Virus record (IMG/VR): IMGVR_UViG_3300033153_013547
Coordinates: 186,001-250,000 of that record
Reading direction: 5' to 3' (one strand)
Length of the DNA: 64,000 bases
Shown here: piece by piece, positions 1-64,000 of the stretch
How positions within the stretch are numbered: the first letter of the stretch is position 1
Layout: every line of letters starts with the position of its first letter
Notes under the pieces: generated by a model
Database searches by the model: none
Told to the model about the DNA's origin: nothing
What the model saw: the letters and a program-made list of their open reading frames with translations, nothing else
Program-made: the position numbers and the translations under genes

Positions 1-1
1 G

Positions 2-151
2 CAAAGATATGCTGTTGGACAAGGACTCATGGGAGATATCAATCCTTCTGATGGTACAATATCTATAGTTATTGAAATACAAAGACCCAGTGGGACGTCT
101 TTTGCTACTTATAGTCCATATGTAAAGTATGTAACTATTGGAGGATTTTAG
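2..151 (+). CDS. 3' end of a gene truncated by the window edge (probably structural)
   Basis: Frame 2 is open from base 2 to TAG at 149-151 (QRYAVGQGLMGDINPSDG...YVTIGGF*). Its 3' end contains GGAGG, which serves as RBS for the ATG at 158. Confidence 0.6.
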   Translation, partial: QRYAVGQGLMGDINPSDGTISIVIEIQRPSGTSFATYSPYVKYVTIGGF

Positions 152-157
152 CAGCCA

Positions 158-2041
158 ATGGGTGAAAGAGATAAGCATGCCAATTTTCTATTACGTAAAT
201 CTGCAGAACTTGGTGCAACCCTTGATCTTGACAATATGTTTGACAAAGAACCTGCAGATAATCTTGCAGACACACTGCCTTCTATAAAATCCAATGAACA
301 ATCCTCTCCTGAAAAAATAAATACCATACTGCATAAATTGTGTCGTAGATCCTCAGATGTCCACTTTGATTCCAAAGAATCATATAGATCTATTCTCATG
401 ACCTTTTTGCGCACACAATATGTGTTGAATTCGATTACTGACAAACTTTCTAGTCTAGCTGTTCAAACATCTAATGTTACAACGGTAGATTTCCCATCAT
501 ATGGCACGGAAATTGCGTCTAATGGCATAATAAGCCATAATAAAAAACTAATAATGTCAGGATATGATGTTATATATAGAGACACCCCAATCTTGTCAAA
601 TATAAAGCCAATCATTGGCAACGTGACATCCAGTGATATTGGCTCTGGTTATTTTACCACAACACTAAGCTCCACCATACAAACCAGGCTTGCTGGATCA
701 GTTAGCATAACAACACATAAGCCAATCAATTATTTAGAAATTGAGCTGATCAATCCAGATGTGTCAGTAAGCATATCTGATTCTACAGGCCATCCAATAG
801 AATTCGTAAAATCAGGATACCATATTTTTTGCTTAAACATATTGGATGCAGGAACATATTCAATGACCATTCAGTGTTCTCCCACCAAAATGAGAAATGA
901 ATATGTAGGCATTATAGGCATAAAAAATATCAAAACATCCATGGTCAAATATGACAAAACCAATTCATTTGACTTTTGGATACTCAACAACAACTCTGGC
1001 ATCTATGCCTCCTCAATTACAATACTGAATGAAGGTGTTGTTTCTAATAATAACAATAGCATTCTCATAAATATTCATTTGCCAGATATAGTAGATGAAG
1101 ATATAGTAGCATTACCTAATCAAACCATTAAATTGTATCACAATATTGGATATGAACCCACAATAACTTTAGACACAGACATATACAATTCCAAATACAA
1201 TGTTAATACATTTAGTAACAAGCAAGATATATACAGACACCAGTGGTCTTTGCCTGCAGATTATCCTACTGGATATCCAGCAATAGAATTTACAAAGATC
1301 ATCCCAAGCAGTGGTAGGTGTCTGACTACCCACATGCAAAGCGAAACGGCTGTTGATTTTGATCCTACTTCGATAGATTGGTCAGATGATTCTATTGAAT
1401 CTCGAAGCTTGTTCGGTCATATTCGACAAGAATTCAAATCAGACGATAAGCTCTTTGGTGACGCTGTATTATTTTACATACATAGCCCTTCAGAAGAGTA
1501 TATCAGTTCAAATATCATTGTAACCAATTGTTCTTGTAATGTGTATATCAACGATGAACTAACATCTAGTGCATCATGCAATGATACAACCATTCCAATG
1601 AGTATTGCTGCCAGGATGAAAAAAGACACAATGAACAAGGTTATTATTATGACATCCTATAACTCTACAACTCCTGGAACATCAGAAGTCGACATAAGTG
1701 ACTTCATCAAAATATTTACGGATGATGACAAATATATTGTATCATCACAGCCAGATTTTATCAAACCAATTCCTTTTTACGAATTCATAATCAATACTTA
1801 TCAAGATTCTACTAAATATTGTGGATACAAGATCACAGATGATCGCAAGTTGCAACTATTCTTTAGGCCCGACAGCCTAATTGCTACGAAGCTTCGCATT
1901 GCTTATTATAAGCACCCAATAAAAACAGCAACCATCAATATCGTTATGGACAAAACGTCAAAAGATATTGGCTACGATGATCAATTAAGCAACAACACTG
2001 GCTTGTTGCTATCCAACAACAAATTCATTTTTAATTGGTAA
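158..2041 (+). CDS. putative virion structural (baseplate-region) protein, 627 aa
   Basis: Long ORF with GGAGG RBS, beta-rich S/T/N/D/I composition, in a co-oriented cluster of large genes; function inferred from context only. Confidence 0.55.
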   Translation: MGERDKHANFLLRKSAELGATLDLDNMFDKEPADNLADTLPSIKSNEQSSPEKINTILHKLCRRSSDVHFDSKESYRSILMTFLRTQYVLNSITDKLSSLAVQTSNVTTVDFPSYGTEIASNGIISHNKKLIMSGYDVIYRDTPILSNIKPIIGNVTSSDIGSGYFTTTLSSTIQTRLAGSVSITTHKPINYLEIELINPDVSVSISDSTGHPIEFVKSGYHIFCLNILDAGTYSMTIQCSPTKMRNEYVGIIGIKNIKTSMVKYDKTNSFDFWILNNNSGIYASSITILNEGVVSNNNNSILINIHLPDIVDEDIVALPNQTIKLYHNIGYEPTITLDTDIYNSKYNVNTFSNKQDIYRHQWSLPADYPTGYPAIEFTKIIPSSGRCLTTHMQSETAVDFDPTSIDWSDDSIESRSLFGHIRQEFKSDDKLFGDAVLFYIHSPSEEYISSNIIVTNCSCNVYINDELTSSASCNDTTIPMSIAARMKKDTMNKVIIMTSYNSTTPGTSEVDISDFIKIFTDDDKYIVSSQPDFIKPIPFYEFIINTYQDSTKYCGYKITDDRKLQLFFRPDSLIATKLRIAYYKHPIKTATINIVMDKTSKDIGYDDQLSNNTGLLLSNNKFIFNW

Positions 2042-3174
2042 CAATTATGGCAATAACAATACTTTCTCCCAAAAATAATAGTACTACAAACTATCTTAGG
2101 ATTTTTGGCACTGCTGATGCCCAATCTATAGATTTACAAATTGGTGCTGAGATTGTCAAACAAGTTCATGTTGATTCTCAAGGCAAATGGGAAGTATCCA
2201 TATCATCTGACTCCTTGTCTAGTGGATATTATTCAATCATGGCTACAGATGGCACAGATATTCATTCTATCAACATTAAATTTGACAAAACACAGCCTGC
2301 TTCTCCTACATTATATGTATACAGAGAATCTCCTACACAAATAATTGTTTATGGCTTGTCAGAACCAGGATCAAAGATTGTGCTATCAGATGGTGAATTT
2401 CTATATGCTCTAGAAAAACCAGTGGAAGAATCTGGTATGTTTAGATTTTATTATACTCTAACCAAGCCTCTTGTCAAAATATCTGCTCAAGCACAGGATC
2501 CAACTGGTAATACCAGTGAATTGGGAGATTCTATTACTCTTATGTTGGATGATTATTTAGATACTTATGAACCAATCTATGACATCTTCCCTATTCATAG
2601 AATGTATCATAAAGGGGCACTAAATAGTGATAAAACTAATGACCTGTTTGGATCCATGCAAAACACCATGGACACCATGAATGAAGCCATGGATTTTAGC
2701 AGAGCATTGTCAAATATTACAAATAATGAAATTGATGCTACTATGACACATGTGGCATATCAATTCAATCAATTTGATTTTGCGTTTGATCAAGAGATTC
2801 TTTGTAACAATGTGTTTGCCAACATAGAGCAAGAAATAACTGCACTTATATCATTAGATCTGGACTTTAGTCCTGAAATAATATCTGCCCCCATAAAAAA
2901 CATATATCTTTTATTATATTTGAGATCAGAATTGGAAACACCCACAACGCTAGATCTAAATATTATATCTGGTGGAACAATCCGCAAAAAGATCACTATA
3001 GAGACTAATAACTCATATCAGCATAAGGCTATTGATATAACTAATCTTGTCATTGGAAATTTGCTTGGATCAAGTGATTTTTCTATTCTATTACAGCCTG
3101 TTACAGGTAGCGCTAATATATGTTCGGGTGATCAATTAAAGCCAAGGCTGTTGATCAACTATCTAGCCATGTAG
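2035..3174 (+). CDS. Ig-like domain-containing virion protein (likely start ATG 2047)
   Basis: Bacterial Ig-like signatures ITILSPKNNS...IFGTAD, DKTQPASPTL, GLSEPGSKI, AQDPTGNTSE. Confidence 0.6.
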   Translation: MVTIMAITILSPKNNSTTNYLRIFGTADAQSIDLQIGAEIVKQVHVDSQGKWEVSISSDSLSSGYYSIMATDGTDIHSINIKFDKTQPASPTLYVYRESPTQIIVYGLSEPGSKIVLSDGEFLYALEKPVEESGMFRFYYTLTKPLVKISAQAQDPTGNTSELGDSITLMLDDYLDTYEPIYDIFPIHRMYHKGALNSDKTNDLFGSMQNTMDTMNEAMDFSRALSNITNNEIDATMTHVAYQFNQFDFAFDQEILCNNVFANIEQEITALISLDLDFSPEIISAPIKNIYLLLYLRSELETPTTLDLNIISGGTIRKKITIETNNSYQHKAIDITNLVIGNLLGSSDFSILLQPVTGSANICSGDQLKPRLLINYLAM

Positions 3175-3184
3175 GTGGTTTGCT

Positions 3185-4201
3185 GTGAAAACACACATAA
3201 AAACAATAATTGCCAAAGGAAAGGTTGATTCCTCTGCATACAACCAACTAATAGAAGATTCTGTTGGTGATTTATATGACATGCGTCTAGACATTGACGA
3301 ATTGCTTGCTACAACTAAAGCCCGTTACATAACATCTAATATCAACACTATCACACAAAATGGTATGTTGAACAATATCAATTCATTACTAACTGAAAGC
3401 TTGCTAAAGCCAAGGTATTCTATTATTCGTCCTTACATAACCAAGGGGGCACCATTGATTGGTGGGAATAGCTATGATATTATCTCGCTATCTTCAAGTG
3501 TTTTCCCGGACTATGGCGTTATCACGCCCCCACTATTATCAACTATTACAAAGTTACCCAATCCAGAAAGTGCTGAATATCAACTCAGCTACACTGACTT
3601 GTCTGCCCTTGTCGTTGGCAAGCCACACCTGGCTGTTAGAAACACAGGATGGATAGCAAGCATGGATGAATCTGACAGAACAGATATTGTTCTTACAATC
3701 AGCATTGATCAAGATAGTATTACAAATTTATCTTCTAACACCATAGAAGTTTATCCTCTGATGAATTCATCCATTAGTTCAATATCTGTGATAACCAATG
3801 ATGGCACAGAACAAGTGATAGCCACCAATGTTAATAGAAATGCTTTACTTCCATTTATAGAACAGGAAGTGTCTGCAGTCAAGATGGTGTTTAGTGCTGA
3901 TGATTACTTGGCTTACAATGGAACAGCCTATACTGGACTAAAGCATTTTGATCTTAAAAAGAACATATATGGAGATACTGGGGTTTTTCAAATAGATTTT
4001 GCAAATGCCACTTCTGTTGTGTCAGTTGATACATACCTACAAGGATTTGATAGCAACTATGAACTGACTGAAGAACTATCTTCAACATCAGAAAATATTG
4101 CTTATGAATTCGTATCAAACAACATTGTTCTCAGATTTGGGGTATTAGATACTGAAACTGGCGTCCCAAGACTTATCAGATATTTAAAAGTAAAGCGTTA
4201 A
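3185..4201 (+). CDS. putative structural protein, 338 aa
   Basis: GTG start with AGGTGG RBS; N-terminal helical segment then beta-rich region; structural-cluster context. Confidence 0.5.
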   Translation: MKTHIKTIIAKGKVDSSAYNQLIEDSVGDLYDMRLDIDELLATTKARYITSNINTITQNGMLNNINSLLTESLLKPRYSIIRPYITKGAPLIGGNSYDIISLSSSVFPDYGVITPPLLSTITKLPNPESAEYQLSYTDLSALVVGKPHLAVRNTGWIASMDESDRTDIVLTISIDQDSITNLSSNTIEVYPLMNSSISSISVITNDGTEQVIATNVNRNALLPFIEQEVSAVKMVFSADDYLAYNGTAYTGLKHFDLKKNIYGDTGVFQIDFANATSVVSVDTYLQGFDSNYELTEELSSTSENIAYEFVSNNIVLRFGVLDTETGVPRLIRYLKVKR

Positions 4202-4291
4202 AGCATAACCTTGTCTTTTCTTGCAATAATTTTCAAAAAAGCCATGGTTACCAAAAACTAACTGAAGACAAAAAAGGATTAGCACTCTCTA

Positions 4292-7200
4292 ATGACTGAT
4301 TTTAGAGAAACAAAATCGCTATTAGCATCAATAGGATCATCTATTGGACAAGCCGATCTATACGAAAGATCCGAATACGTGCGCGAAGATATGACAAGTA
4401 GCAATATGAGACTATCGCTGCTTAGAAGAATCTGGGACACAGATATATTTGGATCCTTCCCATTTGATAGTATCACTGACAATACAACAGACTCATTGGT
4501 AGAAGATGGTAAAAAACTATTATCCATCTATTTCTCAGACATAATAAAAGCAGTACTTGATATAGATTATGGTCTTGTGACCATGTCTAATAGTATAGAC
4601 AAATTGCTCAATGAACGTATAGGTATCAGCCAAATTTCTGATGAAACCAATGAAATTAAATACACTTCTGGCAAATATTTGGTTTCTTATCACAAAGCCA
4701 TACACAATCTGAGCAGCTTTGGTGAAGATACTGATTTCAGGATACATAGTGATTACCAAACTTGGGCAATGCATGGGCCACAAGGTAAAACTTGGTCTGC
4801 AATAAAGCCTACACACCTTTCTTGGTCTATAACATCATTGGTGCATAATACCAGTGCTAAAACAATCACCTTCAACCTGCCAGCCAGTATTGCCGCAGGA
4901 TGTAACTTAGACATAGATGGCGGTCTTGTGGGATTGTTTGTGTCTGCCAATATTGGTGGATCAGAAACATTTAGAATTACAAATTATATTGCAGGAGAAA
5001 ATGAAGGCGATATATGTACAATCACTTATACGGACGGCATACTTGGAATCTCTAATGGCGATGTTTTTTACATAGGACTTAGAGATAGTGCATCACGCTA
5101 TGTTTCAGAAAAATTCTGCAACGATCTCGGTTTACCCCAATATTATTGGATGTACGCAGCATCTGACAGCGGAGTATCTTTATCATCTATCACCGATGTT
5201 ATCAATTATACCAACCAAATGTTGTTGATTTATGAACCAATAATAACAAGGTTAGAAAACGCATTAGGATCCAAAGAATGGAGGGGATCCACACTCAGTA
5301 ACAAAAACATACTGGAACATTATGAATACATAAGAAGCAAAATAACAAACGTCTTGGTTCCTGTTATAATGGGCAACGCCTATTATCCAGGTCTAACTGA
5401 ATGCAGAGATGATCTCATCAATTTCAACACATATGGTTATATTGTCCCAGCAGATCCTGCAATAGATGCAATTTCAAATAGTGATCCACCATACTACGCA
5501 AATCCACAAGATGCCTGGGTTCCTGGTGGGCTTTTCAATTTTCTTACCAATACATATTCTGGTTTCAGCACAATATTTAGAATATTATTGGGCACTGATG
5601 TTGCCTTGAAAAGCACCATAATGCCAGGAACATATGAGTTTGATACATTTTATGGGGACTTCATTCTAAATGGTTATTCAACCACAAGCATTGGGAAAAA
5701 TGCTGGACTATATTTCAAGATAAAAGACTTACTTACATATGGATATGTTGATGAATTTGGTAGGCTTTCCTTTATAGATACACTAAATGTCCTATCTGAA
5801 CAATGTAAAAGCTTACTGGCAATGAATACTTTTACCAACACCAACATTACAGACACCACACTACTTACAGATAAGATAAAAACCAATGCATTAGCCCTAC
5901 AAACAGTGAATGACACATTTGGTGCTGCTAAATCATATGTTTCTGATATAAATGTTGCTACCAACACCATTGGTGTTCCCTATGACAATTTTGCAATAAA
6001 GCAGAATAGTCTTATTTCTAAACTCAACTCAATTGCTGCTAAACTTAGATATTTGAGAGTCACTTCATTTGGTTTTGGTGATGCCAATTCTTTCGTTCCA
6101 TCAGGAGCAGTCTCTGGATCTGTTGGATCAGACTTTGGGACTGTTTTACCCCTTTCTATTCCTTACTTTATCCAGTGGAAAATGTATGATGATATAGATG
6201 GCAGAAAACTGTGGGCACCAGAATACGAACATGGATTCCAGCCAACTAATAATCGAGCCCTCGTAGTCAAAGCCCTTCAATTGCCAGCAAATGATGAGGA
6301 TCCTGTTCAGAAACGTGATATAGCCGAATATGATATAGCCGAACGCGAACTTGCCTGCGTCAAATATATGAACGTTGAAACATCGGGCTTTGGATCTGTG
6401 AGCGGAGACTACAACGGACTATATCTAAAAGAACAACGTGGCGCAGAAGCGCTCACCAGGTATTATAAGATTGTATCTCATATCATATGGGGTGAGGATA
6501 ACATAAAGTTTGGATATCTATATCTCAACCCAGGGTTTGGCACGGGTGACGATGAAGATGTTCCTCAAACAAATAGCACATATTCTATTGTCACAACTTT
6601 TCCCCATGAGTTCTTAAGATCAAGCACTTCCCTAACTCCAGTTCCACAAAGACCAGCCATATCCAAGCATTTTAGAATTCTTCCTCTAAATTACAATAAC
6701 TGGTCTGAGTTCAATGATAGAGCCACACATCACTTACGTGATGATAAGGATAATTATAATATTGATCCATATTTTGACAGCACTTTCAGTTTGGCTAACC
6801 TGCAAAACAACTCCATAGCCATCAACAATGCCTGTATTGTTTTCAACATTCCCAGCCAGAGAGCTGTGGGAGATTTCAATGCCCAGTTGCTCAATGTATA
6901 TTTTGATCAACGTAATTTGCTACCATTAACTGCACAGTTTATGCAGCCAGCAGGTGCTGGGGGCTTTGATCATCATGATTCATCTGTCTGGGCAGGAATA
7001 GGTGTGGATGGTGATGATCTCCCTAGTGCTTTTCATAATATTAAACCATATAGAACCCAAATAGGAGATAATCCAGATTCTAATCCATATTACTATAAGA
7101 CATATTTGAACAATGCCCTAATGGAAACATATGATGATAGTGCCCCTTCTTTCATGACCCAATCACTTATTGCAGAAATTTCCCAAACCAAAACATGGGA

Positions 7201-9799
7201 TGAAACATATTTCTCCCCACCAATGTCTAGTACTTCATCTGCTGATGATTATTATAGGCTCTATGATCCTGCAAGTGCCATCAAATTTGATTATTTGCCA
7301 GGAAATGTCAATGTTCGTTCTGATTCTGACAATGATCCAGCAGATTATACGTTAGAAAATTATCCCATATTTTCTATTGATCATGCCTGTACCATAAATG
7401 AAGCAGACAATGATGGATATGTGAGATCACATGATCCACCTGGCAAGGCTATTGGTTCAATAATAATATCCAACAATTTGGTCTATTATGCATCTATCAT
7501 ATACCCATCAGATGGTAGTGGAGAAACATATTTTTCCATAAAGAAAATCATTGATCCCAATCTGTATGTTCAGCCTCAATTTGGATTTGTTGCAATAGCC
7601 CCCAATGGATTTGGAACATTTGATACTAACACCACTACTGGTGGGGATCAAAAGTGGGATAGCAGTGAATGTTATTATTATCTTGTGCTTGCTGACAATA
7701 ATGACGGAGATCCTATCGTCCGTTACATCAATTTAGGACTTGTTTCTAATATATGCAGTGCAGAATCCTATGAAATCAATGCTTATCAAGTCTATGCTAT
7801 CCACTTGAAGCAATCTCTAAGCATAACTACAGGTAATTGGGAATTCTTTGGACTAGACTATAATGGATCAAGCACTCCCATTCTGTTCTATGACTTCCGT
7901 AGAGGTGGTTTCAATGGCTATTTAGACGATGAGAGGTCGTTTAGAATATGGGTGGGCATAAAAAGCATCAAATCAGGAGATACTGATGAGCCTAATTATC
8001 AAATTGCTTATTCTACAAGACAGAATCCCTTCCAGTTCTCTCAACTATTGATAGATCTTGACAATGTAAATAACACAGAAGACAATCTTGTTCCTTGGTC
8101 TATGGCATCTACTAAGGTAGAGATATGGCATGATAGTGATGGGGACGAGTTTACCATCTCAGACGGTGAATCTGGCAGCATTGACTATCTCGAATCTGCC
8201 ACTATAAAAGTCACTGTTCCCCCAGGTGGCAACCAATATAACGGCAAACTTGCAATGATCAATGATGTTCTGGTTATTATAAAAGTCAGTCAATTTGCTA
8301 ATTCTCAATTTATTGTGCAAAACATAGATCCAAGACTTAGAACAATGAGTTGGGCTGTTGGGGAAAAGATACATATACTTAGAGATCTGAGGCATTATGT
8401 TGTTCCTGCTACTACGTTTTCTCTATCCACAGCATTATCTACAAACATAACTCTTAGTAGTACGGGGACTAGAAGTGCAGTTATAATAGGCCGAAACATT
8501 GAGTTAAGTGATCTAATGGACGATGGATATTTGGGCAACGTACCCAACAGTCTTGTTGGGTGTCTGTTGGTATTGCACAATGAAAAGGGTGAGACAGATA
8601 GCCATCTTATAACTTATAATTCTGCAATTAGTGCTGGTCCTGACAGCACCATGACACTAAACCTTGATTCTACAATAGATGGAAAATTTCCTGTGGAAAT
8701 TGGAGATATGGGCAAACACTATAAAACACATTGTTCTATATTTACCACCTTTCATGATGGCTCTTATAATTTAGGTCACCTAATCAATAATCACTCACAC
8801 AACTATCCAGATCAATCTCAGTTGTTAAGCCAGTTTGATCTATACATAACTTCCAACAAAAGAATATTCAGGCTAAGCCCCACTACTGGCTTCAGGACCA
8901 CAGCAGCAGGCTCACATGGACATTATTTCACAGACGACACCACATTTGGTGATAGTGTAAAGGATCAATATGAAATAGTGGGGCCAATTATTACCAATGA
9001 TGACTACTTTGACAGTATTGAAATATTCAATATGGCCACTGCCAGATCATCAACAGATTTGGACAATAAACTAACTTGTAATGCCCCCTGTTTGTTTGCT
9101 TATAATCTAAATAGTGGTGGATCAGCAGTATATGAACTTCCTGTTTTCAAAATGGTAGACTATACGAGTCTAATCAATCCACCTGCTAATGGCATTCATG
9201 ATTTCATCTTCTATGTAGATCATGAAGCACCAGCAAGTAATTATCCAAAACCCTATACGGCTATCACTAATATATTTATCAACGGTAACACAATAGACAC
9301 TGGCATAATACAACATAATTTTCAAGGACATACTGGTAATTTTGAGAGCAATATTGATTTTGATCTGTTCTCCATAGGTTCTGCAGAAACTCAAGATCTA
9401 TTGCTTGATCACATTGAAACAGAAATTAATCAACTTACTGGTGACCAGTGGGATAAGGCAAAATTGAGTTCTGTCAGAAAAGGAGTGGCCAATTTAGCAA
9501 CCAAACGTTATGGTATCAATGAAGTTCCAGCAGCAGATGGTGGCATAACATTTAGAGCTAATAGAATAACAGAGAGAAATGAAACAGCAATCAATATGAC
9601 ACTTGGAGATGTTGCTGTCTCACCATATGGAGCACAAAATGTTGCTTCCATAGGTGTAATAAAACGTGACACCAACCTTGTTCACAGTAGAACTATGATT
9701 TCTAAATCAGCAGGTACACTAAAACTAACTGCTGGAGAAGCCCAAGACATTTGGGGCTATCTATTTGTAAAATCTAACTTGTCTGAGTTATTTGAATAA
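4292..9799 (+). CDS. giant putative virion/tail-associated protein, 1835 aa (paralogue A)
   Basis: Uninterrupted 5.5 kb ORF; shares LLxRIW...DxxxAVLDxD motif with the next two genes. Confidence 0.6.
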   Translation: MTDFRETKSLLASIGSSIGQADLYERSEYVREDMTSSNMRLSLLRRIWDTDIFGSFPFDSITDNTTDSLVEDGKKLLSIYFSDIIKAVLDIDYGLVTMSNSIDKLLNERIGISQISDETNEIKYTSGKYLVSYHKAIHNLSSFGEDTDFRIHSDYQTWAMHGPQGKTWSAIKPTHLSWSITSLVHNTSAKTITFNLPASIAAGCNLDIDGGLVGLFVSANIGGSETFRITNYIAGENEGDICTITYTDGILGISNGDVFYIGLRDSASRYVSEKFCNDLGLPQYYWMYAASDSGVSLSSITDVINYTNQMLLIYEPIITRLENALGSKEWRGSTLSNKNILEHYEYIRSKITNVLVPVIMGNAYYPGLTECRDDLINFNTYGYIVPADPAIDAISNSDPPYYANPQDAWVPGGLFNFLTNTYSGFSTIFRILLGTDVALKSTIMPGTYEFDTFYGDFILNGYSTTSIGKNAGLYFKIKDLLTYGYVDEFGRLSFIDTLNVLSEQCKSLLAMNTFTNTNITDTTLLTDKIKTNALALQTVNDTFGAAKSYVSDINVATNTIGVPYDNFAIKQNSLISKLNSIAAKLRYLRVTSFGFGDANSFVPSGAVSGSVGSDFGTVLPLSIPYFIQWKMYDDIDGRKLWAPEYEHGFQPTNNRALVVKALQLPANDEDPVQKRDIAEYDIAERELACVKYMNVETSGFGSVSGDYNGLYLKEQRGAEALTRYYKIVSHIIWGEDNIKFGYLYLNPGFGTGDDEDVPQTNSTYSIVTTFPHEFLRSSTSLTPVPQRPAISKHFRILPLNYNNWSEFNDRATHHLRDDKDNYNIDPYFDSTFSLANLQNNSIAINNACIVFNIPSQRAVGDFNAQLLNVYFDQRNLLPLTAQFMQPAGAGGFDHHDSSVWAGIGVDGDDLPSAFHNIKPYRTQIGDNPDSNPYYYKTYLNNALMETYDDSAPSFMTQSLIAEISQTKTWDETYFSPPMSSTSSADDYYRLYDPASAIKFDYLPGNVNVRSDSDNDPADYTLENYPIFSIDHACTINEADNDGYVRSHDPPGKAIGSIIISNNLVYYASIIYPSDGSGETYFSIKKIIDPNLYVQPQFGFVAIAPNGFGTFDTNTTTGGDQKWDSSECYYYLVLADNNDGDPIVRYINLGLVSNICSAESYEINAYQVYAIHLKQSLSITTGNWEFFGLDYNGSSTPILFYDFRRGGFNGYLDDERSFRIWVGIKSIKSGDTDEPNYQIAYSTRQNPFQFSQLLIDLDNVNNTEDNLVPWSMASTKVEIWHDSDGDEFTISDGESGSIDYLESATIKVTVPPGGNQYNGKLAMINDVLVIIKVSQFANSQFIVQNIDPRLRTMSWAVGEKIHILRDLRHYVVPATTFSLSTALSTNITLSSTGTRSAVIIGRNIELSDLMDDGYLGNVPNSLVGCLLVLHNEKGETDSHLITYNSAISAGPDSTMTLNLDSTIDGKFPVEIGDMGKHYKTHCSIFTTFHDGSYNLGHLINNHSHNYPDQSQLLSQFDLYITSNKRIFRLSPTTGFRTTAAGSHGHYFTDDTTFGDSVKDQYEIVGPIITNDDYFDSIEIFNMATARSSTDLDNKLTCNAPCLFAYNLNSGGSAVYELPVFKMVDYTSLINPPANGIHDFIFYVDHEAPASNYPKPYTAITNIFINGNTIDTGIIQHNFQGHTGNFESNIDFDLFSIGSAETQDLLLDHIETEINQLTGDQWDKAKLSSVRKGVANLATKRYGINEVPAADGGITFRANRITERNETAINMTLGDVAVSPYGAQNVASIGVIKRDTNLVHSRTMISKSAGTLKLTAGEAQDIWGYLFVKSNLSELFE

Positions 9800-12513
9800 T
9801 GCTTCAATCACAGATACAAAAAAGGTTTGTTCAAAAAAGATCAATATATTCTGACATCTATTTGTCTGATTATAGCACGCTTGCACGCAACTTACTTTAT
9901 AGAATATGGCAATTCAACACAGAACCAGAGGGTGGATGGGAAAATTTCATTGCACTCCCTTATTCTAGCACAAATCTTCCAGACAAAGTTATTCCTTCAA
10001 CAGATATTGTTGATCATTATTCACAAACAGAATCAATTTTAGATGTATACAGGGCTGTGCTGGATCTTGATGTAGCCATCAGGAAAATACTATCCCCCTG
10101 GGATGATACTACAAATGACTATGCCAACATATATTCACTCATAAATCTTCTTGGGGAAATTACACTAGACAAGAATATTCCAGAATCAATAGCAGATCTA
10201 ACTTCTATAATAGGACCACTCAGTTATCAAGCCAATTTTTTAGCAGATGTTATAGGTCCATTTCCCTTTGCTGAGGAAGAAGTTACAGAATATTCTTCTG
10301 ATGGATTATTTTCTGCCACAACTACCACTAAATTTATAGGAGAATCTACTACTGAAGTCAATCTTGTTATTACCATTCAAGAATTAGTGAATGGATCAAC
10401 CAGTGCTTTTGTGCCTGGAGGCACCATTAGCATTCGTCCTTATCCAACAAATGCCAATGAATTCAGGCTGAAGGGGCATGTCAATCCCAATGGTATGGAA
10501 ATTCTTGTTACCACTTCGTCTTTCAATATTGCACTGGACGAATGGGGACCTATTCCTGGCAATGGATTTGTTACTACTATAATAACATCAGACGTTCCTG
10601 GTGATTTTTCTGTAAAAGTCCCCTTTGTCACTTTGTTAGATCCTACTGTCAAAACGTTAGAAGTAATTATAGATATTGATGGCTCTGAGATTATCTTACC
10701 CATAGGACACACATGTATATCTGTCTATGACACATTTCTCAACATTGGAAACATCTATAAAAAAACAGCTTCTTCTGAATGTAAAATAGATGGTTATAAT
10801 GGCAATATTTCTCAATACTACCTACTGGAAAACATACATTCAGCACTATTTGGATCAACCACCGTTGCTTCCTATCCCCTTGTAGATATACCACTAATCG
10901 AGAAATTTAGGTTGCTAATATCTGATAAAGCCGTTGCTACTAACGGTGCCATGACATATCATAGTATTGCTGAACTGTCAGATATCAGTGAAAATTCTGG
11001 CACCCTATTTGTTTATGGAATGCTGTTTAATTTCTCATATAATAAACCAGATGAATATGGTGTTGTGTTATATCCTAGTGGTGTATATGACCCTTATAGA
11101 GACGACGTAAATGCCTCGTCTGACAAAATATCTGATAGAGGACTAATCTCAAGGGATCCTTGTTGTACCATGCATTCTTCTAATATATCATTAGGATCTG
11201 CCAACCCAAAACCAACCAATTATTCTTATGCTTATTCTAATAGAAATATAGACCAGAACGTGGGAACGGCATTGAGCTCAGATTTAGATATTGACATGCT
11301 ACTACCCATAATAGATGGATATATTGAAATAACCAATGATCTGTCTAATTTTAGTGAAGATATTGATCTTGTTTCAAAAGAATTTGCTAATACCAGGGAA
11401 GAATCAATAGCCATTGGGCAAACAGTAGGGGTTGCCAACCCAATTGGAAGTGTTTCCCCAACACTATTAGACAAAATCTCTGAATTAGAAACGTCTGTTA
11501 ATAAGGTGATTCAAATGTCAGCTGTTTCAGGTGTAACTGACAGCATAGACGATCTCTCCATTGCTGAAAGATACAGCACTCTGAAAGAACTGGCTAACAA
11601 AATTGGTGCAGCAAAATTTGGCATAACAAATGCTGACATAATGAACTTTGCTAAGTCTGACCAAACAACCAGGATACTCAAGATATTTAGGGATATATTA
11701 GGCATTCTTGCTCTCAAAGATTCAATAGATAATATAGTAAGCAACCCCAACTTCAAGGGTATAAACAACATTGCTATTGGAAGTAATGGAGGGCAGTCTT
11801 GTTTGATGGATGTTGCTACTGATGATGAGCTTCAGGGAAGTCTTAATACCAGCATAAGTCTTGGAGATTTTTTCAATGCCCATTGTGATATCTATCCAAG
11901 AACAGTTGTGCCCTATCATTTCATAGCAGGACCATTAGATAAATCTTCAGCTCAAAAAGAATATTATCAAAGCATTCAGTGGAATATAGATAGCATTGAC
12001 ATGGCTGAAACAACAGATGTTGTAACAGATATTAAACTTAGTGCCAACGGTGCTGGCAATGTTTTTACTATTATTGTTACTACTTCCATGCCAGATATGT
12101 TTAGGCAAAATCAAGGGCTTGTGGGTTTCTGGTTCAAATTAAAAGACGAATACAATTTTAGTCCACATGTACCATCAAGATATGGCTTTGATGAAGGCCC
12201 CAATCATTTTATAACCAATTATATATATGATTCCACAACAGAAAGAGGAACCATAACATATAGAGGAAGACTCACCGCCATCATGAAATATATGGGCCCA
12301 ATCACATTGATCACTTTCAATTCAGGAAAGATAAATGTGGGATGGCAGACCCACTTTGGCAACCCCGAAAGCGACAAAGATTACGGCACTTGGTCTACAT
12401 TTGGATGGATTGCTGTGAGAAATGATTTTATTGGAGCTACAAGAAATGGGCTCCAACACGTGGGTATATACACAGAAGCACCTACTGACGAGGATATGTT
12501 AGGTTATATTTAG
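9799..12513 (+). CDS. putative virion/tail-associated protein, 904 aa (paralogue B)
   Basis: TAATG coupling to the previous gene; LLYRIW...DVYRAVLDLD motif. Confidence 0.6.
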   Translation: MLQSQIQKRFVQKRSIYSDIYLSDYSTLARNLLYRIWQFNTEPEGGWENFIALPYSSTNLPDKVIPSTDIVDHYSQTESILDVYRAVLDLDVAIRKILSPWDDTTNDYANIYSLINLLGEITLDKNIPESIADLTSIIGPLSYQANFLADVIGPFPFAEEEVTEYSSDGLFSATTTTKFIGESTTEVNLVITIQELVNGSTSAFVPGGTISIRPYPTNANEFRLKGHVNPNGMEILVTTSSFNIALDEWGPIPGNGFVTTIITSDVPGDFSVKVPFVTLLDPTVKTLEVIIDIDGSEIILPIGHTCISVYDTFLNIGNIYKKTASSECKIDGYNGNISQYYLLENIHSALFGSTTVASYPLVDIPLIEKFRLLISDKAVATNGAMTYHSIAELSDISENSGTLFVYGMLFNFSYNKPDEYGVVLYPSGVYDPYRDDVNASSDKISDRGLISRDPCCTMHSSNISLGSANPKPTNYSYAYSNRNIDQNVGTALSSDLDIDMLLPIIDGYIEITNDLSNFSEDIDLVSKEFANTREESIAIGQTVGVANPIGSVSPTLLDKISELETSVNKVIQMSAVSGVTDSIDDLSIAERYSTLKELANKIGAAKFGITNADIMNFAKSDQTTRILKIFRDILGILALKDSIDNIVSNPNFKGINNIAIGSNGGQSCLMDVATDDELQGSLNTSISLGDFFNAHCDIYPRTVVPYHFIAGPLDKSSAQKEYYQSIQWNIDSIDMAETTDVVTDIKLSANGAGNVFTIIVTTSMPDMFRQNQGLVGFWFKLKDEYNFSPHVPSRYGFDEGPNHFITNYIYDSTTERGTITYRGRLTAIMKYMGPITLITFNSGKINVGWQTHFGNPESDKDYGTWSTFGWIAVRNDFIGATRNGLQHVGIYTEAPTDEDMLGYI

Positions 12514-15500
12514 TGATGACATTTAACAATACAACTTTTATCAGATCTTATGATGAGTGGAAATCTGACATAGCATGGTCACACTCAGATTACACTGATC
12601 TCACTCCAGACATATTCAGCACCAAGGTGCATTTATATTCATCAGATCTCAGAGATGCTATCATTGCCAGGCTGGGAGCAGAATATGCAGTTAGCAATCA
12701 TACATATAATCCTGATACAGATGATATAAAATACTACAAAAGAATCATGCCCAACACTGTCATTTATGCTAGACATGTGACAGATGGTATTAAGGCTATT
12801 TTGGATATAGATTCTAATGTTATAGCAGCCTCTGATACACTTGATCAATTGTGGGATTATACTGGTCTACTTGGTCAAGACACAATTTCTTATGTTTTAG
12901 TTTCTCAAGTGCTGGCTAATCTAAAAACAATCCATGATGTTTGTTTTTCATATAACTTTAATCTTTACAATGAATCATATCAGACGTTGTTCAATGCCAC
13001 AACAGAACAATACCGTCAACTGGGTTCTCTTTTCAACATTTTCTTTGGACATGATTATGGATCATATACAGATGCCACAACTGATTCATTGCCAATAGCA
13101 ATGCTTCCTCGTTGTGACTATGCTTTCCCATATATGCTGAATATCAATAGGTCTTTATTTGGTGATCATTCATTTGTCAATGAAGAAACAAGAAAAACAC
13201 TGAATATCAGCAACATATTTGGAAACATCAAATCCATATATCTCAATTATTATAGAGATCTTCTTACCCTTGACAACTATAAACATTCTCTATATGATAC
13301 AATCAGACTACTCATAATTGGATCAGCATTATCTGGCTCAACCCTAACTGGAGTAGGAAGATTATATCATAATAAACTAAGCCCCTATGCATATTTCAAT
13401 GTCAATAACTACACTTTCAAAGACAAAAGTTATTCCTACACTCCAGGAGTAACTGCTAACGTGTTGTATGCTGGAGACAATCTTTCCATATCTGACAAAT
13501 TGTGTTATATGGACGAATATTATGATGGAATGTATCTAACTGGCACGGACAATGCCTCAAGCATGGCCACATCAATGGGACACATTGTTATAGATAGATT
13601 TATTGGCTGGCGTTTTGATTCTGATAACACTTCATTTGTCAATAATCCTACAATTCATGTTTCAAAAGTTCATGACAATCATCCAAAAATTGAGATTATA
13701 CAAACATCTTCTTCTGATTACAGTACATCAGAACTGAAGAATATTTGTGAGAGAATCTTGGATGATTCCGTTTTTGATAGTGATAAAATTGTATTTCACA
13801 ATGCTTCCATTATAGATTACAGACTTTACTCCCGATTCAATCTAAAATACTTCTTTCCTTCTTCCACAGGAATCAAGACGGTTGTAAACATAGAAGAAAT
13901 GATGTTTTCCACTGGCGGTGCAGATATCAATATAGGAAGCACAGGATCTTATGGTACGGAAGATGATCAACTTGGTAGAAGTTTTGATTATAATACAAGA
14001 TATAGCCTGTATCCTTCATCACTAATTGATGTCTTTAACAATCTTAGTAAAATCAACAAGGTATATTTAGCAGATGGAACATTCTACACTAATAGCAACA
14101 ATACTGATCCAGAATACTTGAAATTTCCTATTCCTTTTGGCACAGTCGATGCAGAAGGCGGAAATATTAAAATAGATGAGGGAAATTTAGACCCCCTTGG
14201 TTGTTGCAATGATGATTTAGTAGGAATGTATGATGAAATAACTTACACAACCACGGCGTCTCCTCCTACCATTCATAAAATTTTCAAATCATCCAGAAGT
14301 ACAGCGGCTGATTATTCAAATTCTGATAGTCATTATTGCACTCTCGAAATTAGGCCAGATGTTGACAGTATAGAATCCATATCACAATCTAATATTTTTT
14401 ACAATGGCATCAGTCATGGTGATCTTGGTTTCCTTGATAGTAAATATTCTTATAACAACAACTATCCAGCAGCCATGGTGCTTGATGATGGATCAATCAA
14501 GGTATGTTTTTATGGAGAAATACATCCCAATGGATTTGGAACATATCCTTATTATCTTGGCCTATTCCAAATAAGGTTTTATAGAAGGCCTACATATAGT
14601 TCTACTCACTCAACAACTTTGGATCCCCTGTTCATAAATACCATCAATGCCAATGCAACTGCTGGTAAAACAGACAAGCTTATTAGATCAGCCAAGGTGC
14701 TTGCAGATGAGGTTGGTAGCACAAGTGGGGATCAATTAGCAGGTAGTATCAAAAAATTAGAAACATTTGTCAACACTTTGTTATCTAAATCAATACCACC
14801 AGGTAGCACAGCTAAACCTGCTTTGGCAACCCAAAATGACTTTACCTTGACCAACAGCAATGATTCACAAAAAACATTTGTGTCTGACAATCCTATAATA
14901 TATTATGGAATACAGAGAATTGATGGTACTGTTGCTGGCAATGAGGATAATATAGGTGATCCAATGCTTGAATATATGTGTGGAGGGTTTGGTGGATTTG
15001 AGATGGGGGATCTTAGCACATATAAAGACAACATGGTTGTTTGGCACAATGGACAGACCTATAATATTGCCAGCATTGTTGGTGGGCTAATAACTTTAGA
15101 GGCAGGAGAAGACCCAGCCATTCCTTTGGGTGATCCATATGTCATTAAGTGGAGAAATAGTGATATAAGTGAGATTTCTAAACTCAATGCAATCTTTGGT
15201 GGATCTGATGAGTTTGTAGGTAGTATAGGATATTTCCCCAAACACGACCATGCTCGTTTATTGTCAGAACTACGTATACGTTTAGATCAAGCCAAAAATC
15301 ACAAGATATTTGAAGCATACAATAGTATCAATGCACCTATTGCTATATCTGGAGAATTTGGAATTAGTATTGGTGGATCAGGAGAAGTAATAATACCAAA
15401 CTCTTCTGGTTGGACAGATGCCCCTGCTGTTATGTGTGCAGGGACTTCTTTCAGAAATCCGGGTAACAATGATTATAGTAAGGGTGATGGACCACCAATG

Positions 15501-15656
15501 ACCCTGGATTATAGTGTTATTCGCGGTAGTACTGCCATCACTGACAACTGGAAAATTGCTTGGACACATACGGGCAACTTTACATCACTAATGACGGTTT
15601 CATATCTTGCCGTCAGATCATATCTCATTTCACCTTCAATTTATACCGCAGGATAG
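12513..15656 (+). CDS. putative virion/tail-associated protein, 1047 aa (paralogue C)
   Basis: Coupled to the previous stop; DGIKAILDID motif; C-terminal WTDAPAVMC...VSYLAVR resembles a lectin-like/fibre tip domain. Confidence 0.6.
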   Translation: MMTFNNTTFIRSYDEWKSDIAWSHSDYTDLTPDIFSTKVHLYSSDLRDAIIARLGAEYAVSNHTYNPDTDDIKYYKRIMPNTVIYARHVTDGIKAILDIDSNVIAASDTLDQLWDYTGLLGQDTISYVLVSQVLANLKTIHDVCFSYNFNLYNESYQTLFNATTEQYRQLGSLFNIFFGHDYGSYTDATTDSLPIAMLPRCDYAFPYMLNINRSLFGDHSFVNEETRKTLNISNIFGNIKSIYLNYYRDLLTLDNYKHSLYDTIRLLIIGSALSGSTLTGVGRLYHNKLSPYAYFNVNNYTFKDKSYSYTPGVTANVLYAGDNLSISDKLCYMDEYYDGMYLTGTDNASSMATSMGHIVIDRFIGWRFDSDNTSFVNNPTIHVSKVHDNHPKIEIIQTSSSDYSTSELKNICERILDDSVFDSDKIVFHNASIIDYRLYSRFNLKYFFPSSTGIKTVVNIEEMMFSTGGADINIGSTGSYGTEDDQLGRSFDYNTRYSLYPSSLIDVFNNLSKINKVYLADGTFYTNSNNTDPEYLKFPIPFGTVDAEGGNIKIDEGNLDPLGCCNDDLVGMYDEITYTTTASPPTIHKIFKSSRSTAADYSNSDSHYCTLEIRPDVDSIESISQSNIFYNGISHGDLGFLDSKYSYNNNYPAAMVLDDGSIKVCFYGEIHPNGFGTYPYYLGLFQIRFYRRPTYSSTHSTTLDPLFINTINANATAGKTDKLIRSAKVLADEVGSTSGDQLAGSIKKLETFVNTLLSKSIPPGSTAKPALATQNDFTLTNSNDSQKTFVSDNPIIYYGIQRIDGTVAGNEDNIGDPMLEYMCGGFGGFEMGDLSTYKDNMVVWHNGQTYNIASIVGGLITLEAGEDPAIPLGDPYVIKWRNSDISEISKLNAIFGGSDEFVGSIGYFPKHDHARLLSELRIRLDQAKNHKIFEAYNSINAPIAISGEFGISIGGSGEVIIPNSSGWTDAPAVMCAGTSFRNPGNNDYSKGDGPPMTLDYSVIRGSTAITDNWKIAWTHTGNFTSLMTVSYLAVRSYLISPSIYTAG

Positions 15657-15837
15657 GCAAAAAGCAATAATTTACATTTTTTTGGGTATAATATACTGTG
15701 ATTCGAAAAATTATTTCAATAATTGGTATTCTCTTCTCAATATATTGTCTGTATCAATATATCAAGAAACACAAAGTCAATCCTGCTGTTCTACATACCT
15801 ACAAATTGCTAAGCAATGGGCTACGCTTAGCTATGTC

Positions 15838-16428
15838 ATGTGGGGTGAAGATGTAAATTTGACTGATAATTATATCTATGGCATTGATCCATCTATACAC
15901 AACACTGGTTTCTGTATAAGCTTGCTGGACAAGTCATCTATAATTTTTGCTACTAACATTGTGGGTACTCATGATAATTACTATGACAATGCTATCAAGA
16001 TCACCAATGTTATTGGTGATTATGTAAAAAAATATCCTCCTAAATATGCTATCATTGAGTCAGTATATTCTGGTTTCAATGCCCAAACAACAATAAAATT
16101 ATCTATGTTAAGAGGTATGCTATGTTATGTGCTAAATAGCCGTGCTAAATGCAATGTTTACACTGGATATCTCTCTACTGCCAAACATTTACTAGGCATA
16201 AAAAAAGAAACAGATTTACTATTTCCTCACATGTGGTCAGGTCCAAGGATCAAAAAATTCAATAATAAACCATCTATAAAAGACACAAAAATAGCATCTC
16301 ATAATTATATCTTTCACAATAAAGTGTGGGATAAACCAATAGATGACAACATATCTGATGCAATCATTCTTGCTCATACTTTTCAGAAATATCCCAATGG
16401 ATTTTCCAGTATAAAGGATTTTGTATAG
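15838..16428 (+). CDS. ruvC: RuvC-like Holliday junction resolvase
   Basis: RuvC catalytic motifs YGIDPSIHNTG, AIIES and DDNISDAIILA. True start is probably ATG 15838 or TTG 15859 rather than 15607. Confidence 0.8.
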   Translation: MWGEDVNLTDNYIYGIDPSIHNTGFCISLLDKSSIIFATNIVGTHDNYYDNAIKITNVIGDYVKKYPPKYAIIESVYSGFNAQTTIKLSMLRGMLCYVLNSRAKCNVYTGYLSTAKHLLGIKKETDLLFPHMWSGPRIKKFNNKPSIKDTKIASHNYIFHNKVWDKPIDDNISDAIILAHTFQKYPNGFSSIKDFV

Positions 16429-17209
16429 CATGGCAACAAAAAAGGCAAGAAAAAAAAGAAAGATCTCTGATGCCCAGAAACAAAAAGAAGCAAGAATCAC
16501 AGAATTAGTGATTGAGTACCAGAATGGTAGTGTTGCATCTGATGAATTATTGGATTACTACAACAACTTGTTTAATGCCTATAAATCTTTACTTAAAGAT
16601 GGGAATTACAGGGTCAATAGCAAAAGTGTGACGGAATTTGTCAAATTATTCATGGGAGACAAGGTATCACGTCGAAAAACAAAAAGATACAAGGTTTATA
16701 GTGAATTTTACAACACAGTAAATCATATAAGATATTATATGCAGGATCTTGATGCCAAAGACATAGAACATGAGCTCAAAGTCATATTTCTAACTCTTGC
16801 TAAAAATTGGAAGAAGATGGAGGGAATCGTATTTACAGGATACATAAATGGATTATTTCACTACTATGTCAAGGACTGGGTTAAACGCCACATGACTGGC
16901 GTTCCTAAAGACAAAGATCAAGAAGACATTAATTCTCTCACAAACGTCGTTGCTGATCATGAAGATCCTGCTGATATTGTTATTTCTGACGATATTGACG
17001 AAGACTGGGTTGTAGGACTTACTTGTAAATGGCCATGGACAGAACTAACCAAAGAAGAAAGAGAAGATGTTGTCCTACTTTGGCAAAAAAAGCTCAATCG
17101 TAAAGAATATGCCTATCTCAAGTGTATGAGGCAGTTGGCAGATGTTAGTACAAGAAAAAAACAGATCAAAGACAAGATCAGAACAATTATTAACAAAGGA
17201 AAACAATGA
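16421..17209 (+). CDS. phage sigma-70-like RNA polymerase sigma factor
   Basis: Region-2-like LVIEYQNG...ELLDYY and DIEHELKVIFLTLAKNW...FTGYI; region-4-like ELTKEERE...RKEYAYL. Confidence 0.55.
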   Translation: MYSMATKKARKKRKISDAQKQKEARITELVIEYQNGSVASDELLDYYNNLFNAYKSLLKDGNYRVNSKSVTEFVKLFMGDKVSRRKTKRYKVYSEFYNTVNHIRYYMQDLDAKDIEHELKVIFLTLAKNWKKMEGIVFTGYINGLFHYYVKDWVKRHMTGVPKDKDQEDINSLTNVVADHEDPADIVISDDIDEDWVVGLTCKWPWTELTKEEREDVVLLWQKKLNRKEYAYLKCMRQLADVSTRKKQIKDKIRTIINKGKQ

Positions 17210-17469
17210 TTGACATAAACAAAGTAAAAATGATCAAGAACAAAGTGTTGATAAAGAAAAATGCCCTGGAAGACATTGTACTAAACTCAGGTATTATTAT
17301 TACTAAAGGAGTTCAACAAAGAACCAACAATGGTGTGGTTTTGAGTGTTGGACCAAAGGCAAAATCTGTCAATGTGGGAGACCATGTATGCTTTGTGAAT
17401 TTGATCTGGGATATAAGTGCTGATTATGTTGTTGTGCTAGACAAAGATGTTATTTTGAAATGGAGTTAG
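17206..17469 (+). CDS. groES: GroES/Cpn10 co-chaperonin (copy 1)
   Basis: NKVLIK...NSGIII...GVVLSVGP...VNVGDHV...VVVLDKDVI. Confidence 0.85.
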   Translation: MIDINKVKMIKNKVLIKKNALEDIVLNSGIIITKGVQQRTNNGVVLSVGPKAKSVNVGDHVCFVNLIWDISADYVVVLDKDVILKWS

Positions 17470-18455
17470 CCCCACATCTCCAAAAAATCATTTTTTAGAT
17501 TTAGCTCTTCTCCTAATATTCCATCCATATAAGGTATAATCTGATCTATAGCATCAGATACAGCCTGTTTGACATTCTTTGTTTCAGTCATTTTTACTTT
17601 GAGACCTGTAACCAATGCTTGGGTGATAGGATGAAGAACTTCCTCCTGCTTATCAAATGTCAACGAGTAATTCATCGCATACGCGGCGTTCGATGCGACT
17701 TCAAATATATCGTCAGGATCAGGTAAATCAATTTTCCCATAGGCACTTCGTAACACCGAAACAGATAAAATGCAATCACATTCAATATCTGCATAATGCA
17801 TAAAATTACTCACACTACCATCTGGAACTAATTCCAAGGTTCCGCCATCTATAAATTTACGTGTTCCAATATCCATTGGTCTAAATACACATGGAATAGC
17901 ACTCGACGCTCGCACAAGATCAGATAGTCTCAAGGTAGGTTCGTAAACAAAATTCCACTTGTTCTCCTTGATTACCTCTTGGCTCACAAACTGAAAATCA
18001 TATGGAGGAACACCATCAATAGCTGCTGTGGTAATTAATAATGGGAGATCTACATCTATCATGAGCTTTTTGTTATAAAGTTTTTCTAAAGCTTTATGAA
18101 GGGCAGTCCCTCTCAATAAACCTGTGAAATCAGAATTCTTTCTAAACTTACCCAATATTGGTAGCCTATCTAAAATATATTGTGTAAGATCTTGATCAAG
18201 AATATTTTTCTTCTTGAATTTAGAAATAGCGTCAATCATTTGTTTAATAACAAAGGGATCTTCTAAGACTTTTTTATGATTGAGGGCAATATGAGCTGCT
18301 GCTATAGCCCCTCCAGAGGCTCCTGCAACAGCCACCAACTCTACTTTATCTTTCAGAAGATTACTAAGAATATAATAAGCACCTATACCTGCAGCATAGC
18401 TTTTTAGAGAACATACAGAAATTGATAATGCAATTTTTTTTCTACTCATTGGCAA
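17466..18455 (-). CDS. patatin-like phospholipase
   Basis: GASGG nucleophile elbow, ASSAIPCVFRP and catalytic DGG motif. Confidence 0.85.
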   Translation of the reverse strand: MPMSRKKIALSISVCSLKSYAAGIGAYYILSNLLKDKVELVAVAGASGGAIAAAHIALNHKKVLEDPFVIKQMIDAISKFKKKNILDQDLTQYILDRLPILGKFRKNSDFTGLLRGTALHKALEKLYNKKLMIDVDLPLLITTAAIDGVPPYDFQFVSQEVIKENKWNFVYEPTLRLSDLVRASSAIPCVFRPMDIGTRKFIDGGTLELVPDGSVSNFMHYADIECDCILSVSVLRSAYGKIDLPDPDDIFEVASNAAYAMNYSLTFDKQEEVLHPITQALVTGLKVKMTETKNVKQAVSDAIDQIIPYMDGILGEELNLKNDFLEMWG

Positions 18456-18468
18456 TTATGTTCTCCCT

Positions 18469-18726
18469 TTAATTTGTGTTGCCATTTTTCTTGATAAGAC
18501 TAAGAAAACCAGGAAATTTATACAGGTTTGCTGAGGAAATCACACCCAAAGTCAAAATATACAAATAGGGATCAGCAGAAATTTGTATTAGCTCAGGATA
18601 CCAAATAATCATTATTTTACTAGCCCAAGACAAAATAATATTTAGGGCTAGCAAACTAAATGAAGCTATGATCAATGACATATGCAATGCACTAATTTTA
18701 TCTGATCCTCTGCGTCTTTCTGTCAT
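18469..18726 (-). CDS. putative holin (2 TM helices)
   Basis: Charged N-terminus MTERRRGSD, two hydrophobic segments, basic C-tail; lies downstream of the endolysin. Confidence 0.5.
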   Translation of the reverse strand: MTERRRGSDKISALHMSLIIASFSLLALNIILSWASKIMIIWYPELIQISADPYLYILTLGVISSANLYKFPGFLSLIKKNGNTN

Positions 18727-18814
18727 GTTTTTGTTCCTTCTGTGTGTTGCTTATAGTAATTTGGCACACATCACTGATCCATAGGTTGGATCCGTATAAT
18801 TCACTGTTTTGTTT

Positions 18815-18892
18815 TTAGCCAGCACTAAGAGTTGCTACTGCAGCTGCTCCCAAAATAATTGCCATTATTGTATAAAGAATCAATTCAAGCAT
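18815..18892 (-). CDS. 25-aa single-TM micro-peptide MLELILYTIMAIILGAAAVATLSAG (not in ORF track)
   Basis: Hand translation; GGTGA RBS-like sequence; clear paralogue of 19902-19976. Confidence 0.6.
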   Translation of the reverse strand: MLELILYTIMAIILGAAAVATLSAG

Positions 18893-18907
18893 CGTTATCA
18901 CCATTTT

Positions 18908-19660
18908 TCAATAAGTCAGTATACCATACAAACTACTAATTTTTCTTTCTCTAATATAAACTCCTCCACCTTCTCTTGATCCTGATGGATTAGTATTCCC
19001 TTCAATAGTTACTACATAACCTGGTCTATCAGATAATCGAACGATAAATCCAATATGTCCAACTCTCTTCAGTTTTTTATAATATAACAAAAAACATGCC
19101 CCTGGCTTGATCAATTTCCAATCAGCAAGCAAAGAATTGACAGGCAACCATGTTTTAGATTTCTTAGCTGCATTTAACCAACTTGGAGTGTATCCTTTAT
19201 ATGCTGTGGGAATTTTTATAGGAGAGGATTTGCCCAAGGTTGCTGCAGCTTCTGCAATACACCACCATGTAAAGGCAGCACACCATGGTTGAGGAGAATC
19301 ATAGCCAGCAGATTTCAAATATTTCTTTACTGGTCCCCAATTGCTATTTTTAGGCACTTCTCTAACACCATTTTCTTCAAGAGCTATTTCCAGTGCCTTT
19401 TTCATCATACCTTTAGGTTTAGCAGTATTCCATCCTGGTACTTGAGAATTGTTGAGAGCCCACCAAGTTGCTGGTCCAACTATTCCATCTATTTCCAGTG
19501 GAAGATCATCTGGTCCATCACACTTGGCTTGAAAATCTAATACAGATTCCAGTGTTTTAGGACCAAATATACCATCTACTACAATCTTGAAACCAACTGA
19601 TTTCAATAGACGTTGTAGTTTTTTTACAGGTGCACCCTTAGTACCAATTGTGATCCACAT
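18908..19660 (-). CDS. endolysin: PG_binding_1 domain plus CHAP domain
   Basis: VKKLQRLL...VDGIFGPKT...DGIVGPATW (PG binding); PWCAAF, GHIGFI, TIEGNT (CHAP Cys/His); GGAGGA RBS. Confidence 0.9.
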   Translation of the reverse strand: MWITIGTKGAPVKKLQRLLKSVGFKIVVDGIFGPKTLESVLDFQAKCDGPDDLPLEIDGIVGPATWWALNNSQVPGWNTAKPKGMMKKALEIALEENGVREVPKNSNWGPVKKYLKSAGYDSPQPWCAAFTWWCIAEAAATLGKSSPIKIPTAYKGYTPSWLNAAKKSKTWLPVNSLLADWKLIKPGACFLLYYKKLKRVGHIGFIVRLSDRPGYVVTIEGNTNPSGSREGGGVYIRERKISSLYGILTY

Positions 19661-19725
19661 TGTGTCCTCCAGTAATCATATATTTATTAGTTTGTTTTTT
19701 ACTATTTTTTTCATTTATATGCTAC

Positions 19726-19842
19726 TTATTTGTTGTCTTCTTCCTTCTTCCTAACAAAAGCCCCAATCAAAGACCAGAAGACAGTTCTAAGTCCTTTCCA
19801 AATTGATTTACGAATTATTGTCCAGTTAATTTTCTTACTCAT
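19726..19842 (-). CDS. 38-aa cationic amphipathic peptide MSKKINWTIIRKSIWKGLRTVFWSLIGAFVRKKEEDNK (not in ORF track)
   Basis: Hand translation; strong GGAGGA RBS; immediately upstream of the endolysin. Confidence 0.6.
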   Translation of the reverse strand: MSKKINWTIIRKSIWKGLRTVFWSLIGAFVRKKEEDNK

Positions 19843-19901
19843 TGTTGTTATCCTCCAGTGGCCCTTCTGTTTTTCATTGTTGTTCCTCTTTTGTTGTTGT
19901 G

Positions 19902-19976
19902 TTAGGCAAAGGTGGCTACAGCTGCAATACCCAAAACAACTGCAAGCACTGTTGCAATAATTAGGTCAAAAAACAT
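19902..19976 (-). CDS. 24-aa single-TM micro-peptide MFFDLIIATVLAVVLGIAAVATFA (not in ORF track)
   Basis: Hand translation; GAGGTG RBS; paralogue of 18815-18892. Confidence 0.6.
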   Translation of the reverse strand: MFFDLIIATVLAVVLGIAAVATFA

Positions 19977-20010
19977 TTTCTGCACCTCATTTTTATTATT
20001 ATCCACATAA

Positions 20011-23000
20011 TTACCCTGCCCATATCCTTATACCAATCCACTCAACATAGACATTTATCAATTCCATAGTTGGTCCAGGGGCAGGTATATCATTTCCTAC
20101 TGCCCATACCCCTATTCTCAAGCCACCATTAGTAGCAACAGTTGGAAGTGTTATGTTCCATGAGGCTTCATACCATGTATCATTAGCCATGTTCCCAAGC
20201 ACATCTGTTCTTCCTCTGGTTGTTATGGCATTAGCATTTGAAACATCATTCCACCACAAATAGAATTTATCCAAATAACTAACATCATTCACTTTTATCC
20301 TTGCCCTAATAGTTGCATCACCACCATTAGCCCATGCTTTGATTGGCACACCTATTGATACTTCAGACTGCTCATATGTAGGAACATCATCTCTTCGTGC
20401 CATCCATGACCATATTCCATGAGCATCTGTGCATCCATAATTAGCTCCAAAAGTGAAACCATATACTGGAGCAGCAGTTACTGTGGCTGCTGCAGTTTCC
20501 CCACCATGAGCAGTCATATCAGAATACCATCTTAGCCCACCTTCAGCATCTTCAGCAAGGTCTTGACCTTGGAAAACTTCTCCATTTTCAATACCTAATT
20601 GATGAACTTTTCCATTTGGGTCTACACCTTTGAAACGATTGTCATTGCTGTCATTGATCCATTGCCCATAATTAGCAATTATATCAGGGAGACCCAGATT
20701 TTGTTCCCTAGTAGAAAGAACACCCTCAACAGTTAGTAAAGTTACTGGTGCTGCTGTTCCTATACCAATTCTATCAAGACCAGCATCCAAGAAGAATAAA
20801 TTAGCATCTCCAGTAGAAGCCATCCTCCAATTGAAATCCCCTGCAGCATTATTGATCACAGTATCTGCCGTAGGTTGTCTTAACACATATTGGGTATGAA
20901 CATCTCCAACAGCAAGATTGTTCAATACATTGTGATCAATAGCAGTTTCATCTAAATCTATAGTAACAAAGTCCCCACCATCTGTGTAGGTTAAGGGTGT
21001 TAAAGTTCTCAAAACCCCATCATTAGAAGCTGCACCAATATATCCTGCTGTTGCTGCTGCATCTATTTTTACTTTTTCATCTGCTCCTCCTCCTGCTCCC
21101 CAACTAAGGACACCCCCACCATTTGTTTGTAAGACATCTCCTGCTCCACCATCAGCATTGGGTAACACCCAAATTTGATCTGCTCCTAGAGCAGGAGCCT
21201 CAAATCCTACATAATTAGTGCCTTCATAAAATCTACACTCACCTTGATCTTTGATCAGAACGTTTGTTGCTACTTGTAATTGGTCAGTTACATTTGTGCC
21301 TGTATAAGTAATTGTTCCAGAGGTTGAGTTGTTGATCAATACACAATCATGCAACTCTACAGTGCCACTGCTACTTGACTTTACATCATCATCTGTGGCA
21401 TTGAATACACAATTATCTGCATAAATATAGGCATTATCACCAGATGCATTGCTACCATAACTACTGGCTGCTGCACTTTCAGTAACCAATGTAGAACAAT
21501 TGTATAAATACAGAAAAGCATCATTAGAGGAACCATTATCATAACAATAAAATCCCCGTCCAGAGCCGCCACCAATAGAAAGCGTAGTTTGCACATTATA
21601 ACAACGTAGAGTGGTGGCTGCCTCAGAACTTGCAGTAGTATAATAGTAAATACCATAACAAGAATTATCAGTGGAAGTAATATTTATAGTTGTGTCCCAG
21701 ATCTCACCACTGGCACACAAGAAATAAATACCTCTCTGAATGCCAGTATGACTGTTCATATTTATCTCAACATTTTGGATAAAAATGTCAGTCAAATTAT
21801 TTCCACCACTACCATCAGCTCTGATACTATAACAACCTGCAGCAGTGACATCAATAGTTAGATCTCTGATACACACATGGCTAACAATAATATCAAAAAT
21901 GCTCTTACTGTCTGTAACACAGGTAATTGTAGTAATGCCCTTGCCCTGGCCAACAATAGATATACTTTTAGTAATATCAATATTGTCTGTAATAGTATAT
22001 GTGCCAGCAGCCAATACCAGAGTGTCACCTGCAGTTGCTGCGGTTATGGCAGCATCAATATCATCAGTAATATCTAAATAAGTAATGTTGCTACCAGTAA
22101 TCTCAAGATTTTTTGTAGTTGTTTTCCCAGTGGTGATTAGGTTTTCGTCATCAAAACTGATATCTCCACCAGTGGCAGTTATCTCAAGATCTGCACTTAC
22201 TGCAGCGATATGACATATATCTGGGATAGTGGTTGTTGTAAAACTTAGATAATTAGTATTATCACCACTTGCTTTTAGATTGAAAGATCCTGTGGTTTTG
22301 AAGTCAAAATTACCACCATCTGAATTAACGCCGTCATGTTCTAAAACATCTCCATCATGAAGATGTGCAGGTATGGGCCCCCAAGACAGAACTCCTGCTC
22401 CATTGGTTATCAATAGATCATTGAGATTTCCATCAACAGCAGGTAATACCCAGATCTGGTCCGCACCTAATGCTGGAGCCTCAAATCCTACATAATTAGC
22501 ACCCTCATAAAAACGAAGTTCGTTGTTGGAACCTCCAATAAGTATGTTGCCACTTGTCTGCAAACTATGAATATCTACATCCCCATTCTTATCCCATTCA
22601 TAGAGTGTAACAACACCAATCTTCATTGTAGTAGGTATTGGTGCCCCTGGGTCTGGGTTGGCTGTTCTGATAATTTTTATCCAATAGCCTGCACTTGTTT
22701 CTGCACCACCTGGGTCTCCATTATTTGTCCAGAGAGCAGATATGTCTTCTAAGGGCCAGTGAATAAGCCCTGATTTCTGGAAACCATCTGTGGCATCTTC
22801 TGGATAAAATTGTGTCCAAGTATCTGCTGCTGTATTATACCAAAAAGTTGGGGTCACAGGCTTTGTCCCTGGTGTCCCCATAACAACTTCTATTTCTGAA
22901 AATTGAGAAGTAGAGCCAATATAAACCTCATCATTTTTTTTCACAAAACATTCTATGCCATCTATACCATCAGCCCAATTTACTCCACTATTGATTTTTC

Positions 23001-24705
23001 TACCAGCATATTCTGTCTGTGAAGGAGAGGCATAAGTGCCAATATGTTGATGAATAGGTGCAACATAAGCATGAACACCCAGCCCCACAATCTTCCCACT
23101 TGGCTCACCATTAGCAGTAGAAACATCAAAGAAATGAATATGTGAATTGGCATGTTGCAAACTTACATCAGCAATAGCATCATAAGCAGTAAAAAGTGCT
23201 CCTGCTGTGTTTGGAACAGAGAAGTCATGATGAATGTCTCCCTCTGTAATATGAATTGCATCTGTATTAGCTCTTGCTGGGCCAATAAGACCAGAAGGCA
23301 TTACAATCCTAATACCCTCAAGGCTTTCTGGAACATTAGACGCATCTACTCCACTCAAATTAACGGCTATTCCTCTAATTCTTGTGTCTGCTCCAGTGGG
23401 GTCTAAAGCATCACCCAAAATACGAAGACAAGTAAGATGAGCCTCAGCATCCAGTGCAACTTGGTTCTGTATGTCTATAATTTGATTACCTGTTCCAGTA
23501 GCAATAGATGGCTTTACTTCAAGTGCTCCTGTGAGTGGATCATTTGAACAATCTAACTTTAGAAAAGTAGCATCTACTTCTGCTTCTGTGTAATATCTAT
23601 TATCTAACTGCCCAGCATCAAGTTCTACTTGAGTATAAAATCTTGCTTCTGGGTCTTGCCAGGCAGGAATGCCTGCTGCTATACCAAGATAATCACCTGC
23701 ACTGCCTATACCAAGTCTTGTGGGTGTGCCTGTGTTGTTAGAGGAATAAATAATGTCTCCAGTGGTTGTAAGGGGGTTGGTTATTGCTGCTACCCATGCT
23801 GTATTGTTGCCATAATACATGGTGTGGGTATCTTCTGCATAAATTACTTTGCTCTCATCATCTGCTGTCCATGTTGGTAAAGTTTCTGCACGTTCTATTT
23901 CACAATATCCATTGAAATAACTTACTGGTAGCTCAAATCTTGAAAGGGTATTCCCCTCCACATATATTTCTATAGTTGGATCAACAACTGAAGAACCCTC
24001 AAGATCATCAACTATAATGGCATGTAGTTTTACAACAATTCTATCTGTCTGGCTGATCAAATGATCCCTGAGTTTGATCTCAAGATTGAATTCTTCTTGG
24101 GGTATGTATTCAGATGGTATAGTGTCAGACGTTTCTCTCTGTAATTCTGGAGATAATTGACTAATTGCCAATAGGGTTTCTACCCCAGTTTCACTCCTGG
24201 AGTAAATATCATAATATAGTCTTATGCCTCTATATTGAGCACTTATTCTCAATGCATGAATATGCATGTGAGCTATTCCATCACCAATTACTTCAACTCC
24301 AGGAACACCTACGTCTGTGATCCATTGACCTATAATATTGTCTTCATATGTAAGCACAAAACGTAGAGCTGTTACATTGTTGGGTGATCTTGTCTCCAAC
24401 ATTTCCATGTAATCAGTTACATCAGAAGTGGATTCATCTGAATATAAATAATAATATATGGAATTAGGGTTGTGTCCTAATGGTTCCCATCCAAAATAAT
24501 CTCCTGAATAATTTACTCCTTCATTTCTTTCATATATCAAGGAACCCTGTCTTCTTTCTGTCCAGTGGGGTAAAGATAACAATCTACGGATAAGTGATCC
24601 ATTTTGTGTAAGAGTATTGACTGTATTCCTAACCAACGTTTGTTGCTTGTTGATTAGTTCTCTTTTCAGGGATTCTTGTGATTGAGCCATGAACACTACA
24701 TCCAA
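20011..24705 (-). CDS. tail fibre / receptor-binding protein with pectin-lyase-like beta-helix (likely start ATG 24690)
   Basis: Fibre motifs LTTTGDIIY...RLGIG, RYYTEAEVD and RIGIGTAAP; beta-helix entry IDAAITAATAGDTLVLAAGTYTI; internal repeat. Confidence 0.8.
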   Translation of the reverse strand: MDVVFMAQSQESLKRELINKQQTLVRNTVNTLTQNGSLIRRLLSLPHWTERRQGSLIYERNEGVNYSGDYFGWEPLGHNPNSIYYYLYSDESTSDVTDYMEMLETRSPNNVTALRFVLTYEDNIIGQWITDVGVPGVEVIGDGIAHMHIHALRISAQYRGIRLYYDIYSRSETGVETLLAISQLSPELQRETSDTIPSEYIPQEEFNLEIKLRDHLISQTDRIVVKLHAIIVDDLEGSSVVDPTIEIYVEGNTLSRFELPVSYFNGYCEIERAETLPTWTADDESKVIYAEDTHTMYYGNNTAWVAAITNPLTTTGDIIYSSNNTGTPTRLGIGSAGDYLGIAAGIPAWQDPEARFYTQVELDAGQLDNRYYTEAEVDATFLKLDCSNDPLTGALEVKPSIATGTGNQIIDIQNQVALDAEAHLTCLRILGDALDPTGADTRIRGIAVNLSGVDASNVPESLEGIRIVMPSGLIGPARANTDAIHITEGDIHHDFSVPNTAGALFTAYDAIADVSLQHANSHIHFFDVSTANGEPSGKIVGLGVHAYVAPIHQHIGTYASPSQTEYAGRKINSGVNWADGIDGIECFVKKNDEVYIGSTSQFSEIEVVMGTPGTKPVTPTFWYNTAADTWTQFYPEDATDGFQKSGLIHWPLEDISALWTNNGDPGGAETSAGYWIKIIRTANPDPGAPIPTTMKIGVVTLYEWDKNGDVDIHSLQTSGNILIGGSNNELRFYEGANYVGFEAPALGADQIWVLPAVDGNLNDLLITNGAGVLSWGPIPAHLHDGDVLEHDGVNSDGGNFDFKTTGSFNLKASGDNTNYLSFTTTTIPDICHIAAVSADLEITATGGDISFDDENLITTGKTTTKNLEITGSNITYLDITDDIDAAITAATAGDTLVLAAGTYTITDNIDITKSISIVGQGKGITTITCVTDSKSIFDIIVSHVCIRDLTIDVTAAGCYSIRADGSGGNNLTDIFIQNVEINMNSHTGIQRGIYFLCASGEIWDTTINITSTDNSCYGIYYYTTASSEAATTLRCYNVQTTLSIGGGSGRGFYCYDNGSSNDAFLYLYNCSTLVTESAAASSYGSNASGDNAYIYADNCVFNATDDDVKSSSSGTVELHDCVLINNSTSGTITYTGTNVTDQLQVATNVLIKDQGECRFYEGTNYVGFEAPALGADQIWVLPNADGGAGDVLQTNGGGVLSWGAGGGADEKVKIDAAATAGYIGAASNDGVLRTLTPLTYTDGGDFVTIDLDETAIDHNVLNNLAVGDVHTQYVLRQPTADTVINNAAGDFNWRMASTGDANLFFLDAGLDRIGIGTAAPVTLLTVEGVLSTREQNLGLPDIIANYGQWINDSNDNRFKGVDPNGKVHQLGIENGEVFQGQDLAEDAEGGLRWYSDMTAHGGETAAATVTAAPVYGFTFGANYGCTDAHGIWSWMARRDDVPTYEQSEVSIGVPIKAWANGGDATIRARIKVNDVSYLDKFYLWWNDVSNANAITTRGRTDVLGNMANDTWYEASWNITLPTVATNGGLRIGVWAVGNDIPAPGPTMELINVYVEWIGIRIWAG
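21097..22521 (-). repeat. intragenic direct repeat (~48 aa; copies 21097-21240 and 22377-22521)
   Basis: RFYEGxNYVGFEAPALGADQIWVLP..DG...D.L.TNG.GVLSWG occurs twice; identical 25 nt ggagcctcaaatcctacataattag at 21194 and 22475. Confidence 0.9.
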
Positions 24706-24743
24706 TTATATCATACATGCAGTCCTAAGTTTTTTTAGGACTG
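24704..24743 (-). promoter_or_regulatory. extended -10 promoter (TGaTATAAT) with upstream 9-bp inverted repeat
   Basis: Minus strand reads CAGTCCTAA-aaaaac-TTAGGACTG-catgta-TGATATAAT just before the tail fibre start. Confidence 0.45.
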
Positions 24744-24744
24744 G

Positions 24745-25332
24745 CTATTCAACTATAAATGATTCTCCATTGGTGTTGAGTATTTTATAAGGAGGCTTTA
24801 CATTAGAAGCTGTAGCTCCACCAGTTCTAAGAGTTAGAGCCAACCTATCTATTGAACTCATATTTAGATTCATAGTTGCATATAAAGCACCATAGGCTTG
24901 TGAAACAGCAATACCAATTGCAGCAAAGTCATAAGGATGTTCAATATGAGCAAATGATCCATCAATAATATACATATTCCCAGGCCAAGCTACAATGGTG
25001 TGACCAAGAATGTAGGCTCTGTTGTTGTCTTCAGAAATAAATAGGCCATCTCCCGTGGCCTCAATCAAGTTGTTGATGAATTCCCACATAATTTGGTCAG
25101 AAGATCGAAAGTTCCCTCTTTTGTCAGTAGTTTTAGGGAATTTCATGCTGTTCTGGAGTATTTTGATAAATCTCACACAACCAGCAGAGCCAACAATAAA
25201 TCCATCCTTGGCAAAAACTTTAAGCAAATTAGAATTAGATATACAATACTCATCACCATCCACACTGATACTACTATCAGCACCCATCCAAATTACGTCG
25301 TCTTTACCATGAATACCAACAACAAGTGTCAT
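24745..25332 (-). CDS. HslV/proteasome-beta-like Ntn-hydrolase protease
   Basis: (M)TLVVG...MGADS...KVF...GSAG...AAIG pattern with N-terminal Thr; ATGA overlap with the upstream stop. Confidence 0.75.
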   Translation of the reverse strand: MTLVVGIHGKDDVIWMGADSSISVDGDEYCISNSNLLKVFAKDGFIVGSAGCVRFIKILQNSMKFPKTTDKRGNFRSSDQIMWEFINNLIEATGDGLFISEDNNRAYILGHTIVAWPGNMYIIDGSFAHIEHPYDFAAIGIAVSQAYGALYATMNLNMSSIDRLALTLRTGGATASNVKPPYKILNTNGESFIVE

Positions 25333-25745
25333 ACACAACTCCTGACAAAAGCTTTCCTGTCTAATATATTAGTCTCAATACCAAATTTCTGTAGTATATT
25401 CTCAAATATTTCTGTGTGGCTCTGTGATGATCTTATTGTAAGTGTTTTCTGTGTAGCAACTTGTGAAATTCCTTCAATCAATATAACCATGTAGTCAGCA
25501 CTATGACCAAATCTAATAATAAACACTGGTATGCTATTATTAGCCATAGCTCGTCTAAAATGGACTACTAAACCTTCTCTGCTCAAAATATATTTATTAC
25601 TTGACGTATGTTTGGCTTCTACATAGTAGCCCTGCCCACGAACATCAGATTTGTCTATAGGTTTGGCGCCGGAGGCGACCGTGCGCCTCCCGGATAGGTC
25701 CTTGGCAATGTCTTCCTCCAAAATTATCCAGTTAGGCTTTCCCAT
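25329..25745 (-). CDS. PD-(D/E)XK nuclease, Holliday-junction-resolvase-like
   Basis: E...SGA..DKSDV.....VEAKHT motif. Confidence 0.7.
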   Translation of the reverse strand: MGKPNWIILEEDIAKDLSGRRTVASGAKPIDKSDVRGQGYYVEAKHTSSNKYILSREGLVVHFRRAMANNSIPVFIIRFGHSADYMVILIEGISQVATQKTLTIRSSQSHTEIFENILQKFGIETNILDRKAFVRSCV

Positions 25746-25996
25746 TATCCCCTGATATTTCTTGGATCCTTGCCATATGTTCTCTTGTCCTTGGATATTG
25801 TGCCATCTACATTGTGAATAGTTAGCTCTGCCTTACCACCTTCTTCCTTGATAGCACGACCAACTTCTACAGCCTTCCTGACTGTCTTTGACTTAGTGCT
25901 ATACACGTCTAATATCCTTCCGTTCTTCTTGACTTTCCACTCTTTGCTTTTTTTATTATACGTTACACTCAAATTTTGTCTTTTCTTACTCATCAT
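25745..25996 (-). CDS. DUF2188-family small protein
   Basis: WKVKKNG...TKSKTVRKAVEVGR...ELTIHNVDGTI...TYGKDPRNIRG. Confidence 0.8.
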   Translation of the reverse strand: MMSKKRQNLSVTYNKKSKEWKVKKNGRILDVYSTKSKTVRKAVEVGRAIKEEGGKAELTIHNVDGTISKDKRTYGKDPRNIRG

Positions 25997-26320
25997 TTAT
26001 TCCTTTGCAAAACCTTTTCCATTATCATACATATCTAAGGGATTACACACAATCTCTTCATCCATATCAATCTTTTGAGCAAGATATTGGGACACTATTC
26101 CTGCCTCAAAAATAGCTGAAGACCCAGACATCGCAAAACCCTTATGGTTTGTCACAACAACCTGATCATTATCTACAAGTATTTCCCAAAGAAAATAACA
26201 TTGCTTGTTTTCATCATGAGTCTTAGTAATTGTTACAACAAACAAGAAATTGAAATATTTGAACTTGGCTACTGACATGCCATCCATTCCTTCTACTTCT
26301 TCAAAATATAGATCCATCAT
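25997..26320 (-). CDS. hypothetical protein
   Basis: ORF with GAGGAG RBS in a tightly packed operon. Confidence 0.6.
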   Translation of the reverse strand: MMDLYFEEVEGMDGMSVAKFKYFNFLFVVTITKTHDENKQCYFLWEILVDNDQVVVTNHKGFAMSGSSAIFEAGIVSQYLAQKIDMDEEIVCNPLDMYDNGKGFAKE

Positions 26321-26647
26321 TTACTCCTCAATTCTTTTTACCTGATCAATTGAAATAGGCTCATAGCACCTTATTTGCCAATCATCACCTGCATACTTTC
26401 CTACAGGCAGCGTTACTTCCAACAATACTTCTGGAACAGCCCATTCTCCACTGCCATCGTTTTTGCCATATCGAGCATGTTCTTTCTTCAAAGCAAGCCA
26501 TGTTACACGACTCATCAAAGAGCCTTCCCAATATTGGTTCTTACGCCCCCATAAAACCCCTTCTTCCTGTATTTCCTTCCATGCTTTCTCTGTTGTGGCA
26601 TGATATGCCTTAAAGACTGGTTTATTCATCAACACTTCTTCCGTCAT
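26321..26647 (-). CDS. small ADP-ribosyltransferase-fold-like protein
   Basis: AYHATT...IQEEGV...VTWLA...VLLEV pattern typical of Tpt1/KptA-like ART folds. Confidence 0.45.
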   Translation of the reverse strand: MTEEVLMNKPVFKAYHATTEKAWKEIQEEGVLWGRKNQYWEGSLMSRVTWLALKKEHARYGKNDGSGEWAVPEVLLEVTLPVGKYAGDDWQIRCYEPISIDQVKRIEE

Positions 26648-26736
26648 TTATTTTGTCACCCCAATGACTATACATACTTCCTGCCATCAATAAATCTCTG
26701 TAAAACTTTCTCTTGAATGCTCTTGTTCAGTTCATT

Positions 26737-27024
26737 TTACTCATCATCCAAATACTCAGGCTCATATTCTTCCCCATCCATATATGCCTGTATTTTTTTA
26801 TATGCTTGTTTTCTATTGTTGTCAGCCTCAGCATTTTTCTCTGCATTCTCTGCTGCTTTTCTTAATATTGTGGTTGTTTTGTATTTCAACACTTCTTCTA
26901 CTCGTGAATCTGGCTGATCATCTCTCCATGCCTTACATTTAGGACAGCATTCCATAGACTTTGGATGAATATAATCATGCTCACATTCACAATCCCAATA
27001 CCTTGGATCAAGTTCAATAGTCAT
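26737..27024 (-). CDS. Cys/His-rich (zinc-binding) phage protein
   Basis: WDCECEHDYIH...CPKC. Confidence 0.6.
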   Translation of the reverse strand: MTIELDPRYWDCECEHDYIHPKSMECCPKCKAWRDDQPDSRVEEVLKYKTTTILRKAAENAEKNAEADNNRKQAYKKIQAYMDGEEYEPEYLDDE

Positions 27025-27030
27025 TTTGTC

Positions 27031-27381
27031 TCACCTCACATTCACTGGTTTGTCTGTTATATCTATCAGACAAAGATTTGGGGCATCTCCATAACCATCA
27101 GACCCATCTATCTCAAGATAGAAGATCTTCTTCTCTTGTAGAACATTGTATAAATAGTCAATGATACCATCTATATCATATTGATCTATCTTATTTACAA
27201 ATGCCTTTGTAAAATAACTATATTCATCCTCATCAAAAGATCCTGATGTAATAGAACTCTTGATGTTATCAAGATCTGGCTTGAACCGTTTAAACAGATT
27301 CTTTATGCCTTCTTTGCTATAATTCACTAGATAAATATATTCACCACCAAATGAAGTATAAACTATCATTGTTGTCGTCAT
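27031..27381 (-). CDS. hypothetical protein
   Basis: ORF with GGAGG RBS. Confidence 0.6.
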   Translation of the reverse strand: MTTTMIVYTSFGGEYIYLVNYSKEGIKNLFKRFKPDLDNIKSSITSGSFDEDEYSYFTKAFVNKIDQYDIDGIIDYLYNVLQEKKIFYLEIDGSDGYGDAPNLCLIDITDKPVNVR

Positions 27382-27595
27382 TGTGCTTCCTCCACTTTTT
27401 ATTATTGACTACCAGCAGAATTACCCAGTTAGGTTTTTTCATTCTGACCCCTGTTTATCAACCCATTATATGATTGTTGCTCTATACAAATGGACATTCC
27501 CGTCATCTGCTATAGCATAGAAATACCATGTAACCTGATCATTAGAATAGTACGCTACTCCATCTATTATAACTGTATAAGCAAAACCACTGTTA

Positions 27596-27934
27596 TCACT
27601 TACATCCCCAAATAAAGTAGATTATATGAATAATTATGGACGATACAGATAGCAAGATTGCCCAATTGGCTTTCCAGATAGCACTTCTACCAAGAAAAAT
27701 GTCTCTCGCATCCTTCAGATCATTTTTCCAGTGTTCCTCGCTTAAACATATTTCTCTACCATAATAAATTGCGCTCGGATCAGCGTAAATTTTAACCCTC
27801 CACCACTTATTTCGTATATCAATAATGGTTTTGTCTGGCAGCATTTTAGAATACAAACTTTCTAAACGCAATCTTTCTTTACTTTCACGGGTAGGCAGAT
27901 CTGACTTACTTTGTCCTATGATCTCATCATTCAT
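27596..27934 (-). CDS. C-terminally membrane-anchored protein (paralogue of 31997-32308)
   Basis: SKERLRLESLYSKMLP...WWRV...CL...WKNDLKDA plus TM tail. Confidence 0.7.
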   Translation of the reverse strand: MNDEIIGQSKSDLPTRESKERLRLESLYSKMLPDKTIIDIRNKWWRVKIYADPSAIYYGREICLSEEHWKNDLKDARDIFLGRSAIWKANWAILLSVSSIIIHIIYFIWGCK

Positions 27935-27991
27935 TTTTTCACCTCTTACCTCTTTATTATCCTTATCCCATCTCCTTCCATGATCACCCAG

Positions 27992-28345
27992 TTAGGTTTG
28001 GGGAACAATAGCAACACCTGCTACTCCTTCATCAGAATCATTTAGTAATTGATCTATAAGGTCTTGAACTTTTTTGTCATCTTGCTGGGCTTTTTTTATT
28101 GCAATTATCAGTTGAATAGCATCAACAATACTCATAACAGACATGATCAAGAGCAATGCAGCAGCAATTTGGGGATTGATGCCAAGGAACTTGACGAGAC
28201 GAAATGCCTGTGTTTTAGCGTTTCCTTTTAGAATATACCTGCCAACAAACACAGTCAGACCCCTAATACCATATATGCCTCCAATACCGATAGTCATCCC
28301 ATCACGAGTTTTTTGCCACCAAGATTTTGACTGTTCGTTCATCAC
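27992..28345 (-). CDS. 2-TM membrane protein
   Basis: Two hydrophobic segments; AGGAG RBS. Confidence 0.65.
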   Translation of the reverse strand: MMNEQSKSWWQKTRDGMTIGIGGIYGIRGLTVFVGRYILKGNAKTQAFRLVKFLGINPQIAAALLLIMSVMSIVDAIQLIIAIKKAQQDDKKVQDLIDQLLNDSDEGVAGVAIVPQT

Positions 28346-28360
28346 TTGTTCTCCTATCTC

Positions 28361-28882
28361 TTATTTCTTCAAGTTTCTATCCAAATCCAGCATACGAATT
28401 ATGATTTGCTGGGGATTGATATCAGATCCTTTGCTACGATTGAACGATTTATCAACCATCATCATATTTGACACGGTTGTTTGACCGCCTTTTGAATATG
28501 GTATCACATGATCTGCATCCATATTGCTCAATGCCTTATCAAGATTATAGTATGTTTTGTCTGTCATAGGACATTGCATGCCTTGTTTGGCAGCAACTTC
28601 TGCACGTATTTTATCACTAAAAATACGCTTACTTCCACCAGCAAATCGTCCATTATAAATGAATCCTGCTATATTGATCACATTTGCCACACAATATGTT
28701 GCAAGCAATAGACCAATAGTCATTCCCAAGATGTTTTTGTTAGCATTTTCTATAACTATGTAACCATCTTTGTAATAGTTTTGCACAAGAAACTTTGCAT
28801 TTTCGTATGATAATCTGCCATCACGAACTAATTGTCTGATGTCTTGATAGTCTATACGATAGCCCGTGTCCTTCTGTTTCAT
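28361..28882 (-). CDS. membrane-associated HNH endonuclease
   Basis: Hydrophobic ILGMTIGLLLATYCVANVINIAGFIY, then DADHVIPYSKGGQTTVSN...NRSKG (HNH). Confidence 0.75.
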   Translation of the reverse strand: MKQKDTGYRIDYQDIRQLVRDGRLSYENAKFLVQNYYKDGYIVIENANKNILGMTIGLLLATYCVANVINIAGFIYNGRFAGGSKRIFSDKIRAEVAAKQGMQCPMTDKTYYNLDKALSNMDADHVIPYSKGGQTTVSNMMMVDKSFNRSKGSDINPQQIIIRMLDLDRNLKK

Positions 28883-28898
28883 TTACTTTTACCTCAAG

Positions 28899-29342
28899 TT
28901 AATCAGATACAGAAACCGAATAATAATGTTCTCCAGTTTCTCTATTTATCCAGCTCCATGTACAGGTTATCAAATAACCTTCATCGTCCAATCGTCCTTC
29001 CCAAATCTCGTCAGCATGACCATATGGAGAAACTTTTTTGAAACCACAAACATGCATTCTATTCAAAAATGTTTGATAATCACCCTTCATGTGATTACCA
29101 AAACCTATTTTGATGACTTGTATATCTTGTGTGTGATCATCAGTTATATGATTGTCGATTGTCTCTTTAGCGGGTGCTATAATATCTGTTTTCCCCTTGT
29201 CAATGGTTTCTTCTGATATAAAGGACGACATTGATAAACTCTGTAAAATCATTCCAACAAACAATGAAATGATAATACATACGATAAGGGCTCCGGCAGG
29301 TACACCCTGCCCCTTTGGCTTGTTACTATATTTGTTGGTCAT
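28899..29342 (-). CDS. single-pass membrane protein
   Basis: N-terminal TM ALIVCIIISLFVGMIL; GGGAG RBS. Confidence 0.65.
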   Translation of the reverse strand: MTNKYSNKPKGQGVPAGALIVCIIISLFVGMILQSLSMSSFISEETIDKGKTDIIAPAKETIDNHITDDHTQDIQVIKIGFGNHMKGDYQTFLNRMHVCGFKKVSPYGHADEIWEGRLDDEGYLITCTWSWINRETGEHYYSVSVSD

Positions 29343-29357
29343 TAGCCACTCTCCCGA

Positions 29358-30440
29358 TTACTTCCCAGATTTAGCTCTATTACATGCCTTACATAACATT
29401 TGACAATTTTCAGGAATTGTCTTTCCACCCTTATGCCATGGGGTTATGTGATCTGCTTGCATTTCATCTATCTCAAAATGCTTTTCACATTTTACACAAA
29501 TGCCCTTCTGCCTTTCATATGCTTCCCTCTTCTGTCCTTCTGTAAATGCTCTAATATTTAGGTATTTTTCTTCTCTTGTCAAAACATATGAAAAAATACC
29601 AGACTTCTTGGTCACATCCTCATCTTGCATCAATTCAAATATTTCCTTATCCAACTTAACGGGGTCTATTTGTTTGTCTTTGAATTTATTGTATAAAAGT
29701 CCAAGTGGAACTTTCTTTATTTCCCTACGATAGGTAAGAAAAGTAGTTCTTGTCCAATTTATAACACGTTGGAAATATGTCCATAGATCAAGGGCGTCTG
29801 AATTATGCTGATTACGAGCCATATAATCTTCAATATTTTTATCACTGATCCACTCAATTGCAGTTTCTAAATAATCTTGACGAATTGGAGAACCAGGCAC
29901 ATAATCATGAGCCAAATCATAAGCAGGACAACCAGTCTTACTGAAATATCTTTTTGCATCAGTCAACCAAGGACCAGTGTAAATAGCATTACGAAGTTCT
30001 TGATCTGTCAACTTCTCACCAGCTATATTGATGGTTTTAAACCAGTCTAACTTTTCCTTGTCATTTCCTTCACAAAAATAAATCATCAACTTATAGTCAA
30101 GAATCTGCTCTTTCTCTGTGTCCTCAAGATTGTGAAAATACTGATAATCCAGTGAGAAATTGCCTGCTACATATTCACAAATGCTTATGGTTCTTTGCTG
30201 TCCATCCATAACTTCATAGGAACCATCTGTGTTCTTGACCCAATACATTACATTTAGGGGAAAATCCTTTCTTACTGTTTCAATTACAGCTGCCCTTTGC
30301 TTGTCTTTGTAAATAAATTCTCGTTGATATTTTGGACGAATGTTGAGCTTTCCACCATAACCAATAACACCTTCTTCGTTGTTATTGATGTATTCATTTA
30401 CTACTTCTCTGATAGTAATTTCTTTAAGTTCTATTTTCAT
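29358..30440 (-). CDS. DUF262 (ParB/GmrS-like) plus HNH endonuclease
   Basis: RPKYQREFIY, VMDGQQRT and FKTIN...ELRNA (DUF262); CVKC...ADHITPWHKGG...CKACN (HNH). Confidence 0.9.
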   Translation of the reverse strand: MKIELKEITIREVVNEYINNNEEGVIGYGGKLNIRPKYQREFIYKDKQRAAVIETVRKDFPLNVMYWVKNTDGSYEVMDGQQRTISICEYVAGNFSLDYQYFHNLEDTEKEQILDYKLMIYFCEGNDKEKLDWFKTINIAGEKLTDQELRNAIYTGPWLTDAKRYFSKTGCPAYDLAHDYVPGSPIRQDYLETAIEWISDKNIEDYMARNQHNSDALDLWTYFQRVINWTRTTFLTYRREIKKVPLGLLYNKFKDKQIDPVKLDKEIFELMQDEDVTKKSGIFSYVLTREEKYLNIRAFTEGQKREAYERQKGICVKCEKHFEIDEMQADHITPWHKGGKTIPENCQMLCKACNRAKSGK

Positions 30441-30456
30441 TTATTTATCCTGATAT

Positions 30457-30741
30457 TTATAAAATAACAACTGCATCAAGATGACCTGGTTCAAAATCTT
30501 CAAATGTAACAAAGAAATATTCGTCTTGACCATTATCAGGAGGAGATCTATTAATGATTAGGTAAGTTAGATATCCTGGTCTATATATTGCATACCATTC
30601 TTCGTTTTCGTTTCTATCTTTCTGTGATATTCTTTGTAATGATTTTTTAAACTCAGATTTTAATCTATGTTGTGCATCAATAAATGAATCAATCCCCTTC
30701 AGTAATTTTTCTAATTCACTTTTATGTTTGGCCTGTGTCAT
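30457..30741 (-). CDS. hypothetical protein inserted between MTase and DUF262-HNH
   Basis: ATGA-coupled ORF. Confidence 0.55.
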   Translation of the reverse strand: MTQAKHKSELEKLLKGIDSFIDAQHRLKSEFKKSLQRISQKDRNENEEWYAIYRPGYLTYLIINRSPPDNGQDEYFFVTFEDFEPGHLDAVVIL

Positions 30742-31682
30742 TTCATTCTCCTGTTTTTTATGAAAATTCTACTATACATTCTTTTGCCATTTATATACCC
30801 ACGCCCTTTGGAAATTTCTAAATCATACTCATTTCCCAATATTTCAAACTGCTCAGGATTGTATTTACTTAAAAATGTAATAGGCACACCCATAACACCA
30901 TCATAATCCATGGGTATATTTTTCACTTTATTAACCTCGATAGCATCGTAGTTATCATATTTTGGGTAGACCTCTTCATTTTTATAGTATTTCTTATACA
31001 AAATCAAATCTTCATGTCTTTTGGGATAGTCTAAATTGGTGAACCAACTTATAGCAGGAACCTTCCCATATTTCTTGCCAGTTTTTTCATCAATTCTATT
31101 CCATCTTTCATAATCATCAGATAGTCCAAATTCCATTACTATATTGGAGCTATTGCCCAACCAAATCTTATTTTCCTTGATCAACTTGAAAATTTCTTTG
31201 TAAGTAATAGCATTTTGATTACCAATTATTATAAATTTCTTGTCATATTCTATCAATTGATCAACATATTCCCTAAACAATGAAAAGGGTGGATTGGTGA
31301 CTACAACATCTGCTTCCTTCAATATCTCTATACATTCAGGACTTCTAAAATCACCATTTTGCTTCAAGGGGGTTTTTATGGTGTCCATCTTATTTATCTT
31401 GCCATCATCATTGATGTCAGCAATAAGTTCCAGTTTATATGACGGCTTATCTGTCTCAAAATGGGTGGCAATTAGTTTTTTTAGCCCCAGATGCTCAAAA
31501 TTCAAGGCAAAATAATTCCAGAAATTACTCTCTTCAGGATCATCACAATTGCAGAATATAATTTTACCTTTTAGGTGATCTTTATAGTGCTTCAATTCCC
31601 TTTCTATATCTGCTAATTGCGTATAAAATTCATCATTCTTTGCTTTCTTTGCTTGATGTAAATTTTTATTGGCTGCCATCAC
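30738..31682 (-). CDS. adenine-specific DNA methyltransferase, EcoRI-methylase family
   Basis: AKKAKNDEFYT, CNCDDP, GDFRSPEC, VVTNPPFSLFREY, GVMGVPITF. Confidence 0.9.
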   Translation of the reverse strand: MMAANKNLHQAKKAKNDEFYTQLADIERELKHYKDHLKGKIIFCNCDDPEESNFWNYFALNFEHLGLKKLIATHFETDKPSYKLELIADINDDGKINKMDTIKTPLKQNGDFRSPECIEILKEADVVVTNPPFSLFREYVDQLIEYDKKFIIIGNQNAITYKEIFKLIKENKIWLGNSSNIVMEFGLSDDYERWNRIDEKTGKKYGKVPAISWFTNLDYPKRHEDLILYKKYYKNEEVYPKYDNYDAIEVNKVKNIPMDYDGVMGVPITFLSKYNPEQFEILGNEYDLEISKGRGYINGKRMYSRIFIKNRRMK

Positions 31683-31948
31683 TCATCCCTCATCATACTA
31701 ATATCTTTCAATCTTTCTACTGCCTTCTCATAATATTCCATACTTTCGACAACATGTTTCCATTGAATATAAACAACATCAAGCTGTCCATGTTCATCAA
31801 CAAGTTTTTTGGCTGATTCCAGTACTGCTTGTTCTGTATTTTCTGCTGGAATATCAATAAATTTTAGAAATGTTGTGTCTAATTTCACAACATACCAGCC
31901 ATCCTCTTCTCCGTCCATTTCTGTTATACGATATTTATCTTCGCCCAT
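31679..31948 (-). CDS. chimeric small protein ending in a copy of an MTase C-terminus
   Basis: C-terminal YYEKAVERLKD matches 33605-34378 (YYDKAVERLKD). Confidence 0.6.
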   Translation of the reverse strand: MGEDKYRITEMDGEEDGWYVVKLDTTFLKFIDIPAENTEQAVLESAKKLVDEHGQLDVVYIQWKHVVESMEYYEKAVERLKDISMMRDE

Positions 31949-31996
31949 CTAATCACCTCGGTTATCATTCCACTTTGTCCAGGAATTGTCTTTCCA

Positions 31997-32308
31997 CTAA
32001 ATATAGTATAAGCCAACAATACTTACCACAACAGACGTGATAGACACAACGAGCGCCGTGATACTTATTGCACGATTCCTTTGTCCCTCCCAGTATACCA
32101 TAAAAACCTCTGCAGCGTCCTGAAGATCTTGCTTCCATTTGTCTATGCCCAGACATTTTTCTATGCCCATATTATCTATATATGGATCAATCCTCCACCA
32201 CATATCACCAATGGCTTTTATTTCTTTCAAGGGCATAATTTTGGCATATATTCGTTCGACCCTAGCTTTTTCCTTGCTTCGGTGTATTGACTTGTATTTT
32301 TTGCTCAT
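31997..32308 (-). CDS. C-terminally membrane-anchored protein (paralogue of 27596-27934)
   Basis: SKEKARVERIYAKIMP...WWRI...CL...WKQDLQDA plus TM tail. Confidence 0.7.
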   Translation of the reverse strand: MSKKYKSIHRSKEKARVERIYAKIMPLKEIKAIGDMWWRIDPYIDNMGIEKCLGIDKWKQDLQDAAEVFMVYWEGQRNRAISITALVVSITSVVVSIVGLYYI

Positions 32309-32309
32309 T

Positions 32310-32924
32310 TTACTTTCTTAGTACGAATTTGTCGATACTTCGCTGATACACTTTCCATCGATCAAATATTTTATCTTGATCTGATATCTCGAAGCGAATT
32401 GCGTATTCGTTGTTGGTATTGTTCTTGCCTGATTCCCTTGTGCCATGAGCATAACCAGCCTTAGTTAGATCAAGCTCTTTATGCATTTCATTATTGGTTA
32501 ATAGGAAAGTATAACGAACGAACTCCTCACTTCTTATGTCAAATGCTTCAACAATATAGTCTACTTCCTGCCAAGGTCTGATCTGCACTATGTTTACATT
32601 GGAACCATCGTGCATCAGCAGCGAGCACTTATATTCGAAATGGATACCATTAGCATTTCTACAATCTCCCCTACCATCAGATGCCTTGACTTTCACCAGC
32701 CCGTTTTCTCTTATGAATCTATTTTCTATTCTAGGAGCAAATGCCTGACTACTTAAGAACGACATACCATATATAAAATATTCCCAACTTTCATTGTTTC
32801 CCCAGCTCCTATCTTTGCCAATAGTTGTCTTGATATAGTTCGGTATTTTACTAGCCTCTTTTAATTGTTGCAAAGTTAGCTTGATTTTCTGCAATTCTTT
32901 TGACCGCCTTGTCGTAAAACTCAT
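32310..32924 (-). CDS. putative type II restriction endonuclease
   Basis: PD-(D/E)XK-like GDC...FEYKCS and VQIRPW; overlaps the adjacent MTase gene. Confidence 0.6.
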   Translation of the reverse strand: MSFTTRRSKELQKIKLTLQQLKEASKIPNYIKTTIGKDRSWGNNESWEYFIYGMSFLSSQAFAPRIENRFIRENGLVKVKASDGRGDCRNANGIHFEYKCSLLMHDGSNVNIVQIRPWQEVDYIVEAFDIRSEEFVRYTFLLTNNEMHKELDLTKAGYAHGTRESGKNNTNNEYAIRFEISDQDKIFDRWKVYQRSIDKFVLRK

Positions 32925-33603
32925 TATTAGATTCTATACCAACGAATTGCCTATTCAAATTAGTAGCGGCTACAGCCGTAGTCCCACTACCAATACAATT
33001 ATCTAAAACTAAATCATTTTCATTGGTATATACTTTGATTAAATACTCAAATAACTCAAGTGGTTTTTGGGTAGGATGCCCTCCCTTGATCCTCGGATTA
33101 CTTATTTTGATCACGGACCTGGCATGTCTGAAGCCTTCGTTATTTTTATAGCTTGATTTTTGCTGATTATACATATCACTTTTGTAACCAGCCTTTCGGC
33201 TTATGGAATATGGTGTTCCAATCGTTTTCTGCTCATTATATACTGGTATTTTCGTGTAAAATACCAGTATATTCTCATGCACTCTTAGGGGCTGGTGTTT
33301 TATGTTGAGCTGTCCTGATCCTATAGTCTTTTCCCATATCAACTCATATTTAAATAACTCAATATTACTTGCTATCAATAATGAAGTAAATGGTTGTGAA
33401 GCCGTCAAGACGATGGCCCCGTTGTTCTTGATAATCCTTTTATATTCTTTCCACAATGGCTCAAAAGGTATGATCACATCCCATTTACAGTTGGTCGTTC
33501 CATATGGCAAATCACACAGGATCATATCAATAGATCCGTCTTCAATATGTGGCATTATATCCAAACAATCTCCAAGGTAGATATTATTAGGCTCTATTTT
33601 CAT
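32851..33603 (-). CDS. N4/N6 DNA methyltransferase (beta class)
   Basis: GDCL...DLPYG...HPTQKP...VLDNCIGSGTT. Confidence 0.92.
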   Translation of the reverse strand: MKIEPNNIYLGDCLDIMPHIEDGSIDMILCDLPYGTTNCKWDVIIPFEPLWKEYKRIIKNNGAIVLTASQPFTSLLIASNIELFKYELIWEKTIGSGQLNIKHQPLRVHENILVFYTKIPVYNEQKTIGTPYSISRKAGYKSDMYNQQKSSYKNNEGFRHARSVIKISNPRIKGGHPTQKPLELFEYLIKVYTNENDLVLDNCIGSGTTAVAATNLNRQFVGIESNNEFYDKAVKRIAENQANFATIKRG

Positions 33604-33604
33604 T

Positions 33605-34378
33605 TTACATCAACCCTTCTTCCTTCTCCTTCACATCATCCATTTCTGCATGCCTTCTTACATCTTTCAATCTTTCTACTGCCTTATCATAATATTGTTT
33701 GTCTAATTCACAACCCATAGCATTTCTACCTTGCTGTATTGCAGCTACAAGCATAGTGGCAGATCCACAAAAAGGATCCAAAACAACATCTCCAGCATTA
33801 GAATGTATATCTATAAGCTCATGCATCAATTTCAATGGTTTTTGGGTAGGATGTAATCTCTTGCCCCCATCTCTATGTATTGGCTGACTAAAAACACCAT
33901 TATGATATTTTGCATGAAATGTAGGTTTTGATCCCTTTGTGGCTACAATAGCAACTTCACGAGCATTTGTCAAATAAGATACCTTAGAATTTATAGGCAC
34001 AGGAATTGTCTTGATCCATTCAATGAAACGAAGCATTTTGAACTTTTTGCTCTTCAGCAGACAAGCCAGGGATTCTAATTTCCATAGATCATAGAACACA
34101 ATGATAGTGCCCCCTTTTCTTAGCACACGATAACATTCTCCAAAAACATTGTCAAATAAACTAGCATGATCTTCTGCAGCAATCTTGTCCCACTTACCAA
34201 AATCCATAGATATTCTTAGACGCTCAACTCCCTTGTCACCCATAGCCTGAAACCCTGTTTTCTTTGATATTTGATAAGGTGGATCAGTAAGCACAAGATC
34301 AATAGAATTATCATCTATTTCCTTGAGAAAGTCCTGGGCATCTCTATTTTCAAAAACAAGATTAGGCTTTATCTCCAT
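33605..34378 (-). CDS. N4/N6 DNA methyltransferase (beta class)
   Basis: DPPY, HPTQKP, VLDPFCGSAT. Confidence 0.92.
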   Translation of the reverse strand: MEIKPNLVFENRDAQDFLKEIDDNSIDLVLTDPPYQISKKTGFQAMGDKGVERLRISMDFGKWDKIAAEDHASLFDNVFGECYRVLRKGGTIIVFYDLWKLESLACLLKSKKFKMLRFIEWIKTIPVPINSKVSYLTNAREVAIVATKGSKPTFHAKYHNGVFSQPIHRDGGKRLHPTQKPLKLMHELIDIHSNAGDVVLDPFCGSATMLVAAIQQGRNAMGCELDKQYYDKAVERLKDVRRHAEMDDVKEKEEGLM

Positions 34379-35026
34379 CTACACCAGTTCCTCTTTCACA
34401 ACATCTAAAAGATTGTTGTATATTATGCCCAATCCATTATGGAATTCTTTATCTAATTTGTTGCCTATATCCAGATAGTTTTTATTACTAACAGAATGTA
34501 ATCCACTGAAATAATTATAGCCATCATTGGGTATTGATGTGGTTATTTGATCGCCACTACTACGAAGGTTGGGTATATCCTCCCTCGATATCACGGCAAA
34601 CCCTATATCCATTGTTCCCTTGCGATTGTTGCCTCTTTGTATAGTCATTAGATAGTCAAACTCTAAATCATGTACATCTGGATCTTGACTATTATTACCC
34701 AATTTATTCTTGATCACTATTGACTTTGCAGTTGTGAGTCGATTGGGAGATTTTTTGAGCGGTTGTTGAAACATATATGTCTGGATTTTGACAGAGATTC
34801 TATCTTTATTATTGTACATTAAATCATATCCAACATTGTACGATGATTCCAAAACATTCTTACCAACATAAGGCTTAACAATAGTATAACACAACAAATG
34901 ACTAATATGAAATCTATAATCGGGCTTATTCATTTCTGGCGGTATTCCTCTAGACGCCATCTCAATAGATTTTAATATATTGTTATGTTCCAATCGACAA
35001 AATCGTATAAAACTGCATCCAAACAC
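34379..35026 (-). CDS. putative restriction endonuclease (divergent PD-(D/E)XK)
   Basis: GYDLMY...ISVK motif; lies between two MTase genes. Confidence 0.45.
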   Translation of the reverse strand: MFGCSFIRFCRLEHNNILKSIEMASRGIPPEMNKPDYRFHISHLLCYTIVKPYVGKNVLESSYNVGYDLMYNNKDRISVKIQTYMFQQPLKKSPNRLTTAKSIVIKNKLGNNSQDPDVHDLEFDYLMTIQRGNNRKGTMDIGFAVISREDIPNLRSSGDQITTSIPNDGYNYFSGLHSVSNKNYLDIGNKLDKEFHNGLGIIYNNLLDVVKEELV

Positions 35027-36009
35027 TACTTACTTCCTTTACAATACTTGTCTATAATATTTTTGATTGAGAATTTTCCTCTTCCGTATTTCTGTTGCAA
35101 GAATAAATTCACTTCGCCCTGTCCTAAACCTTTGTCTAACAACGATTTATAATCATTACGGATCGAGGCAATTTCTCCTTCTTCTATCTTTTTGCCCTGA
35201 TTTTTGGGCACAACATTTACCACTTTTTTCATGTTATCAAGATCACAACCAAATTTTATCTCTCCCAATTTACTAATATGATGATCAAAAATACTCTTAT
35301 TAATCTCATATCCCACTATCTTTCTGCCCAATTTGATAGCATTATATGCTGTAGTAAAATTACCCATAAAAAAATCACACACCATATCCCCAGCATTGGA
35401 TGAATATAAAATCATTTTTCTAACCAATTCATTTGGTAGTTTGTTTTGGTTTTTTGGTATTTTGGGATCATATTCTTTATTAATAATAAAGACATCTTCT
35501 AGATCCTGATATAACAATGACTTACCTGTGGAGGTCTTTTCTTGTGATCCAAATCTACAATAGGTATTGAAAATATTTTTGCTTTTTATGCTTTTGCTAT
35601 AATATAAAATATGATAATGTGAAGTTACATATTTCTTTTTTGTATACACACCAAAATTATATTTCCAGATAATATGATTAATCTCATGTAACTTTAGGGC
35701 ATAAGCTGCATTTAACACATGCCTCAAATTACTATGTCCCATGATAATATACATTGACCCATTTGGTTTCAATATTCTGGATGCTTCTGTCATCCACTCA
35801 TGCGTCCATTTCCCGTAATCTGCAGGGGCTTCGACATAACCATCTATGATATTAGACGAATCTCTTTTATAGTGTTTATCAAATGATATCTCATCAATGC
35901 CAAATGGTGGATCATATATCCCTAAATCAACATGATTATCTGGGATATCTGCTCTGCTGCTCATACAATCAGCATTAAATATCTGAATTTTGGGTTTTCT
36001 TTCTCTCAT
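35026..36009 (-). CDS. N4/N6 DNA methyltransferase (beta class) with C-terminal extension
   Basis: DPPF, NQNKLP, VCDFFMGNFTT. Confidence 0.88.
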   Translation of the reverse strand: MRERKPKIQIFNADCMSSRADIPDNHVDLGIYDPPFGIDEISFDKHYKRDSSNIIDGYVEAPADYGKWTHEWMTEASRILKPNGSMYIIMGHSNLRHVLNAAYALKLHEINHIIWKYNFGVYTKKKYVTSHYHILYYSKSIKSKNIFNTYCRFGSQEKTSTGKSLLYQDLEDVFIINKEYDPKIPKNQNKLPNELVRKMILYSSNAGDMVCDFFMGNFTTAYNAIKLGRKIVGYEINKSIFDHHISKLGEIKFGCDLDNMKKVVNVVPKNQGKKIEEGEIASIRNDYKSLLDKGLGQGEVNLFLQQKYGRGKFSIKNIIDKYCKGSK

Positions 36010-36043
36010 TTAACCATCTCTCTTACGTGTCATCACCATCCAT

Positions 36044-36367
36044 CTACTCTTCCTCATAATACTCAAGAAGTTCTTGAATAAGATTAGCTTTCTCTATGCT
36101 TTTTGTATAACCTGCTCGTATTCTAGCATGGTGTTGCCTTTTCACAGAATCCTTCGTTTCTTCTGGTTCCTGACATTCCTTGGTCTCTTCACCATAAATC
36201 TTGATAGACTGTGGCTGATATTGTGGATCACTATGTTGCGCACAATAAACCAAACAAGCCAAATCAGACAAGTCTTCTAATTTCTGAAGAGCTTCTCTCT
36301 TTGTCTGTGCCTCAACCATTACTTCTGCATCAATAATCCATTCAACAGGAATGATAAATTGTTTCAT
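36044..36367 (-). CDS. DpnD/PcfM-like small protein
   Basis: F.IPVEW...VMVEAQTKREALQKL. Confidence 0.6.
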   Translation of the reverse strand: MKQFIIPVEWIIDAEVMVEAQTKREALQKLEDLSDLACLVYCAQHSDPQYQPQSIKIYGEETKECQEPEETKDSVKRQHHARIRAGYTKSIEKANLIQELLEYYEEE

Positions 36368-36576
36368 TATAACTCCTCCACAAAATCTTCCATTTCCTCT
36401 ATAGAATCTTCATCAACATGAAACGAGTCATCTACATACCAAGCATCTCCTCCACTTTCAACACATTCTCTAGTAGACATTTTCCATGCTAATTCTAGTG
36501 CCTCTTTCTCTGTTTCAGCTTTAACATATACATCAACACCTACTCTCCATGTAACGAAGATGGCAAACTCTTTCAT
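36367..36576 (-). CDS. DpnD/PcfM-like small protein
   Basis: FAIFVTW...VYVKAETEKEALELA. Confidence 0.6.
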   Translation of the reverse strand: MKEFAIFVTWRVGVDVYVKAETEKEALELAWKMSTRECVESGGDAWYVDDSFHVDEDSIEEMEDFVEEL

Positions 36577-37148
36577 TATAACTCCTCCATAACTTTTTCC
36601 AAAATCTCATCAAGGTCAAGTGGTTTTCCTAATAATTCAGCCCATTCTGTCAACTTGATTGTTTGATGATAATCACCATCAGGATAGTAATTGGAAAGAT
36701 AGGGCCAATCAAACTCAGTAAGCACTTGTTTAGCATATTCTTTTGCTATGCCATAGGCTGTTTCATGATCATCTGCTATGATCTCAAAATAAAATTTGAA
36801 GTCGTGGCCTTTTGGTTTATAAAATCGTTTTATAATATCATGTTCACCATAAACCGTATAACAAGGACGATGCTCCCACAATTTGAGATTCTCATCAGCA
36901 CCTTCGTCTTCAATAATAATATAACCCTTACGATCAGTATAAAAGTCCCAATTAGCTTCAGTTATACTGAAACTATATTTCATTTGGTAATCCACAATAG
37001 TCTCTATTGGATAACCAAGGATTTCACAATACTGTTGCTGATCACTATCTAATTTAGCAACAGATTTCTCAGCCAGTTCTTCTGTAGCAAACACTCCATG
37101 AATAGATGCCTTGCAATCCCTGTTGATAACTACCCATACTTCTACCAT
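36576..37148 (-). CDS. hypothetical phage protein
   Basis: VWVV...IHGVFATEELAEK N-terminal motif; GGAG RBS. Confidence 0.65.
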   Translation of the reverse strand: MVEVWVVINRDCKASIHGVFATEELAEKSVAKLDSDQQQYCEILGYPIETIVDYQMKYSFSITEANWDFYTDRKGYIIIEDEGADENLKLWEHRPCYTVYGEHDIIKRFYKPKGHDFKFYFEIIADDHETAYGIAKEYAKQVLTEFDWPYLSNYYPDGDYHQTIKLTEWAELLGKPLDLDEILEKVMEEL

Positions 37149-37372
37149 TCCTCTCCCTCCTCATACTCTTCCACAGGACAAACAGATTCAAGAACTCCAT
37201 AATCTGTGATCTTAGCATAGAATTCCTTGCCTTTTTGTAGCAAACCTAGATCTTGTAGAGTTTCTATACCTCTGTGTTCTACATATACCATTTGATCAAT
37301 TAGTTCAAGGACACCAATTGTGCCACCATTGTAGTTGAAATCAACTACCTCTACTAATTTATAATCTGTCAT
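37142..37372 (-). CDS. hypothetical protein
   Basis: Packed ORF with RBS. Confidence 0.6.
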   Translation of the reverse strand: MTDYKLVEVVDFNYNGGTIGVLELIDQMVYVEHRGIETLQDLGLLQKGKEFYAKITDYGVLESVCPVEEYEEGEEW

Positions 37373-37380
37373 TTTCTCTC

Positions 37381-37878
37381 CTAATTAGGCTCAATTTCTT
37401 TTACAGACACAATGTCTTTCCACGTATTAGGCACATCCATATTGTAAGACAAGTGAAGTTCTGCTTCACCCAATGTCTTTACAATTTCTTTAGCATGCTT
37501 GGCATTCTTTGCAACAACATGTGTAGTATAATTTTTGGTAACATCCAGTTCCACAGCATATTCTTTACCCTCAGTGTTTTCTGAATCTTCAATAATTTCT
37601 ACATCCATTAGAGAAGCCACAAGACTAAGATCTAATACCACAGGTGTGCAATCCATTTTACCTATCCCAGACTCATACCATCTATAGATTGTAAGATTGT
37701 GCCGTTTATTATAATCCTGCGTATCAGCACTTGCCTCATCTTCTTCTACCAATCCATAAGATGGATCATGATCATCTTCTGGCAATCCTAATTCCATGGT
37801 ATATTCAGAAATACCAGCAATCTTTGTTCTTGCATATGCCAAAAATACCTTAGGAGTCATTTTGGTTTTCTCTGTCAT
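37381..37878 (-). CDS. hypothetical protein with C-terminal DpnD/PcfM-like domain
   Basis: KEYAVELDVTKNYTTHVVAKNAKHAKEIV. Confidence 0.6.
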   Translation of the reverse strand: MTEKTKMTPKVFLAYARTKIAGISEYTMELGLPEDDHDPSYGLVEEDEASADTQDYNKRHNLTIYRWYESGIGKMDCTPVVLDLSLVASLMDVEIIEDSENTEGKEYAVELDVTKNYTTHVVAKNAKHAKEIVKTLGEAELHLSYNMDVPNTWKDIVSVKEIEPN

Positions 37879-37885
37879 AATGTCC

Positions 37886-38140
37886 TCACTTTGCTTTAAA
37901 ATTGAACATACTAAGACAAATACTCAATAGAAGAGCTTGCCAATAATTGATAGCAGGTAGGCCAAATATACAACACATAAACCACACATTCCAGAATAAC
38001 TGGATAAACAAAGCAATCACAAATATTAAGCAAACTCCTGCCACAATTGCTCCCCACATTGTTTGTTTCTCATTCATCATTTTTCCTCTCAAGATCTTCT
38101 GTCTCTTGCTCAAGATCTCTAATATCTTGTTTGAGATCAC
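37886..38140 (-). CDS. small membrane protein (true start probably ~38080)
   Basis: Hydrophobic LFWNVWF...FGLPAINYWQALLL motif. Confidence 0.6.
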   Translation of the reverse strand: MISNKILEILSKRQKILRGKMMNEKQTMWGAIVAGVCLIFVIALFIQLFWNVWFMCCIFGLPAINYWQALLLSICLSMFNFKAK

Positions 38141-38330
38141 CCACTTTCTCTTGCAGAAATTCTTTGTCTTCTTTCAATGTGTTTCTGGTATCAAGCAATG
38201 TTGTATATTGTTTCCAATAATCAATTAAGGCTCTTACCTCTCGTTGTGACAACTGCACAAATTCATTGTCTAACAGCCTTTTCTCTATATCTGAAATATC
38301 TTCCTTGCCTAATCTATATTCATATACCAT
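38070..38330 (-). CDS. coiled-coil hypothetical protein
   Basis: Heptad-rich C-terminus; GAGG RBS. Confidence 0.6.
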   Translation of the reverse strand: MVYEYRLGKEDISDIEKRLLDNEFVQLSQREVRALIDYWKQYTTLLDTRNTLKEDKEFLQEKVGDLKQDIRDLEQETEDLERKNDE

Positions 38331-38453
38331 TCCTCAATCTCCTTTGGACTATAATACTGGTAATTTATTGTTATGCCATGAATGCAAATCTTCTGCCAAA
38401 CCTGATCCAGTGCATCCAGCAAGTTCAATGTTTTCTAAATGGTAATTCATTTT

Positions 38454-38693
38454 CTACTCCTCCAATTCATTTACTGTCCACTCATCTGGATCAAGGGTGT
38501 GATTATATTCAAAACCAGTGAGCATAATTCCCTTTGATTCGTCCTCTTCACAAAGACCATCATTTAACTTTTTGACTGCTTCTTCTTTTGAACCAGCATT
38601 AACTACAAAATATGCGAAATGAATTTCCTTGACTCCTACTTCAAATTTCATTTTACACCTCGTCAGATAATTGCACCATCCATCGATCAACAT
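38454..38693 (-). CDS. DpnD/PcfM-like small protein (true start probably 38651)
   Basis: MKFEVGVKE...VVNAGSKEEAVKKL. Confidence 0.6.
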   Translation of the reverse strand: MLIDGWCNYLTRCKMKFEVGVKEIHFAYFVVNAGSKEEAVKKLNDGLCEEDESKGIMLTGFEYNHTLDPDEWTVNELEE

Positions 38694-38711
38694 TTTGTTT
38701 TTCTTCAGTCA

Positions 38712-39197
38712 TTAGTCAGGCATAGATGAATAGTGATAAGTATAATAAACCTCCATCCGCACGGGGATCGCCCCATATTGTCTGGTATCAGTGTATGTTT
38801 GGCCAGTTATACAACCCACAGCAGTCGTTACAATATCTCCGAAAAACACAACGCGTTCCATAGACCCAAGCCTGTGTCGCAATTTTATTGTGTCTCCACA
38901 ATCAAGATAAGCAGAGTGTTTAAGGACTGCTTTATCTTTTTCTCCTGATGTATTTAAAAATACAAAACTTACTGTAATTTGCTTGATAGGTTCTTTAGTA
39001 TAATTGACAATATAAGCTTCTACTACGTTGATATCTCCATTATTACGATTGTTTGATCTGATTTTCTCCAGTAGTTTTGTATTACCTTCTGGCGATGTAT
39101 ATGGGATCGTGTCAGACTCATAATTATTACAACAAATATAGTAAATAATTATTCCGACTATTATAATACCCAATGTCACGAAGATCCACATAATCAT
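38712..39197 (-). CDS. membrane-anchored protein with FxLYD-like Ig domain
   Basis: N-terminal TM; EAYIVNYTKEPIKQITVSFVFLNTSGE; CpG-richer than its flanks. Confidence 0.55.
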   Translation of the reverse strand: MIMWIFVTLGIIIVGIIIYYICCNNYESDTIPYTSPEGNTKLLEKIRSNNRNNGDINVVEAYIVNYTKEPIKQITVSFVFLNTSGEKDKAVLKHSAYLDCGDTIKLRHRLGSMERVVFFGDIVTTAVGCITGQTYTDTRQYGAIPVRMEVYYTYHYSSMPD

Positions 39198-39215
39198 TTT
39201 ATTTCTCCTCTATGC

Positions 39216-39441
39216 TTACTCCCCAAAGAATCCTATCAGACTATCAAAAAGTTCATAGATTGATTGACTATTCACTTCTTGTTCCAAGAGCGTTTTTACT
39301 AAGAGACCTCTCACTTGCGCTCCATTTGGTTACTTTTATTGTTAGTTTACCTTCATCATCTGACGGATGCAATCCAATATTCACACCACCACTACCGTCC
39401 TCAAAATTTAGGGTAAACCCTATTTTCTTATTCAGTTTCAT
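39216..39441 (-). pseudogene. small ORF apparently broken by a 1-nt frameshift
   Basis: MKLNKKIGF...SERSLSK continues in another frame as TLLEQEVNSQSIYELFDSLIGFFGE* across an A5 run near 39295. Confidence 0.35.
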
Positions 39442-39450
39442 TGTCTACCC

Positions 39451-39654
39451 TCACTTGTCTTTGTTTTTTCTTCCCAATACTTCATCCAACCATTTTTGTG
39501 TTTCCTCAGGGAGATCTTCGTCATCATCGCCCATCAATTTTTCTAACTTTTTGTCAATACTATATGAGCTCTCAAGGATCTTGATCAATATTTCAGCAAT
39601 GAGTTTCTCACCATCTGTGGCATACTTATTGGTCATTCTGTTCCTCTCCATCAT
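39451..39654 (-). CDS. hypothetical protein
   Basis: Packed ORF; GGAGAGG RBS before MTNKY. Confidence 0.55.
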   Translation of the reverse strand: MMERNRMTNKYATDGEKLIAEILIKILESSYSIDKKLEKLMGDDDEDLPEETQKWLDEVLGRKNKDK

Positions 39655-40054
39655 CTACTGTCGCGGCAATCATATGATCAGCAGCAACTTTTATTACAGG
39701 CTTATCAGGCATCATCTGTTTTAGTTCTTCTATAGGATTGATACTATTCCAGTCTGAATTTTCAATAGCATGAACAACCATTTCTACCCCATGTTTGTCT
39801 TCAAGATCAGATAAAAACTCTTTGTGGTTTTCAGAACCCACATTGCTAAAATCTATATCACGCAGCCCTGGAAACTGTTTTAGAAGACGTTCCTTTGCCC
39901 AATCAAATGCTCGTGGAATCTGATGAGTGTAAATCTCATCTCCCGTCAGGAAGTTTAGTATTTCATATACTTCAGACATTCCACATAATAGTCTACCACC
40001 AATAACTGTCAAAACAGCACCTGTACTAAAAACTTTTGACTTTATTTCACTCAT
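39626..40054 (-). CDS. conserved phage hypothetical protein
   Basis: GAVLTVIGGRLLC...YEILNFLTG...THQIPRA motif. Confidence 0.65.
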   Translation of the reverse strand: MSEIKSKVFSTGAVLTVIGGRLLCGMSEVYEILNFLTGDEIYTHQIPRAFDWAKERLLKQFPGLRDIDFSNVGSENHKEFLSDLEDKHGVEMVVHAIENSDWNSINPIEELKQMMPDKPVIKVAADHMIAATVDDGEEQNDQ

Positions 40055-40313
40055 CAGAACCCTCTTTTTTATTTATTATTCTCATAAATTCTTCATGTGA
40101 ATAATAATTATCATTGATTGTTATACCTTTTTCAATCTCTATTGCAAAATCGAACAAGATTGTTTCGCCTTCGTCAGCATGAGCCATAACATCTCGAAGT
40201 AACATAACATCGTCTATGATCAATTCTTTATGATAACTCCCATAATAATTGTTATAGTCATCATTCAAAACATATCCATACAAAACATTATCATGTATAT
40301 CAGTAAACTTCAT
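40047..40313 (-). CDS. hypothetical protein
   Basis: Packed ORF. Confidence 0.55.
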   Translation of the reverse strand: MKFTDIHDNVLYGYVLNDDYNNYYGSYHKELIIDDVMLLRDVMAHADEGETILFDFAIEIEKGITINDNYYSHEEFMRIINKKEGSDE

Positions 40314-40352
40314 AGCCCTGAGACTAACCCAGTTAGACGTCTTTCCATCCTC

Positions 40353-40694
40353 CTATGGATCCCACACAGTATTTACATAGTTATCCACCATAGTATATTC
40401 ACCATTGGATTCCCATGCATAGATTTCCATACGCCAATTAGGATATTCATAGGTGATTACAGTAACAACAGAACCATTAACACAGGTCAGAATATATGTC
40501 CTTGTATTTTCCTTTTTCACAGCCAGAACATACCCATCATCATATAATTCTTTCTCAAGATTTATAAACACTGGTGATTTCCAATCTGGACCATTGACTG
40601 TTTGTTGCTGATGATGACTCATAAGAAATATAGTTATGATTCCACAAATACAGACAAGAAGCCACAAACCTTTTGTATAACTATTTGTGTTCAT
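40353..40694 (-). CDS. membrane-anchored/exported small protein
   Basis: N-terminal TM GLWLLVCICGIITIFLM. Confidence 0.6.
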   Translation of the reverse strand: MNTNSYTKGLWLLVCICGIITIFLMSHHQQQTVNGPDWKSPVFINLEKELYDDGYVLAVKKENTRTYILTCVNGSVVTVITYEYPNWRMEIYAWESNGEYTMVDNYVNTVWDP

Positions 40695-41044
40695 TATCCT
40701 ACCACTTCAAGCCCAAACTTTTTGCAAACACTCCATAAAACCTCATCCCTCATTTGAGCACTCAATGGATCAAGTAGTTCTGTTATCTGAATACATACAC
40801 TGTTTTCACGAGCATTAAGAGCCCTGTCATACTCATGGCTTACTAATATTTCAAGATGTCTGATCAGATCTCTCATATCAGGTTTATCCAGAACAACCCA
40901 TAAGTTATCATGGCCAATAAGTATGCCAAACTCTTTTCCATCATCTCCACTGGAAAAATAGATCTGATTCCCCTGATTGTCACCTATTTCTATTTCCATA
41001 ACGGGATCATCTTTCTTGTTTGGCCTTGTTTGTTTTACTGCCAT
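40694..41044 (-). CDS. hypothetical protein
   Basis: AAGGAG RBS. Confidence 0.6.
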   Translation of the reverse strand: MAVKQTRPNKKDDPVMEIEIGDNQGNQIYFSSGDDGKEFGILIGHDNLWVVLDKPDMRDLIRHLEILVSHEYDRALNARENSVCIQITELLDPLSAQMRDEVLWSVCKKFGLEVVG

Positions 41045-41054
41045 TTTATTCTCC

Positions 41055-41372
41055 TTATTCCATTCCTAAATCTATACCTTCAGTGCTATCAACAGTCCCA
41101 ACTATGTTTTCTTCTTTGGCTACAAATAGAGCTTGTCCATCCTCTATGATCTCAGTAGTCCCAAACTTTCTGAATAATACTATCTGATCTGTTTTTAGCT
41201 CTTCTTTACAATCAGGACCTACACTCATTACTATACCAAGAGCAAGTCTGTCTCTCACACCCTCTCTTTCTACCACTGATTCTGGTATAATAACTCCACC
41301 ATCTGTTTTCTTCTCTGATGGTTCAACAGCTAATTTCAAAACAACTCTATCAAACAGAGGTATGACTGTCAT
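41055..41372 (-). CDS. groES: GroES/Cpn10 co-chaperonin (copy 2, most canonical)
   Basis: PLFDRVVL...KTDGGVIIP...GIVMSVGP...VLFRKFGTTEI...EENIVG; AAGGAG RBS before MTVIPL. Confidence 0.9.
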   Translation of the reverse strand: MTVIPLFDRVVLKLAVEPSEKKTDGGVIIPESVVEREGVRDRLALGIVMSVGPDCKEELKTDQIVLFRKFGTTEIIEDGQALFVAKEENIVGTVDSTEGIDLGME

Positions 41373-41673
41373 ATTGATCTCCTTTTCCATGCACAACAAG
41401 ATACATATTTTCTACAGCACACATTTTATTACTTGCTGCCAATTTGTAAATTACAAAGTCAGCATTGTCACTTTGAGAATGTCTCAGTTTATCAAATCTT
41501 CTACACCTATATTCTATACCTTGACTATCTTTGAAGCCAACAGATGGTACTGCTATACAAGCTTGACAAGCTATTTTGAAAATGAGTTCTGGAAGATCAT
41601 CAAAACCTATGTGAGGATCTCCCCTTACCCATGTAATACGAAAATCGTTGGACATATCATTGATCGTTATCAT
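41350..41673 (-). CDS. hypothetical protein
   Basis: GAGGA RBS; overlaps both neighbours. Confidence 0.55.
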   Translation of the reverse strand: MITINDMSNDFRITWVRGDPHIGFDDLPELIFKIACQACIAVPSVGFKDSQGIEYRCRRFDKLRHSQSDNADFVIYKLAASNKMCAVENMYLVVHGKGDQYDSHTSV

Positions 41674-41920
41674 TGTTATCCTCTTCGTTATACTCCAATA
41701 CTATCTCGTATTCGTCCTCAGACTCTTCACAACATTCTTCGTGGTCTATCTCGTAAAAACAATAACCATCTGTAGTTGTAAGTTCGTCATTAACTCGATA
41801 TACTTCGCAGTCTAAATGGCTTTTCAGTTTTTCTACGGCTTCTTCCAGACTATCTGCCTCTACCATCTCAGTCATATATTCGGAATTGATCCACCAGTAT
41901 TTCAAATCAAATTTAGTCAT
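41657..41920 (-). CDS. DpnD/PcfM-like acidic small protein
   Basis: EMVEADSLEEAVEKL. Confidence 0.6.
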   Translation of the reverse strand: MTKFDLKYWWINSEYMTEMVEADSLEEAVEKLKSHLDCEVYRVNDELTTTDGYCFYEIDHEECCEESEDEYEIVLEYNEEDNNDNDQ

Positions 41921-41932
41921 TTATTTATACCT

Positions 41933-42238
41933 CTATACATCAATTTCATCATCAGTATTGAGCTTAACTTCCATCTTTTGTGAAGCCTTGAATCCCACAG
42001 CCTTACGTGCTGGAATAATAATAGCCTCTCTGGTTCTTGGATTATATCCACCACGTTCCTTCTTTGTCTTGACAAATATTTTACCAATACCTCTCAATGA
42101 TACACCATTACCTGCAGATAGCTGATCCTCAATTACCTCACAAAATGCATCATACATTTTTCTACCAGTGGTAGTGTAGCAATTGAGCTTTTCAGCTAGT
42201 GCTTTAGCAACTTCTTCTTTACCACAAATATCAGACAT
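41933..42238 (-). CDS. hup: HU/IHF-family DNA-binding protein
   Basis: VSLRGIGKIFV...ERGGYNPRTREAIIIPARKAVGFKAS; AAGGAG RBS before MSDICG. Confidence 0.92.
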   Translation of the reverse strand: MSDICGKEEVAKALAEKLNCYTTTGRKMYDAFCEVIEDQLSAGNGVSLRGIGKIFVKTKKERGGYNPRTREAIIIPARKAVGFKASQKMEVKLNTDDEIDV

Positions 42239-42344
42239 TTTATCTATTCTCCTTTGAATTCTATACATAATACCTACTATGTAGTGAGATTATTGCATAT
42301 TTCAGGATATTTACACAACCTAACGTTTTTCATTTTACTTGCTT

Positions 42345-42620
42345 CTACAATTGACTCAATAATTGTGCAGACACTGTCTCCAAATATTCTGCTATAACCT
42401 TAGCAGAATCTTTGAGGTCCAGCATAATTTGATCCATAGACATAGACTACCCATAAGTCCTACCTTGTATCAAAATTGGTCTCCAGGCAAGTTTGCTATC
42501 TATTGCTTCTAAACGTGCATATGCAGACATTCCTATATCTTCTCTAAAATCCCAGATTTCATAAACCAGTCGTATATGATTGTTATTATAGACTACTGTT
42601 TCTTTCCCTGTCACTTCCAT
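42345..42620 (-). CDS. 57-aa ORF followed in frame, after a TAG, by 33 more open codons (one interrupted gene or two tiny genes)
   Basis: MEVTGKETVV...GRTYG*SMSMDQIMLDLKDS...SQL*; TAG at 42447-42449. Confidence 0.4.
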
Positions 42621-42931
42621 AAGCCATTTTCCTTGGAAACATTATATTCATCTTCATCTAAGAGTCCAATAGGCAAATATACATAGCCATACCTATTGAC
42701 CACATGACTACCACGACACATAAAAACATGTTCTTCTACATCATCATAGTCCATAAATACTGTCCACTGTTCCATCCCAGTTGTATCACCAAGATCCAGG
42801 GGTGTATCATGAACATTCATTACAATTTTCAACTTTGTTGCTGCCTTGGCACTGGCAAGCACAAATCCTATGGAAAGATTATTAGAATCCTCTGGAACTA
42901 TAAGAACAGGTCCTTGCGTAAGCATAAACAC
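42611..42931 (-). CDS. hypothetical protein
   Basis: QWTVFMD...GSHVVNRYGY motif; AAGGA RBS. Confidence 0.6.
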   Translation of the reverse strand: MFMLTQGPVLIVPEDSNNLSIGFVLASAKAATKLKIVMNVHDTPLDLGDTTGMEQWTVFMDYDDVEEHVFMCRGSHVVNRYGYVYLPIGLLDEDEYNVSKENGLWK

Positions 42932-42964
42932 TACAAATACTTCCTTTAGATATATTCAGGCAAA

Positions 42965-43002
42965 TAAAAAAGGGATGGGCCGTTGACCTTCAGACCCATC
43001 CC
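42965..43002 (-). terminator. Rho-independent terminator
   Basis: Minus strand GGGATGGG...CCCATCCC stem followed by TTTTTTATTT. Confidence 0.85.
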
Positions 43003-43040
43003 ACACGTATGGAGGAGGAGGAACAATTTTACTTGTCATA
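42965..43040 (-). ncRNA. putative small RNA with anti-Shine-Dalgarno tract
   Basis: UCCUCCUCCUCC (43011-43022) just 5' of the terminator in a non-coding gap; TTGGCT-16 nt-TAATAT upstream. Confidence 0.4.
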
Positions 43041-43070
43041 TTACTATTAGTGCATTTTTAGCCAATTTTA

Positions 43071-43505
43071 TCAATCATGATGTCTGTAAAACACATTGAG
43101 AATAAAGCCTAACTGATCACAATAGCCCACCAGTGCTTTCAAACGTGAGGTAATAGCAGTAGCTTCTTCCATAGCATCATTTACTTCACTATACTCTTCT
43201 GCAAACATCAGATGAGCAGCACTTTTTCTATCAGTTACACTTGATCCTTCCATTTGTCCAACCATTGGATCAAATATGTTATTTTTCTTGATATTCAAAG
43301 CATCTAACAACCCATCCCAACGTCCATATTCATCTCTCAAAGCCAAGGATATCTCAGTAAATCTATTAAGCACTCTTTTCCTGCCAGCCTGTGTCATAAC
43401 ATCAGCACTATTCATGTCTTTAGTTATTTCTTGTAAAACCTCATGAAACTTGTCACACTGGCTTATGTGTTCTTTAATTCTATCTACTACTTCTTGTCCT
43501 GTCAT
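43071..43505 (-). CDS. helical protein, possibly UvsY-like recombination mediator
   Basis: All-alpha, GSSVTDRKSAA motif, replication-module context. Confidence 0.35.
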   Translation of the reverse strand: MTGQEVVDRIKEHISQCDKFHEVLQEITKDMNSADVMTQAGRKRVLNRFTEISLALRDEYGRWDGLLDALNIKKNNIFDPMVGQMEGSSVTDRKSAAHLMFAEEYSEVNDAMEEATAITSRLKALVGYCDQLGFILNVFYRHHD

Positions 43506-43522
43506 AATAATTTTCTCCTACT

Positions 43523-43705
43523 TTACTCTTGTGATGATATAATATTATCACACACTTTGGAAATGAGTAAATCTATCCTTTCCTTTATTCTATCTATTTC
43601 TGTTGTAAGATCATTGATTTTATCCTCAACAGTTACCAACCTATTTTCCAATTTGATAGGACTAGTTTCATAATTGAGAGTCATCATATATCTCCTACAC
43701 ATCAT
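43523..43705 (-). CDS. short coiled-coil protein
   Basis: LENRLVTVEDKINDLTTEIDRIKERIDLL. Confidence 0.5.
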   Translation of the reverse strand: MMCRRYMMTLNYETSPIKLENRLVTVEDKINDLTTEIDRIKERIDLLISKVCDNIISSQE

Positions 43706-44402
43706 ATGTCATTATTGCTGGTGATAGTGTTTTGAACAAAACTTTCTTTACTGCTCTATGGAGATCCTCAATAGTTCCATCATTGATCACCATAGCATCT
43801 ATACCTTCAATAGAATCAACAAGAGTCTCACTTGGATGACCATCATCATCAGACATCCCTGGTCTATACACTTTTAGAATAAAAGCACCAAATTTGTCAG
43901 CCAATAGTTTTCTCTCATAGGGAAACCTACAGTCTGATATTACAATTAGATCTTGTCTATCTTCTGCAATCCTATCTATTGTATATTGTAGCCACACATC
44001 CTGTCCAAATATTCTTCTAGTTATATCTCCCAACAGCTGTAACATTATCCTTGGCTTGTTACCTTCCATTACGGGAAATAGTCTATTATCAATTGTCACA
44101 AAAGCATTAGATGCATATATGTAATCAGCAATGTTCATGGCAATTTCAGGAACTGATTCACTACCCTTATACTGAATTGTTCCTACTATTTCATACACAT
44201 GCTGAATTATACTCACAGCCATAGACATCCTGTCTGTAGCTTTATAGCATTCATTGTTTGTTTGCAAAGCCAGTGTTATACTATTAGCCATTTCTTTTAG
44301 TTTAGCAGCAAACACATATTGTTTGAAACCCAAGCTAGACAGAGCATTAGCACATTCGTCCTTACCATGACGTTTTTTGCCTGTTATTGCTACTACGAAC
44401 AC
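43695..44402 (-). CDS. deoxynucleoside monophosphate kinase (T4 gp1-like)
   Basis: ITGKKRHGKD, FAAKLKE, PRIMLQLLG, ISDCRFPYE, HPSET. Confidence 0.88.
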   Translation of the reverse strand: MFVVAITGKKRHGKDECANALSSLGFKQYVFAAKLKEMANSITLALQTNNECYKATDRMSMAVSIIQHVYEIVGTIQYKGSESVPEIAMNIADYIYASNAFVTIDNRLFPVMEGNKPRIMLQLLGDITRRIFGQDVWLQYTIDRIAEDRQDLIVISDCRFPYERKLLADKFGAFILKVYRPGMSDDDGHPSETLVDSIEGIDAMVINDGTIEDLHRAVKKVLFKTLSPAIMTYDV

Positions 44403-44476
44403 CCTGCTGTCTCCTCTGATTTATCTTATCTTTATTTGATTCTACTGAATAATATAGATACACAAGACTTGTGGCT

Positions 44477-44776
44477 TCAATTAGACCACAACATTCTTGC
44501 CATAGCCTTTACTTCATCTATCAATTCTTTATTTTTTATACCTTCATCACCCAATGTTTCAACTGACATTTTCTCAGCAGCATCCTTCAATATTTCACCA
44601 AGATCATGTGCTAACTCGTCATTCTTTGACTTTTTGGCATAGCCAAATAATGCCAGCCAAGCAGCAGGATCTGAATATGGCTTCAAAACGAAACTTGTCT
44701 TATCCATGACATCTACTGCTTCTTTCATCAATGATGACGTTGGTATAATTCTATATTTATCTCTAAATCCAGGCAT
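44477..44776 (-). CDS. conserved phage hypothetical protein
   Basis: KY...FVLKPYSDPAAWLALFGYA...ELAHDL motif. Confidence 0.65.
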   Translation of the reverse strand: MPGFRDKYRIIPTSSLMKEAVDVMDKTSFVLKPYSDPAAWLALFGYAKKSKNDELAHDLGEILKDAAEKMSVETLGDEGIKNKELIDEVKAMARMLWSN

Positions 44777-44780
44777 TTAT

Positions 44781-46142
44781 CTATCCCTTCCTTTTAAATC
44801 CCATTGTAGCCACATGTTTCTGGAAATATTCCATAGATTGATTCATGGTGTCTTGATCTATTATTACTTTCTTTTTCTTGTTCTTGCTTTTAGCAAACTC
44901 TGTTATAACAGCAAAATCAATAATCTCTCTTAGCTGGGCACCAGTAAGGCCTGCTTCCACACATTCCTTAGCCAATTTATCCATATCAAAATTACATGTT
45001 GCTTGCTTATTGTCTTTTAGAAACAAATCAATCATATCTCTACATTGTTTCTCGTTAGGAGGCTTAAATTCTAACACTTTGTCAAAACGACCTGGTCTAT
45101 CCTTAAGTGCCTGATCAATAGACTCAAGGTTATTTGTTGTTGCTACAGTAACAACACATTTCTTGTCATTTAGTCCCTGCAAACATTGTAACATTTCAGA
45201 CAAGGGATCAGCATACCCACTACCTCTAGTTGGTATAGCCAAATCTATATCTTCCATAATCAACAAAGTAGGAGAAAGAGATTCTGCTGTTTTGTATATT
45301 TGTGATATGTGCTGAGGAGATGAAAGATCTGATCCATAAGCAAGAATTATTGTGCATTTGCCCATCAATTCTCTACATATAGCCATAATTGTCCTAGTCT
45401 TCCCTGTTCCTGGCATTCCATATAATATAGTGCCTCTACTTCTGGCAATTCCCATAGACTCAAACATATTGCCATTTGTTATAGGCTGAATGCAATTTAG
45501 CCTAAGCACGTTCTCTATTTCACGATCTATGATTACATCATCCCATGATGTTTCTTGAATACTTGATGAAGACACAAATTGTATGTTGGTGCCATTTTCA
45601 ATTCTCAAAAGCTGATCTTTGAATATGTTTCCATATTTTAGTTTGTGTTTTATAGATTTTGTAAATGCTTCAGCACTATCGTTATCAGCAGCAGTGATAT
45701 AATAATTACTGTTACTTCCCCCATTGCCATAAACTATCTTTACATTTCCATCAGTAATAAAAAACAAATCACCAGTCTCCATCTGACGATATTGATCAGG
45801 ACCTATCAATACATCAGAGAAATCCTTTCTGGTTGAAACACAAATATTGCTGTCATCATCATAATCATATGATTTGATGCTCTTTATCCTAAAAGTTCTT
45901 TTCTTATCAGCCACTATGTTAGTAAATCCATCATGCAAGACTTTCAATATAAACATCATGCTCAATGGATCAGATTGCACTGTAACTTCAATGAAATTTG
46001 CAGACTTTACTCCCAAAAACTTCTCCATATCCTCAGTCTGTTCATTGGTAGTTTCTTGAATAGGTAGCTTGTTGATGATACGTACAAACATTTTGATAAA
46101 TATATCTAAGAGCTTCCTTGTGACATTATCAGATGTTGACAT
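44781..46142 (-). CDS. classical AAA+ ATPase
   Basis: Walker A GMPGTGKT, Walker B IMEDID, ATTN sensor, IDQALKDRPGRFD second region of homology. Confidence 0.9.
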   Translation of the reverse strand: MSTSDNVTRKLLDIFIKMFVRIINKLPIQETTNEQTEDMEKFLGVKSANFIEVTVQSDPLSMMFILKVLHDGFTNIVADKKRTFRIKSIKSYDYDDDSNICVSTRKDFSDVLIGPDQYRQMETGDLFFITDGNVKIVYGNGGSNSNYYITAADNDSAEAFTKSIKHKLKYGNIFKDQLLRIENGTNIQFVSSSSIQETSWDDVIIDREIENVLRLNCIQPITNGNMFESMGIARSRGTILYGMPGTGKTRTIMAICRELMGKCTIILAYGSDLSSPQHISQIYKTAESLSPTLLIMEDIDLAIPTRGSGYADPLSEMLQCLQGLNDKKCVVTVATTNNLESIDQALKDRPGRFDKVLEFKPPNEKQCRDMIDLFLKDNKQATCNFDMDKLAKECVEAGLTGAQLREIIDFAVITEFAKSKNKKKKVIIDQDTMNQSMEYFQKHVATMGFKRKG

Positions 46143-46168
46143 ATTGTTATTTTACTCCTGGAAATTTA

Positions 46169-46549
46169 TTACAAATTACGATTACATTGAAGGGCTTTTA
46201 TGCCATATTTGCCAACCACAGCAAATCCAAACAATAACCTAAGATTAGTTGCAATCATAATATCTCTTGAAAAATATGATGTACTACTTTGCCAATTGTC
46301 AAAGTTCATTACAACATCTTTACGTACAAAAACAATTATTTCATCTTTTTTTTTGCCCTTTATAAAGATATAATCCTTGGTGCTTACAACACCAACAACT
46401 AGAAACATATCAAGAGCAATTGAAATATCATCAGTATGTTCTGTTGCCTTTTTAGGAAAAGAACCTGGTGGTCCAGGAGATCTTTTTAGTGATTCTATAA
46501 CCCCAGGTAAGGTGATTTTAGAACCTGCTTTTAGTATAACTTCCATCAT
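46169..46549 (-). CDS. hypothetical protein
   Basis: ATGA-coupled ORF. Confidence 0.55.
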   Translation of the reverse strand: MMEVILKAGSKITLPGVIESLKRSPGPPGSFPKKATEHTDDISIALDMFLVVGVVSTKDYIFIKGKKKDEIIVFVRKDVVMNFDNWQSSTSYFSRDIMIATNLRLLFGFAVVGKYGIKALQCNRNL

Positions 46550-47253
46550 GCATGCCTATCACTTACATAAAACTCAATCACTTTATCCACTGGTAATTTT
46601 ACTATATGTCTCTTGAGAATTGGAGAATCATTGTGAGGATCAGTGGGCACAGCAGCCACCAAAGAATCCATATCTACCTTTATATCTGCTATATGAACAC
46701 CACCAGTGCCTGCATCTCCAGCCTTGACATAGGCATCATAAATATCAGGATGACTGCTCAAGTCAGGCTCAAAACCTATGTGTGATGATTGTGTTCTATA
46801 TTCTATATCATAACCAGCAGTAACAACAGCATAAACTGCATTGCCACCAAATCTACTAGTGCTTCTAAAAGCAACAGACCCCACTATGTGAGTCTCTTGA
46901 CCCTTAGACGTATGCACAATAAGCAGACACTGCTTGTCCACAAACTGCAAGTCTGCATTGTTATGTAATTTGATAGTGGTCTTGTTAGGAATAAAGCATC
47001 TATATCTCATATCATACAAATCTGCCATTACATTGTTGTCAACATGTTTAGGTCTTACATCAAAATAGAATAACCATGATTCATCATCATAATATATTCC
47101 ACATTCTATGATATGATCTGTACACAATTGCATATCATAATATAGTTCAACTTGTCTTGTTGGAACAGTAGATTCTTCTGAGTCATTGATGGAGACCATT
47201 ATGTCTTTATCACTGGGTCTCAGAGACACTTTGTGCAAATTATCATGAGGCAT
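46546..47253 (-). CDS. hypothetical protein
   Basis: 235-aa ORF with AAGGA RBS. Confidence 0.6.
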   Translation of the reverse strand: MPHDNLHKVSLRPSDKDIMVSINDSEESTVPTRQVELYYDMQLCTDHIIECGIYYDDESWLFYFDVRPKHVDNNVMADLYDMRYRCFIPNKTTIKLHNNADLQFVDKQCLLIVHTSKGQETHIVGSVAFRSTSRFGGNAVYAVVTAGYDIEYRTQSSHIGFEPDLSSHPDIYDAYVKAGDAGTGGVHIADIKVDMDSLVAAVPTDPHNDSPILKRHIVKLPVDKVIEFYVSDRHA

Positions 47254-47701
47254 AATAATTATCCTTTTCCATCCAGTAATAAATGCTGGACCAACTGGTA
47301 ACTAACCAGTCTCTATCAAGGTTATATTTTAGTCTATTTAGCACCACACTGAAACTTCCAAATCCTATGATCATGCCAGGCTTTAGCCTTTTATTGCCAC
47401 ATGAGTAGACTATTCCTTCATAACAGTCATTATTTCCAAACTTATAAGCCAATGTGTGTATTACTACATGAGATTTTGTCATAGGAACAGAATATTCTAC
47501 ATCCACCGTGCCATTATCCAATACTTTTAGCGTTTCTTTATCAACAGAGGAATCCTCAGGCAAAACTGATACCATATCTGATTCTTCTCTAAACAGTTTC
47601 TGCCTCTCACGTGTTAGCAAAGGAATAACTATTATGTTATCTCCAAAAGCCTTGATCTCACCAAAATTTTTTATGATCAGTTTTTTATTCTTCATCTTCA
47701 T
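47243..47701 (-). CDS. divergent GroES-like protein with long insertion (copy 3)
   Basis: IKAFGDNIIVIPL...YEGIVYSCG...LKPGMIIGF...WLVTSWSSI, reminiscent of T4 gp31-type co-chaperonins; start uncertain (ORF open to 47794). Confidence 0.5.
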   Translation of the reverse strand: MKMKNKKLIIKNFGEIKAFGDNIIVIPLLTRERQKLFREESDMVSVLPEDSSVDKETLKVLDNGTVDVEYSVPMTKSHVVIHTLAYKFGNNDCYEGIVYSCGNKRLKPGMIIGFGSFSVVLNRLKYNLDRDWLVTSWSSIYYWMEKDNYYAS

Positions 47702-48266
47702 TCCAGGGCACAAAATCCGCAGGATTGTCACGACGGTTCCATGCTCTTGCAGCTTCCATAGATGTCTTATGACAACCATTGGTACACAAACCACAATCCA
47801 TACATTCTATCCATGCGAAGGCAACCCCTTCCACATCTCTATCTGTGGACATTATTCTTTGTGAACCACAACAAGGGCATTGTTTTATAACAGCAGGCAA
47901 ATCTACTTCTACAGGTTCAGGGCAAAAACACTCAATCAACTTAGAATCAGCTTGATCTAATATTTTCCCAAAATTATCGCCCGAGAAAGAGATTCTAAAT
48001 GCTCTGCCGCTAGCGTCTTTAGCAATTCTATAACTCTTGTTTTTGTCATAATAAAGATTGATTGTTGCATTAATCACAGCATCAGTAGGATACATAACCC
48101 TCAAAGTAGCATACCAATGATCAGATAACATTTTACGATAACGAAGGAGATGGTGAGTAGGAAATGGATCACCCTCATTAACAAACTTCATCCATCTTTC
48201 AGATTTTATTTTCTCCTTACTAAAGGTAAGGGAAAATTCATCCATTCTATCTGTCCAAATCTTCAT
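47685..48266 (-). CDS. protein with C-terminal Lar-like (restriction alleviation) zinc ribbon
   Basis: KQCPCCGS...WIECMDCG...EAARAWNRR. Confidence 0.65.
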   Translation of the reverse strand: MKIWTDRMDEFSLTFSKEKIKSERWMKFVNEGDPFPTHHLLRYRKMLSDHWYATLRVMYPTDAVINATINLYYDKNKSYRIAKDASGRAFRISFSGDNFGKILDQADSKLIECFCPEPVEVDLPAVIKQCPCCGSQRIMSTDRDVEGVAFAWIECMDCGLCTNGCHKTSMEAARAWNRRDNPADFVPWNEDEE

Positions 48267-48311
48267 GTTGCTCTCCTTTTATATGCCTACTATTCCCACA
48301 CCATTAAAAAA

Positions 48312-48581
48312 CTATATTGGCCACTGCCCTGCATCTTTCAACTCAATCATTATGTCTTCTAACCCTGACCAAAAGTATTCCATCAAAACATCTCCAAGAC
48401 ACTCTCCTATATGCTCCAGATCATCTTGTGTGATAACAATACCACGAAATCCACCAGACTCGTGGGTGGGCATACGTGTTATAACCCCATAGACATCTTC
48501 AGCTGATAATTTTACAACAACAACGGGCTCAACTTTTTCTTTGCTTACCATTTTATTCCTCACTGTAATTATAGGACTCAA
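48312..48581 (-). CDS. hypothetical protein
   Basis: Packed ORF. Confidence 0.5.
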   Translation of the reverse strand: MSPIITVRNKMVSKEKVEPVVVVKLSAEDVYGVITRMPTHESGGFRGIVITQDDLEHIGECLGDVLMEYFWSGLEDIMIELKDAGQWPI

Positions 48582-49595
48582 CTAAAACCCCAACAGTTCC
48601 TTGACTTCCTTCAGACTAAATTCATCAGGATCCATACCATATGGGGTGTCAATAATAGTGGTTACACCCCTATATCCTACACTATTCATCATAGTCAAAA
48701 ACCTTGTTGCCATATCATCTCCGCCTTCATCTCCATCTCTAAAGCACAAGATATGATCAAATGAAGATAAGAGCTGAGCTTGTATAAAACTTATTGACTT
48801 ACCCATGGAAGCTACTGCCTGAATTCCATATTCAAACATTTTCATAACCTTGAACTCACCTTCCACAAGCACAATATATGATGAATCATCTATGTTGCTG
48901 TAATTGAATAATATTCTTGACTTACTGACACCAGAGGGAACTGTCACATATTTACTGTGTGCTTTACCTGATATATCTCTCAACTTAAACATAACAGGAT
49001 CACCCACACAATTAAATACAGGAATAACAACCCTATCACGAAAGATGCCATAAGGCTTGCCCATAGCTATCTGAAAAAACTTGAGAGTATATGGATTGAA
49101 ATCTCTATATGTATTGATAGACATACAATGCTCTCTATATGCCACTCTTAGATCATGCACTATCTGAGGATTTGCTGTAAATTCTTCTCCATCTCCAAAA
49201 CCAACTAAAGGATGTTGTTGAGAATGATATTTATTAGGAATCTTTCTACCCAAAAGTCCTTCAAGTTTTTTCTTTGCAGCAGCAATGTCACAATGTTCTA
49301 CAAGTGATATGAGCTGGGCAATACTACCCCCTGCTTGACATTTTGTGTGACATATGTACACAAGCTTCTGGTAATTTACATTGAGAGCTTGTGGATTGGT
49401 TCCTCCATGGATTGGGCAAGAGGAGTAAATTTCATGCCTTGCTGGATTGACTCTTACATTTATAGCTCCATATCCACTGAGTAACTCTACAATAACATCA
49501 CAGCTTGATCTACTCTCATTACTGGATGTTTTGTTGCTCATATTTTGCTCATCACTACATCTCAAAACAGGATGTGGCTTGTTTCCCTGACTCAA
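48582..49595 (-). CDS. dnaG: DNA primase (CHC2 zinc finger plus Toprim)
   Basis: CPIH...CHTKC, RVVIPV, SKY, LVEGE, DGDEGG, DPDE. Confidence 0.9.
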   Translation of the reverse strand: MSQGNKPHPVLRCSDEQNMSNKTSSNESRSSCDVIVELLSGYGAINVRVNPARHEIYSSCPIHGGTNPQALNVNYQKLVYICHTKCQAGGSIAQLISLVEHCDIAAAKKKLEGLLGRKIPNKYHSQQHPLVGFGDGEEFTANPQIVHDLRVAYREHCMSINTYRDFNPYTLKFFQIAMGKPYGIFRDRVVIPVFNCVGDPVMFKLRDISGKAHSKYVTVPSGVSKSRILFNYSNIDDSSYIVLVEGEFKVMKMFEYGIQAVASMGKSISFIQAQLLSSFDHILCFRDGDEGGDDMATRFLTMMNSVGYRGVTTIIDTPYGMDPDEFSLKEVKELLGF

Positions 49596-50562
49596 TAGCA
49601 GAATAAATTGTTTTATATTTTTCTATACACTTATTATAGCCAAAATTGTTAATCACATGATCAAAGATTTTGCTATAATTCATAGCAGTTGTCATACATT
49701 TCTTATACGACAATCCTGCTTGCTCAATCAATGATAGAATATTAGCATCAGGATTCTTCCGATTCTTACGCATGATAGCATCAGCTATGTACATAGAAGA
49801 TATTTCTGTTACAGCATCACCCAATGTACGCATTTCACTGGTACTTATATTGGGTGGATTGAAGTCACTATTGTACAGTAACTCCCAACTATTAGGAATT
49901 ACTGGTGCAACTTTACCAGTACTATAGTTGGGTATCAAAACAGGCACCTTAGAAGCCAAACATGCTAAAACTTTGATACCTGATGTTATAACACAAGCAC
50001 TTTTCTTTGCTACAAGATTGATTAGTGGCACAATAGGTGCTATCTTTAGTATTTCTGGAGGCATCTTCTCTTTGATCACAAGTTGATTCATCTCATCAAC
50101 TCTATCAAAAGGTACCATCAATATCATTGACATATTCATGCTCAGAAAAAATCTGACTGTTGATAGAGCAAGCCTACAGGCAGCAAGAGGGTTTTGGTGT
50201 TCTATCATTACTACCGTGCCACAATAGGACCTTTTTTCTGTTATAACACAAGGAGGAGCTCTAGGTATTCCATACTTTCTGGATAAAACCAGTGAGTGAC
50301 ATATTGTATTTTCAGGATGTAAATTCAGTGCTTGCTTGCATTCTTTGTCTGAATACACACTCCAAAGTACTTTATGATCCTTGAGAATATCTTTATCAAA
50401 AAGATATCCATGATAGTGCAAAACACCTGATCCATGCTCTGAAAAATTGTCTAAATGAACCAATTCTGACATATTGCCATTAGTCAATTGCAGAGCATGG
50501 AATACTGAATCCTCAGTTGAATAGACATCCTGTTTATTCAATACTTGTAAAACTTTACTCAT
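49555..50562 (-). CDS. divergent GT-B glycosyltransferase-like protein
   Basis: SACVITSGIKVLACLASKVPVLI resembles the GT-B C-terminal motif, with the usual Glu missing. Confidence 0.4.
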   Translation of the reverse strand: MSKVLQVLNKQDVYSTEDSVFHALQLTNGNMSELVHLDNFSEHGSGVLHYHGYLFDKDILKDHKVLWSVYSDKECKQALNLHPENTICHSLVLSRKYGIPRAPPCVITEKRSYCGTVVMIEHQNPLAACRLALSTVRFFLSMNMSMILMVPFDRVDEMNQLVIKEKMPPEILKIAPIVPLINLVAKKSACVITSGIKVLACLASKVPVLIPNYSTGKVAPVIPNSWELLYNSDFNPPNISTSEMRTLGDAVTEISSMYIADAIMRKNRKNPDANILSLIEQAGLSYKKCMTTAMNYSKIFDHVINNFGYNKCIEKYKTIYSAIESGKQATSCFEM

Positions 50563-51007
50563 CGACCTGCAAGCCTAAGTCCTTATCAAGTTGTGCCATT
50601 GATCTCTTATATGCTGCTTCTGTATATGAAGATGACCACCCATAGCGTGCTCCAAATCTCATCAGAAAACTGGCAGCTCTTTTCATGGCAGTAATCCTCT
50701 GAGTTGGTGCCATAGTTACATCAACCTGCATGGCATCAATGATTACCATAGCCACATGCAATGGATCATCTTTGCCAAAGATCTCTTCGTCCCTTTCTCT
50801 TATACGTTGTTCTATTTCTGCTAACTGCTTGTAAGTGATCTGATCACCTGGCTTGATGTGTGGCTTGATATGTGGAGGAATAAGTTCCTCTGGAACCATA
50901 TCATTTTCACTAGGCTTGGCATCTACTTCCTCAGCAGGCTGTTCCCTTTTGTCCTCTACCACAACTTCTTCAATTACTGCCTCTTCAATCAATTTTTCAT
51001 CACTCAT
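50555..51007 (-). CDS. hypothetical protein
   Basis: GGAGG RBS. Confidence 0.6.
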   Translation of the reverse strand: MSDEKLIEEAVIEEVVVEDKREQPAEEVDAKPSENDMVPEELIPPHIKPHIKPGDQITYKQLAEIEQRIRERDEEIFGKDDPLHVAMVIIDAMQVDVTMAPTQRITAMKRAASFLMRFGARYGWSSSYTEAAYKRSMAQLDKDLGLQVDE

Positions 51008-51048
51008 ACGTTCAAATACCTCCGTCTATTTATCAAACAATATCATAG

Positions 51049-51300
51049 TTAATGTTGCAATGTAGCAATAACACTCACTATATGATCGAATTTTACATAA
51101 TAATATCGATCAATAACCGTAGGTTTGGTGACATCAAACATCGATCCACAGATATCTCTTCTGTCTTTCATTTGATGAACCAATTCTTCTACTTCATGAG
51201 AAGATATGTTCTCTAAATCTATTACATGTAACTCCCCATGAATTTCCACTTTTATTTCAACATCATAGAAATCATCATCTCTAAAATTCAGTTCTTTCAT
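51049..51300 (-). CDS. hypothetical protein
   Basis: ATGA coupling to the DnaE-C stop. Confidence 0.6.
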   Translation of the reverse strand: MKELNFRDDDFYDVEIKVEIHGELHVIDLENISSHEVEELVHQMKDRRDICGSMFDVTKPTVIDRYYYVKFDHIVSVIATLQH

Positions 51301-52391
51301 GATGGTTCTTTTACCTCCAACTGTTCCAACTCAAACACTTTCTTAATTACTATTGTGCCTCTATTACTTACCTTTCCCTCAATACACACAGGATTATTAT
51401 TAACCAGTAATCCCAGTGAGGCAATATCTTTCTCATCATCTTCATCATAAAAATATATGCATGGTAGATGAGTTATCCCGTCAGAAATTTCAAACACAAG
51501 GTAAGGGGTTCCTTTTCTGCTAATAAATGATCTTCTTGAAGAAACAAGACCAACATACTGCCCCTGAACCTTGCCTATTTGTCTTGATTCCGTAGGATTA
51601 TGAGCTCCTGCAGGTATATTATAAGCATCTAAAATGCCACCAGAAATATACACTCCCAAGATCTCAAACTCCATGGAACTTAATTCAGCCTTACTAAACT
51701 CCCCTATGATTACAAGTTCATCTATATCTAGATCAAGAGGTAATGGCTCACGTGATTCTGCCTTTTTATTCTTTAGCCTTGCTTTATTCTTAGCATTCCA
51801 TTCATGTATTTTTCTATAAGCATATAAGAGAGCTTTACGTGTCAGCACAACATCACTATTATCTAACAGAGGTATACCATCAAACGCACCTATTTTGATT
51901 AGATTAATCATTCCATCTTTACGTGCTGTGCCCCTAACTACAATATCCTGCACAGATTTATATGGTCCATTGTCTTCTCTGTTTTTTACAATGACACTGG
52001 CTGAATTTAGCCCCACCTTCCTTACAGAAGTCAGCCCAAACATAATATGTCTAACTTTGTCATCGTCTTCATATGGTGTAAACATAGTACCAGAAATGTT
52101 GATCCTTGGTGGTGAGAGCTTTATTTTCAATTGTTTACACTCCTTCATGAAATCCCTAAGAGTATTCTCAAGATCATCTCCACTTTTAGACTCAATAGCA
52201 TCAATCATAGATGCAGCAATAAAAATATGTGGCCAGTATGTTTTTACATAGGCAGTATGATAGGTCAAGATAGCATAAGATACTGAATGACTGTTCTGAC
52301 TAACCAAAAATTGTTTAGCCCTTTCATCTGTTACTAGATAATTGTGAGGAGGACCATCAAGTGAAAGACTTATAAAGGCTTTTTTATTCAT
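51297..52391 (-). CDS. dnaE: DNA polymerase III alpha, C-terminal piece with N-terminal split intein half (IntC)
   Basis: IntC ...PHNYLV...FLVSQN followed by extein SHSVSYAILTYHTAYVKTYWP; PPRINIS; HhH FGLTSVRKVG; LIKIGAFD; EFEILGVYISG; OB fold. Alternative TTG start at 52418. Confidence 0.92.
   Translation of the reverse strand: MNKKAFISLSLDGPPHNYLVTDERAKQFLVSQNSHSVSYAILTYHTAYVKTYWPHIFIAASMIDAIESKSGDDLENTLRDFMKECKQLKIKLSPPRINISGTMFTPYEDDDKVRHIMFGLTSVRKVGLNSASVIVKNREDNGPYKSVQDIVVRGTARKDGMINLIKIGAFDGIPLLDNSDVVLTRKALLYAYRKIHEWNAKNKARLKNKKAESREPLPLDLDIDELVIIGEFSKAELSSMEFEILGVYISGGILDAYNIPAGAHNPTESRQIGKVQGQYVGLVSSRRSFISRKGTPYLVFEISDGITHLPCIYFYDEDDEKDIASLGLLVNNNPVCIEGKVSNRGTIVIKKVFELEQLEVKEPS
52293..52391 (-). 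mobile_element. split intein C-half (IntC, ~33 aa)
   Basis: Block F-like FISLSLDGPPHNYLV and block G LVSQN/S. Confidence 0.85.
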
Positions 52392-52875
52392 ACCTTGTTC
52401 CCATCCATCTACAGACAATTAATCCAGAATTGATCTTTTCATAATTCACACAAATATCCAAAAACTGATCAACAGTAGCAATAGCACTATCAGTTCCTGC
52501 TGTTTTTAGTGCTCTTGCAAATATTTGCCTATTTTTATCCTGATCTATTACACCACGAATATTCTCCATTACATTCCACTTTTGAGCCATTTGTCTAATA
52601 CAAGTCCAGTGAGTCATCAATATAGGATCCTTGTTGATATTACGTCCATATCCACGAATTGTGGGTAGTTCAGAGGCACCAGCCTGCTTAAATACTTTTG
52701 ACATACTACGTATTATGCTTGATCCCTTACAATAAAAATAATCAGTTCCTGGTAACTCATCACGTTTAACTACAATAGCTGTTGTTGATCTCATCCTTGT
52801 ATCTTTAGGTAATTTGATCAAATAGTAATTATTACCACATATACTAACTTTGCCAATTATATTGTTATCCATCAA
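52384..52875 (-). CDS. hypothetical protein between the two split-intein halves
   Basis: AAAGGA RBS; overlaps the IntN stop and the IntC start; no recognisable endonuclease motif. Confidence 0.7.
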   Translation of the reverse strand: MMDNNIIGKVSICGNNYYLIKLPKDTRMRSTTAIVVKRDELPGTDYFYCKGSSIIRSMSKVFKQAGASELPTIRGYGRNINKDPILMTHWTCIRQMAQKWNVMENIRGVIDQDKNRQIFARALKTAGTDSAIATVDQFLDICVNYEKINSGLIVCRWMGTRYE

Positions 52876-54541
52876 TTAATAGTCCTTTATTATCTATTAC
52901 AACTAGACAATTACACTCATTTGGCATTTTATACCCATCTTCATTGAGGAAGTAATGATCTCTTGTGCATTCTATTTCAACATTTTCATTGCCTACTTTA
53001 ACTATTGGTTCATCAAAAGCAAAAGTTACTGCTCTCACAGTATTAGTTATTATTCCACCATTGCCCACATAAGAATAAATAGTATCTCCAAAGTTCAACT
53101 GATCTATTCTTACAAGACCACTTGGTGTCAAAACCAAAGTATCTTCACTCAGACACTTATTGAAACCATAATTTCCAAAACCTTCTATCTGTTCCCATAG
53201 TTTGGTAGCTTCTTCTAACGTCCAGCCTGAATGACGGACACAACCATCAATAAATTTTGGCTTAGCCTGAGCAAGCTTAGAGGACAACTTTTTACCAACA
53301 ATTCTTCTTAGGTTATCCCCCTCATTAGGACTAAACCCAGCAATTTTCTGAGCTATTTCTATAATACTTTCTTGGTATATGATAAGACTAGAAGTTTTTT
53401 CCAATATAGGTTTCAGATCATCATGCAAATATTCTGGCTTTGTCCTTCCATGCCTAAGAGAAAGGTATTTTTCTTCAAATCCTGCTGACATAGGTCCAGG
53501 TCTGTGTAGAGCTATAACATCTGAAATATCTTCTATGCTAGTAGGCATACATTTCTGCATAGTTTTCCTGATCCCCACAGATTTCATTTGAAATAACCCA
53601 GCATACAAGCCTTTTTGCATAAATTCAAAAACCTTAGGATCATTCATGGGAATATCATCAATAGTCATACTATTTTCAATGTATCCCATGCTATGAGCCA
53701 TATTCAAAGTGTTTTGTATAACTGACAATGTGCCAAGACCTAAAAAATCTATTTTACATAAGCCTGCTAACCCTGCAGACTTCATATCTAGTTGCACAAC
53801 ATTGTTACCACTAGCATCTACATACATAGGCACAATTGACTGCAATGGCTCATTAGATATTATGATCCCAGCAGCATGCAATCCAGTCTGTCTATAATTT
53901 TGCCTGAGGGAATTAAATATAGCAATAAATTCATCTATGTCCTCAAGACAATTTTCACCCAAAGTCTGCTTGCTTACCTCAACAATTTTAGCAACATACT
54001 GCCTTAGTTCTTCATGAATAAATATTTCATCAGTCCCTATCCAGTCTCCAGTGCTCATATCTACATTAGTAGCAGGCAAATACATTTTAGATATCAAGCC
54101 AACAGATGCTTCTTCACTGCTTCCACATATACATCTAACTATGTCTCTAAAAGCAGACTTAGGTTTGTATTCTGCATAAGTGCCTATGCTGGCAAAATAT
54201 TTGTTACCATATTTACTTCTGACAGCATCTTTCACTCTGTCTCTACCATACTTGTCAAAATCTATGTCAAAATCTGGTTGCTCTCTTTTGACAACAAGAC
54301 CAAACTCTCCATCAGGTTTTTTGCTTGTGATCCCAAGAGCATATGCTAACAATGAATTAGTCTTGTTCTTGTTGCCTGCTCCACAATCACAAGCCTTATT
54401 GATCATATAAATCATATGATCATCAACATGATAGAATTCATATAAATCAAGTTCGTTAGAGATCCTGTCCATCTCTTCTTTACTAAACTTTTTCTCCCAT
54501 CGTTCAGTCTGCTGGTGACAAAAATCCCTTAGTTGGCTCAT
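52865..54541 (-). CDS. dnaE: DNA polymerase III alpha, catalytic middle piece with C-terminal split intein half (IntN)
   Basis: PDFDIDF, GLHAAGIII, KIDFLGL, GLFQM, LHRPGPM, IYQE, LRRIVGKK, YGFNK then CLSEDT intein. Confidence 0.93.
   Translation of the reverse strand: MSQLRDFCHQQTERWEKKFSKEEMDRISNELDLYEFYHVDDHMIYMINKACDCGAGNKNKTNSLLAYALGITSKKPDGEFGLVVKREQPDFDIDFDKYGRDRVKDAVRSKYGNKYFASIGTYAEYKPKSAFRDIVRCICGSSEEASVGLISKMYLPATNVDMSTGDWIGTDEIFIHEELRQYVAKIVEVSKQTLGENCLEDIDEFIAIFNSLRQNYRQTGLHAAGIIISNEPLQSIVPMYVDASGNNVVQLDMKSAGLAGLCKIDFLGLGTLSVIQNTLNMAHSMGYIENSMTIDDIPMNDPKVFEFMQKGLYAGLFQMKSVGIRKTMQKCMPTSIEDISDVIALHRPGPMSAGFEEKYLSLRHGRTKPEYLHDDLKPILEKTSSLIIYQESIIEIAQKIAGFSPNEGDNLRRIVGKKLSSKLAQAKPKFIDGCVRHSGWTLEEATKLWEQIEGFGNYGFNKCLSEDTLVLTPSGLVRIDQLNFGDTIYSYVGNGGIITNTVRAVTFAFDEPIVKVGNENVEIECTRDHYFLNEDGYKMPNECNCLVVIDNKGLLIDG
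52868..53155 (-). mobile_element. split intein N-half (IntN, 96 aa)
   Basis: Block A CLSEDTLVLTPSG and block B IECTRDHYF; the ORF stops with no C-terminal blocks. Confidence 0.9.
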
Positions 54542-54599
54542 ATCCTCTCCACTATATTTCTTTTGTCTCAGTAGCTTCTTTGTCTAATGGTTCTCTCAT

Positions 54600-54917
54600 T
54601 CAGTCTGCTTCTTTGTCAAACAACTGGGGCATCATGGATTCTAACATATCTGTTACATCATCTAACCTTTCCTTTAGTATATCAATCTTTTCTTCCAGTG
54701 CTTCAAGCTTCTGACTCATGTCTTCTGTATAGATCACATGGGTTGGAGCAGGAGGATAACCACCATCAGGATAAGGTAAGGGAGTACCAATAAATGAGTC
54801 AGGAATTAGTGGATCCTGCTTCCATGTATAATCAGTTGTTCCACTATCTGTGATTTCTATCCAATTGTGATCATTGGTGCGGTAAATTCCATGCATACTA
54901 TTATCATCACTAAACAT
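54600..54917 (-). CDS. hypothetical protein with coiled-coil C-terminus (paralogue of 55539-55910)
   Basis: KLEALEEKIDILKERLDDVTDMLESMMPQLFDKEAD. Confidence 0.65.
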   Translation of the reverse strand: MFSDDNSMHGIYRTNDHNWIEITDSGTTDYTWKQDPLIPDSFIGTPLPYPDGGYPPAPTHVIYTEDMSQKLEALEEKIDILKERLDDVTDMLESMMPQLFDKEAD

Positions 54918-54925
54918 TTACACTC

Positions 54926-55564
54926 TCACTTCCTTTGGTAATTGTGCGCCAATAATTGTATATCATCACTATGACGCAAACCTACTTTCTCTAACCTCTC
55001 TGCCTCGCGTTTTATTACATACAAACACAATGACGGCTTAGCAAGTAACATTCGCTTTGTTGCAGTAAAGGCATAATCATTACAATAACCATAATAACCA
55101 CCCTTACACAAATTATCTAATTTGTGGGCATAACGTTTGCCTGCAGAGGTAAGATCTAGTCTATAGGTGAATTTTTCATTCCACTCTAACATTTGAAAGG
55201 GAAATTCTGCCACATAATGACTTTCTATGTATGCCCTATATGGATCAAGTAAATAAGCATGTCGACCTGCATTTATTCTGGTAGTCTTGATCATCCCAAA
55301 TGCCACTAAATAATTTATTGCTTCAAATAGTTGCTTACTACATGCACCATACTTTGTCATAATAAAATCATTTTTCAGATTTATTTTATTATGCCTATGT
55401 CCTAGTATACCTATACCAGGATGCATGTAAAGACACAGATAAGTCATGTCATCAAGACCCAGCACAGGTTTACTATTGTTATAAAACAGTATTCTAACAA
55501 CATAATCACGTATACCAAGGTCTAGAGGTTGCCATGTATTACCATTCATGAGCACTATCCTCAT
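54926..55564 (-). CDS. winged-helix protein, YwgA/Panacea(SocA)-like
   Basis: YGACSKQLFEAINYLVAFGMI...LDLTSAGK pattern. Confidence 0.4.
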   Translation of the reverse strand: MRIVLMNGNTWQPLDLGIRDYVVRILFYNNSKPVLGLDDMTYLCLYMHPGIGILGHRHNKINLKNDFIMTKYGACSKQLFEAINYLVAFGMIKTTRINAGRHAYLLDPYRAYIESHYVAEFPFQMLEWNEKFTYRLDLTSAGKRYAHKLDNLCKGGYYGYCNDYAFTATKRMLLAKPSLCLYVIKREAERLEKVGLRHSDDIQLLAHNYQRK

Positions 55565-55910
55565 CTAACGATTTTCTCATCCAATCTGCTTCCTTATCAG
55601 ACAATTTTGGCATCGCAGATTCTAGCATATCTATTATGTCTTCTAACTTATCTTTTAGTATGCCAATATCTTCTTGCAATTTATCAATCTTTTCTGCCAT
55701 GGATAGAGGCATAGCATATGATAACATGTTGGACATCATTGCCTGTGTATCTATTGCAACATCATTGTTGGGATCATTAAGAACACGTAAATCATCAATA
55801 TGATAATCACCCTGCACTCTATTTACGTCTGCTACCAATCTTGCTCTTGCTGGCTCTGACAACGATGACCAATCAAAAGATTGCAGAATTTCACCATCGT
55901 AATATACCAC
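55539..55910 (-). CDS. hypothetical protein with coiled-coil C-terminus (paralogue of 54600-54917)
   Basis: KIDKLQEDIGILKDKLEDIIDMLESAMPKLSDKEADW. Confidence 0.65.
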   Translation of the reverse strand: MVYYDGEILQSFDWSSLSEPARARLVADVNRVQGDYHIDDLRVLNDPNNDVAIDTQAMMSNMLSYAMPLSMAEKIDKLQEDIGILKDKLEDIIDMLESAMPKLSDKEADWMRKSLDEDSAHEW

Positions 55911-57142
55911 TATTCTTCACCTATTCCAAAATCATCATAGCACACAGTAGATCTACCATAATTCAAAAACCTGCTAAACATCAGCCCATACTTTATTGGA
56001 TCAACACTAGTTATACCAAGTGAGTATGCTGCAATTGATCCTGCTCCAGAACCTCTGCCTGCACCCACACCAACATTCAGCGTCCTTGCAGTATCTACTA
56101 TATCAGACACTAAAAGAAAATAATCTACATAGCCCATCTTGTCAATAATGAACAATTCATGATCTAATCTATCAGTAATTTCTTTAGACAAATTCTGGCT
56201 ATAGAGTTGTCTGGCTCCATCATAGCATTTGTCTCTAAGAATTTTTGTCTTATATGCATATGAAAGTGTCTTGTCTCTGATCCTAAATTCAGGCATATAT
56301 GATTTGCCAAGAGCAAGTTTAAACTCTACCTTATCTACTATTTCCATTGTATTCTGACAAAGAGGGATTGCATCTATGCCCACACTATTATATCTTTCTA
56401 TAATTTCATCATATGAATGAAGATAATAAGAATGAGTGCCTGAGAATGGTTTAATACCTATTTTGTTAGATGAAGAAAACCTTACTGCCTGCAAGAAGCC
56501 ATGAGCCTTCCAGTCAGAAGCATTTAGATAATGGGCATCTGTGGCACAAATAGTTTTGATGCCCATCTCATTCAGAAATACTTCTGCCACAACCTTTTCT
56601 TCTGGAATATCATGTGCATGAACTTCAAGATAAAAATCTTCCTTGAAGGCTTCTACAAACCTATCAAGCAGGGTTTTATACACATCCATATGTCCTGATG
56701 TAATAAGCCTTTGCAGACTTCCAGATATACAACTTGCTGTTGCTATGAGACCTTCAGAATTCTGCAAAACGCTGTCCATGGGAAAAATCGTTCGGCTGAT
56801 ATTGTCTCTACCCACTCTCGTTTTAGAAGCACCCAAAAGCTTGAGAAGATTATGCCAGCCTGCTTCGGTCTTTGCTATCAGAACCAGATGTGACTTAGGA
56901 TATTCTATGCCAAAATCAGAGTTGATATACTTTACATAAGCTTCTATTGCTATAATAGGTTTAATACCATAATTCTCACATTCAATAGTTTGCTCAACAC
57001 AAGCACCCAATGAGCCATGATCACTTATGGAGACTGCTTTTTGTCCTAGTTCTATAGATCTTTTAATAATATCTTTGGGTCTTCCAAGGGCATCAAGAAC
57101 AGAATAAGAACTATGAATATGAAGATCACAGAATTCACTCAC
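55910..57142 (-). CDS. dnaE: DNA polymerase III alpha, N-terminal piece (PHP domain plus GS-motif segment)
   Basis: LHIHSSYSVLD, SDHG, HLVLIAK, SCISG, TDAHY, GRGSGAGS, DPIKYGLMFSRFLN; ends before the PDxDxDF motif. Confidence 0.93.
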   Translation of the reverse strand: MSEFCDLHIHSSYSVLDALGRPKDIIKRSIELGQKAVSISDHGSLGACVEQTIECENYGIKPIIAIEAYVKYINSDFGIEYPKSHLVLIAKTEAGWHNLLKLLGASKTRVGRDNISRTIFPMDSVLQNSEGLIATASCISGSLQRLITSGHMDVYKTLLDRFVEAFKEDFYLEVHAHDIPEEKVVAEVFLNEMGIKTICATDAHYLNASDWKAHGFLQAVRFSSSNKIGIKPFSGTHSYYLHSYDEIIERYNSVGIDAIPLCQNTMEIVDKVEFKLALGKSYMPEFRIRDKTLSYAYKTKILRDKCYDGARQLYSQNLSKEITDRLDHELFIIDKMGYVDYFLLVSDIVDTARTLNVGVGAGRGSGAGSIAAYSLGITSVDPIKYGLMFSRFLNYGRSTVCYDDFGIGEE

Positions 57143-57384
57143 TATCTATCTCCCTTCAGGCTTTTCTCATTTTTATGCAATTGCATTTGTATTTTCTTGA
57201 TACAATCTCGTAGAGAGTCTATAGAAAGCATGGCAAGTGCTATTTCATGTGTCTCCTCATCCAATATATGCTTATTTGATATAAATTCTAACACATTAGC
57301 CTCAAGCCATTCTAAATTAAGAAGACAGACATCTCCTTTATCTACTACAGACTGAGCACTTTCTGGTGCTTTTATTACATTCAT
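57142..57384 (-). CDS. hypothetical protein
   Basis: Coupled ORF with GGAG RBS. Confidence 0.55.
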   Translation of the reverse strand: MNVIKAPESAQSVVDKGDVCLLNLEWLEANVLEFISNKHILDEETHEIALAMLSIDSLRDCIKKIQMQLHKNEKSLKGDR

Positions 57385-58082
57385 TATGCATCTCCTGCAA
57401 CATCAAGACCACCAAATGTTTTCATGTCTGGCAGACTAATAGAAGGTTTTATGTCTTGATTACCTTGACTTGAGAATTGTTTATGCTCTTCTCTGCTACT
57501 AAATAAATCTAGATAGGTAGCATGGGCTATCATTATGGCTGCTGCAATAACTCCACCAACATCCTCCCTACCAAGAATTTTAGATCCCAACATAACACCT
57601 GTTAAGATCTCTTGTCTGTTATCATTTATTCCAAGCCGTTGATCCCTAGTAAATACTGGTAGCAAATGGAAGAGCATCTTAGACACAAAATCTACCCACA
57701 TATCAGTTACATCATAATATTTGTGCTTGCAAGACCCCAATATGAAATTGATAAATATTGCCGTCGTTACTACAGATTCTATGAGCAATGGATGCTCAAG
57801 ATCACCTAAATCAACGTCACTCAAAACTAATTGCATATCCAATGTTTCATTTAATTTACCACCATCAAAATCAAGCCTACGCAATTCGTTTGTTCCTGCT
57901 GATATGAATTCTTTACTGATACTATCTGCGGATTTGGTTATCATTTTGACAGCTTCTGCAGGAGTTAGTGTAACGACCTCAGCACCAGATTTCTCCTCTA
58001 GCTCAGATTCAATCTCACTCAAATCTTTTGCGTTTTTCATCCTAGACAATTTTCCACCCATAAGATCATTCAAAATTGACAT
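57384..58082 (-). CDS. hypothetical protein
   Basis: 232-aa coupled ORF. Confidence 0.6.
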   Translation of the reverse strand: MSILNDLMGGKLSRMKNAKDLSEIESELEEKSGAEVVTLTPAEAVKMITKSADSISKEFISAGTNELRRLDFDGGKLNETLDMQLVLSDVDLGDLEHPLLIESVVTTAIFINFILGSCKHKYYDVTDMWVDFVSKMLFHLLPVFTRDQRLGINDNRQEILTGVMLGSKILGREDVGGVIAAAIMIAHATYLDLFSSREEHKQFSSQGNQDIKPSISLPDMKTFGGLDVAGDA

Positions 58083-58519
58083 TATTTGTCTCCCTCAACA
58101 TCTATTGGAACTAGATCTACGGTAATACTCTTGACAGTATCATACTGTAGATTATTTATTATGTTTCTGCCTTCTATCAATTTGGCAGAAACCACAAAAC
58201 ACATGTTGTTAGACTCAATCTCCAACGATACATCATATAGTTTCTTACCATCTTCTACAATATAATCGTTGGCATCAACAACAATTACAGCATATATTGC
58301 TTGATCACAACAGAGCACTGGGTATATGCTGTTTCTAGTTATTCCTAATTCATGTAATATTTGATGATAAGCCTGTCCTAGCTGTATAAATGCTTCTGCA
58401 TTACCATGATCCATATCTGGATGAACTTCTTTAGCAAGCTTTTTATATGCTCTATCAAGAGACTGCTTGGACAATTTCTCCATCTTTTGCTTCAACAGAG
58501 CGTGATAATTCTGCTTCAT
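58082..58519 (-). CDS. DnaJ J-domain protein
   Basis: AYKKLAKEVHPDMDHGNAEAFIQLGQAYHQIL (HPD motif). Confidence 0.85.
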   Translation of the reverse strand: MKQNYHALLKQKMEKLSKQSLDRAYKKLAKEVHPDMDHGNAEAFIQLGQAYHQILHELGITRNSIYPVLCCDQAIYAVIVVDANDYIVEDGKKLYDVSLEIESNNMCFVVSAKLIEGRNIINNLQYDTVKSITVDLVPIDVEGDK

Positions 58520-59174
58520 GTTCTAATACCAACTCAATTACTGTAGAAAGTGCATCTACCATACGAGATCTAACCTGTATAGCTTTATTAGTATTTTGGC
58601 TCAACATTCTATGGTAAAAAGCTGGATGATACATGGGCACAAACTTACAACTAACTCCATTCCTAGTAACATCATATGTTCCACCACAACATTTACTAAT
58701 TGGGATATGAATATCAAACAACTTTAGCACTGCAGCTCCACATCCCAACACAACAGAAGGACGAACATGATTCCACATATGATCAAATACTGGAATACAA
58801 GCAGCATATTCATCATCAGAAGGTGTTCTGTTACGTTGTGTTCCTTCAAACACAAACTGGCATCTGGCCATATTAGTAAATAATCCTCTTCTTAGAGGTG
58901 TATCATCAGAATCTGTGTCCTTTTGCCAATTAGTCTGGGCTTCTTTCATTATACCTCTTAGAACCTTACCAGCTGCTCCTACAAATGGTCTGCCCTGTTT
59001 GATTTCGTCTCTGCCAGGATTCATGCCAATTATTACATAGCTAGGATCTGCTGCCCCTTCATCAAAAACAGGTCTTAGCCCATTGACTGGATCATTGTAA
59101 CGTATAGCTCCTGGGCATTTCTGACAATCAAAAAAATCTTTGTAAAACAACACATTGTTAGGTTTGTATATCAT
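58455..59174 (-). CDS. uracil-DNA glycosylase, family 4-like
   Basis: CQKC...PVFDEG...IGMNPG..E...GRPFVGAAGKVL, TNMARC, NRTP, YHPA. Confidence 0.88.
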   Translation of the reverse strand: MIYKPNNVLFYKDFFDCQKCPGAIRYNDPVNGLRPVFDEGAADPSYVIIGMNPGRDEIKQGRPFVGAAGKVLRGIMKEAQTNWQKDTDSDDTPLRRGLFTNMARCQFVFEGTQRNRTPSDDEYAACIPVFDHMWNHVRPSVVLGCGAAVLKLFDIHIPISKCCGGTYDVTRNGVSCKFVPMYHPAFYHRMLSQNTNKAIQVRSRMVDALSTVIELVLEHEAELSRSVEAKDGEIVQAVS

Positions 59175-59571
59175 CTACATCACCCTGTTCTTTCAATACA
59201 CTTTGTGGATCTTGCTCCATCATTTCTGTGAGTTCTTGAGCTATTTTTTCATGCATTTCATTGGCTTCTTTATCACTACCATGATTGATATGATCTATAT
59301 GCCATGGGCTGGAAAAGCAAGATATCTGCCTGCTAATATCAGCATCCCAATATGGATCATCCCAATGTGCATGAAAAACCATAGTTTCATAATAACGATC
59401 AAGTCCTATTTCCTCAAATTCCTTACCTTCTGACATTTGCATTGCTCCAACACTCGAAACCACTATACGAATGTCACCACACTCCAAAAGTGTATTACGT
59501 CTGAAATTACAATGATGAGCAGCACCAAAATGTGCAGTCCAACCGCGCTCTGTTCTGGTTACTCTATTCAT
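59158..59571 (-). CDS. conserved phage hypothetical protein
   Basis: RTERGWTAHF...CNFRRNTLLE...YYETMVF motif. Confidence 0.65.
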   Translation of the reverse strand: MNRVTRTERGWTAHFGAAHHCNFRRNTLLECGDIRIVVSSVGAMQMSEGKEFEEIGLDRYYETMVFHAHWDDPYWDADISRQISCFSSPWHIDHINHGSDKEANEMHEKIAQELTEMMEQDPQSVLKEQGDVDDIQT

Positions 59572-59990
59572 TTTCTCTCTCCGACTAACCCGGGATTATC
59601 ATGAATATTGCCCAATTTCTTATATTTTCCTTTCTTCTGCACCATAAGTGCCAATTCATTATAACCTGAATCCAGATCTGGTGTTAGATCAAATGCTGGG
59701 TAGTTCCTATCATCACAATATGTAACCACACGCACATCAGTAGGATCATCAGGATTGGGAAGATAAACATCTCCCTCAAATATTTTTTCTTCATTATAGT
59801 CTAACAATCCAGTATATTGCCCAACTGTATCAGGATCTACTACAACATATCTAAATCCATTAGTTATACAACATTCTTTGCTGCTAATCCACATAATCCA
59901 GCCATAAACCCACTTGCCATATGTATGTGACAACATACTTGATGTATCTATACTTTTAGCACGAAACCAAATCTCTCTCATTTTAATCAC
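59568..59990 (-). CDS. YopX-family protein
   Basis: MREIWFRAK...VGQYTGLLD...IFEGD...GNIHDNP. Confidence 0.85.
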   Translation of the reverse strand: MIKMREIWFRAKSIDTSSMLSHTYGKWVYGWIMWISSKECCITNGFRYVVVDPDTVGQYTGLLDYNEEKIFEGDVYLPNPDDPTDVRVVTYCDDRNYPAFDLTPDLDSGYNELALMVQKKGKYKKLGNIHDNPGLVGERK

Positions 59991-59992
59991 CT

Positions 59993-61177
59993 CTATAATC
60001 CAGCAGCAAATCCTGTTTTCTCATGATCAACAGGATCACCACGTAATCCCACGCTCAGTTCAATAGCTCTTGTAATCACTTCATCTACTAAACCAAGTTC
60101 TTTCAACTTTATAGCTAGCCTACCCTCACCCTGTTCCTTAACTTCTGTTCCATCAAGAGATTTATAATTATACCATGAACCAGATCTTGTAATTAGTCCC
60201 TCTATCTTCCCTGCCTGGATTACTCCATGCAAATTGTCAAATCCTGGTTCATGAAAACCATAAAATTGACTCTTACTATCAGCTATATTGACTTGTTTCA
60301 CCCAAAATCTTGTGGCCACAGGTTCATTACCAAATGGAGAACCATATTTATTCTTCATTACACGAACATTGATTTCATAGGCATATGCCTCTTTGATCTT
60401 GTTCTTGTCAATATCATTAGCAGTTATACATGGCTTGGTATATTTATAGAGATCTATTCTCTGCTGAGCATAATATGGCAAAGCCCTTCCTCCACCACCA
60501 ATCTTAGTCTTAGCCCCAGGCATTGTAGCCATTGTTGCTCTATACTGATTGGTGATCAAAAGAGTGCATTCATTAGGTGAAAGTAACCTAGGAATCCTCC
60601 TAAAAAAAACAGAATTTAGCTTAGGTTTGGTGTCCCTGATTCGAGCATCTATATTCATCTGCCCATCACTCTTACCTCTGATTTTGTCAATAGTATCTGC
60701 TGTTTGCATAGTATCCATAGAATCTATGATCACTAACCCAAACAAACCAGTAGCTACTGCTTCATTTATGAAATTGTAGATCTCCTCAGCACTTTCAATG
60801 CTAGACATATTATCTACAACAAAGAGCTTATTACTCTTAGTATCACCCTCATAGTTGCCACCTAGTGCATTATACCATGAAGGATCTAAGGATTGTTCTA
60901 GATCAAAAAACAACACTGATCTATCATAATTCTTGATCATGCTTATAGCTGATACAATACACAAGGCTGTTTTGCCACTATGTTCATCACCCAGTATTTC
61001 AACTGTCTTACCAACACCCCATCCTCCATGCAACATATAATCCACTGCAGAAGAACCTGTGGCATAAAACTTCTTTTCCATAACCTTATCTGTTTTGAGA
61101 GGAATGTTGAACTTGGCTCTCAGATCATTGAGAATTTGGGAGGCAGGAGTGACTTTACTAACTTCTTTCTTACTCAT
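59993..61177 (-). CDS. recA: RecA/UvsX recombinase
   Basis: ATGS..VDYML.GG, GDEHSGKT, FFDLEQ, IIDS, TNQYR, GGRALPYYA, KNK, SGSWY, QGE. Confidence 0.92.
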   Translation of the reverse strand: MSKKEVSKVTPASQILNDLRAKFNIPLKTDKVMEKKFYATGSSAVDYMLHGGWGVGKTVEILGDEHSGKTALCIVSAISMIKNYDRSVLFFDLEQSLDPSWYNALGGNYEGDTKSNKLFVVDNMSSIESAEEIYNFINEAVATGLFGLVIIDSMDTMQTADTIDKIRGKSDGQMNIDARIRDTKPKLNSVFFRRIPRLLSPNECTLLITNQYRATMATMPGAKTKIGGGGRALPYYAQQRIDLYKYTKPCITANDIDKNKIKEAYAYEINVRVMKNKYGSPFGNEPVATRFWVKQVNIADSKSQFYGFHEPGFDNLHGVIQAGKIEGLITRSGSWYNYKSLDGTEVKEQGEGRLAIKLKELGLVDEVITRAIELSVGLRGDPVDHEKTGFAAGL

Positions 61178-61226
61178 AAATACATAACTTCCTATATCCT
61201 AATTCCTTGTTCATCAGTCCAGCCTT

Positions 61227-61634
61227 CTAAATATCTATACCATCAGTGCTTGGTACAGCAGTAGTACTTGCTTCTTCTCTGTTATCAACCTTGGGAATGA
61301 TTTTGATGTTATACGGAGTAATCTGAGACCTAACATCAGCATCTTCCCCAGCAGGCTTCCAGTAGTCAAAGACACCAGAAACTACCAACTGATCCCACTT
61401 CTTGGCTGTTTTGTAGTAATTGATCTGCCCTTCACTATACACTAACTGACTTATGTTATAGGTCTGACTGATCCATTCTACTGACCCATCTGTTCCCTTG
61501 AGTCTTTTACTATCTTTTACAAAGAAACTTACACTCCATGCCTTTCTGCTACTACCATCTCTACCTACAATTTCTTTTTCTGTAATAGTAGGCAAGCACA
61601 ACAGAGTTACAACACCAGTTACATACAAACTCAT
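61227..61634 (-). CDS. single-stranded DNA-binding protein-like (OB fold)
   Basis: Beta-rich, AKKWDQLVVSG pattern, acidic tail; adjacent to recA. Confidence 0.5.
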   Translation of the reverse strand: MSLYVTGVVTLLCLPTITEKEIVGRDGSSRKAWSVSFFVKDSKRLKGTDGSVEWISQTYNISQLVYSEGQINYYKTAKKWDQLVVSGVFDYWKPAGEDADVRSQITPYNIKIIPKVDNREEASTTAVPSTDGIDI

Positions 61635-61650
61635 ACGTTTTCTCCTTTAA

Positions 61651-61878
61651 CTAATCCTTGATTTTTTTCTGTCTCTTTAGATCCCTTACTTGATCTAATC
61701 CACACTCTCCACAAGTTTTGATTGTACAATCCTCAAATTTCCACACAATGTGAGGTACAGTAAACATCCTTTTTGCATCTTCACCACATTTAGGACATGT
61801 TGTTATACCAGGTGCTTCACCAAGTCTAAATGATATTTCTTGCTCTCCACACTTTTCACACCAATATGAATAGATCAT
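61651..61878 (-). CDS. FmdB-like zinc-ribbon protein
   Basis: YSYWCEKCG...CPKCG...KRMFTVP. Confidence 0.75.
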   Translation of the reverse strand: MIYSYWCEKCGEQEISFRLGEAPGITTCPKCGEDAKRMFTVPHIVWKFEDCTIKTCGECGLDQVRDLKRQKKIKD

Positions 61879-62189
61879 ATATTTTCCTCTCCCTCAACAA
61901 CGATACTATCTATCGTTGAGAATGCATTATAAACCTTTTCTGCTGCAGATTGTATCTTGGCATTATCAATAACAGACATATCTTCTATTACTAGCAACAA
62001 ATCATAAGAAGTAAGCATAAGAGACTTTAGGAACTCTATGGCTGTGTGATTATCATTACACATACACCCAAACCCTGTTAGCAGCTTTCTAACAGTATCA
62101 CCAAATAATACTGGATCCTCACATTCATCAAAAATTTGGATCAGTGTAGCCATAAACACTCTTGATATTTCTGTAAGGTCATTAGACAT
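61875..62189 (-). CDS. hypothetical protein
   Basis: Coupled ORF. Confidence 0.55.
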   Translation of the reverse strand: MSNDLTEISRVFMATLIQIFDECEDPVLFGDTVRKLLTGFGCMCNDNHTAIEFLKSLMLTSYDLLLVIEDMSVIDNAKIQSAAEKVYNAFSTIDSIVVEGEENI

Positions 62190-62979
62190 AAGGACTCCAT
62201 GGTCTGCCTGATCTTTCCTCCATGATTATAGACAGATCTCTCATAACTTTAGTAAAAGTACTTGGATCCTTCTTAGAATCCAATTTGCTAAGATCATATT
62301 CATAGTCAATATTGTGTTCCTTCAACCACGCTGTAATTGCTTCCCAATCTGTTTTACCATCAGCTTTAGCAGCAATTCCAGCATTACGCCATGCTTGTGT
62401 AAACCTTACAAGATCTATAGTATTAACTTTACAGGTATCGTCTCCCTCCATGATATCTTTTAGCACGCTTCCTTTATACATTTGTAGTCCAATACCAAAA
62501 AGCGTAGCAGCCTTTTTCATAGCATCACTCACAGCACCTTTAATAGCAGTATCTACACCACCTGCTGTTACGGTGCAAGTGCCAGTATGAGACCTCTTCC
62601 CAACGCCTTCTATACCAATAGACACACATGCATTAACATATGGTTCTATTATTATATTAAGCTCCTGAACCACATAATACTGGTTCTTTATAGACACAAG
62701 TCTTTTTGCCCTAGGATCATCCGAGTCGCGCAATTTAACATATTCTTCCTTGCTAATTTTCGTTTTATCAAAAGACTTCAACATACAACCATCATGTAAT
62801 TCTACATTTTCTACGGTAAGATCCCATGGTATTCTCGCCTTATTTAGTATATCGATCACAACAGGTGGACGAATGTATTCATGACCACCATAATCTTTAT
62901 CTATATGTTTTTGATCTATAGAACCATAGAAAACAGAGTATGCCTTCTGTACTGTAGACACTGATTTTTCATTAACCAT
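62182..62979 (-). CDS. Rad52/Rad22 (Sak-like) single-strand annealing protein
   Basis: EYI...VIDILN...W...KGAVSDAMKKAATLFGIGLQMY. Confidence 0.85.
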   Translation of the reverse strand: MVNEKSVSTVQKAYSVFYGSIDQKHIDKDYGGHEYIRPPVVIDILNKARIPWDLTVENVELHDGCMLKSFDKTKISKEEYVKLRDSDDPRAKRLVSIKNQYYVVQELNIIIEPYVNACVSIGIEGVGKRSHTGTCTVTAGGVDTAIKGAVSDAMKKAATLFGIGLQMYKGSVLKDIMEGDDTCKVNTIDLVRFTQAWRNAGIAAKADGKTDWEAITAWLKEHNIDYEYDLSKLDSKKDPSTFTKVMRDLSIIMEERSGRPWSPYV

Positions 62980-63221
62980 TACAGACCTCCTGGTCCTTTT
63001 TTACCTAGTGGACATATGGGTCGTATCCACTGAATTTCTCCACCAGAGCAATAATCCAGAGCATATTGTTTAGCCTGTTCCACACTTTTAGCACTAACCA
63101 ACACCGTTGCTACCCCAGAATCACACAAAAAAGATTTTTCCAATAATAATACTCTTACTTCAAATGATCTCAACTTAGTACTTAAATATCCAACTCTGAT
63201 GATATGATGTTTATCTAACAT
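62979..63221 (-). CDS. DpnD/PcfM-like small protein
   Basis: FEVRV...VLVSAKSVEQAKQYA. Confidence 0.5.
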   Translation of the reverse strand: MLDKHHIIRVGYLSTKLRSFEVRVLLLEKSFLCDSGVATVLVSAKSVEQAKQYALDYCSGGEIQWIRPICPLGKKGPGGL

Positions 63222-63606
63222 ATGCTATCACATCTTTCTCCAGAACAATAACAATATCATCAGATACTTTAGTAGGCCTTGAATCATTTTCAAATGCTAT
63301 TAAATTTAGTAGATCAAGATGATACCTGCTACCTTGTCTAGCCTTTTGGTACATTTCCACAGCACCATCAATATCATCATTCAATATTTTGTTGAGCCAT
63401 CTATTTGGTCCTTTTATGATAACTTTTTGCCCTACAGTCACACTATTGATATCATTAGCTACAGCCAAAACAATACCACTTAAACTAGACACTTTGGTTG
63501 CCCCATAATCAGGTATTACTATTCCTGAATCCAAGACGTTGTCTATTGCTTTCATTCGTATCATCACAGCTTTGGAAGGAAGATTGATCTTTGAGTAATC
63601 CATCAT
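63211..63606 (-). CDS. GroES-like co-chaperonin with insertion (copy 4)
   Basis: AVMIRM...DSGIVIPD...GIVLAVA...VTVGQKVII...IVIVLEKDVIAYV. Confidence 0.75.
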   Translation of the reverse strand: MMDYSKINLPSKAVMIRMKAIDNVLDSGIVIPDYGATKVSSLSGIVLAVANDINSVTVGQKVIIKGPNRWLNKILNDDIDGAVEMYQKARQGSRYHLDLLNLIAFENDSRPTKVSDDIVIVLEKDVIAYVR

Positions 63607-63611
63607 GTCTC

Positions 63612-63839
63612 CTACAAATCAATTTCTGGAAACCTTAATTCAGTTTTAGAAGAAGATTGCCTAACCAAATAATATCCACCCACAATCTTCCCATTAGCCT
63701 TCCTTGCTTTCTGTACTGCTTCAGCCGGAGCAAGAGCCACTACTCTAGTAGTAAATCTAATTTCATTATTACAATCAAACGCCTTTACGAAATACATTCT
63801 ATCATTACGTTTTCCTCCACAACCTTTGCAGCCCATCAT
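63612..63839 (-). CDS. small protein with N-terminal CxxC and a VxAxxxxEA motif
   Basis: MGCKGCG...RVVALAPAEAVQKA. Confidence 0.5.
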   Translation of the reverse strand: MMGCKGCGGKRNDRMYFVKAFDCNNEIRFTTRVVALAPAEAVQKARKANGKIVGGYYLVRQSSSKTELRFPEIDL

Positions 63840-63881
63840 TCGTTATACCGCCACGTATTATAACCAATGCTATCATAAAAC

Positions 63882-64000
63882 TTACCATTGAATAATGTTT
63901 CCAATATTTCTGCCATCTCTGCGGAAATATCGGACCAATTATCTAAATCATCCCATATAGTTCCCCGAGGATCAATTGTGGTTTTATAATAGTCTCCGCT
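63882..64000 (-). CDS. 3' end of a gene truncated by the window edge
   Basis: Open frame SGDYYKTTIDPRG...NIIQW* ending at TAA 63882-63884. Confidence 0.45.

Follow-up and report, generated by a model that had tools for sequence, protein, structure and literature searches.

How can a replicative DNA polymerase work when its gene is scattered over three separate ORFs? In the window, by which we mean the whole 64,000-nucleotide stretch of viral DNA analysed here, three minus-strand ORFs (pieces 1, 2, and 3; Table 1) together span a canonical DnaE in colinear order, with three ORFs lying between pieces 1 and 2 and one between pieces 2 and 3. That DnaE is spread over three ORFs with four genes between them had been proposed in the initial annotation and is borne out by the ORF list, Pfam, and alignment to a canonical 1118-aa DnaE (P0373), which matches the window at these three ORFs only, its residues 3–383, 286–730, and 730–994 corresponding to pieces 1, 2, and 3, respectively. 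The comparison with reference DnaE sequences suggested at the time also places piece 1 on residues 5–399 of E. coli alpha. Each piece has a plausible start signal of its own, as had been noted: piece 1 opens with a GTG within TAGTG, overlapping the upstream stop and preceded by AAGGGAG; piece 2 with an ATG downstream of GGAGAGG; and piece 3 overlaps the end of the ORF before it, stop codon included. None of the three contains a frameshift or internal stop. The extents first given for pieces 1 and 2 hold, but piece 3 more likely starts at the TTG at 52418 than at the ATG at 52391, because the TTG alone supplies LSVDG, a first C-intein segment resembling those of two homologous C-inteins.

Table 1. 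Features of the dnaE locus, in window coordinates.
Feature	Position	Strand	Content or basis
dnaE piece 1, 410 aa	55910..57142	-	PHP + palm N-subdomain copy 1 + short tail
PHP domain, residues 6-177	56612..57127	-	Pfam PF02811, E 4.7e-37
Palm N-subdomain copy 1, residues ~296-400	55943..56257	-	Pfam, alignment, motif positions
Piece 1 tail YDDFGIGEE	55913..55939	-	Degenerate PDFDxDF strand remnant
ORF123	55539..55910	-	C-terminal 39 aa paralogous to ORF105
ORF212, ORFan	54926..55564	-	Self-match only among 5.8 billion proteins
ORF105	54600..54917	-	C-terminus paralogous to ORF123
dnaE piece 2, 558 aa	52865..54541	-	Pseudo palm N-subdomain (copy 2), catalytic palm, thumb, fingers, N-intein
Palm N-subdomain copy 2, residues 1-88	54278..54541	-	Paralogy to copy 1, conservation
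PDFDIDF strand, catalytic D90 + D92	54257..54277	-	D/D/D in 44/44 sequences
K263-I-D265 (E. coli K553/D555 equivalents; D265 third catalytic Asp)	53747..53755	-	Invariant columns
Putative split-intein N-fragment, 96 aa	52868..53155	-	Cys1 = C463 right after YGFNK; T526-R-D-H529 block B
ORF163, between intein halves	52384..52875	-	Overlaps both neighbours
dnaE piece 3	51297..52418	-	Split-intein C-fragment + C-extein
Putative split-intein C-fragment, 42 aa (TTG 52418) or 33 aa (ATG 52391)	52293..52418	-	PHNY, Asn42, Ser43
C-extein of piece 3: SHSVSY fingers end, (HhH)2 residues 98-182, OB-like region	51297..52292	-	Pfam

The catalytic and PHP residues are intact, as the initial annotation had stated. 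The putative metal-ligand positions of the PHP domain are H8, H10, D17, H42, E67, H85, C138, H177, D202, and H204; nine positions, which we take to be metal ligands, hold the same residue as Thermus Pol III alpha in the alignment. In piece 2, D90, D92, K263, and D265 are invariant columns across the family.

The break between pieces 1 and 2 had been taken for a simple cut between FSRFLN and PDFDIDF. In fact the palm N-subdomain is duplicated and the break falls between its copies, which had been missed: piece 2 does carry PDFDIDF through YGFNK, but it does not begin at PDFDIDF, and ~88 residues of copy 2 precede that strand. The end of piece 1 (residues 302–400) and the head of piece 2 (residues 4–103) are paralogous copies of ~100 residues (30% identity, E 3e-7), and in the P0373 alignment ~98 canonical residues are shared by both pieces, because the first ~88 residues of piece 2 are a diverged second copy. 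Both also match Pfam DNA_pol3_alpha (PF07733), piece 1 at profile positions 2–101 and piece 2 at positions 3–260, the latter together with the finger domain PF17657 (E 5e-45). Unlike canonical DnaE, with its single-chain core and one palm N-subdomain, the locus thus has three ORFs and two copies. No intein features were found at the break, which is best explained, judging from sequence, as lying in the linker between tandem palm N-subdomain copies.

Motif loss in the two copies is complementary, copy 1 retaining Arg-Gly-Ser with a degenerate Asp-x-Asp and copy 2 the reverse. Copy 1 holds an intact GRGSGAGS (56036–56059) and FSRFLNYGR (55952–55978; R390/R396 equivalents), and all 14 sequences with a copy 1 have Arg-Gly-Ser and the R390 equivalent; in the tail that follows, the D401 equivalent is retained and the D403 equivalent is Gly. 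Copy 2 has GNKNKTNS (54353–54376) in place of GRGSGAGS. Among its 44 sequences, none has Arg at the R362 or Gly at the G363 position, Asn occupies the S364 position in all 44 and the G367 position in 42 (an N-x-x-N-S motif), and the D401/D403/D405 equivalents are kept in every chain. Arg-Gly-Ser and the three catalytic Asp residues are therefore all present, on two different chains. In the E. coli ternary complex, R362-G363-S364 and D401/D403 lie within 4 Å of dGTP; R362A of E. coli alpha is inactive and R390A is 27-fold down, and roles for K553 and the catalytic Asp residues are given in the same report (bioRxiv 10.64898/2026.06.29.735100).

The search of relatives for conserved breakpoints, also proposed initially, showed that the piece 1/2 break recurs in other samples, in assemblies independent of this one, with its tail and head conserved. 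Piece 1 has a homologue that is 59% identical (P0122), whereas no close relative of piece 2 was found, the best being 35% identical. Pieces 1 and 2 are separate genes in L002, L006, L007, L010, and L012, with 0 to 6 genes between them, and on IMG/VR contigs of 39–498 kb the gaps measure 590–2936 nt; further three-piece versions occur in L006 and L005. Tails like that of piece 1 read FDEFGIGEE in P0122, YDFGI in L002, and DFG[IF] in L006, L007, and L010. In this clade, we define the piece 1 type by a PHP domain, an intact RGS, and a degenerate DxD strand or tail followed by a stop or linker, and the piece 2 type by an N-terminal pseudo-subdomain with N..NS ~35 residues before PDxDxD; pieces 1 and 2 of the window fit these types, piece 2 matching the head profile with E 1e-33. 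Among the best 150 matches of the profile search, 75 clusters were PHP-less and 10 were single chains with both copies. One such fused form (P0281) gave an AF2 model with pLDDT 92, pTM 0.86, and TM 0.85 to E. coli alpha. Split and fused forms are interleaved on the tree, which neither rejects nor demonstrates a single origin of the duplicated clade (AU p 0.20). By these comparisons the piece 1/2 break is not peculiar to one phage but characterises a large clade, metagenomic and viral, whose members appear to switch between split and fused forms; we found no published description of such a duplicated-palm DnaE clade.

A split intein probably joins pieces 2 and 3. Among PDB sequences, its N-fragment is best matched by N-fragments of the Npu DnaE split intein, the alignments starting at residue 1 (E 0.01–0.03), with T526-R-D-H529 on TKDH of Npu DnaE IntN. 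The C-fragment ends in ..VSQN42 followed by S43HSVSY, an Asn and then a Ser nucleophile, likewise in L005 (..FHNY..ISEN, then SH) and L006 (..QHNY..LSRN, then SC), and L005 shares the identical intein site and the identical CLSED start. With the predicted intein removed, the extein ends meet exactly at canonical DnaE residue 730, the C-extein being colinear with residues 730–994; piece 3 matches HHH_6 (PF14579, E 1.5e-16) and, weakly, an OB domain (E 0.05). Counting against trans-splicing are the weak similarity of the N-fragment to the HINT fold (E ~0.02; Hint_2 E 0.018, below the cut-off; PDB split inteins E 0.01–0.5), a C-fragment with no match among PDB sequences, and the absence of a penultimate His, replaced by Gln41 here and by Glu or Arg in the two homologues. 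A penultimate His is not universal among active inteins.

None of the four intervening ORFs has a significant match in Pfam, PHROG, or NCBIfam, and the weak matches of ORF163 in these collections include no endonuclease family. The C-terminal 39 aa of ORF123 are 59% identical to the C-terminus of ORF105 (E 4e-11). ORF163 is not homologous to the ORF in the same position in L005, an unrelated ORF with an HExxH motif, and L006 has no ORF between its intein halves.

We consider it rather likely that the locus encodes one functional C-family polymerase made as three polypeptides, with pieces 2 and 3 joined by the intein, piece 1 separate, and a composite active site. A class-1 split intein between YGFNK and SHS would join pieces 2 and 3 covalently into a PHP-less chain with the Asp triad, thumb, fingers, HhH, and OB, and piece 1, with its PHP exonuclease-type domain and palm N-subdomain, would stay a separate subunit. 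Piece 1 would supply the nucleotide-binding elements (Arg-Gly-Ser and the R390/R396 equivalents) holding the incoming dNTP, and piece 2 the metal-binding elements of the Asp-x-Asp strand; copy 2 would be a conserved pseudo-subdomain through which each half could fold by itself and dock on its partner. Because the first break falls inside the duplicated catalytic part, two chains probably contribute to the active site, and since copy 1 keeps the dNTP-holding residues that copy 2 has lost while carrying Asp-x-Asp, we infer a composite site. An obligate heteromer of this kind is the best reading of the sequences. The earlier proposal of one trans-splicing and one non-covalent junction is the best-supported reading: the second break shows the hallmarks of an intein and exteins that meet exactly, and the first, with neither intein features nor an intron signal, recurs in independent assemblies. 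The proposal overlooked the duplicated palm. Its suggestion of post-translational control of replication found no support: the genes of the region are densely packed on one strand, no terminator-like site was found on the minus strand, and we found no evidence for regulated assembly of the pieces.

What counts against the composite site is that piece 2, modelled alone, forms a complete canonical palm: its AF2 model (residues 1–462) has pLDDT 88 and pTM 0.71, and Foldseek aligns it to Thermus alpha along the whole query (TM 0.69–0.72) as palm-thumb-fingers, with the head on the palm N-subdomain. The spliced 2+3 chain might then be self-sufficient through its own modified N..NS loop, whose motif is invariant, and piece 1 would be a detachable PHP proofreader using its palm-like segment as a docking handle. 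In E. coli, proofreading is normally done in trans. We nevertheless regard this division of labour as unlikely, given that E. coli alpha cannot do without Arg362 and copy 2 never has Arg or Gly at this place, that every copy 1 keeps Arg-Gly-Ser and R390 despite deep divergence, which a handle would not need, and that confidence in the piece 2 model is lowest at the pseudo-GS loop (pLDDT about 50). Somewhat unlikely, and offered tentatively, is a reciprocal domain-swapped module, in which the nucleotide loop of the PHP subunit would sit beside the Asp strand and the pseudo-copy would pair with the degenerate strand or tail; if true, polymerase activity would be strictly assembly-dependent, and the clade's repeated switches between one and two chains would be explained. 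The pseudo-site of copy 2 may bind a ligand of its own.

Joining of pieces 1 and 2 at the RNA or translation level, by intron splicing, trans-splicing, or ribosomal bypass, is scarcely credible. Introns are frequent in phage polymerase genes, and L002 has inserts with LAGLIDADG ORFs further downstream; but no Rfam intron or other RNA family matched at E<=1 within 50500–58000, the 1368-nt gap is filled by three tightly packed ORFs, and in relatives the two genes have either unrelated genes between them, dCMP deaminase for example, or just 14 nt, with a separate stop and start. It is also very unlikely that the pieces are decaying dnaE remnants or an assembly artefact, with the phage using a host or another polymerase (the initial annotation had already argued against decay): all catalytic and PHP-ligand positions are intact, the break recurs across samples, and the ORFs are uninterrupted. 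This holds even though the inserted ORFs are ORFans and the window covers 64 kb of a 261-kb contig, so that another polymerase could lie elsewhere.

The locus is a variant of fractured genes and split polymerases, both known kinds. Fractured genes, with a split intein and a free-standing endonuclease, were described from metagenomic phage-like loci, three of them DnaE (Dassa et al. 2009, PMC2677866). The piece 2/3 break resembles them in its same-strand order of N-extein plus IntN, ORF, and IntC plus C-extein, its DnaE host, a 96-aa IntN (within their 88–105), Cys1, TxxH, and terminal Asn, and an insertion site differing from the cyanobacterial one. In contrast to theirs, ORF163 has no match to an endonuclease family, GIY-YIG and Vsr-like ones included, and overlaps both neighbours rather than following a 27–51-nt spacer; Ser stands at +1 and Gln at the penultimate position. 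As in cyanobacterial Ssp/Npu DnaE, dnaE halves would be joined by a naturally split intein, the N-fragment aligning from Cys1 through TxxH with marginal similarity; however, the insertion here follows YGFNK, whereas in P0037 a cyanobacterial-type intein start (CLSYDTEVLT) follows ...AEY, four residues upstream in the alignment, and the halves here have a +1 Ser and lie 0.5 kb apart, whereas theirs are at separate loci.

For the piece 1/2 break, a close parallel is the minimal split DNA polymerase III catalytic module of group 2.2 jumbo phages, in which two proteins are predicted to reconstitute a Pol III alpha-type nucleotidyltransferase (Iyer et al. 2021, PMC7824862). Their split between NTP-binding and Mg2+/template-binding subdomains matches the piece 1/2 split point, but they lack PHP and other DnaE domains, have distant genes, and carry a family B polymerase, whereas here PHP, fingers, HhH, and OB are present, the distance between the genes is 1.4 kb, and either half retains a degenerate copy of the other's element. 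Split gp43 PolB of some T4-like phages and the mobE-split NrdA of phage Aeh1 are likewise essential enzymes in two genes with inserted DNA between, reassembled without splicing, but they belong to different enzyme families, and we found no duplicated catalytic subdomain with complementary motif loss in the reports on them (PMC2677866; PMC3045599).

If the composite reading is true, a high-speed replicative polymerase can work although one polypeptide bears its nucleotide-binding loop and another its metal-binding strand. Dassa et al. (PMC2677866) raised, for split DnaE, the old question of how an essential gene comes to be split, and tandem duplication of a subdomain followed by complementary motif loss would make a gene fissionable without a dead intermediate. 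The clade is also predicted to offer candidate tools, namely natural split inteins with Ser at +1 and naturally heterodimerising polymerase halves. Large phage contigs from marine and other environments are rich in duplicated-palm polymerases, and the clade is therefore probably a major type of viral replicase, now annotated by pipelines as 'partial DnaE'.

The replicative DnaE of this virus is encoded in three pieces, and the break between the first two falls within a duplicated part of the polymerase palm. When a canonical DnaE of 1118 aa (homologue P0373) was compared with the window, matches were confined to three places, with its residues 3-383, 286-730, and 730-994 aligning to pieces 1, 2, and 3, in that order. 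Together with the domain assignments (see table), this bears out the initial annotation of three separate ORFs carrying the DnaE motifs in order. At nine PHP positions, which we take to be the metal ligands, piece 1 has the same residue as Thermus Pol III alpha, and D90, D92, K263, and D265 of piece 2 all lie in invariant columns of the family, in agreement with the earlier view that the PHP ligands and catalytic aspartates look intact and that the gene does not look decayed.

The source contig (IMG/VR viral, 261,124 bp, ~36% G+C) carries these pieces in a minus-strand replication module ordered RecA, UDG-superfamily gene, DnaE pieces, and DnaG-type primase. As the genes overlap or abut, they are likely co-transcribed. 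No terminator-like site was found in the minus-strand interval 50500-58500, and promoter-like matches there are fewer than the shuffled expectation. At the DNA level, 51000-57400 had no megablast match among 50,697 phage records, and tblastn with piece 2 and the homologue P0091 gave at most 36% identity among the matches listed (all <60%), so that this collection contains no close relative.

Several neighboring genes deserve mention. An ORF of 145 aa beside the replication genes has a J-domain-like HPD motif (..KKLAKEVHPDMDHGNAEAF..), which suggests a phage-encoded DnaJ-like co-chaperone. In both the window and the related locus L012, piece 1 is preceded by a free-standing UDG-superfamily gene, and in a canonical metagenomic relative (P0295) a UDG-superfamily domain is fused N-terminally to PHP-DnaE, hinting at a functional link. 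Elsewhere, the window encodes a GmrSD-like protein and four very large ORFs, which may be structural or injected proteins.

Coordinates of the DnaE pieces and other features in the window and in related metagenomic loci (L-numbers)
Feature	Location	Strand	Description
dnaE piece 1	55910-57142	-	410 aa; PHP and start of Pol III alpha catalytic domain
dnaE piece 2	52865-54541	-	558 aa; whole catalytic domain and fingers
dnaE piece 3	51297-52418	-	373 aa; (HhH)2 and weak OB match
RecA	59993-61177	-	replication module
UDG-superfamily gene	58455-59174	-	replication module
DnaG-type primase	48582-49595	-	replication module
ORF123	55539-55910	-	between pieces 1 and 2
ORF105	54600-54917	-	between pieces 1 and 2
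J-domain-like ORF	58082-58519	-	145 aa
GmrSD-like protein	29358-30440	-	360 aa; GmrSD N-terminal (DUF262-type) and HNH nuclease domains
Very large ORF	4292-9799	+	1835 aa
Very large ORF	9799-12513	+	904 aa; no Pfam match
Very large ORF	12513-15656	+	1047 aa; no Pfam match
Very large ORF	20011-24705	-	1564 aa; no Pfam match
L002 piece 2 with inserts	12862-15580		DnaE-coding segments 14109-14252 and 15161-15559
L005 ribosomal protein S21	13344-13565		on a DnaE-piece contig
L005 translation initiation factor IF3	15876-16403		on a DnaE-piece contig
L006 piece 1	6508-8490		acidic tail
L007 piece 1	6592-7986		acidic tail
L010 piece 1	4238-6856		acidic tail; LAGLIDADG-type intein (same coordinates in L011)
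L011 RecA	12311-14719		LAGLIDADG-type intein
L012 UDG-superfamily gene	3650-4282		upstream of piece 1

Piece 2 had been described as carrying PDFDIDF through YGFNK; these motifs are present, but PDFDIDF is preceded by a second copy of the palm N-subdomain. The Pfam catalytic-domain model matches over positions 2-101 in piece 1 and 3-260 in piece 2, these stretches are alignable to one another (30% identity, E = 3e-7), and both span E. coli residues ~300-400; the palm N-subdomain is therefore present twice. Judged from these alignments, the first break is no clean cut but a duplication of this subdomain across the break. The copy ending piece 1 (copy 1) keeps GRGSGAGS and FSRFLNYGR, and its last residues, YDDFGIGEE, are a degenerate PDFDxDF strand, whereas in the pseudo-subdomain that opens piece 2 (copy 2) GNKNKTNS replaces GRGSGAGS, directly followed by the intact PDFDIDF. 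This pattern of complementary loss holds in a cleaned alignment that comprises 8 fused sequences (both copies in one chain), 6 piece 1 sequences, and 36 PHP-less sequences. Arg-Gly-Ser (the GS motif) and the equivalent of R390 (E. coli Pol III alpha numbering) occur in 14/14 instances of copy 1. In copy 2, Arg or Gly is never found at the corresponding GS-motif positions, Asn occupies the Ser364 position in all 44 instances and is followed three residues on by Asn-Ser in 42 of them, and the three strand Asp residues are present throughout (44/44). Copy 2 is therefore not decaying, and it has a conserved motif of its own.

E. coli Pol III has recently been examined by cryo-EM (bioRxiv 10.64898/2026.06.29.735100), with Arg362-Gly363-Ser364 on strand P-beta-1, Asp401/Asp403 on P-beta-2, and Arg390 all placed within 4 Å of the incoming dGTP. 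According to the same study, the R362A mutant is inactive and the efficiency of R390A is 27-fold reduced. Since none of the three GS-motif residues is present in piece 2, and piece 1 stops short of Asp403 and all that follows it, the simplest interpretation is that piece 1 and the large chain would be obligate partners in a heteromer whose active site is composite; the pseudo-subdomain and the degenerate tail would let each half fold and dock. As a single-chain proxy, we considered the natural fused homologue P0281 (34% identical to piece 2 and 30% to piece 1). Its AF2 model (mean pLDDT 92, pTM 0.86) is confident for both copies, dips only in the ~15-residue linker (pLDDT 67), and superposes on E. 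coli alpha (TM 0.85) and the Thermus ternary complex (3.6 Å rmsd), so that the extra copy fits within an otherwise canonical enzyme. The main rival is that the large chain is a self-sufficient polymerase, with piece 1 a detachable proofreader. Piece 2 modeled alone reaches pLDDT 88, and the structures it matches best, from end to end, are those of Pol III alpha, for which reasons we keep this alternative as unlikely though not negligible; against it, the pseudo-GS loop is, with the segment before the Asp strand, the least confident part of that model.

Other explanations of the first break fare worse. A second intein was considered and rejected: the piece 1 tail comprises 10 residues after a Cys, the Cys position is Leu or absent in relatives, and the single-chain fused homologues still have tail and head alike, which excludes it. 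Decay of dnaE or misassembly is unlikely, given the intact catalytic positions and the recurrence of the same break, tail and head included, in at least five independent metagenomic assemblies as well as in IMG/VR contigs. P0122, a piece 1 from another sample, is 59% identical to that of the window and ends in the same way. Joining of pieces 1 and 2 at the RNA level is also unlikely, since Rfam identified no intron or other RNA family in this region of the window, and in relatives what lies between the two genes is either unrelated genes or just a stop and a start 14 nt apart. The gap consists of those 14 nt only in L007 (477-kb contig), one gene, for dCMP deaminase, in L006, two small ORFs in L002 (401-kb contig), three ORFs in L010/L011, where piece 1 also contains an intein, and six ORFs in L012, which in the tree is the closest to the window's piece 2 and shares the RecA-UDG...primase synteny with the window. 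Head-bearing IMG/VR contigs, located with a narrower head alignment, measure 39-498 kb, and in 5 of the 7 classified as split a gap of 590-2936 nt separates the head from an upstream piece 1 ORF.

A head profile searched against 1.84 billion representatives gave 2397 matches at E<=1e-10. Among the best 150 of these plus three earlier family members, motif rules distinguished 75 PHP-less proteins opening with the pseudo-subdomain, 10 single-chain proteins with both copies in tandem, and 44 canonical proteins, leaving 21 unclassified. By these sequence criteria, the duplicated-palm pattern defines a large clade, of which the window is one member. In a maximum-likelihood tree built from the sequence that follows the Asp strand, window piece 2 pairs with P0003 (SH-aLRT 96), and split and fused forms interleave, with well-supported branches forcing at least five state changes. 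Grouping all duplicated forms into one clade is compatible with the data (AU p = 0.20), which is no proof of a single origin; the tree is unrooted. Whatever the direction, the inter-copy linker emerges as a point at which the gene has repeatedly been cut or joined, and it has also gathered unrelated genes.

Within one subclade, piece 1 ends in a conserved acidic tail, ..DD[LQPA]GGVDRY-stop, which is absent from the window's piece 1 and may be a docking peptide; besides the tabulated loci, it occurs in L015-L018 and L022. Mobile elements have invaded the replication genes of this phage group heavily. LAGLIDADG-type inteins reside in piece 1 of L010/L011 and in RecA of L011, and in L002 two inserts carrying LAGLIDADG ORFs interrupt piece 2 once more, after RRAMGK; Rfam detected no group I intron there. 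Separately, many metagenomic N-terminal proteins of canonical-type DnaE (P0140, P0217, P0142, and similar PHP proteins of ~515 aa) share a stop just after ..STHAC, where longer relatives continue with GV..., suggesting a recurrent intron, recoding event, or frameshift.

The second break is of a different kind and has the features of a split intein. After YGFNK, piece 2 runs on for a 96-residue segment that begins with Cys (CLSEDT...) and in which TRDH takes the place of block B; the PDB sequences closest to it, aligned from residue 1, are N-fragments of the Npu DnaE split intein, although the matches are weak (E 0.01-0.03). Piece 3 starts with a short segment containing PHNY and a terminal Asn, followed by SHSVSY; a PDB sequence search with this C-fragment gave no match. 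With both segments removed, canonical DnaE residue 730 meets 730 without gap or overlap, and we infer that pieces 2 and 3 are trans-spliced. Split-intein DnaE is known from cyanobacteria. Homologous split inteins occur in two other metagenomic loci, at the same site in L005 (YGFNK/CLSED ... ISEN/SH), which shows pieces 2 and 3, and three residues downstream in L006 (FNSAH/CLGG ... LSRN/SC), which has all three pieces, so that the window is one of at least two three-piece cases. All three inteins have a non-His penultimate residue and Ser at +1. Comparison of the C-inteins favors TTG 52418 over ATG 52391 as the piece 3 start, so that the ORF previously placed at 51297-52391 is real but probably begins slightly upstream.

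As initially annotated, four genes unrelated to DnaE separate the pieces: ORFs of 123, 212, and 105 aa at the first break and one of 163 aa at the second, none with a significant match in Pfam, PHROGs, or NCBIfam or a homologue in the related loci. ORF212 matched only itself among 5.8 billion proteins. It is flanked by ORF105 and ORF123, whose last 39 residues are related (59% identity, E = 4e-11), with only weak similarity at the DNA level; no further copy was found in the window, and a repeat search revealed no terminal repeats marking the inserts as a mobile element. In L005 the corresponding position is taken by an ORF that is not related to ORF163, and in L006 it is empty. Among the "fractured genes" of Dassa et al. 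(PMC2677866) are three DnaE loci in which split inteins go with a free-standing endonuclease; the arrangement here is similar, but ORF163 matches no endonuclease family.

Overall, the earlier observation is confirmed with two corrections, and its interpretation is partly supported: a combination of trans-splicing and noncovalent assembly has the best support, but the first break is no simple cut, and post-translational control of replication finds no support in these data. Noncovalently split phage polymerases are known for gp43 (PMC2677866; PMC3045599), and Iyer et al. (PMC7824862) predicted, in some jumbo phages, a minimal Pol III catalytic module divided between an NTP-binding and a Mg-binding protein. 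In the literature searched, of incomplete coverage and hence offering absence of evidence only, we found no phage DnaE described as split or as having a duplicated palm, nor a clade of full-length DnaE in which the palm N-subdomain is duplicated in tandem, motifs are lost in complementary fashion, and the gene often breaks between the copies. The main interest of this clade lies in the route by which an active site would come to be split, through duplication of a subdomain.

Follow-up and report, generated by a model that had tools for sequence, protein, structure and literature searches.

Does a naturally split intein interrupt the DNA polymerase III alpha subunit (DnaE) of this phage at the finger-domain motif FNK/SH (slash, insertion point), and would it be a new kind of intein or a divergent member of a known population? 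The window, a 64,000-nt stretch (positions 186,001 to 250,000) of IMG/VR record IMGVR_UViG_3300033153_013547, comes from a 261-kb phage-like contig whose phage is described as giant. Its dnaE gene lies in three pieces, all on the minus strand, and in minus-strand order a DnaE fragment carrying the intein N-half (IntN) is followed by an orphan gene (ORF163) and then by a short leader, the candidate C-half (IntC), on the resumed DnaE. The features, in that order, are the following:

55913..57142, minus strand: DnaE piece 1, 410 aa, PHP and start of the palm domain (Pfam PHP, E 5e-37), without an intein.
54603..55910, minus strand: three unannotated ORFs of 123, 212, and 105 aa, which occupy the break separating piece 1 from piece 2, where no intein is present.
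53156..54541, minus strand: DnaE piece 2 (N-extein), 462 aa, palm and fingers, ending in NYGFNK.
52868..53155, minus strand: IntN, 96 aa, with Cys1, block A CLSEDT, and block B T64-R-D-H67; stop codon at 52865-52867.
52387..52872, minus strand: ORF163, an orphan of 162 aa (ATG) or 163 aa (TTG at 52875), net charge +9, apparently coding.
52293..52418, minus strand: candidate IntC, 42 aa from the TTG at 52418 or 33 aa from the ATG at 52391, with FISLSL, HNY, and terminal VSQN.
51300..52292, minus strand: DnaE piece 3 (C-extein), 331 aa, HhH and OB region, starting at Ser+1 (SHSVSY).

The polymerase itself defines the junctions. The 558-aa ORF at 52868-54541 (minus strand) closes its DnaE portion with EQIEGFGNYGFNK and continues through CLSEDT, CTRDH, and LLIDG to its stop codon, whereas the ORF at 51300-52418 (minus strand) opens at a TTG with MSVDGWEQG and reads, from the ATG at 52391, MNKKAFISLSLDGPPHNYLVTDERAKQFLVSQN and then SHSVSYAILTYHTAY. 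Piece 1 matches positions 2-101 of the DNA_pol3_alpha profile and 42-440 of PHROG 405 (DNA polymerase), and piece 2 matches DNA_pol3_alpha (3-260) and DNA_pol3_finger (E 5e-45), with its residues 86-462 corresponding to PHROG 405 positions 433-793. Piece 3, counted from the TTG start, matches HHH_6 (E 1.5e-16) and aligns its residues 43-326 with PHROG 405 positions 794-1042; Thermus Pol III alpha (816-836) likewise aligns from S43 onward. Because the profile continues from 793 to 794 across pieces 2 and 3, the intein boundaries are set independently of any intein match: Cys1 is Cys463, directly after K462, where the polymerase match ends, and the terminal Asn directly precedes Ser+1 (VSQN/SHS), where DnaE homology resumes. 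Across the same insertion point, an intein-less dnaE target would read GGNTTYAAYAAR/TCNCAY. The first-pass annotation had proposed a naturally split intein at 52293-53155, with a 96-aa N-half after YGFNK (CLSEDT to TRDH) and a C-half ending in SQN before SHSVSY, and direct reading bore out these elements, including the outer coordinates, which are the exact edges of both halves (last IntC codon, 52295-52293). Junctions and extein continuity support its view that excision would restore FNKSH. The ORF between the halves and the ambiguous IntC start were not mentioned there.

IntN is a genuine Hint domain N-lobe. It matched the NCBIfam intein_Nterm profile TIGR01445 (E 4.4e-5), gave 76 Hint or intein matches at E ≤ 1e-3 among 1.84e9 proteins, and scored E 7e-10 against an HMM of inteins inserted at the same site. 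Across an alignment of 72 sequences its C1 and H67 never vary, and the Thr-x-x-His of block B aligns with the TKDH motif of Npu DnaE, whose N-half in the PDB was recovered by phmmer at E 0.01-0.02 with approximately 29% identity. The AlphaFold2 (AF2) model, which covers the N-lobe alone, reached pLDDT 82.3; the top Foldseek matches in the PDB were all inteins or HINT domains, including gp41-1 (6riz; E 6.8e-4; TMq, 0.67), the closest structural match, and the Npu DnaE IntN chain 4lx3_A (TMq, 0.72; rmsd, 1.9).

The main oddity of the locus is IntC, which is too divergent for any intein profile, those built from its own alleles included. No match was obtained with TIGR01443, Pfam, or the PDB, and the allele HMMs returned nonsignificant E values of 0.4-0.6 among 938 ORFs; the comparison with intein HMMs suggested by the first-pass annotation thus came out positive for IntN and without a significant profile for IntC. 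We assigned IntC only by position and motif (HNY, terminal Asn, and Ser+1), and it should be read as a putative C-half. Its block-F position 4 is Ser, where Asp is usual, its penultimate residue is Gln rather than the usual His, both as first annotated, and the F:13 His (of HNY) is present. The spacing from the block-F Ser to the His of HN[FY] equals that in the alleles (alignment of 14 split and 19 mini alleles), and the rough, post hoc probability of finding a terminal Asn with HN[F/Y] at the right distance by chance is 5e-5. IntC has two possible starts, giving 33 or 42 aa; protein P0003 of the gene caller begins at the ATG, and from this start the half lacks the N-terminal strand 'KIKSIxxxG' found in every other split allele. 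On the 33-aa reading, the split would fall one strand away from where every other split allele is broken.

These features raise the question of whether the halves still splice. They might be splicing-dead, acting only as a non-covalent docking module or not interacting at all, with the polymerase operating as separate subunits; the unrecognizable IntC, its lack of the block-F Asp, the penultimate His, and possibly the first strand all point this way, as does the fact that dnaE already works across its first break, which has no intein, so that the polymerase tolerates non-covalent assembly. We nevertheless consider this unlikely, given that the primary nucleophiles and the block-B Thr/His are all kept and that the terminal Asn stands exactly before Ser+1. 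The block-F Asp and the penultimate His are assisting residues and less conserved (PMC4031507); documented cases show that splicing can proceed without the latter (PMC4031507), which the cyanobacterial DnaE inteins also lack (PMC4031507, its references 74 and 87). Furthermore, ten same-site alleles lack both the Asp and the penultimate His, and one of them, L019, is contiguous, so that its host protein can be made whole only if the intein splices. The retained catalytic set (Cys1, Thr64/His67, the HNY His, the terminal Asn, and Ser+1) suggests that the intein is probably active, if very divergent. Features of class 3 inteins are absent: the intein retains Cys1, and Ser rather than the Cys of the WCT triplet occupies block-F position 4.

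The layout of the locus corresponds to a fractured gene, with adjacent co-oriented host-gene ORFs each bearing one intein half, 0.5 kb apart. The piece 2-IntN ORF, ORF163, and the IntC-piece 3 ORF occupy three different frames and abut or overlap, ORF163 sharing 8 nt with each neighbor, at the IntN stop and at the IntC ATG; both overlaps read ATGRATAA and contain an in-frame start preceded by an SD-like run of purines. No terminator-like site was found in the region; given this, the co-orientation, and the start/stop overlaps, translation of all three ORFs probably proceeds from a single mRNA. Three abutting frames could also be produced by two indel errors in the assembly or the reads of a contiguous intein with an internal domain; some same-site alleles are in fact contiguous and endonuclease-bearing, and the junctions are uncovered by public reads (one hydrothermal-vent run yielded only two short contigs, at 53222-53742). 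Such an artefact is very improbable in view of the matching ATGRATAA overlaps with their in-frame starts and upstream purine runs, the lack of similarity between ORF163 and any intein endonuclease domain, the same split layout at 26 or more other viral loci, and the gene caller's own products of 558, 162, and 364 aa. Neither meaningful repeats in the region nor, within the breaks, a group I intron or other RNA (no Rfam match at E ≤ 0.1) were found.

Could the gene instead be a decaying pseudogene, with dnaE no longer used and the intein halves as relics? Its three pieces, the duplicated, degenerate segment at the first break, and the fact that the 64 kb examined leave room for another polymerase elsewhere in the 261-kb genome are compatible with decay. 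We regard this as very improbable, as the ORFs of 410, 558, and 364 aa are uninterrupted, the PHP, palm, finger, and HhH scores are strong, and the catalytic motif PDFDIDF is retained. The in-frame codon usage of ORF163 and both intein halves is host-like, and dnaE sits in a replication module with a primase, RecA, and an AAA ATPase.

ORF163 had no Pfam, PHROG, or NCBIfam match, recovered itself only in 5.8e9 clusters, gave ESM Atlas leads that were all below 0.9, and resembled none of the genes lying between the halves at 13 other split loci; its AF2 model is unreliable (pLDDT 49.6). A role as a homing endonuclease accordingly found no support in Pfam, PHROGs, NCBIfam, the ESM Atlas, or the intervening ORFs of the other loci. 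Its C-terminus (LDICVNYEKINSGLIV) resembled a decayed block F/G, a resemblance rejected as chance (allele HMM, E 57). At other split loci, LAGLIDADG, NUMOD3, or Vsr-like genes occupy the interval between the halves, and by analogy ORF163 may be a mobility gene, or the remnant of one, that fractured the intein.

To place this intein among its relatives, the FNK/S junction was compared across viruses and bacteria. A pattern scan recovered inteins at this site in approximately 65 IMG/VR viral contigs (38 contiguous and 27 split) and approximately 95 bacterial genomes, every one with Ser+1; the site is neither special nor newly derived, a qualification to the first-pass inference of an independently derived intein. 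In the 52 distinct viral C-halves, the penultimate position is occupied by S in 18, H in 16, C in 8, A in 4, K in 3, and R, Q, or Y in one each, while the bacterial alleles are nearly all contiguous and 83 of 86 end in VHN. The block-F Asp is lost in the ten alleles mentioned above, in each case alongside HNY and a penultimate residue other than His. The C-half had been called atypical for its penultimate Gln and block-F Ser; a non-His penultimate residue is the rule in viral alleles and the Asp loss recurs, and what remains atypical is that it is unrecognizable to profiles. The covariation of Asp loss, HNY, and a non-His penultimate residue, a signature that the present C-half shows, is a testable mechanistic lead. 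A topology uniting IntN with the clade that includes the non-Asp alleles was not rejected (p-AU, 0.58). Both architectures occur at the site, allele P0028 being split and P0030 a contiguous 140-aa mini-intein ending in VSSN/SHSMSY; well-supported branches force at least two changes between split and contiguous forms, and parsimony infers seven. FNK/S is thus a heavily used intein site in phages and bacteria, at which mini-inteins, endonuclease-bearing inteins, and many independently split forms coexist; together they form a natural series in which the splitting of inteins can be studied. In the lettering of Novikova et al. (2016; PMC4760082), FNK/S probably corresponds to insertion point b, c, d, or g of the finger domain.

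The present intein shares with the FNK/SH inteins of bacteria and phages the identical insertion point, Cys1, and Ser+1, and the 27 split viral alleles share its split state. Its N-lobe is at most 34% identical to that of any same-site allele, and its C-half goes unrecognized by the allele HMM. No close relative of this allele was found in the databases searched: near-identical DNA was absent from 50,697 phage records, protein-level relatives in IMG/VR were confined to the source contig, and word-indexed queries at the protein level (IntN region, IntC plus extein region, and ORF163) returned only the window's own proteins. The cyanobacterial Ssp and Npu DnaE inteins (N-half ~100 aa, C-half ~36 aa) resemble it in host protein, finger motif, natural split, and absence of the penultimate His, with weak but detectable similarity in sequence and fold. 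They differ in lying at Y/CFNK with Cys+1, in having halves at distant loci, and in keeping the block-F Asp. As annotated at first, the present site is four residues downstream of the cyanobacterial AEY/CFN site (PMC8484483), and this difference, together with Ser+1 and only ~29% identity to the Npu IntN, indicates that the intein is not a copy of the cyanobacterial one.

Another parallel is provided by the 'fractured genes' of environmental phages, comprising gp41-1, NrdJ-1, IMPDH-1, and three DnaE loci (Dassa, London, Stoddard, Schueler-Furman & Pietrokovski 2009, PMC2677866), for which N-halves of 88-105 aa and DnaE sites different from the cyanobacterial one are reported. They share with our locus a phage replication gene, adjacent same-strand halves, and a free-standing gene between the halves; in contrast to them, the middle ORF here bears no similarity to GIY-YIG, Vsr-like, LAGLIDADG, or HNH proteins, and the C-half is far more divergent. 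With both the layout and the insertion site common in phages and bacteria, the locus represents a divergent new example rather than a new kind.

Collectively, our data make it likely that this is a fractured dnaE with a class-1-type intein split at FNK/SH, a divergent allele of a large same-site population. On this reading, the intein was broken into a 96-aa N-half on the palm-fingers fragment and a 33-42-aa C-half on the HhH/OB fragment, with an unrelated 162-aa gene between the halves. IntN and IntC would associate after translation and rebuild the Hint fold; Cys1 would form a thioester, Ser+1 would attack it, and the terminal Asn would cyclize, leaving the polymerase religated to GFNK-SHS. 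It is quite unlikely that the C-half embodies a distinct catalytic solution of a small DnaE-site lineage, marked by the missing block-F Asp, the Tyr of HNY, and a non-His penultimate residue and extreme here at 33 aa with its first strand lost; on that reading, ORF163 could be an assembly helper or a homing nuclease of a new type.

Orthogonality and usefulness for protein ligation had been put forward in the first-pass annotation. On the unlikely reading of a distinct catalytic solution, the intein, if active, would combine a compact Ser+1 split architecture with unusual active-site chemistry and would probably be orthogonal to the inteins now used. For protein engineering, the locus adds another candidate Ser+1 split intein whose C-half is short. 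Pending a demonstration of activity its value in practice is modest, as dozens of better-behaved same-site alleles with canonical C-halves are equally available.

Two minor points concern the interface between the halves. Charge complementarity was considered as an oddity and set aside, since the charges of IntN (-9) and IntC (+1 or -1) are both inside the range of the other alleles. More speculatively, the IntN tail, NKGLLIDG, may replace the missing first strand of IntC. When the halves are joined, a local MAFFT alignment fits this idea, but AF2 leaves residues 87-96 unstructured; the tails of other alleles reach 19 aa.

Three co-oriented ORFs in the window encode DnaE (Pol III alpha):

55913-57142, minus strand: piece 1, PHP domain and the first ~100 palm-profile positions
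52868-54541, minus strand: piece 2, complete palm profile and finger domain
51300-52418, minus strand: piece 3, HhH and OB region

The phage DNA polymerase profile PHROG 405 was covered at positions 42-440 by piece 1, 433-793 by piece 2, and 794-1042 by piece 3. Its match stopped at piece 2 residue 462, the Lys of YGFNK, and resumed at piece 3 residue 43, the Ser of SHSVSY, at which the alignment with Thermus Pol III alpha also begins. Because the profile match ends and restarts at these residues, what is not polymerase is a 96-residue tail on piece 2 and a leader of 42 residues on piece 3 (33 if counted from an internal ATG), and these edges match the coordinates at which the first-pass annotation had placed a naturally split intein. 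Direct reading also bore out its placement of an N-half (IntN; CLSEDTLVLTPSG...IECTRDHYFL...LLIDG, then stop) after YGFNK and of a C-half (IntC; the piece 3 leader, (TTG) MSVDGWEQG (ATG) MNKKAFISLSLDGPPHNYLVTDERAKQFLVSQN) before SHS. The locus is surrounded by a minus-strand replication module with a DnaG-like primase, a RecA homologue, and an AAA ATPase; across 51000-57600, no terminator-like sites and no excess of promoter-like sites were found, and the dnaE/intein locus had no Rfam matches.

Several independent lines of evidence identify IntN as a Hint domain. The comparison with intein HMMs proposed in the first-pass annotation, and the structure prediction that it named as a possible refutation, came out in favor of an intein for this half, with a match to NCBIfam intein_Nterm at E 4.4e-5 (24.4 bits; cutoff, 24.5) and Hint-type matches in Foldseek. 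A phmmer search of PDB sequences aligned IntN with the Npu DnaE N-intein from Cys1 to block B (E 0.01-0.02), and an exhaustive HMMER search among 1.84 billion representatives returned 76 proteins at E<=1e-3, nearly all of which are intein or Hint starts, since their alignments open at a Cys that comes after an extein or after an upstream ...HN. A profile built from 19 distinct contiguous mini-inteins of the same insertion site, run against every one of the window's 938 ORFs, picked out IntN at E 7e-10. The AlphaFold2 model (72-sequence alignment; mean pLDDT, 82.3) was confident for residues 1-86 and not for the last ten; all 50 Foldseek matches listed from the PDB were inteins or HINT domains, including gp41-1 (E 6.8e-4; TM, 0.67) and the Npu DnaE N-fragment (chain 4lx3_A; TM, 0.72/0.68; rmsd, 1.9 Å).

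IntC was recognized neither by library models and PDB sequences nor by profiles of same-site C-halves (51 C-halves or the seven most similar; E 0.4-0.6). It is identified by its position (as a leader, it stops at the very residue before DnaE homology resumes), by a terminal Asn directly before Ser+1, by an HNY spaced like the HNF/HNY of inteins at the same junction (hereafter alleles), and by the presence of a matching N-half; by a rough, post-hoc estimate, the chance of a terminal Asn together with HN[F/Y] is ~5e-5. The ATG start, favored by the gene caller and by an SD-like GGATGGGA upstream, leaves only seven residues ahead of the block-F Ser; all other split alleles have 15-18 residues before this position, corresponding to a conserved amphipathic 'KIKSIxxxG' strand. 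The TTG start gives a family-typical 16 residues, and its extension (SVDGWEQGMNKKAF) does not match the strand pattern and has no good SD-like sequence upstream. The loop from HNY to the terminal Asn is the longest in the set of alleles compared.

The catalytic residues were compared across 138 distinct C-halves, 52 of them viral and 86 bacterial, the latter from the matches listed. Ser+1 was present in 138/138, and the block-F Asp was kept in 125 of the 138. The penultimate residue was His in 83/86 bacterial alleles among the matches listed and varied in viral ones (S 18, H 16, C 8, A 4, K 3, R 1, Y 1, and Q 1, the last being that of the window); cyanobacterial DnaE inteins and others are known to splice without a penultimate His (PMC4031507). 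Ten alleles with an otherwise readable block F lacked its Asp (eight viral, including that of the window, and two bacterial), with Ser or Asn in its place, and in 10/10 the triplet was HNY, not HNF, and the penultimate position held A, K, R, or Q rather than His. This covarying trio was found at loci L019, L021, L035, L040, L042/L071, L081, L085, L112, and L128 and in the window (52293-52391), mostly in split alleles and in one contiguous allele (L019). The first-pass annotation had called the C-half atypical on account of its penultimate Gln and block-F Ser. Both residues are present, and the label itself is fair on another ground, namely that no intein profile recognizes IntC; the two residues belong to a recurring three-residue signature, all ten non-Asp alleles combining HNY with a non-His penultimate residue. 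The N-lobe tree was poorly resolved, with IntN (identity to any allele, at most 34%) on a long branch; a topology placing it with the well-supported clade that contains the other non-Asp alleles was not rejected and scored better (p-AU 0.58).

The FNK/S junction is an intein hot spot and not a novelty, with inteins at the same position in many viral contigs and bacterial genomes. The exhaustive IntN search matched two DnaE proteins in which ...FNK is followed by an intein: P0030 has a contiguous 140-aa mini-intein (end, ...VSSN/SHSMSY), and P0028, which stops after a 91-aa N-half, is split, with no C-piece next to it on its 18-kb contig. A scan of IMG/VR for DNA encoding Y-x-F-N-K-C-x-x-x-[D/N]-T yielded 95 stretches, 75 of them in DnaE context, with 38 contiguous inteins (126-396 aa) and 27 N-half ORFs having a stop after K, located 87-114 aa past K in 24/27 and 274-341 aa in three (L033, L074, L086). 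An IntC-SH[SA] ORF lay 0.1-1.8 kb downstream in 17 of the 27. The same pattern, applied to one bacterial genome per species, revealed at least about 95 dnaE genes with an intein at this junction; carriers among the matches listed included Deinococcus, Anaerolineae, Rokubacteria, Patescibacteria, Gemmatimonadota, Gammaproteobacteria, and others. Split and contiguous states changed at least twice on well-supported branches of the N-lobe tree and seven times by parsimony.

At L002/L003, the loci of P0028, the middle fragment of DnaE, like piece 2, begins with the palm; besides its terminal 91-aa N-half at FNK, it contains a large LAGLIDADG intein inserted at another site, and the halves of the FNK intein appear dispersed because no C-terminal DnaE piece was found within the next 4.8 kb. 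L054 (IMGVR_UViG_3300013122_000379) encodes a single 2809-aa DnaE ORF with at least five inteins, two of which, of HNH type, are separated by six extein residues only (…VSHN/SYGFNK/CLTGDT…).

Between the intein halves lies ORF163 (52387-52875, minus strand; 162/163 aa), which overlaps the IntN stop and the IntC ATG by 8 nt each (ATGGATAA, 52865-52875; ATGAATAA, 52384-52391), with an equal frame shift at both junctions. Its product is basic (net charge, +9), and its codon usage is host-like in its own frame only. No match was found in Pfam, PHROG, or NCBIfam, no relatives among 5.8 billion clusters, no usable lead in the Atlas, and no similarity to the intervening ORFs of other split loci; its AF2 model was unreliable (pLDDT, 49.6). 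Elsewhere, the halves enclose a LAGLIDADG gene (L027, L040, L044, L085), a NUMOD3-bearing gene (L007), Vsr-like and Mom genes (L081), or a methyltransferase gene (L098), and four split loci have no intervening gene. By analogy, ORF163 may be a mobility gene or its remnant. GC3 of the intein halves and ORF163 (0.18-0.24) is slightly below that of the exteins (0.27-0.30), a difference that fits a foreign origin only weakly.

From sequence comparison, we consider it probable, as the most likely reading, that the intein is of the fractured-gene type and active in trans-splicing. Every primary catalytic residue is retained, the host dnaE is otherwise intact within its replication module, and the same unusual residues occur in relatives including a contiguous intein, for which splicing is obligatory; a pseudogene, like an assembly artefact, is unlikely. 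The main rival, that the divergent C-half has lost splicing and the halves merely dock the fragments or are idle, is plausible because the polymerase already functions across an intein-less break; we regard it as rather improbable. As a trans-splicing element, the intein would share its mode of action with gp41-1, NrdJ-1, and other split inteins of fractured genes, and it represents one allele of the DnaE FNK/S population. Site, +1 residue, and genomic layout all set it apart from the family of cyanobacterial DnaE split inteins, to which it does not belong. Novikova et al. (2016, PMC4760082) describe PolIII-alpha insertion points a-d and g as clustered within 75 residues of the finger domain, point a being that of the cyanobacterial split intein, and Dassa et al. 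(2009, PMC2677866) report three DnaE loci 'fractured' by split inteins at sites other than the cyanobacterial one. In category, host gene, site, and split state, the intein matches what is known or abundant in public data; the novelty lies in the specific sequence, the C-half, and the middle ORF.

The first dnaE break, between pieces 1 and 2 (54541-57142, minus strand), lacks an intein. Both pieces contain some 100 aa from the beginning of the palm (31% identity), well conserved in piece 1 and degenerate in piece 2, and the piece 1 C-terminus is a degenerate YDDFGIG, its piece 2 counterpart being the real catalytic PDFDIDF. PHROG families of ~460 aa and ~780-820 aa suggest that phages commonly have this two-gene DnaE layout. 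Inside this break, small ORFs of 105 and 123 aa (54603-54917 and 55542-55910, minus strand) flank a 212-aa ORF and have a common 39-aa C-terminal segment (59% identity; LE.L.E.I.ILK..L.D..DMLES.MP.L.DKEAD); none of the three had a database match.

The parent contig, IMGVR_UViG_3300033153_013547, is 261,124 bp long; the window has a G+C content of 36%, and no tRNA genes were found in it. The only public run with words in common with the window was a hydrothermal-vent metagenome. Several very large ORFs (1835, 1564, 1047, and 904 aa) at 4292-24705 had no Pfam match at E<=1e-3. Three adjacent ORFs of ~250-330 aa (32854-36009, minus strand) are mutual distant paralogues (24% identity; E down to 5e-20), and a 360-aa ORF (29358-30440, minus strand) joins a GmrSD N-terminal domain to an HNH nuclease domain.

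What the first reader, a model, noticed from the sequence alone, without database searches (positions are those of the whole stretch)
54250..56260. Intein-less DnaE break with a degenerate duplication of the palm-proximal segment
Seen: the end of piece 1 (LRDKCYDGARQLYSQNLSKEITDRLDHEL...VGAGRGSGAGSIAAYSLGITSVDP) is echoed at the start of piece 2 (LRDFCHQQTERWEKKFSKEEMDRISNEL...CGAGNKNKTNSLLAYALGITSKKP). The second copy has lost the RGS motif but leads straight into PDFDIDF. The first copy keeps RGS but stops before PDxDxDF. Inference: neither piece has a complete active site. The duplicated helices may act as a docking or domain-swap module that builds the catalytic centre in trans.
Basis: partly seen in the sequence, partly recalled or inferred. 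Interest (0 to 1): 0.8.

Follow-up and report, generated by a model that had tools for sequence, protein, structure and literature searches.

The report
Naturally split phage DnaE with duplicated half-palm
The echo is real: this jumbo phage makes its replicative DNA polymerase from separate proteins that break, without an intein, between two old tandem copies of a palm segment, an arrangement shared by many uncultured phages and apparently not yet described.

Summary
Piece 1 residues 302-400 and piece 2 residues 4-103 are homologous: BLASTP E=3e-7, z=14 against shuffles, and both match Pfam PF07733 positions 3-101.

It is not a private or recent accident.
- All 15 other loci where the upstream DNA could be read, mostly 58-494 kb phage contigs, carry the same two-gene layout. 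The gap ranges from a 1-nt stop/start overlap to 2.9 kb and holds unrelated ORFs.
- At least nine relatives carry both copies in one polypeptide. On a tree they interleave with split forms.
- So the duplication is old, and the break sits in the linker between the copies.

The copies decayed in complementary ways.
- Copy 1 keeps G-R-G-S and the ERF arginine in 14/14 sequences but has only a vestigial DF(G/F) strand.
- Copy 2 keeps DxDxDF in 23/23. It has lost the GS glycine and carries an invariant Asn in place of the Ser.

The PHP metal ligands, third Asp, fingers and HhH domain are intact. No intron, intein or homing endonuclease lies at this break.

Most likely the pieces assemble non-covalently into one polymerase. 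Whether piece 1 completes the active site in trans (my preferred reading) or only docks a PHP proofreader is unresolved. It needs a complex model or biochemistry.

The parts
55910..57142 (-). DnaE piece 1 (410 aa, GTG start): PHP domain plus copy 1 of the N-terminal palm segment
   Evidence: ORF list. Pfam PHP at residues 6-177 (E=4.7e-37) and PF07733 positions 2-101 at residues 301-400. All nine PHP metal ligands are invariant in alignment A4: H8 H10 D17 H42 E67 H85 C138 D202 H204. AF2 mean pLDDT 87.1.
55943..56239 (-). Copy 1 of the duplicated palm segment (piece 1 residues 302-400), canonical-like, with the G-R-G-S loop and the ERF-type Arg391
   Evidence: BLASTP against piece 2. Maps to Taq 382-460, including G425/S426 and R452. 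G362 R363 G364 S365 S369 D381 P382 R391 are invariant in 76 sequences. pLDDT is mostly above 85.
56048..56056 (-). RGS motif of copy 1 (R363 G364 S365), the nucleotide-triphosphate-binding loop of C-family polymerases
   Evidence: 14/14 family copy 1 sequences keep G-R-G-S. Two single-chain relatives have an intein inserted exactly at GRG|S.
55913..55942 (-). Piece 1 tail CYDDFGIGEE: a vestige of the catalytic strand PDFDIDF, with the first Asp and Phe kept and the others lost, followed by acidic residues
   Evidence: Alignment with canonical DnaE. Column counts D463 13D+1E, F464 14/14, D465 0/14. Conserved in P0002, P0050 and L025. pLDDT below 50 in isolation.
55539..55910 (-). ORF123, first gene in the gap. 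Its GTG start overlaps the piece 1 stop (TAGTG). Its C-terminal 39 aa are paralogous to ORF105.
   Evidence: (59% identity, E=1e-13). No Pfam or PADLOC family; only a marginal PHROG match (phrog_473, E=0.0078, no stretch passing on its own).
54926..55564 (-). ORF212, an orphan gene in the gap; possible winged-helix DNA-binding protein (lead only)
   Evidence: Only itself found among 5.8e9 clusters. No Pfam, PHROG or PADLOC family. ESM feature hits of 0.91-0.94 to viral hypotheticals, some HTH_36/MarR.
54600..54917 (-). ORF105, third gene in the gap, paralogue of the ORF123 C-terminus. The similarity continues past its stop to about 54567.
52865..54541 (-). DnaE piece 2 (558 aa): copy 2, catalytic Asp strand, rest of palm, thumb, fingers, then an N-intein. 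It has its own GGAGAGG ribosome-binding site.
   Evidence: Pfam PF07733 at residues 4-268 and finger domain at 271-437. K263 and D265 (third Asp), R347 PGP and Q390 are invariant. AF2 pLDDT 86.8; Foldseek to Pol III alpha 2HPI E=2.5e-26. RBS.
54278..54541 (-). Copy 2 of the duplicated palm segment (piece 2 residues 1-88). The GS glycine and the preceding strand are lost, and the helix ..NSLLAYALGITS.. is kept.
   Evidence: The family profile A2 scores the window's protein at E=1.6e-27. pLDDT is 82-92 for residues 1-30, 58-69 for 31-60 and about 85 for 61-80.
54353..54367 (-). Copy 2 loop N59-K-T-N62-S63, the counterpart of S-G-A-G-S in copy 1
   Evidence: N at the GS serine position in 23/23, N at Taq 429 in 22/23, S430 in 23/23. 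The GS glycine position is variable: K10 R6 E5 V1 D1.
54257..54277 (-). Catalytic strand P89-D90-F-D92-I-D94-F95
   Evidence: D90, D92, D94 and F95 are invariant. Predicted beta strand at 91-96.
52868..53152 (-). N-terminal half of a split intein at the end of piece 2 (starts CLSEDTLV after ..YGFNK)
   Evidence: The alignment to Taq ends at ..nygfnk|cl. Weak Hint_2 match at residues 1-28, E=0.002, below Pfam's cut-off.
52384..52875 (-). ORF163, a free-standing gene between the intein halves, in the position of the endonuclease in 'fractured genes'; no recognisable domain
   Evidence: Arrangement as described in PMC2677866.
51297..52418 (-). DnaE piece 3 (373 aa): short C-intein (..LVSQN|SHS..), then the end of the fingers and the HhH beta-binding domain
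   Evidence: Pfam HHH_6 at residues 98-182. PHROG 405 positions 794-1042.

Best explanation
What it is:
- The window encodes one C-family replicative polymerase (DnaE) as three polypeptides.
- The piece 2/3 break is a split intein, which rejoins the chain.
- The piece 1/2 break is an intein-less gene fission. It lies in the linker between two tandem, anciently duplicated copies of the N-terminal palm segment (helices A-E plus the loop before the catalytic strand).
- This duplication defines a large lineage of DnaE genes in uncultured, mostly jumbo phages. The lineage includes single-chain enzymes with both copies and, more often, two-gene enzymes cut between the copies. The cut has arisen or been healed several times, and the gap then collects unrelated small genes.

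How it most likely works:
- Pieces 1 and 2/3 associate non-covalently into one enzyme.
- Copy 1 stays with the intact PHP exonuclease domain and has kept the triphosphate-binding G-R-G-S loop and the ERF arginine.
- Copy 2 has lost the GS glycine and leads into the three catalytic aspartates.
- My preferred reading is that copy 1's loop completes the polymerase centre in trans. Copy 2 and the conserved DF(G/F)-acidic tail of piece 1 would then form the interface that holds the subunits together.

Shown: the homology, the family-wide architecture, the complementary motif retention, and the absence of splicing elements.

Inferred: physical assembly, and which loop sits at the active site.
For: - Homology of the two segments.
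- Same two-gene layout, with piece 1 upstream of piece 2, in 15/15 further loci where the upstream DNA is available. The gap runs from a 1-nt overlap (TGATG in L025) or 14 bp (L006) to 2.9 kb (L017), with unrelated ORFs.
- Single-chain relatives with both copies: the RGS-to-DxDxDF distance is 140-158 aa instead of about 38, and PF07733 matches twice. The fused P0299 lies in the same gene order as the split loci: Mtase, DnaE, RecA, Toprim.
- Fused and split forms are sister pairs with local support 88-100. Starred branches force at least 7 changes of state. Two split sisters were checked at the DNA level.
- Complementary conservation. Copy 1: G423 R424 G425 S426 S430 R452 in 14/14, D465 in 0/14. 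Copy 2: G425 in 0/23, S426 replaced by N in 23/23, D463/D465/D467 in 23/23.
- Inteins sit exactly in copy 1's GRG|S in two fused relatives, a sign of a constrained functional site.
- The rest of the enzyme is intact: nine PHP ligands, K263/D265, fingers, HhH.
- AF2: copy 1 is confident but its strand before GS has no partner and its tail is disordered in isolation. In piece 2 the region equivalent to that strand and loop is the weakest part (pLDDT 58-69).
- Overlapping stop/start, a good RBS and no terminator-like sites: one transcription unit.
Against: - No model or measurement of the complex was possible, and the coordinates of the AF2 models were not available. The position of either loop relative to the aspartates is therefore unknown.
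- Copy 2 keeps nearly the canonical spacing from its helix to the Asp strand (27 aa in the window, 31 in the main clade, 32 canonical). It keeps an Arg or Lys at the ERF position in 21/23 sequences.
- Copy 2 has invariant Asn/Asn/Ser in the loop, and its helix (AYALG.T) is closer to canonical than copy 1's helix in the main clade. This fits copy 2 sitting in the canonical site with a modified loop.
- AF2 placed helices A', B' and D' of piece 2 with pLDDT 82-92 without piece 1.
- The profile-profile match between family copy 1 and family copy 2 is weak (hhalign E=0.017). In most relatives only the last third of copy 2 is recognisably palm-like (Pfam positions 68+).
- The window's piece 2 sits on a long, unresolved branch of the tree.
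Confidence: 0.5

Rival explanations
1. Same two-subunit enzyme, but pieces 2+3 hold a self-contained polymerase centre. Copy 2 occupies the canonical palm position, and its K/R-N..N-S loop replaces GS. Piece 1 is a separate PHP proofreading exonuclease. Its copy 1 and tail serve only to dock it onto the polymerase, much as epsilon docks on E. coli alpha.
For: - Copy 2 keeps nearly the canonical helix-to-strand spacing, the Pro, and an Arg or Lys at the ERF position in 21/23 sequences.
- It has invariant polar residues in the loop.
- Its helix is more canonical than copy 1's helix in the main clade.
- AF2 folds piece 2 alone with pLDDT 86.8, and Foldseek aligns about 470 columns to Pol III alpha.
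- The PHP ligands are all intact, so piece 1 has a plausible job of its own.
Against: - If copy 1 were only a docking handle, its G-R-G-S loop and ERF arginine should have drifted. They are invariant in 14/14 split and all fused relatives.
- An intein sits in that very motif in two relatives.
- The glycine of GS is replaced in copy 2 by K, R, E, V or D, with no conservation. That is odd for a residue contacting the triphosphate.
- The strand and loop region of copy 2 is the least confident part of the piece 2 model.
Confidence: 0.35
2. A recent insertion of a mobile cassette (homing endonuclease or similar) broke a normal dnaE and duplicated the target. The gene is decaying and the phage relies on another polymerase.
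For: - 1.3 kb with three ORFs lies between the pieces.
- Two of these ORFs share a repeated 3' part.
- Phage genes split by free-standing endonucleases are known (PMC2677866).
Against: - The break and both copies are shared by distant relatives (27-59% identity) with different gap contents, including a 1-nt overlap and a 14-bp gap.
- Copy 2 is orthologous across the family.
- No endonuclease domain was found in the gap ORFs.
- All catalytic residues are intact.
Confidence: 0.03
3. Pieces 1 and 2 are rejoined covalently by an intron, an atypical short-N split intein, or translational bypassing.
For: - The next break in the same gene does use a split intein.
- The piece 1 tail contains a Cys.
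Against: - No Rfam family matches 50000-58500 at E<=1.
- There are no Hint blocks. The tail Cys is Leu in the 59%-identical relative.
- Piece 2 starts with palm-like helices, not an intein C-part.
- Joining the pieces would still leave both copies in the chain, as in the natural fused forms.
- A gap of up to 2.9 kb holding expressed-looking ORFs rules out bypassing.
Confidence: 0.02

Closest known systems
Cyanobacterial split DnaE (Synechocystis/Nostoc DnaE-n and DnaE-c, split intein; cited in PMC2677866)
   Same: The catalytic alpha subunit of a C-family replicase is encoded by separate genes, and both parts are needed for one enzyme.
   Different: There the halves are ligated by protein trans-splicing at a site in the fingers, the genes lie at distant loci, and nothing is duplicated. 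Here the piece 1/2 break has no intein, lies in the palm just before the catalytic strand, is flanked by two copies of a ~100-aa segment, and the genes stay adjacent.
'Fractured genes': split intein plus a free-standing endonuclease gene between the halves (Dassa et al. 2009, PMC2677866)
   Same: This describes the piece 2/3 break of this same gene (N-intein, ORF163, C-intein). That paper reports three fractured DnaE loci from marine and lake metagenomes.
   Different: It does not describe the piece 1/2 break. ORF163 has no recognisable GIY-YIG or Vsr-like domain.
Two-gene B-family DNA polymerases without inteins: gp43 of some T4-like phages, and PolB of Methanothermobacter (as summarised in PMC2677866)
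   Same: A replicative polymerase is encoded by two adjacent genes separated by up to 2-3 kb, sometimes with inserted genes, and is thought to assemble non-covalently.
   Different: They belong to a different polymerase family and fold. As far as I know (own knowledge, not checked here), no duplicated overlap with complementary active-site motifs has been reported at those breaks.
Aeromonas phage Aeh1 NrdA split by the mobE homing endonuclease (Edgell and co-workers, as cited in PMC2677866)
   Same: An essential phage enzyme is cut into two genes that still form an active complex.
   Different: That split was caused by an identifiable endonuclease gene, is lineage-specific, and has no duplication.
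Canonical DnaE1/DnaE3 (E. coli 2HNH, Taq 2HPI/3E0D, M. tuberculosis 7PU7)
   Same: Same domains in the same order: PHP, palm, thumb, fingers, HhH. Piece 1 is 35-38% identical to Clostridia-type DnaE. The catalytic residues are all present.
   Different: Canonical enzymes are one chain with one copy of the palm segment (RGS to DxD about 38 aa). Surveys of bacterial C-family polymerases (PMC3919608, PMC12926913) do not mention this duplicated or split form in the passages matching my search terms.

Membership tests
C-family DNA polymerase, DnaE type | N-terminal PHP domain with the nine metal ligands | tested here: met
   Pfam PHP E=4.7e-37. H8 H10 D17 H42 E67 H85 C138 D202 H204 are invariant in A4.
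C-family DNA polymerase, DnaE type | Pol-beta-like palm with a GS loop, DxD on the next strand and a third Asp, in one polypeptide | tested here: inconclusive
   All residues are present but split between two proteins. RGS and R391 are in piece 1. D90/D92/D94 and K263/D265 are in piece 2. Whether they form one site was not testable.
C-family DNA polymerase, DnaE type | Fingers domain and HhH (beta-binding) domain | tested here: met
   PF17657 E=5.1e-45 in piece 2 and PF14579 E=1.5e-16 in piece 3. Foldseek to 2HPI E=2.5e-26.
C-family DNA polymerase, DnaE type | C-terminal OB fold and tau-binding domain | not tested
   Pfam reported no OB domain in piece 3. The last ~190 aa were not studied further.
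Split-intein ('fractured') gene break, applied to the piece 1/2 junction | Hint blocks A/B at the end of the upstream piece, blocks F/G with a terminal Asn at the start of the downstream piece, and a nucleophile at +1 | tested here: not met
   No Hint/intein family in piece 1 or at the start of piece 2. Only 10 residues follow the last palm-like position. Piece 2 begins with palm-like helices.
Group I / group II intron in a phage gene | A structured RNA matching a known intron family between the exons | tested here: not met
   cmscan of 50000-58500 at E<=1 gave 0 matches. Unknown intron types cannot be excluded by this test.
Gene split by a free-standing homing endonuclease (mobE/NrdA type) | A recognisable endonuclease gene (GIY-YIG, HNH, LAGLIDADG, Vsr-like) in the gap | tested here: not met
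   ORF123, ORF212 and ORF105 have no Pfam or PADLOC family; the only PHROG match is a marginal one for ORF123 (phrog_473, a virion structural protein family, E=0.0078). ORF212 has no homologue.
Two-copy-palm phage DnaE lineage (defined here, not a published family) | Copy 1 with G-R-G-S and ERF followed by a DF(G/F)-acidic tail. Copy 2 with N..N-S-x-x-AY.LG.T-..P then DxDxDF. Piece 1 immediately upstream of piece 2, or fused to it. | tested here: met
   Window sequence against A1/A2/A5. Profile A2 scores the window's piece 2 at E=1.6e-27. Column counts. The window lacks the acidic linker ending GGVDRY that the largest sub-clade has.

The most novel reading that the evidence does not exclude
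This is a natural replicative polymerase whose catalytic centre is shared between two polypeptides. The triphosphate-binding GS loop and arginine come from a half-palm attached to the PHP proofreader. The metal-binding aspartates come from the other subunit. The two are held together by pairing of two paralogous half-palm modules created by an ancient tandem duplication. On this reading the duplication is what made repeated intein-free fission of an essential polymerase tolerable.
Probability: 0.42. Interest if true: 0.8.

Novelty: new variant of a known kind. Interest (0 to 1): 0.62.

Why it matters
Split replicative polymerases are known, but those in DnaE use inteins. This lineage shows an essential C-family polymerase tolerating, many times over, a break next to its catalytic strand with no splicing. 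It appears to tolerate this because a duplicated half-palm flanks the break.

- It is a natural experiment on how gene fission can pass through viable intermediates: duplicate first, then cut between the copies.
- It defines a large, unannotated branch of phage DnaE. 77 of the best 150 representative clusters at 50% identity are PHP-less piece 2-type and at least 9 are fused, many from marine contigs of 200-500 kb.
- It explains why annotation pipelines see 'partial' or PHP-less DnaE genes in jumbo phages.
- If the centre is truly composite, it offers a self-assembling split-polymerase scaffold. It would also give a new view of what the GS loop does in Pol III.

Tried and rejected
- Megablast of 51000-57400 against GenBank phages: no match. 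tblastn of the pieces found only relatives at 36% identity or less, all canonical single-copy or differently split.
- PB1-like Pseudomonas phages and Burkholderia phage Maja looked like PHP-less candidates. They turned out to have a degenerate PHP and one canonical copy with RGS, so they say nothing about this lineage.
- Rfam at E<=1: nothing.
- Promoter and terminator scans: no enrichment, no terminator.
- Direct and inverted repeats in the gap: only the ORF123/ORF105 paralogy.
- ORF212: no homologue. The ESM Atlas gave winged-helix leads only.
- ORF163: nothing.
- PADLOC: nothing.
- hhalign of family copy 1 against family copy 2 was weak (E=0.017). Homology therefore rests on the window's own pair and on Pfam and PDB mapping, not on that comparison.
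- Foldseek of the piece 2 model gave only whole-chain matches to Pol III alpha, with no detail on the N-terminal module. Model coordinates are not exposed.
- No public sequencing run was listed for the region, so RNA or DNA joints could not be checked.
- Four literature searches, plus term searches inside three papers, found no description of this architecture. This shows absence in the library searched, not proof of novelty.

Full report
WHAT IS THERE

The window is part of IMG/VR contig IMGVR_UViG_3300033153_013547, 261 kb. It has about 36% G+C, and genes in the region run on the minus strand.

The neighbours form a phage replication and recombination module: a Rad52-like protein, RecA, YopX, a family-4 UDG and a DnaJ-domain protein.

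A DnaE-type polymerase is encoded in three ORFs:
- Piece 1, 55910-57142: 410 aa, PHP domain plus Pfam PF07733 positions 2-101.
- Piece 2, 52865-54541: 558 aa, PF07733 positions 3-260, the finger domain, then an intein N-part starting CLSEDT.
- Piece 3, 51297-52418: 373 aa, a short intein C-part, then the end of the fingers and the HhH domain.

Between pieces 1 and 2 lie ORF123, ORF212 and ORF105. Between pieces 2 and 3 lies ORF163.

CHECKING THE OBSERVATION

- Piece 1 residues 302-400 align with piece 2 residues 4-103 at 30% identity, E=3e-7.
- The local alignment score is 88, against 24 +/- 4 for shuffles, z=14.
- Pfam covers about 100 profile positions twice.
- Both segments map to the same residues of Taq Pol III alpha. 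Piece 1 321-399 equals Taq 382-460, which includes G425/S426 (the GS loop) and R452. Piece 2 36-137 equals Taq 403-510.
- Assigning those Taq residues to triphosphate binding rests on my knowledge of the Taq and E. coli structures. It was not tested here.

Piece 1 does not stop cleanly before the catalytic strand. Its last residues..CYDDFGIGEE, align with PDFDIDF: the first Asp and the Phe are retained and the other two Asp are lost.

THE BREAK IS LINEAGE-WIDE

Searching with piece 1 found short DnaE N-terminal proteins that end the same way:
- P0002: 59% identical, ends ..STVLFDEFGIGEE...
- P0050: 38% identical, ends ..YDFGI.

P0050 lies on a 401-kb contig. There it is followed by two small unrelated ORFs and then a PHP-less DnaE with its own N-terminal palm-like module.

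Searching with piece 2 found many PHP-less DnaE proteins whose N-termini share a motif of the form N-x-(I/V)-N-S-(W/L)-x-AY-x-LG-(M/L)-T-x-K-x-P. This is followed about 20 residues later by PD(I/V)DxDF.

I fetched their contexts and scanned IMG/VR with that motif. This gave 13 further loci on contigs of 58-494 kb, and L025 added later made 15 with P0050's locus. In every one, a piece 1 gene lies upstream of the piece 2 gene.

The gap varies widely: a 1-nt stop/start overlap (TGATG, L025), 14 bp (L006), up to 2.9 kb (L017). It holds different ORFs in different phages, for example a dCMP deaminase in L010. The break is therefore old, and the space it opened has been colonised independently.

THE DUPLICATION ALSO EXISTS IN SINGLE CHAINS

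A profile of 22 copy 2 modules (A2) was searched against 1.84 billion representative proteins. It gave 1,203 hits at E<=1e-10. Of the best 150, 147 were newly returned and were classified by simple motif rules:
- 77 are PHP-less piece 2-type proteins.
- 44 are canonical DnaE.
- 9 are full-length DnaE of about 1,040-1,170 aa in which the module lies at about residue 430-590. Three more (P0258, P0327, P0339) were seen by eye. In these, RGS and DxDxDF are 140-158 residues apart instead of about 38, and PF07733 matches twice.
- The remaining few could not be classified.

These chains read: PHP, copy 1 (RGS, ERF, DF(G/F)), a short linker, copy 2, DxDxDF, then the rest.

The fused P0299 lies in the same gene order as the split loci: methyltransferase, DnaE, three small genes, RecA, Toprim primase.

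A FastTree of the palm core and fingers places fused forms as sisters of split forms:
- P0299/P0313, support 100.
- P0295/P0302, support 99.
- P0332/P0273, support 98.
- P0260/P0272, support 96.
- P0289/P0293, support 88.

At least seven changes of state are forced by well-supported branches. I confirmed at the DNA level that P0293 and P0313 are true split genes: each has an in-frame stop upstream, a ribosome-binding site, and piece 1 ending ..DDFGMGGA.

Caveats: this is a quick tree, deep branches are unresolved, the window's piece 2 sits on a long branch, the direction of change is unknown, and not all 'split' calls were verified.

COMPLEMENTARY DECAY

Column counts over 14 copy 1, 23 copy 2 and 25 canonical sequences, in Taq numbering:

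| Position | Copy 1 | Copy 2 |
|---|---|---|
| G423, R424 | kept 14/14 | G423 20/23; R424 variable |
| G425 | kept 14/14 | K/R/E/V/D, Gly 0/23 |
| S426 | kept 14/14 | Asn 23/23 |
| G429 | G or A | Asn 22/23 |
| S430 | kept 14/14 | kept 23/23 |
| D442 | kept 14/14 | variable (K15 E4 Y2 L1 R1) |
| P443 | kept 14/14 | kept 23/23 |
| R452 | kept 14/14 | Arg/Lys 21/23 |
| D463 | D or E, 14/14 | kept 23/23 |
| D465 | G or F, Asp 0/14 | kept 23/23 |
| D467 | lost | kept 23/23 |

In two fused relatives an intein is inserted exactly at GRG|S of copy 1. Inteins typically persist in constrained functional motifs (general knowledge), so this points the same way as the invariance.

The rest of the enzyme looks active:
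- All nine PHP metal ligands are present.
- The third Asp (K263, D265), the finger Arg-Pro-Gly-Pro and other invariant residues are present.
- The HhH domain is present.

STRUCTURE PREDICTIONS

- Piece 1: mean pLDDT 87.1. Residues 295-390 are confident. The stretch before GS is not assigned as a strand, so it has no partner within piece 1. Residues 395-410 are below 50.
- Piece 2 residues 1-463: mean pLDDT 86.8. Helices at 2-36 score 82-92. Residues 31-60, the counterpart of helix C, the strand and the GS loop, score 58-69. Residues 61-80 score about 85. The Asp strand is at 91-96.
- The piece 2 model matches Pol III alpha over about 470 columns.
- Coordinates are not exposed and no complex could be modelled. 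These results fit both mechanistic readings below.

HOW IT MOST LIKELY WORKS

Shown: one transcription unit with coupled or well-signalled starts (TAGTG overlap, GGAGAGG before piece 2, no terminators). There is no intron family, no intein and no endonuclease at this break.

Inferred: pieces 1 and 2/3 assemble non-covalently, as the single-chain relatives imply.

I favour, at about 0.5, a composite centre. Copy 1's GS loop and arginine would complete the site formed by piece 2's aspartates. Copy 2 and the DF(G/F)-acidic tail would provide the interface.

The main rival, at about 0.35, is that copy 2 sits in the canonical position with a modified Asn-containing loop. Piece 1 would then be a docked PHP proofreader.
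- For the rival: copy 2's near-canonical spacing to the strand, its conserved helix, and its invariant polar loop residues.
- Against it: copy 1's untouched catalytic-type residues across the whole lineage, and the unconstrained residue at copy 2's GS-glycine position.

Recent mobile-element damage and covalent rejoining are each unlikely, at 0.03 or less.

COMPARISON WITH WHAT IS KNOWN

- The piece 2/3 break is an ordinary 'fractured gene' (Dassa et al. 2009, PMC2677866).
- The piece 1/2 break resembles the intein-free two-gene PolB of some T4-like phages and of Methanothermobacter, and the split NrdA of phage Aeh1 (all as cited in that paper). It differs in three ways: it occurs in a C-family enzyme, it lies next to the catalytic strand, and it is flanked by a duplicated module with complementary motifs.
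- Term searches within two surveys of C-family polymerases (PMC3919608, PMC12926913) and four keyword searches did not turn up this architecture.
- No cultured phage in GenBank is closer than about 36% identity.

VERDICT

The feature is a new variant of a known kind (split polymerases) and marks a sizeable unannotated phage DnaE lineage. Interest is 0.62. It would rise to about 0.8 if the active site proves to be composite.

Noticed in passing
window 51297-53152 (piece 2 C-terminus, ORF163 52384-52875, piece 3 N-terminus): The second break of the same dnaE is a split intein inserted after ..YGFNK, with Ser as the +1 residue (..LVSQN|SHS). A 163-aa domain-less ORF lies between the halves. This is the 'fractured gene' layout, but without a recognisable endonuclease, and the C-intein lacks the usual penultimate His.
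   Followed up: partly
window 54567-54719 and 55542-55700: ORF123 and ORF105 share a 39-aa C-terminal coiled-coil-like segment (59% identity). The similarity runs on past the ORF105 stop almost to the piece 2 start. So a short block (gene end plus downstream leader) is repeated before ORF212 and before piece 2.
   Followed up: partly
L006 5800-5986, L010, L013-L021 (ends of piece 1): In the largest sub-clade, piece 1 carries an extra acidic linker of about 40 aa ending in a conserved C-terminal GGVDRY. The window, P0002, L003, L009 and L025 lack it. It looks like a C-terminal docking peptide. Not studied.
   Followed up: no
P0322 residues ~377-860 and P0259 ~364-830 (single-chain relatives): Large inteins are inserted exactly inside copy 1's GRG|S motif, using the motif's Ser as the +1 nucleophile. 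Other relatives carry inteins elsewhere: in piece 1 (L010, L015, L018) and in the fingers (P0242, LAGLIDADG type).
   Followed up: partly
L003 11632-16231: In the 401-kb relative, piece 2 ends early at 409 aa, inside the fingers. It is followed by two LAGLIDADG-like ORFs and then a 216-aa ORF with a faint OB-fold hit. That phage's dnaE therefore seems to be broken at further places.
   Followed up: no
P0020, P0097, P0069, P0009, P0022, P0048 (hits): Many DnaE N-terminal proteins of 514-547 aa, from contigs of up to 648 kb, all end a few residues after ..QASTHAC, where full-length relatives continue ..THACGV.. This is a recurrent frame change or break at the same motif. It could be an intron, recoding or a programmed frameshift.
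   Followed up: no
P0372 (1258 aa, hit): A canonical single-copy DnaE has a family-4 uracil-DNA glycosylase-like domain fused to its N-terminus. In the window, a family-4 UDG gene (58455-59174) lies just upstream of dnaE.
   Followed up: no
window 54926-55564 (ORF212): This gene has no sequence homologue among 5.8 billion clusters. Its ESM feature neighbours (0.91-0.94) are viral hypotheticals, some with HTH_36 or MarR winged-helix domains.
   Followed up: partly
window ~14000-20000: GC skew and AT skew change sign near 18 kb. This suggests a switch of coding strand or of transcription module there.
   Followed up: no
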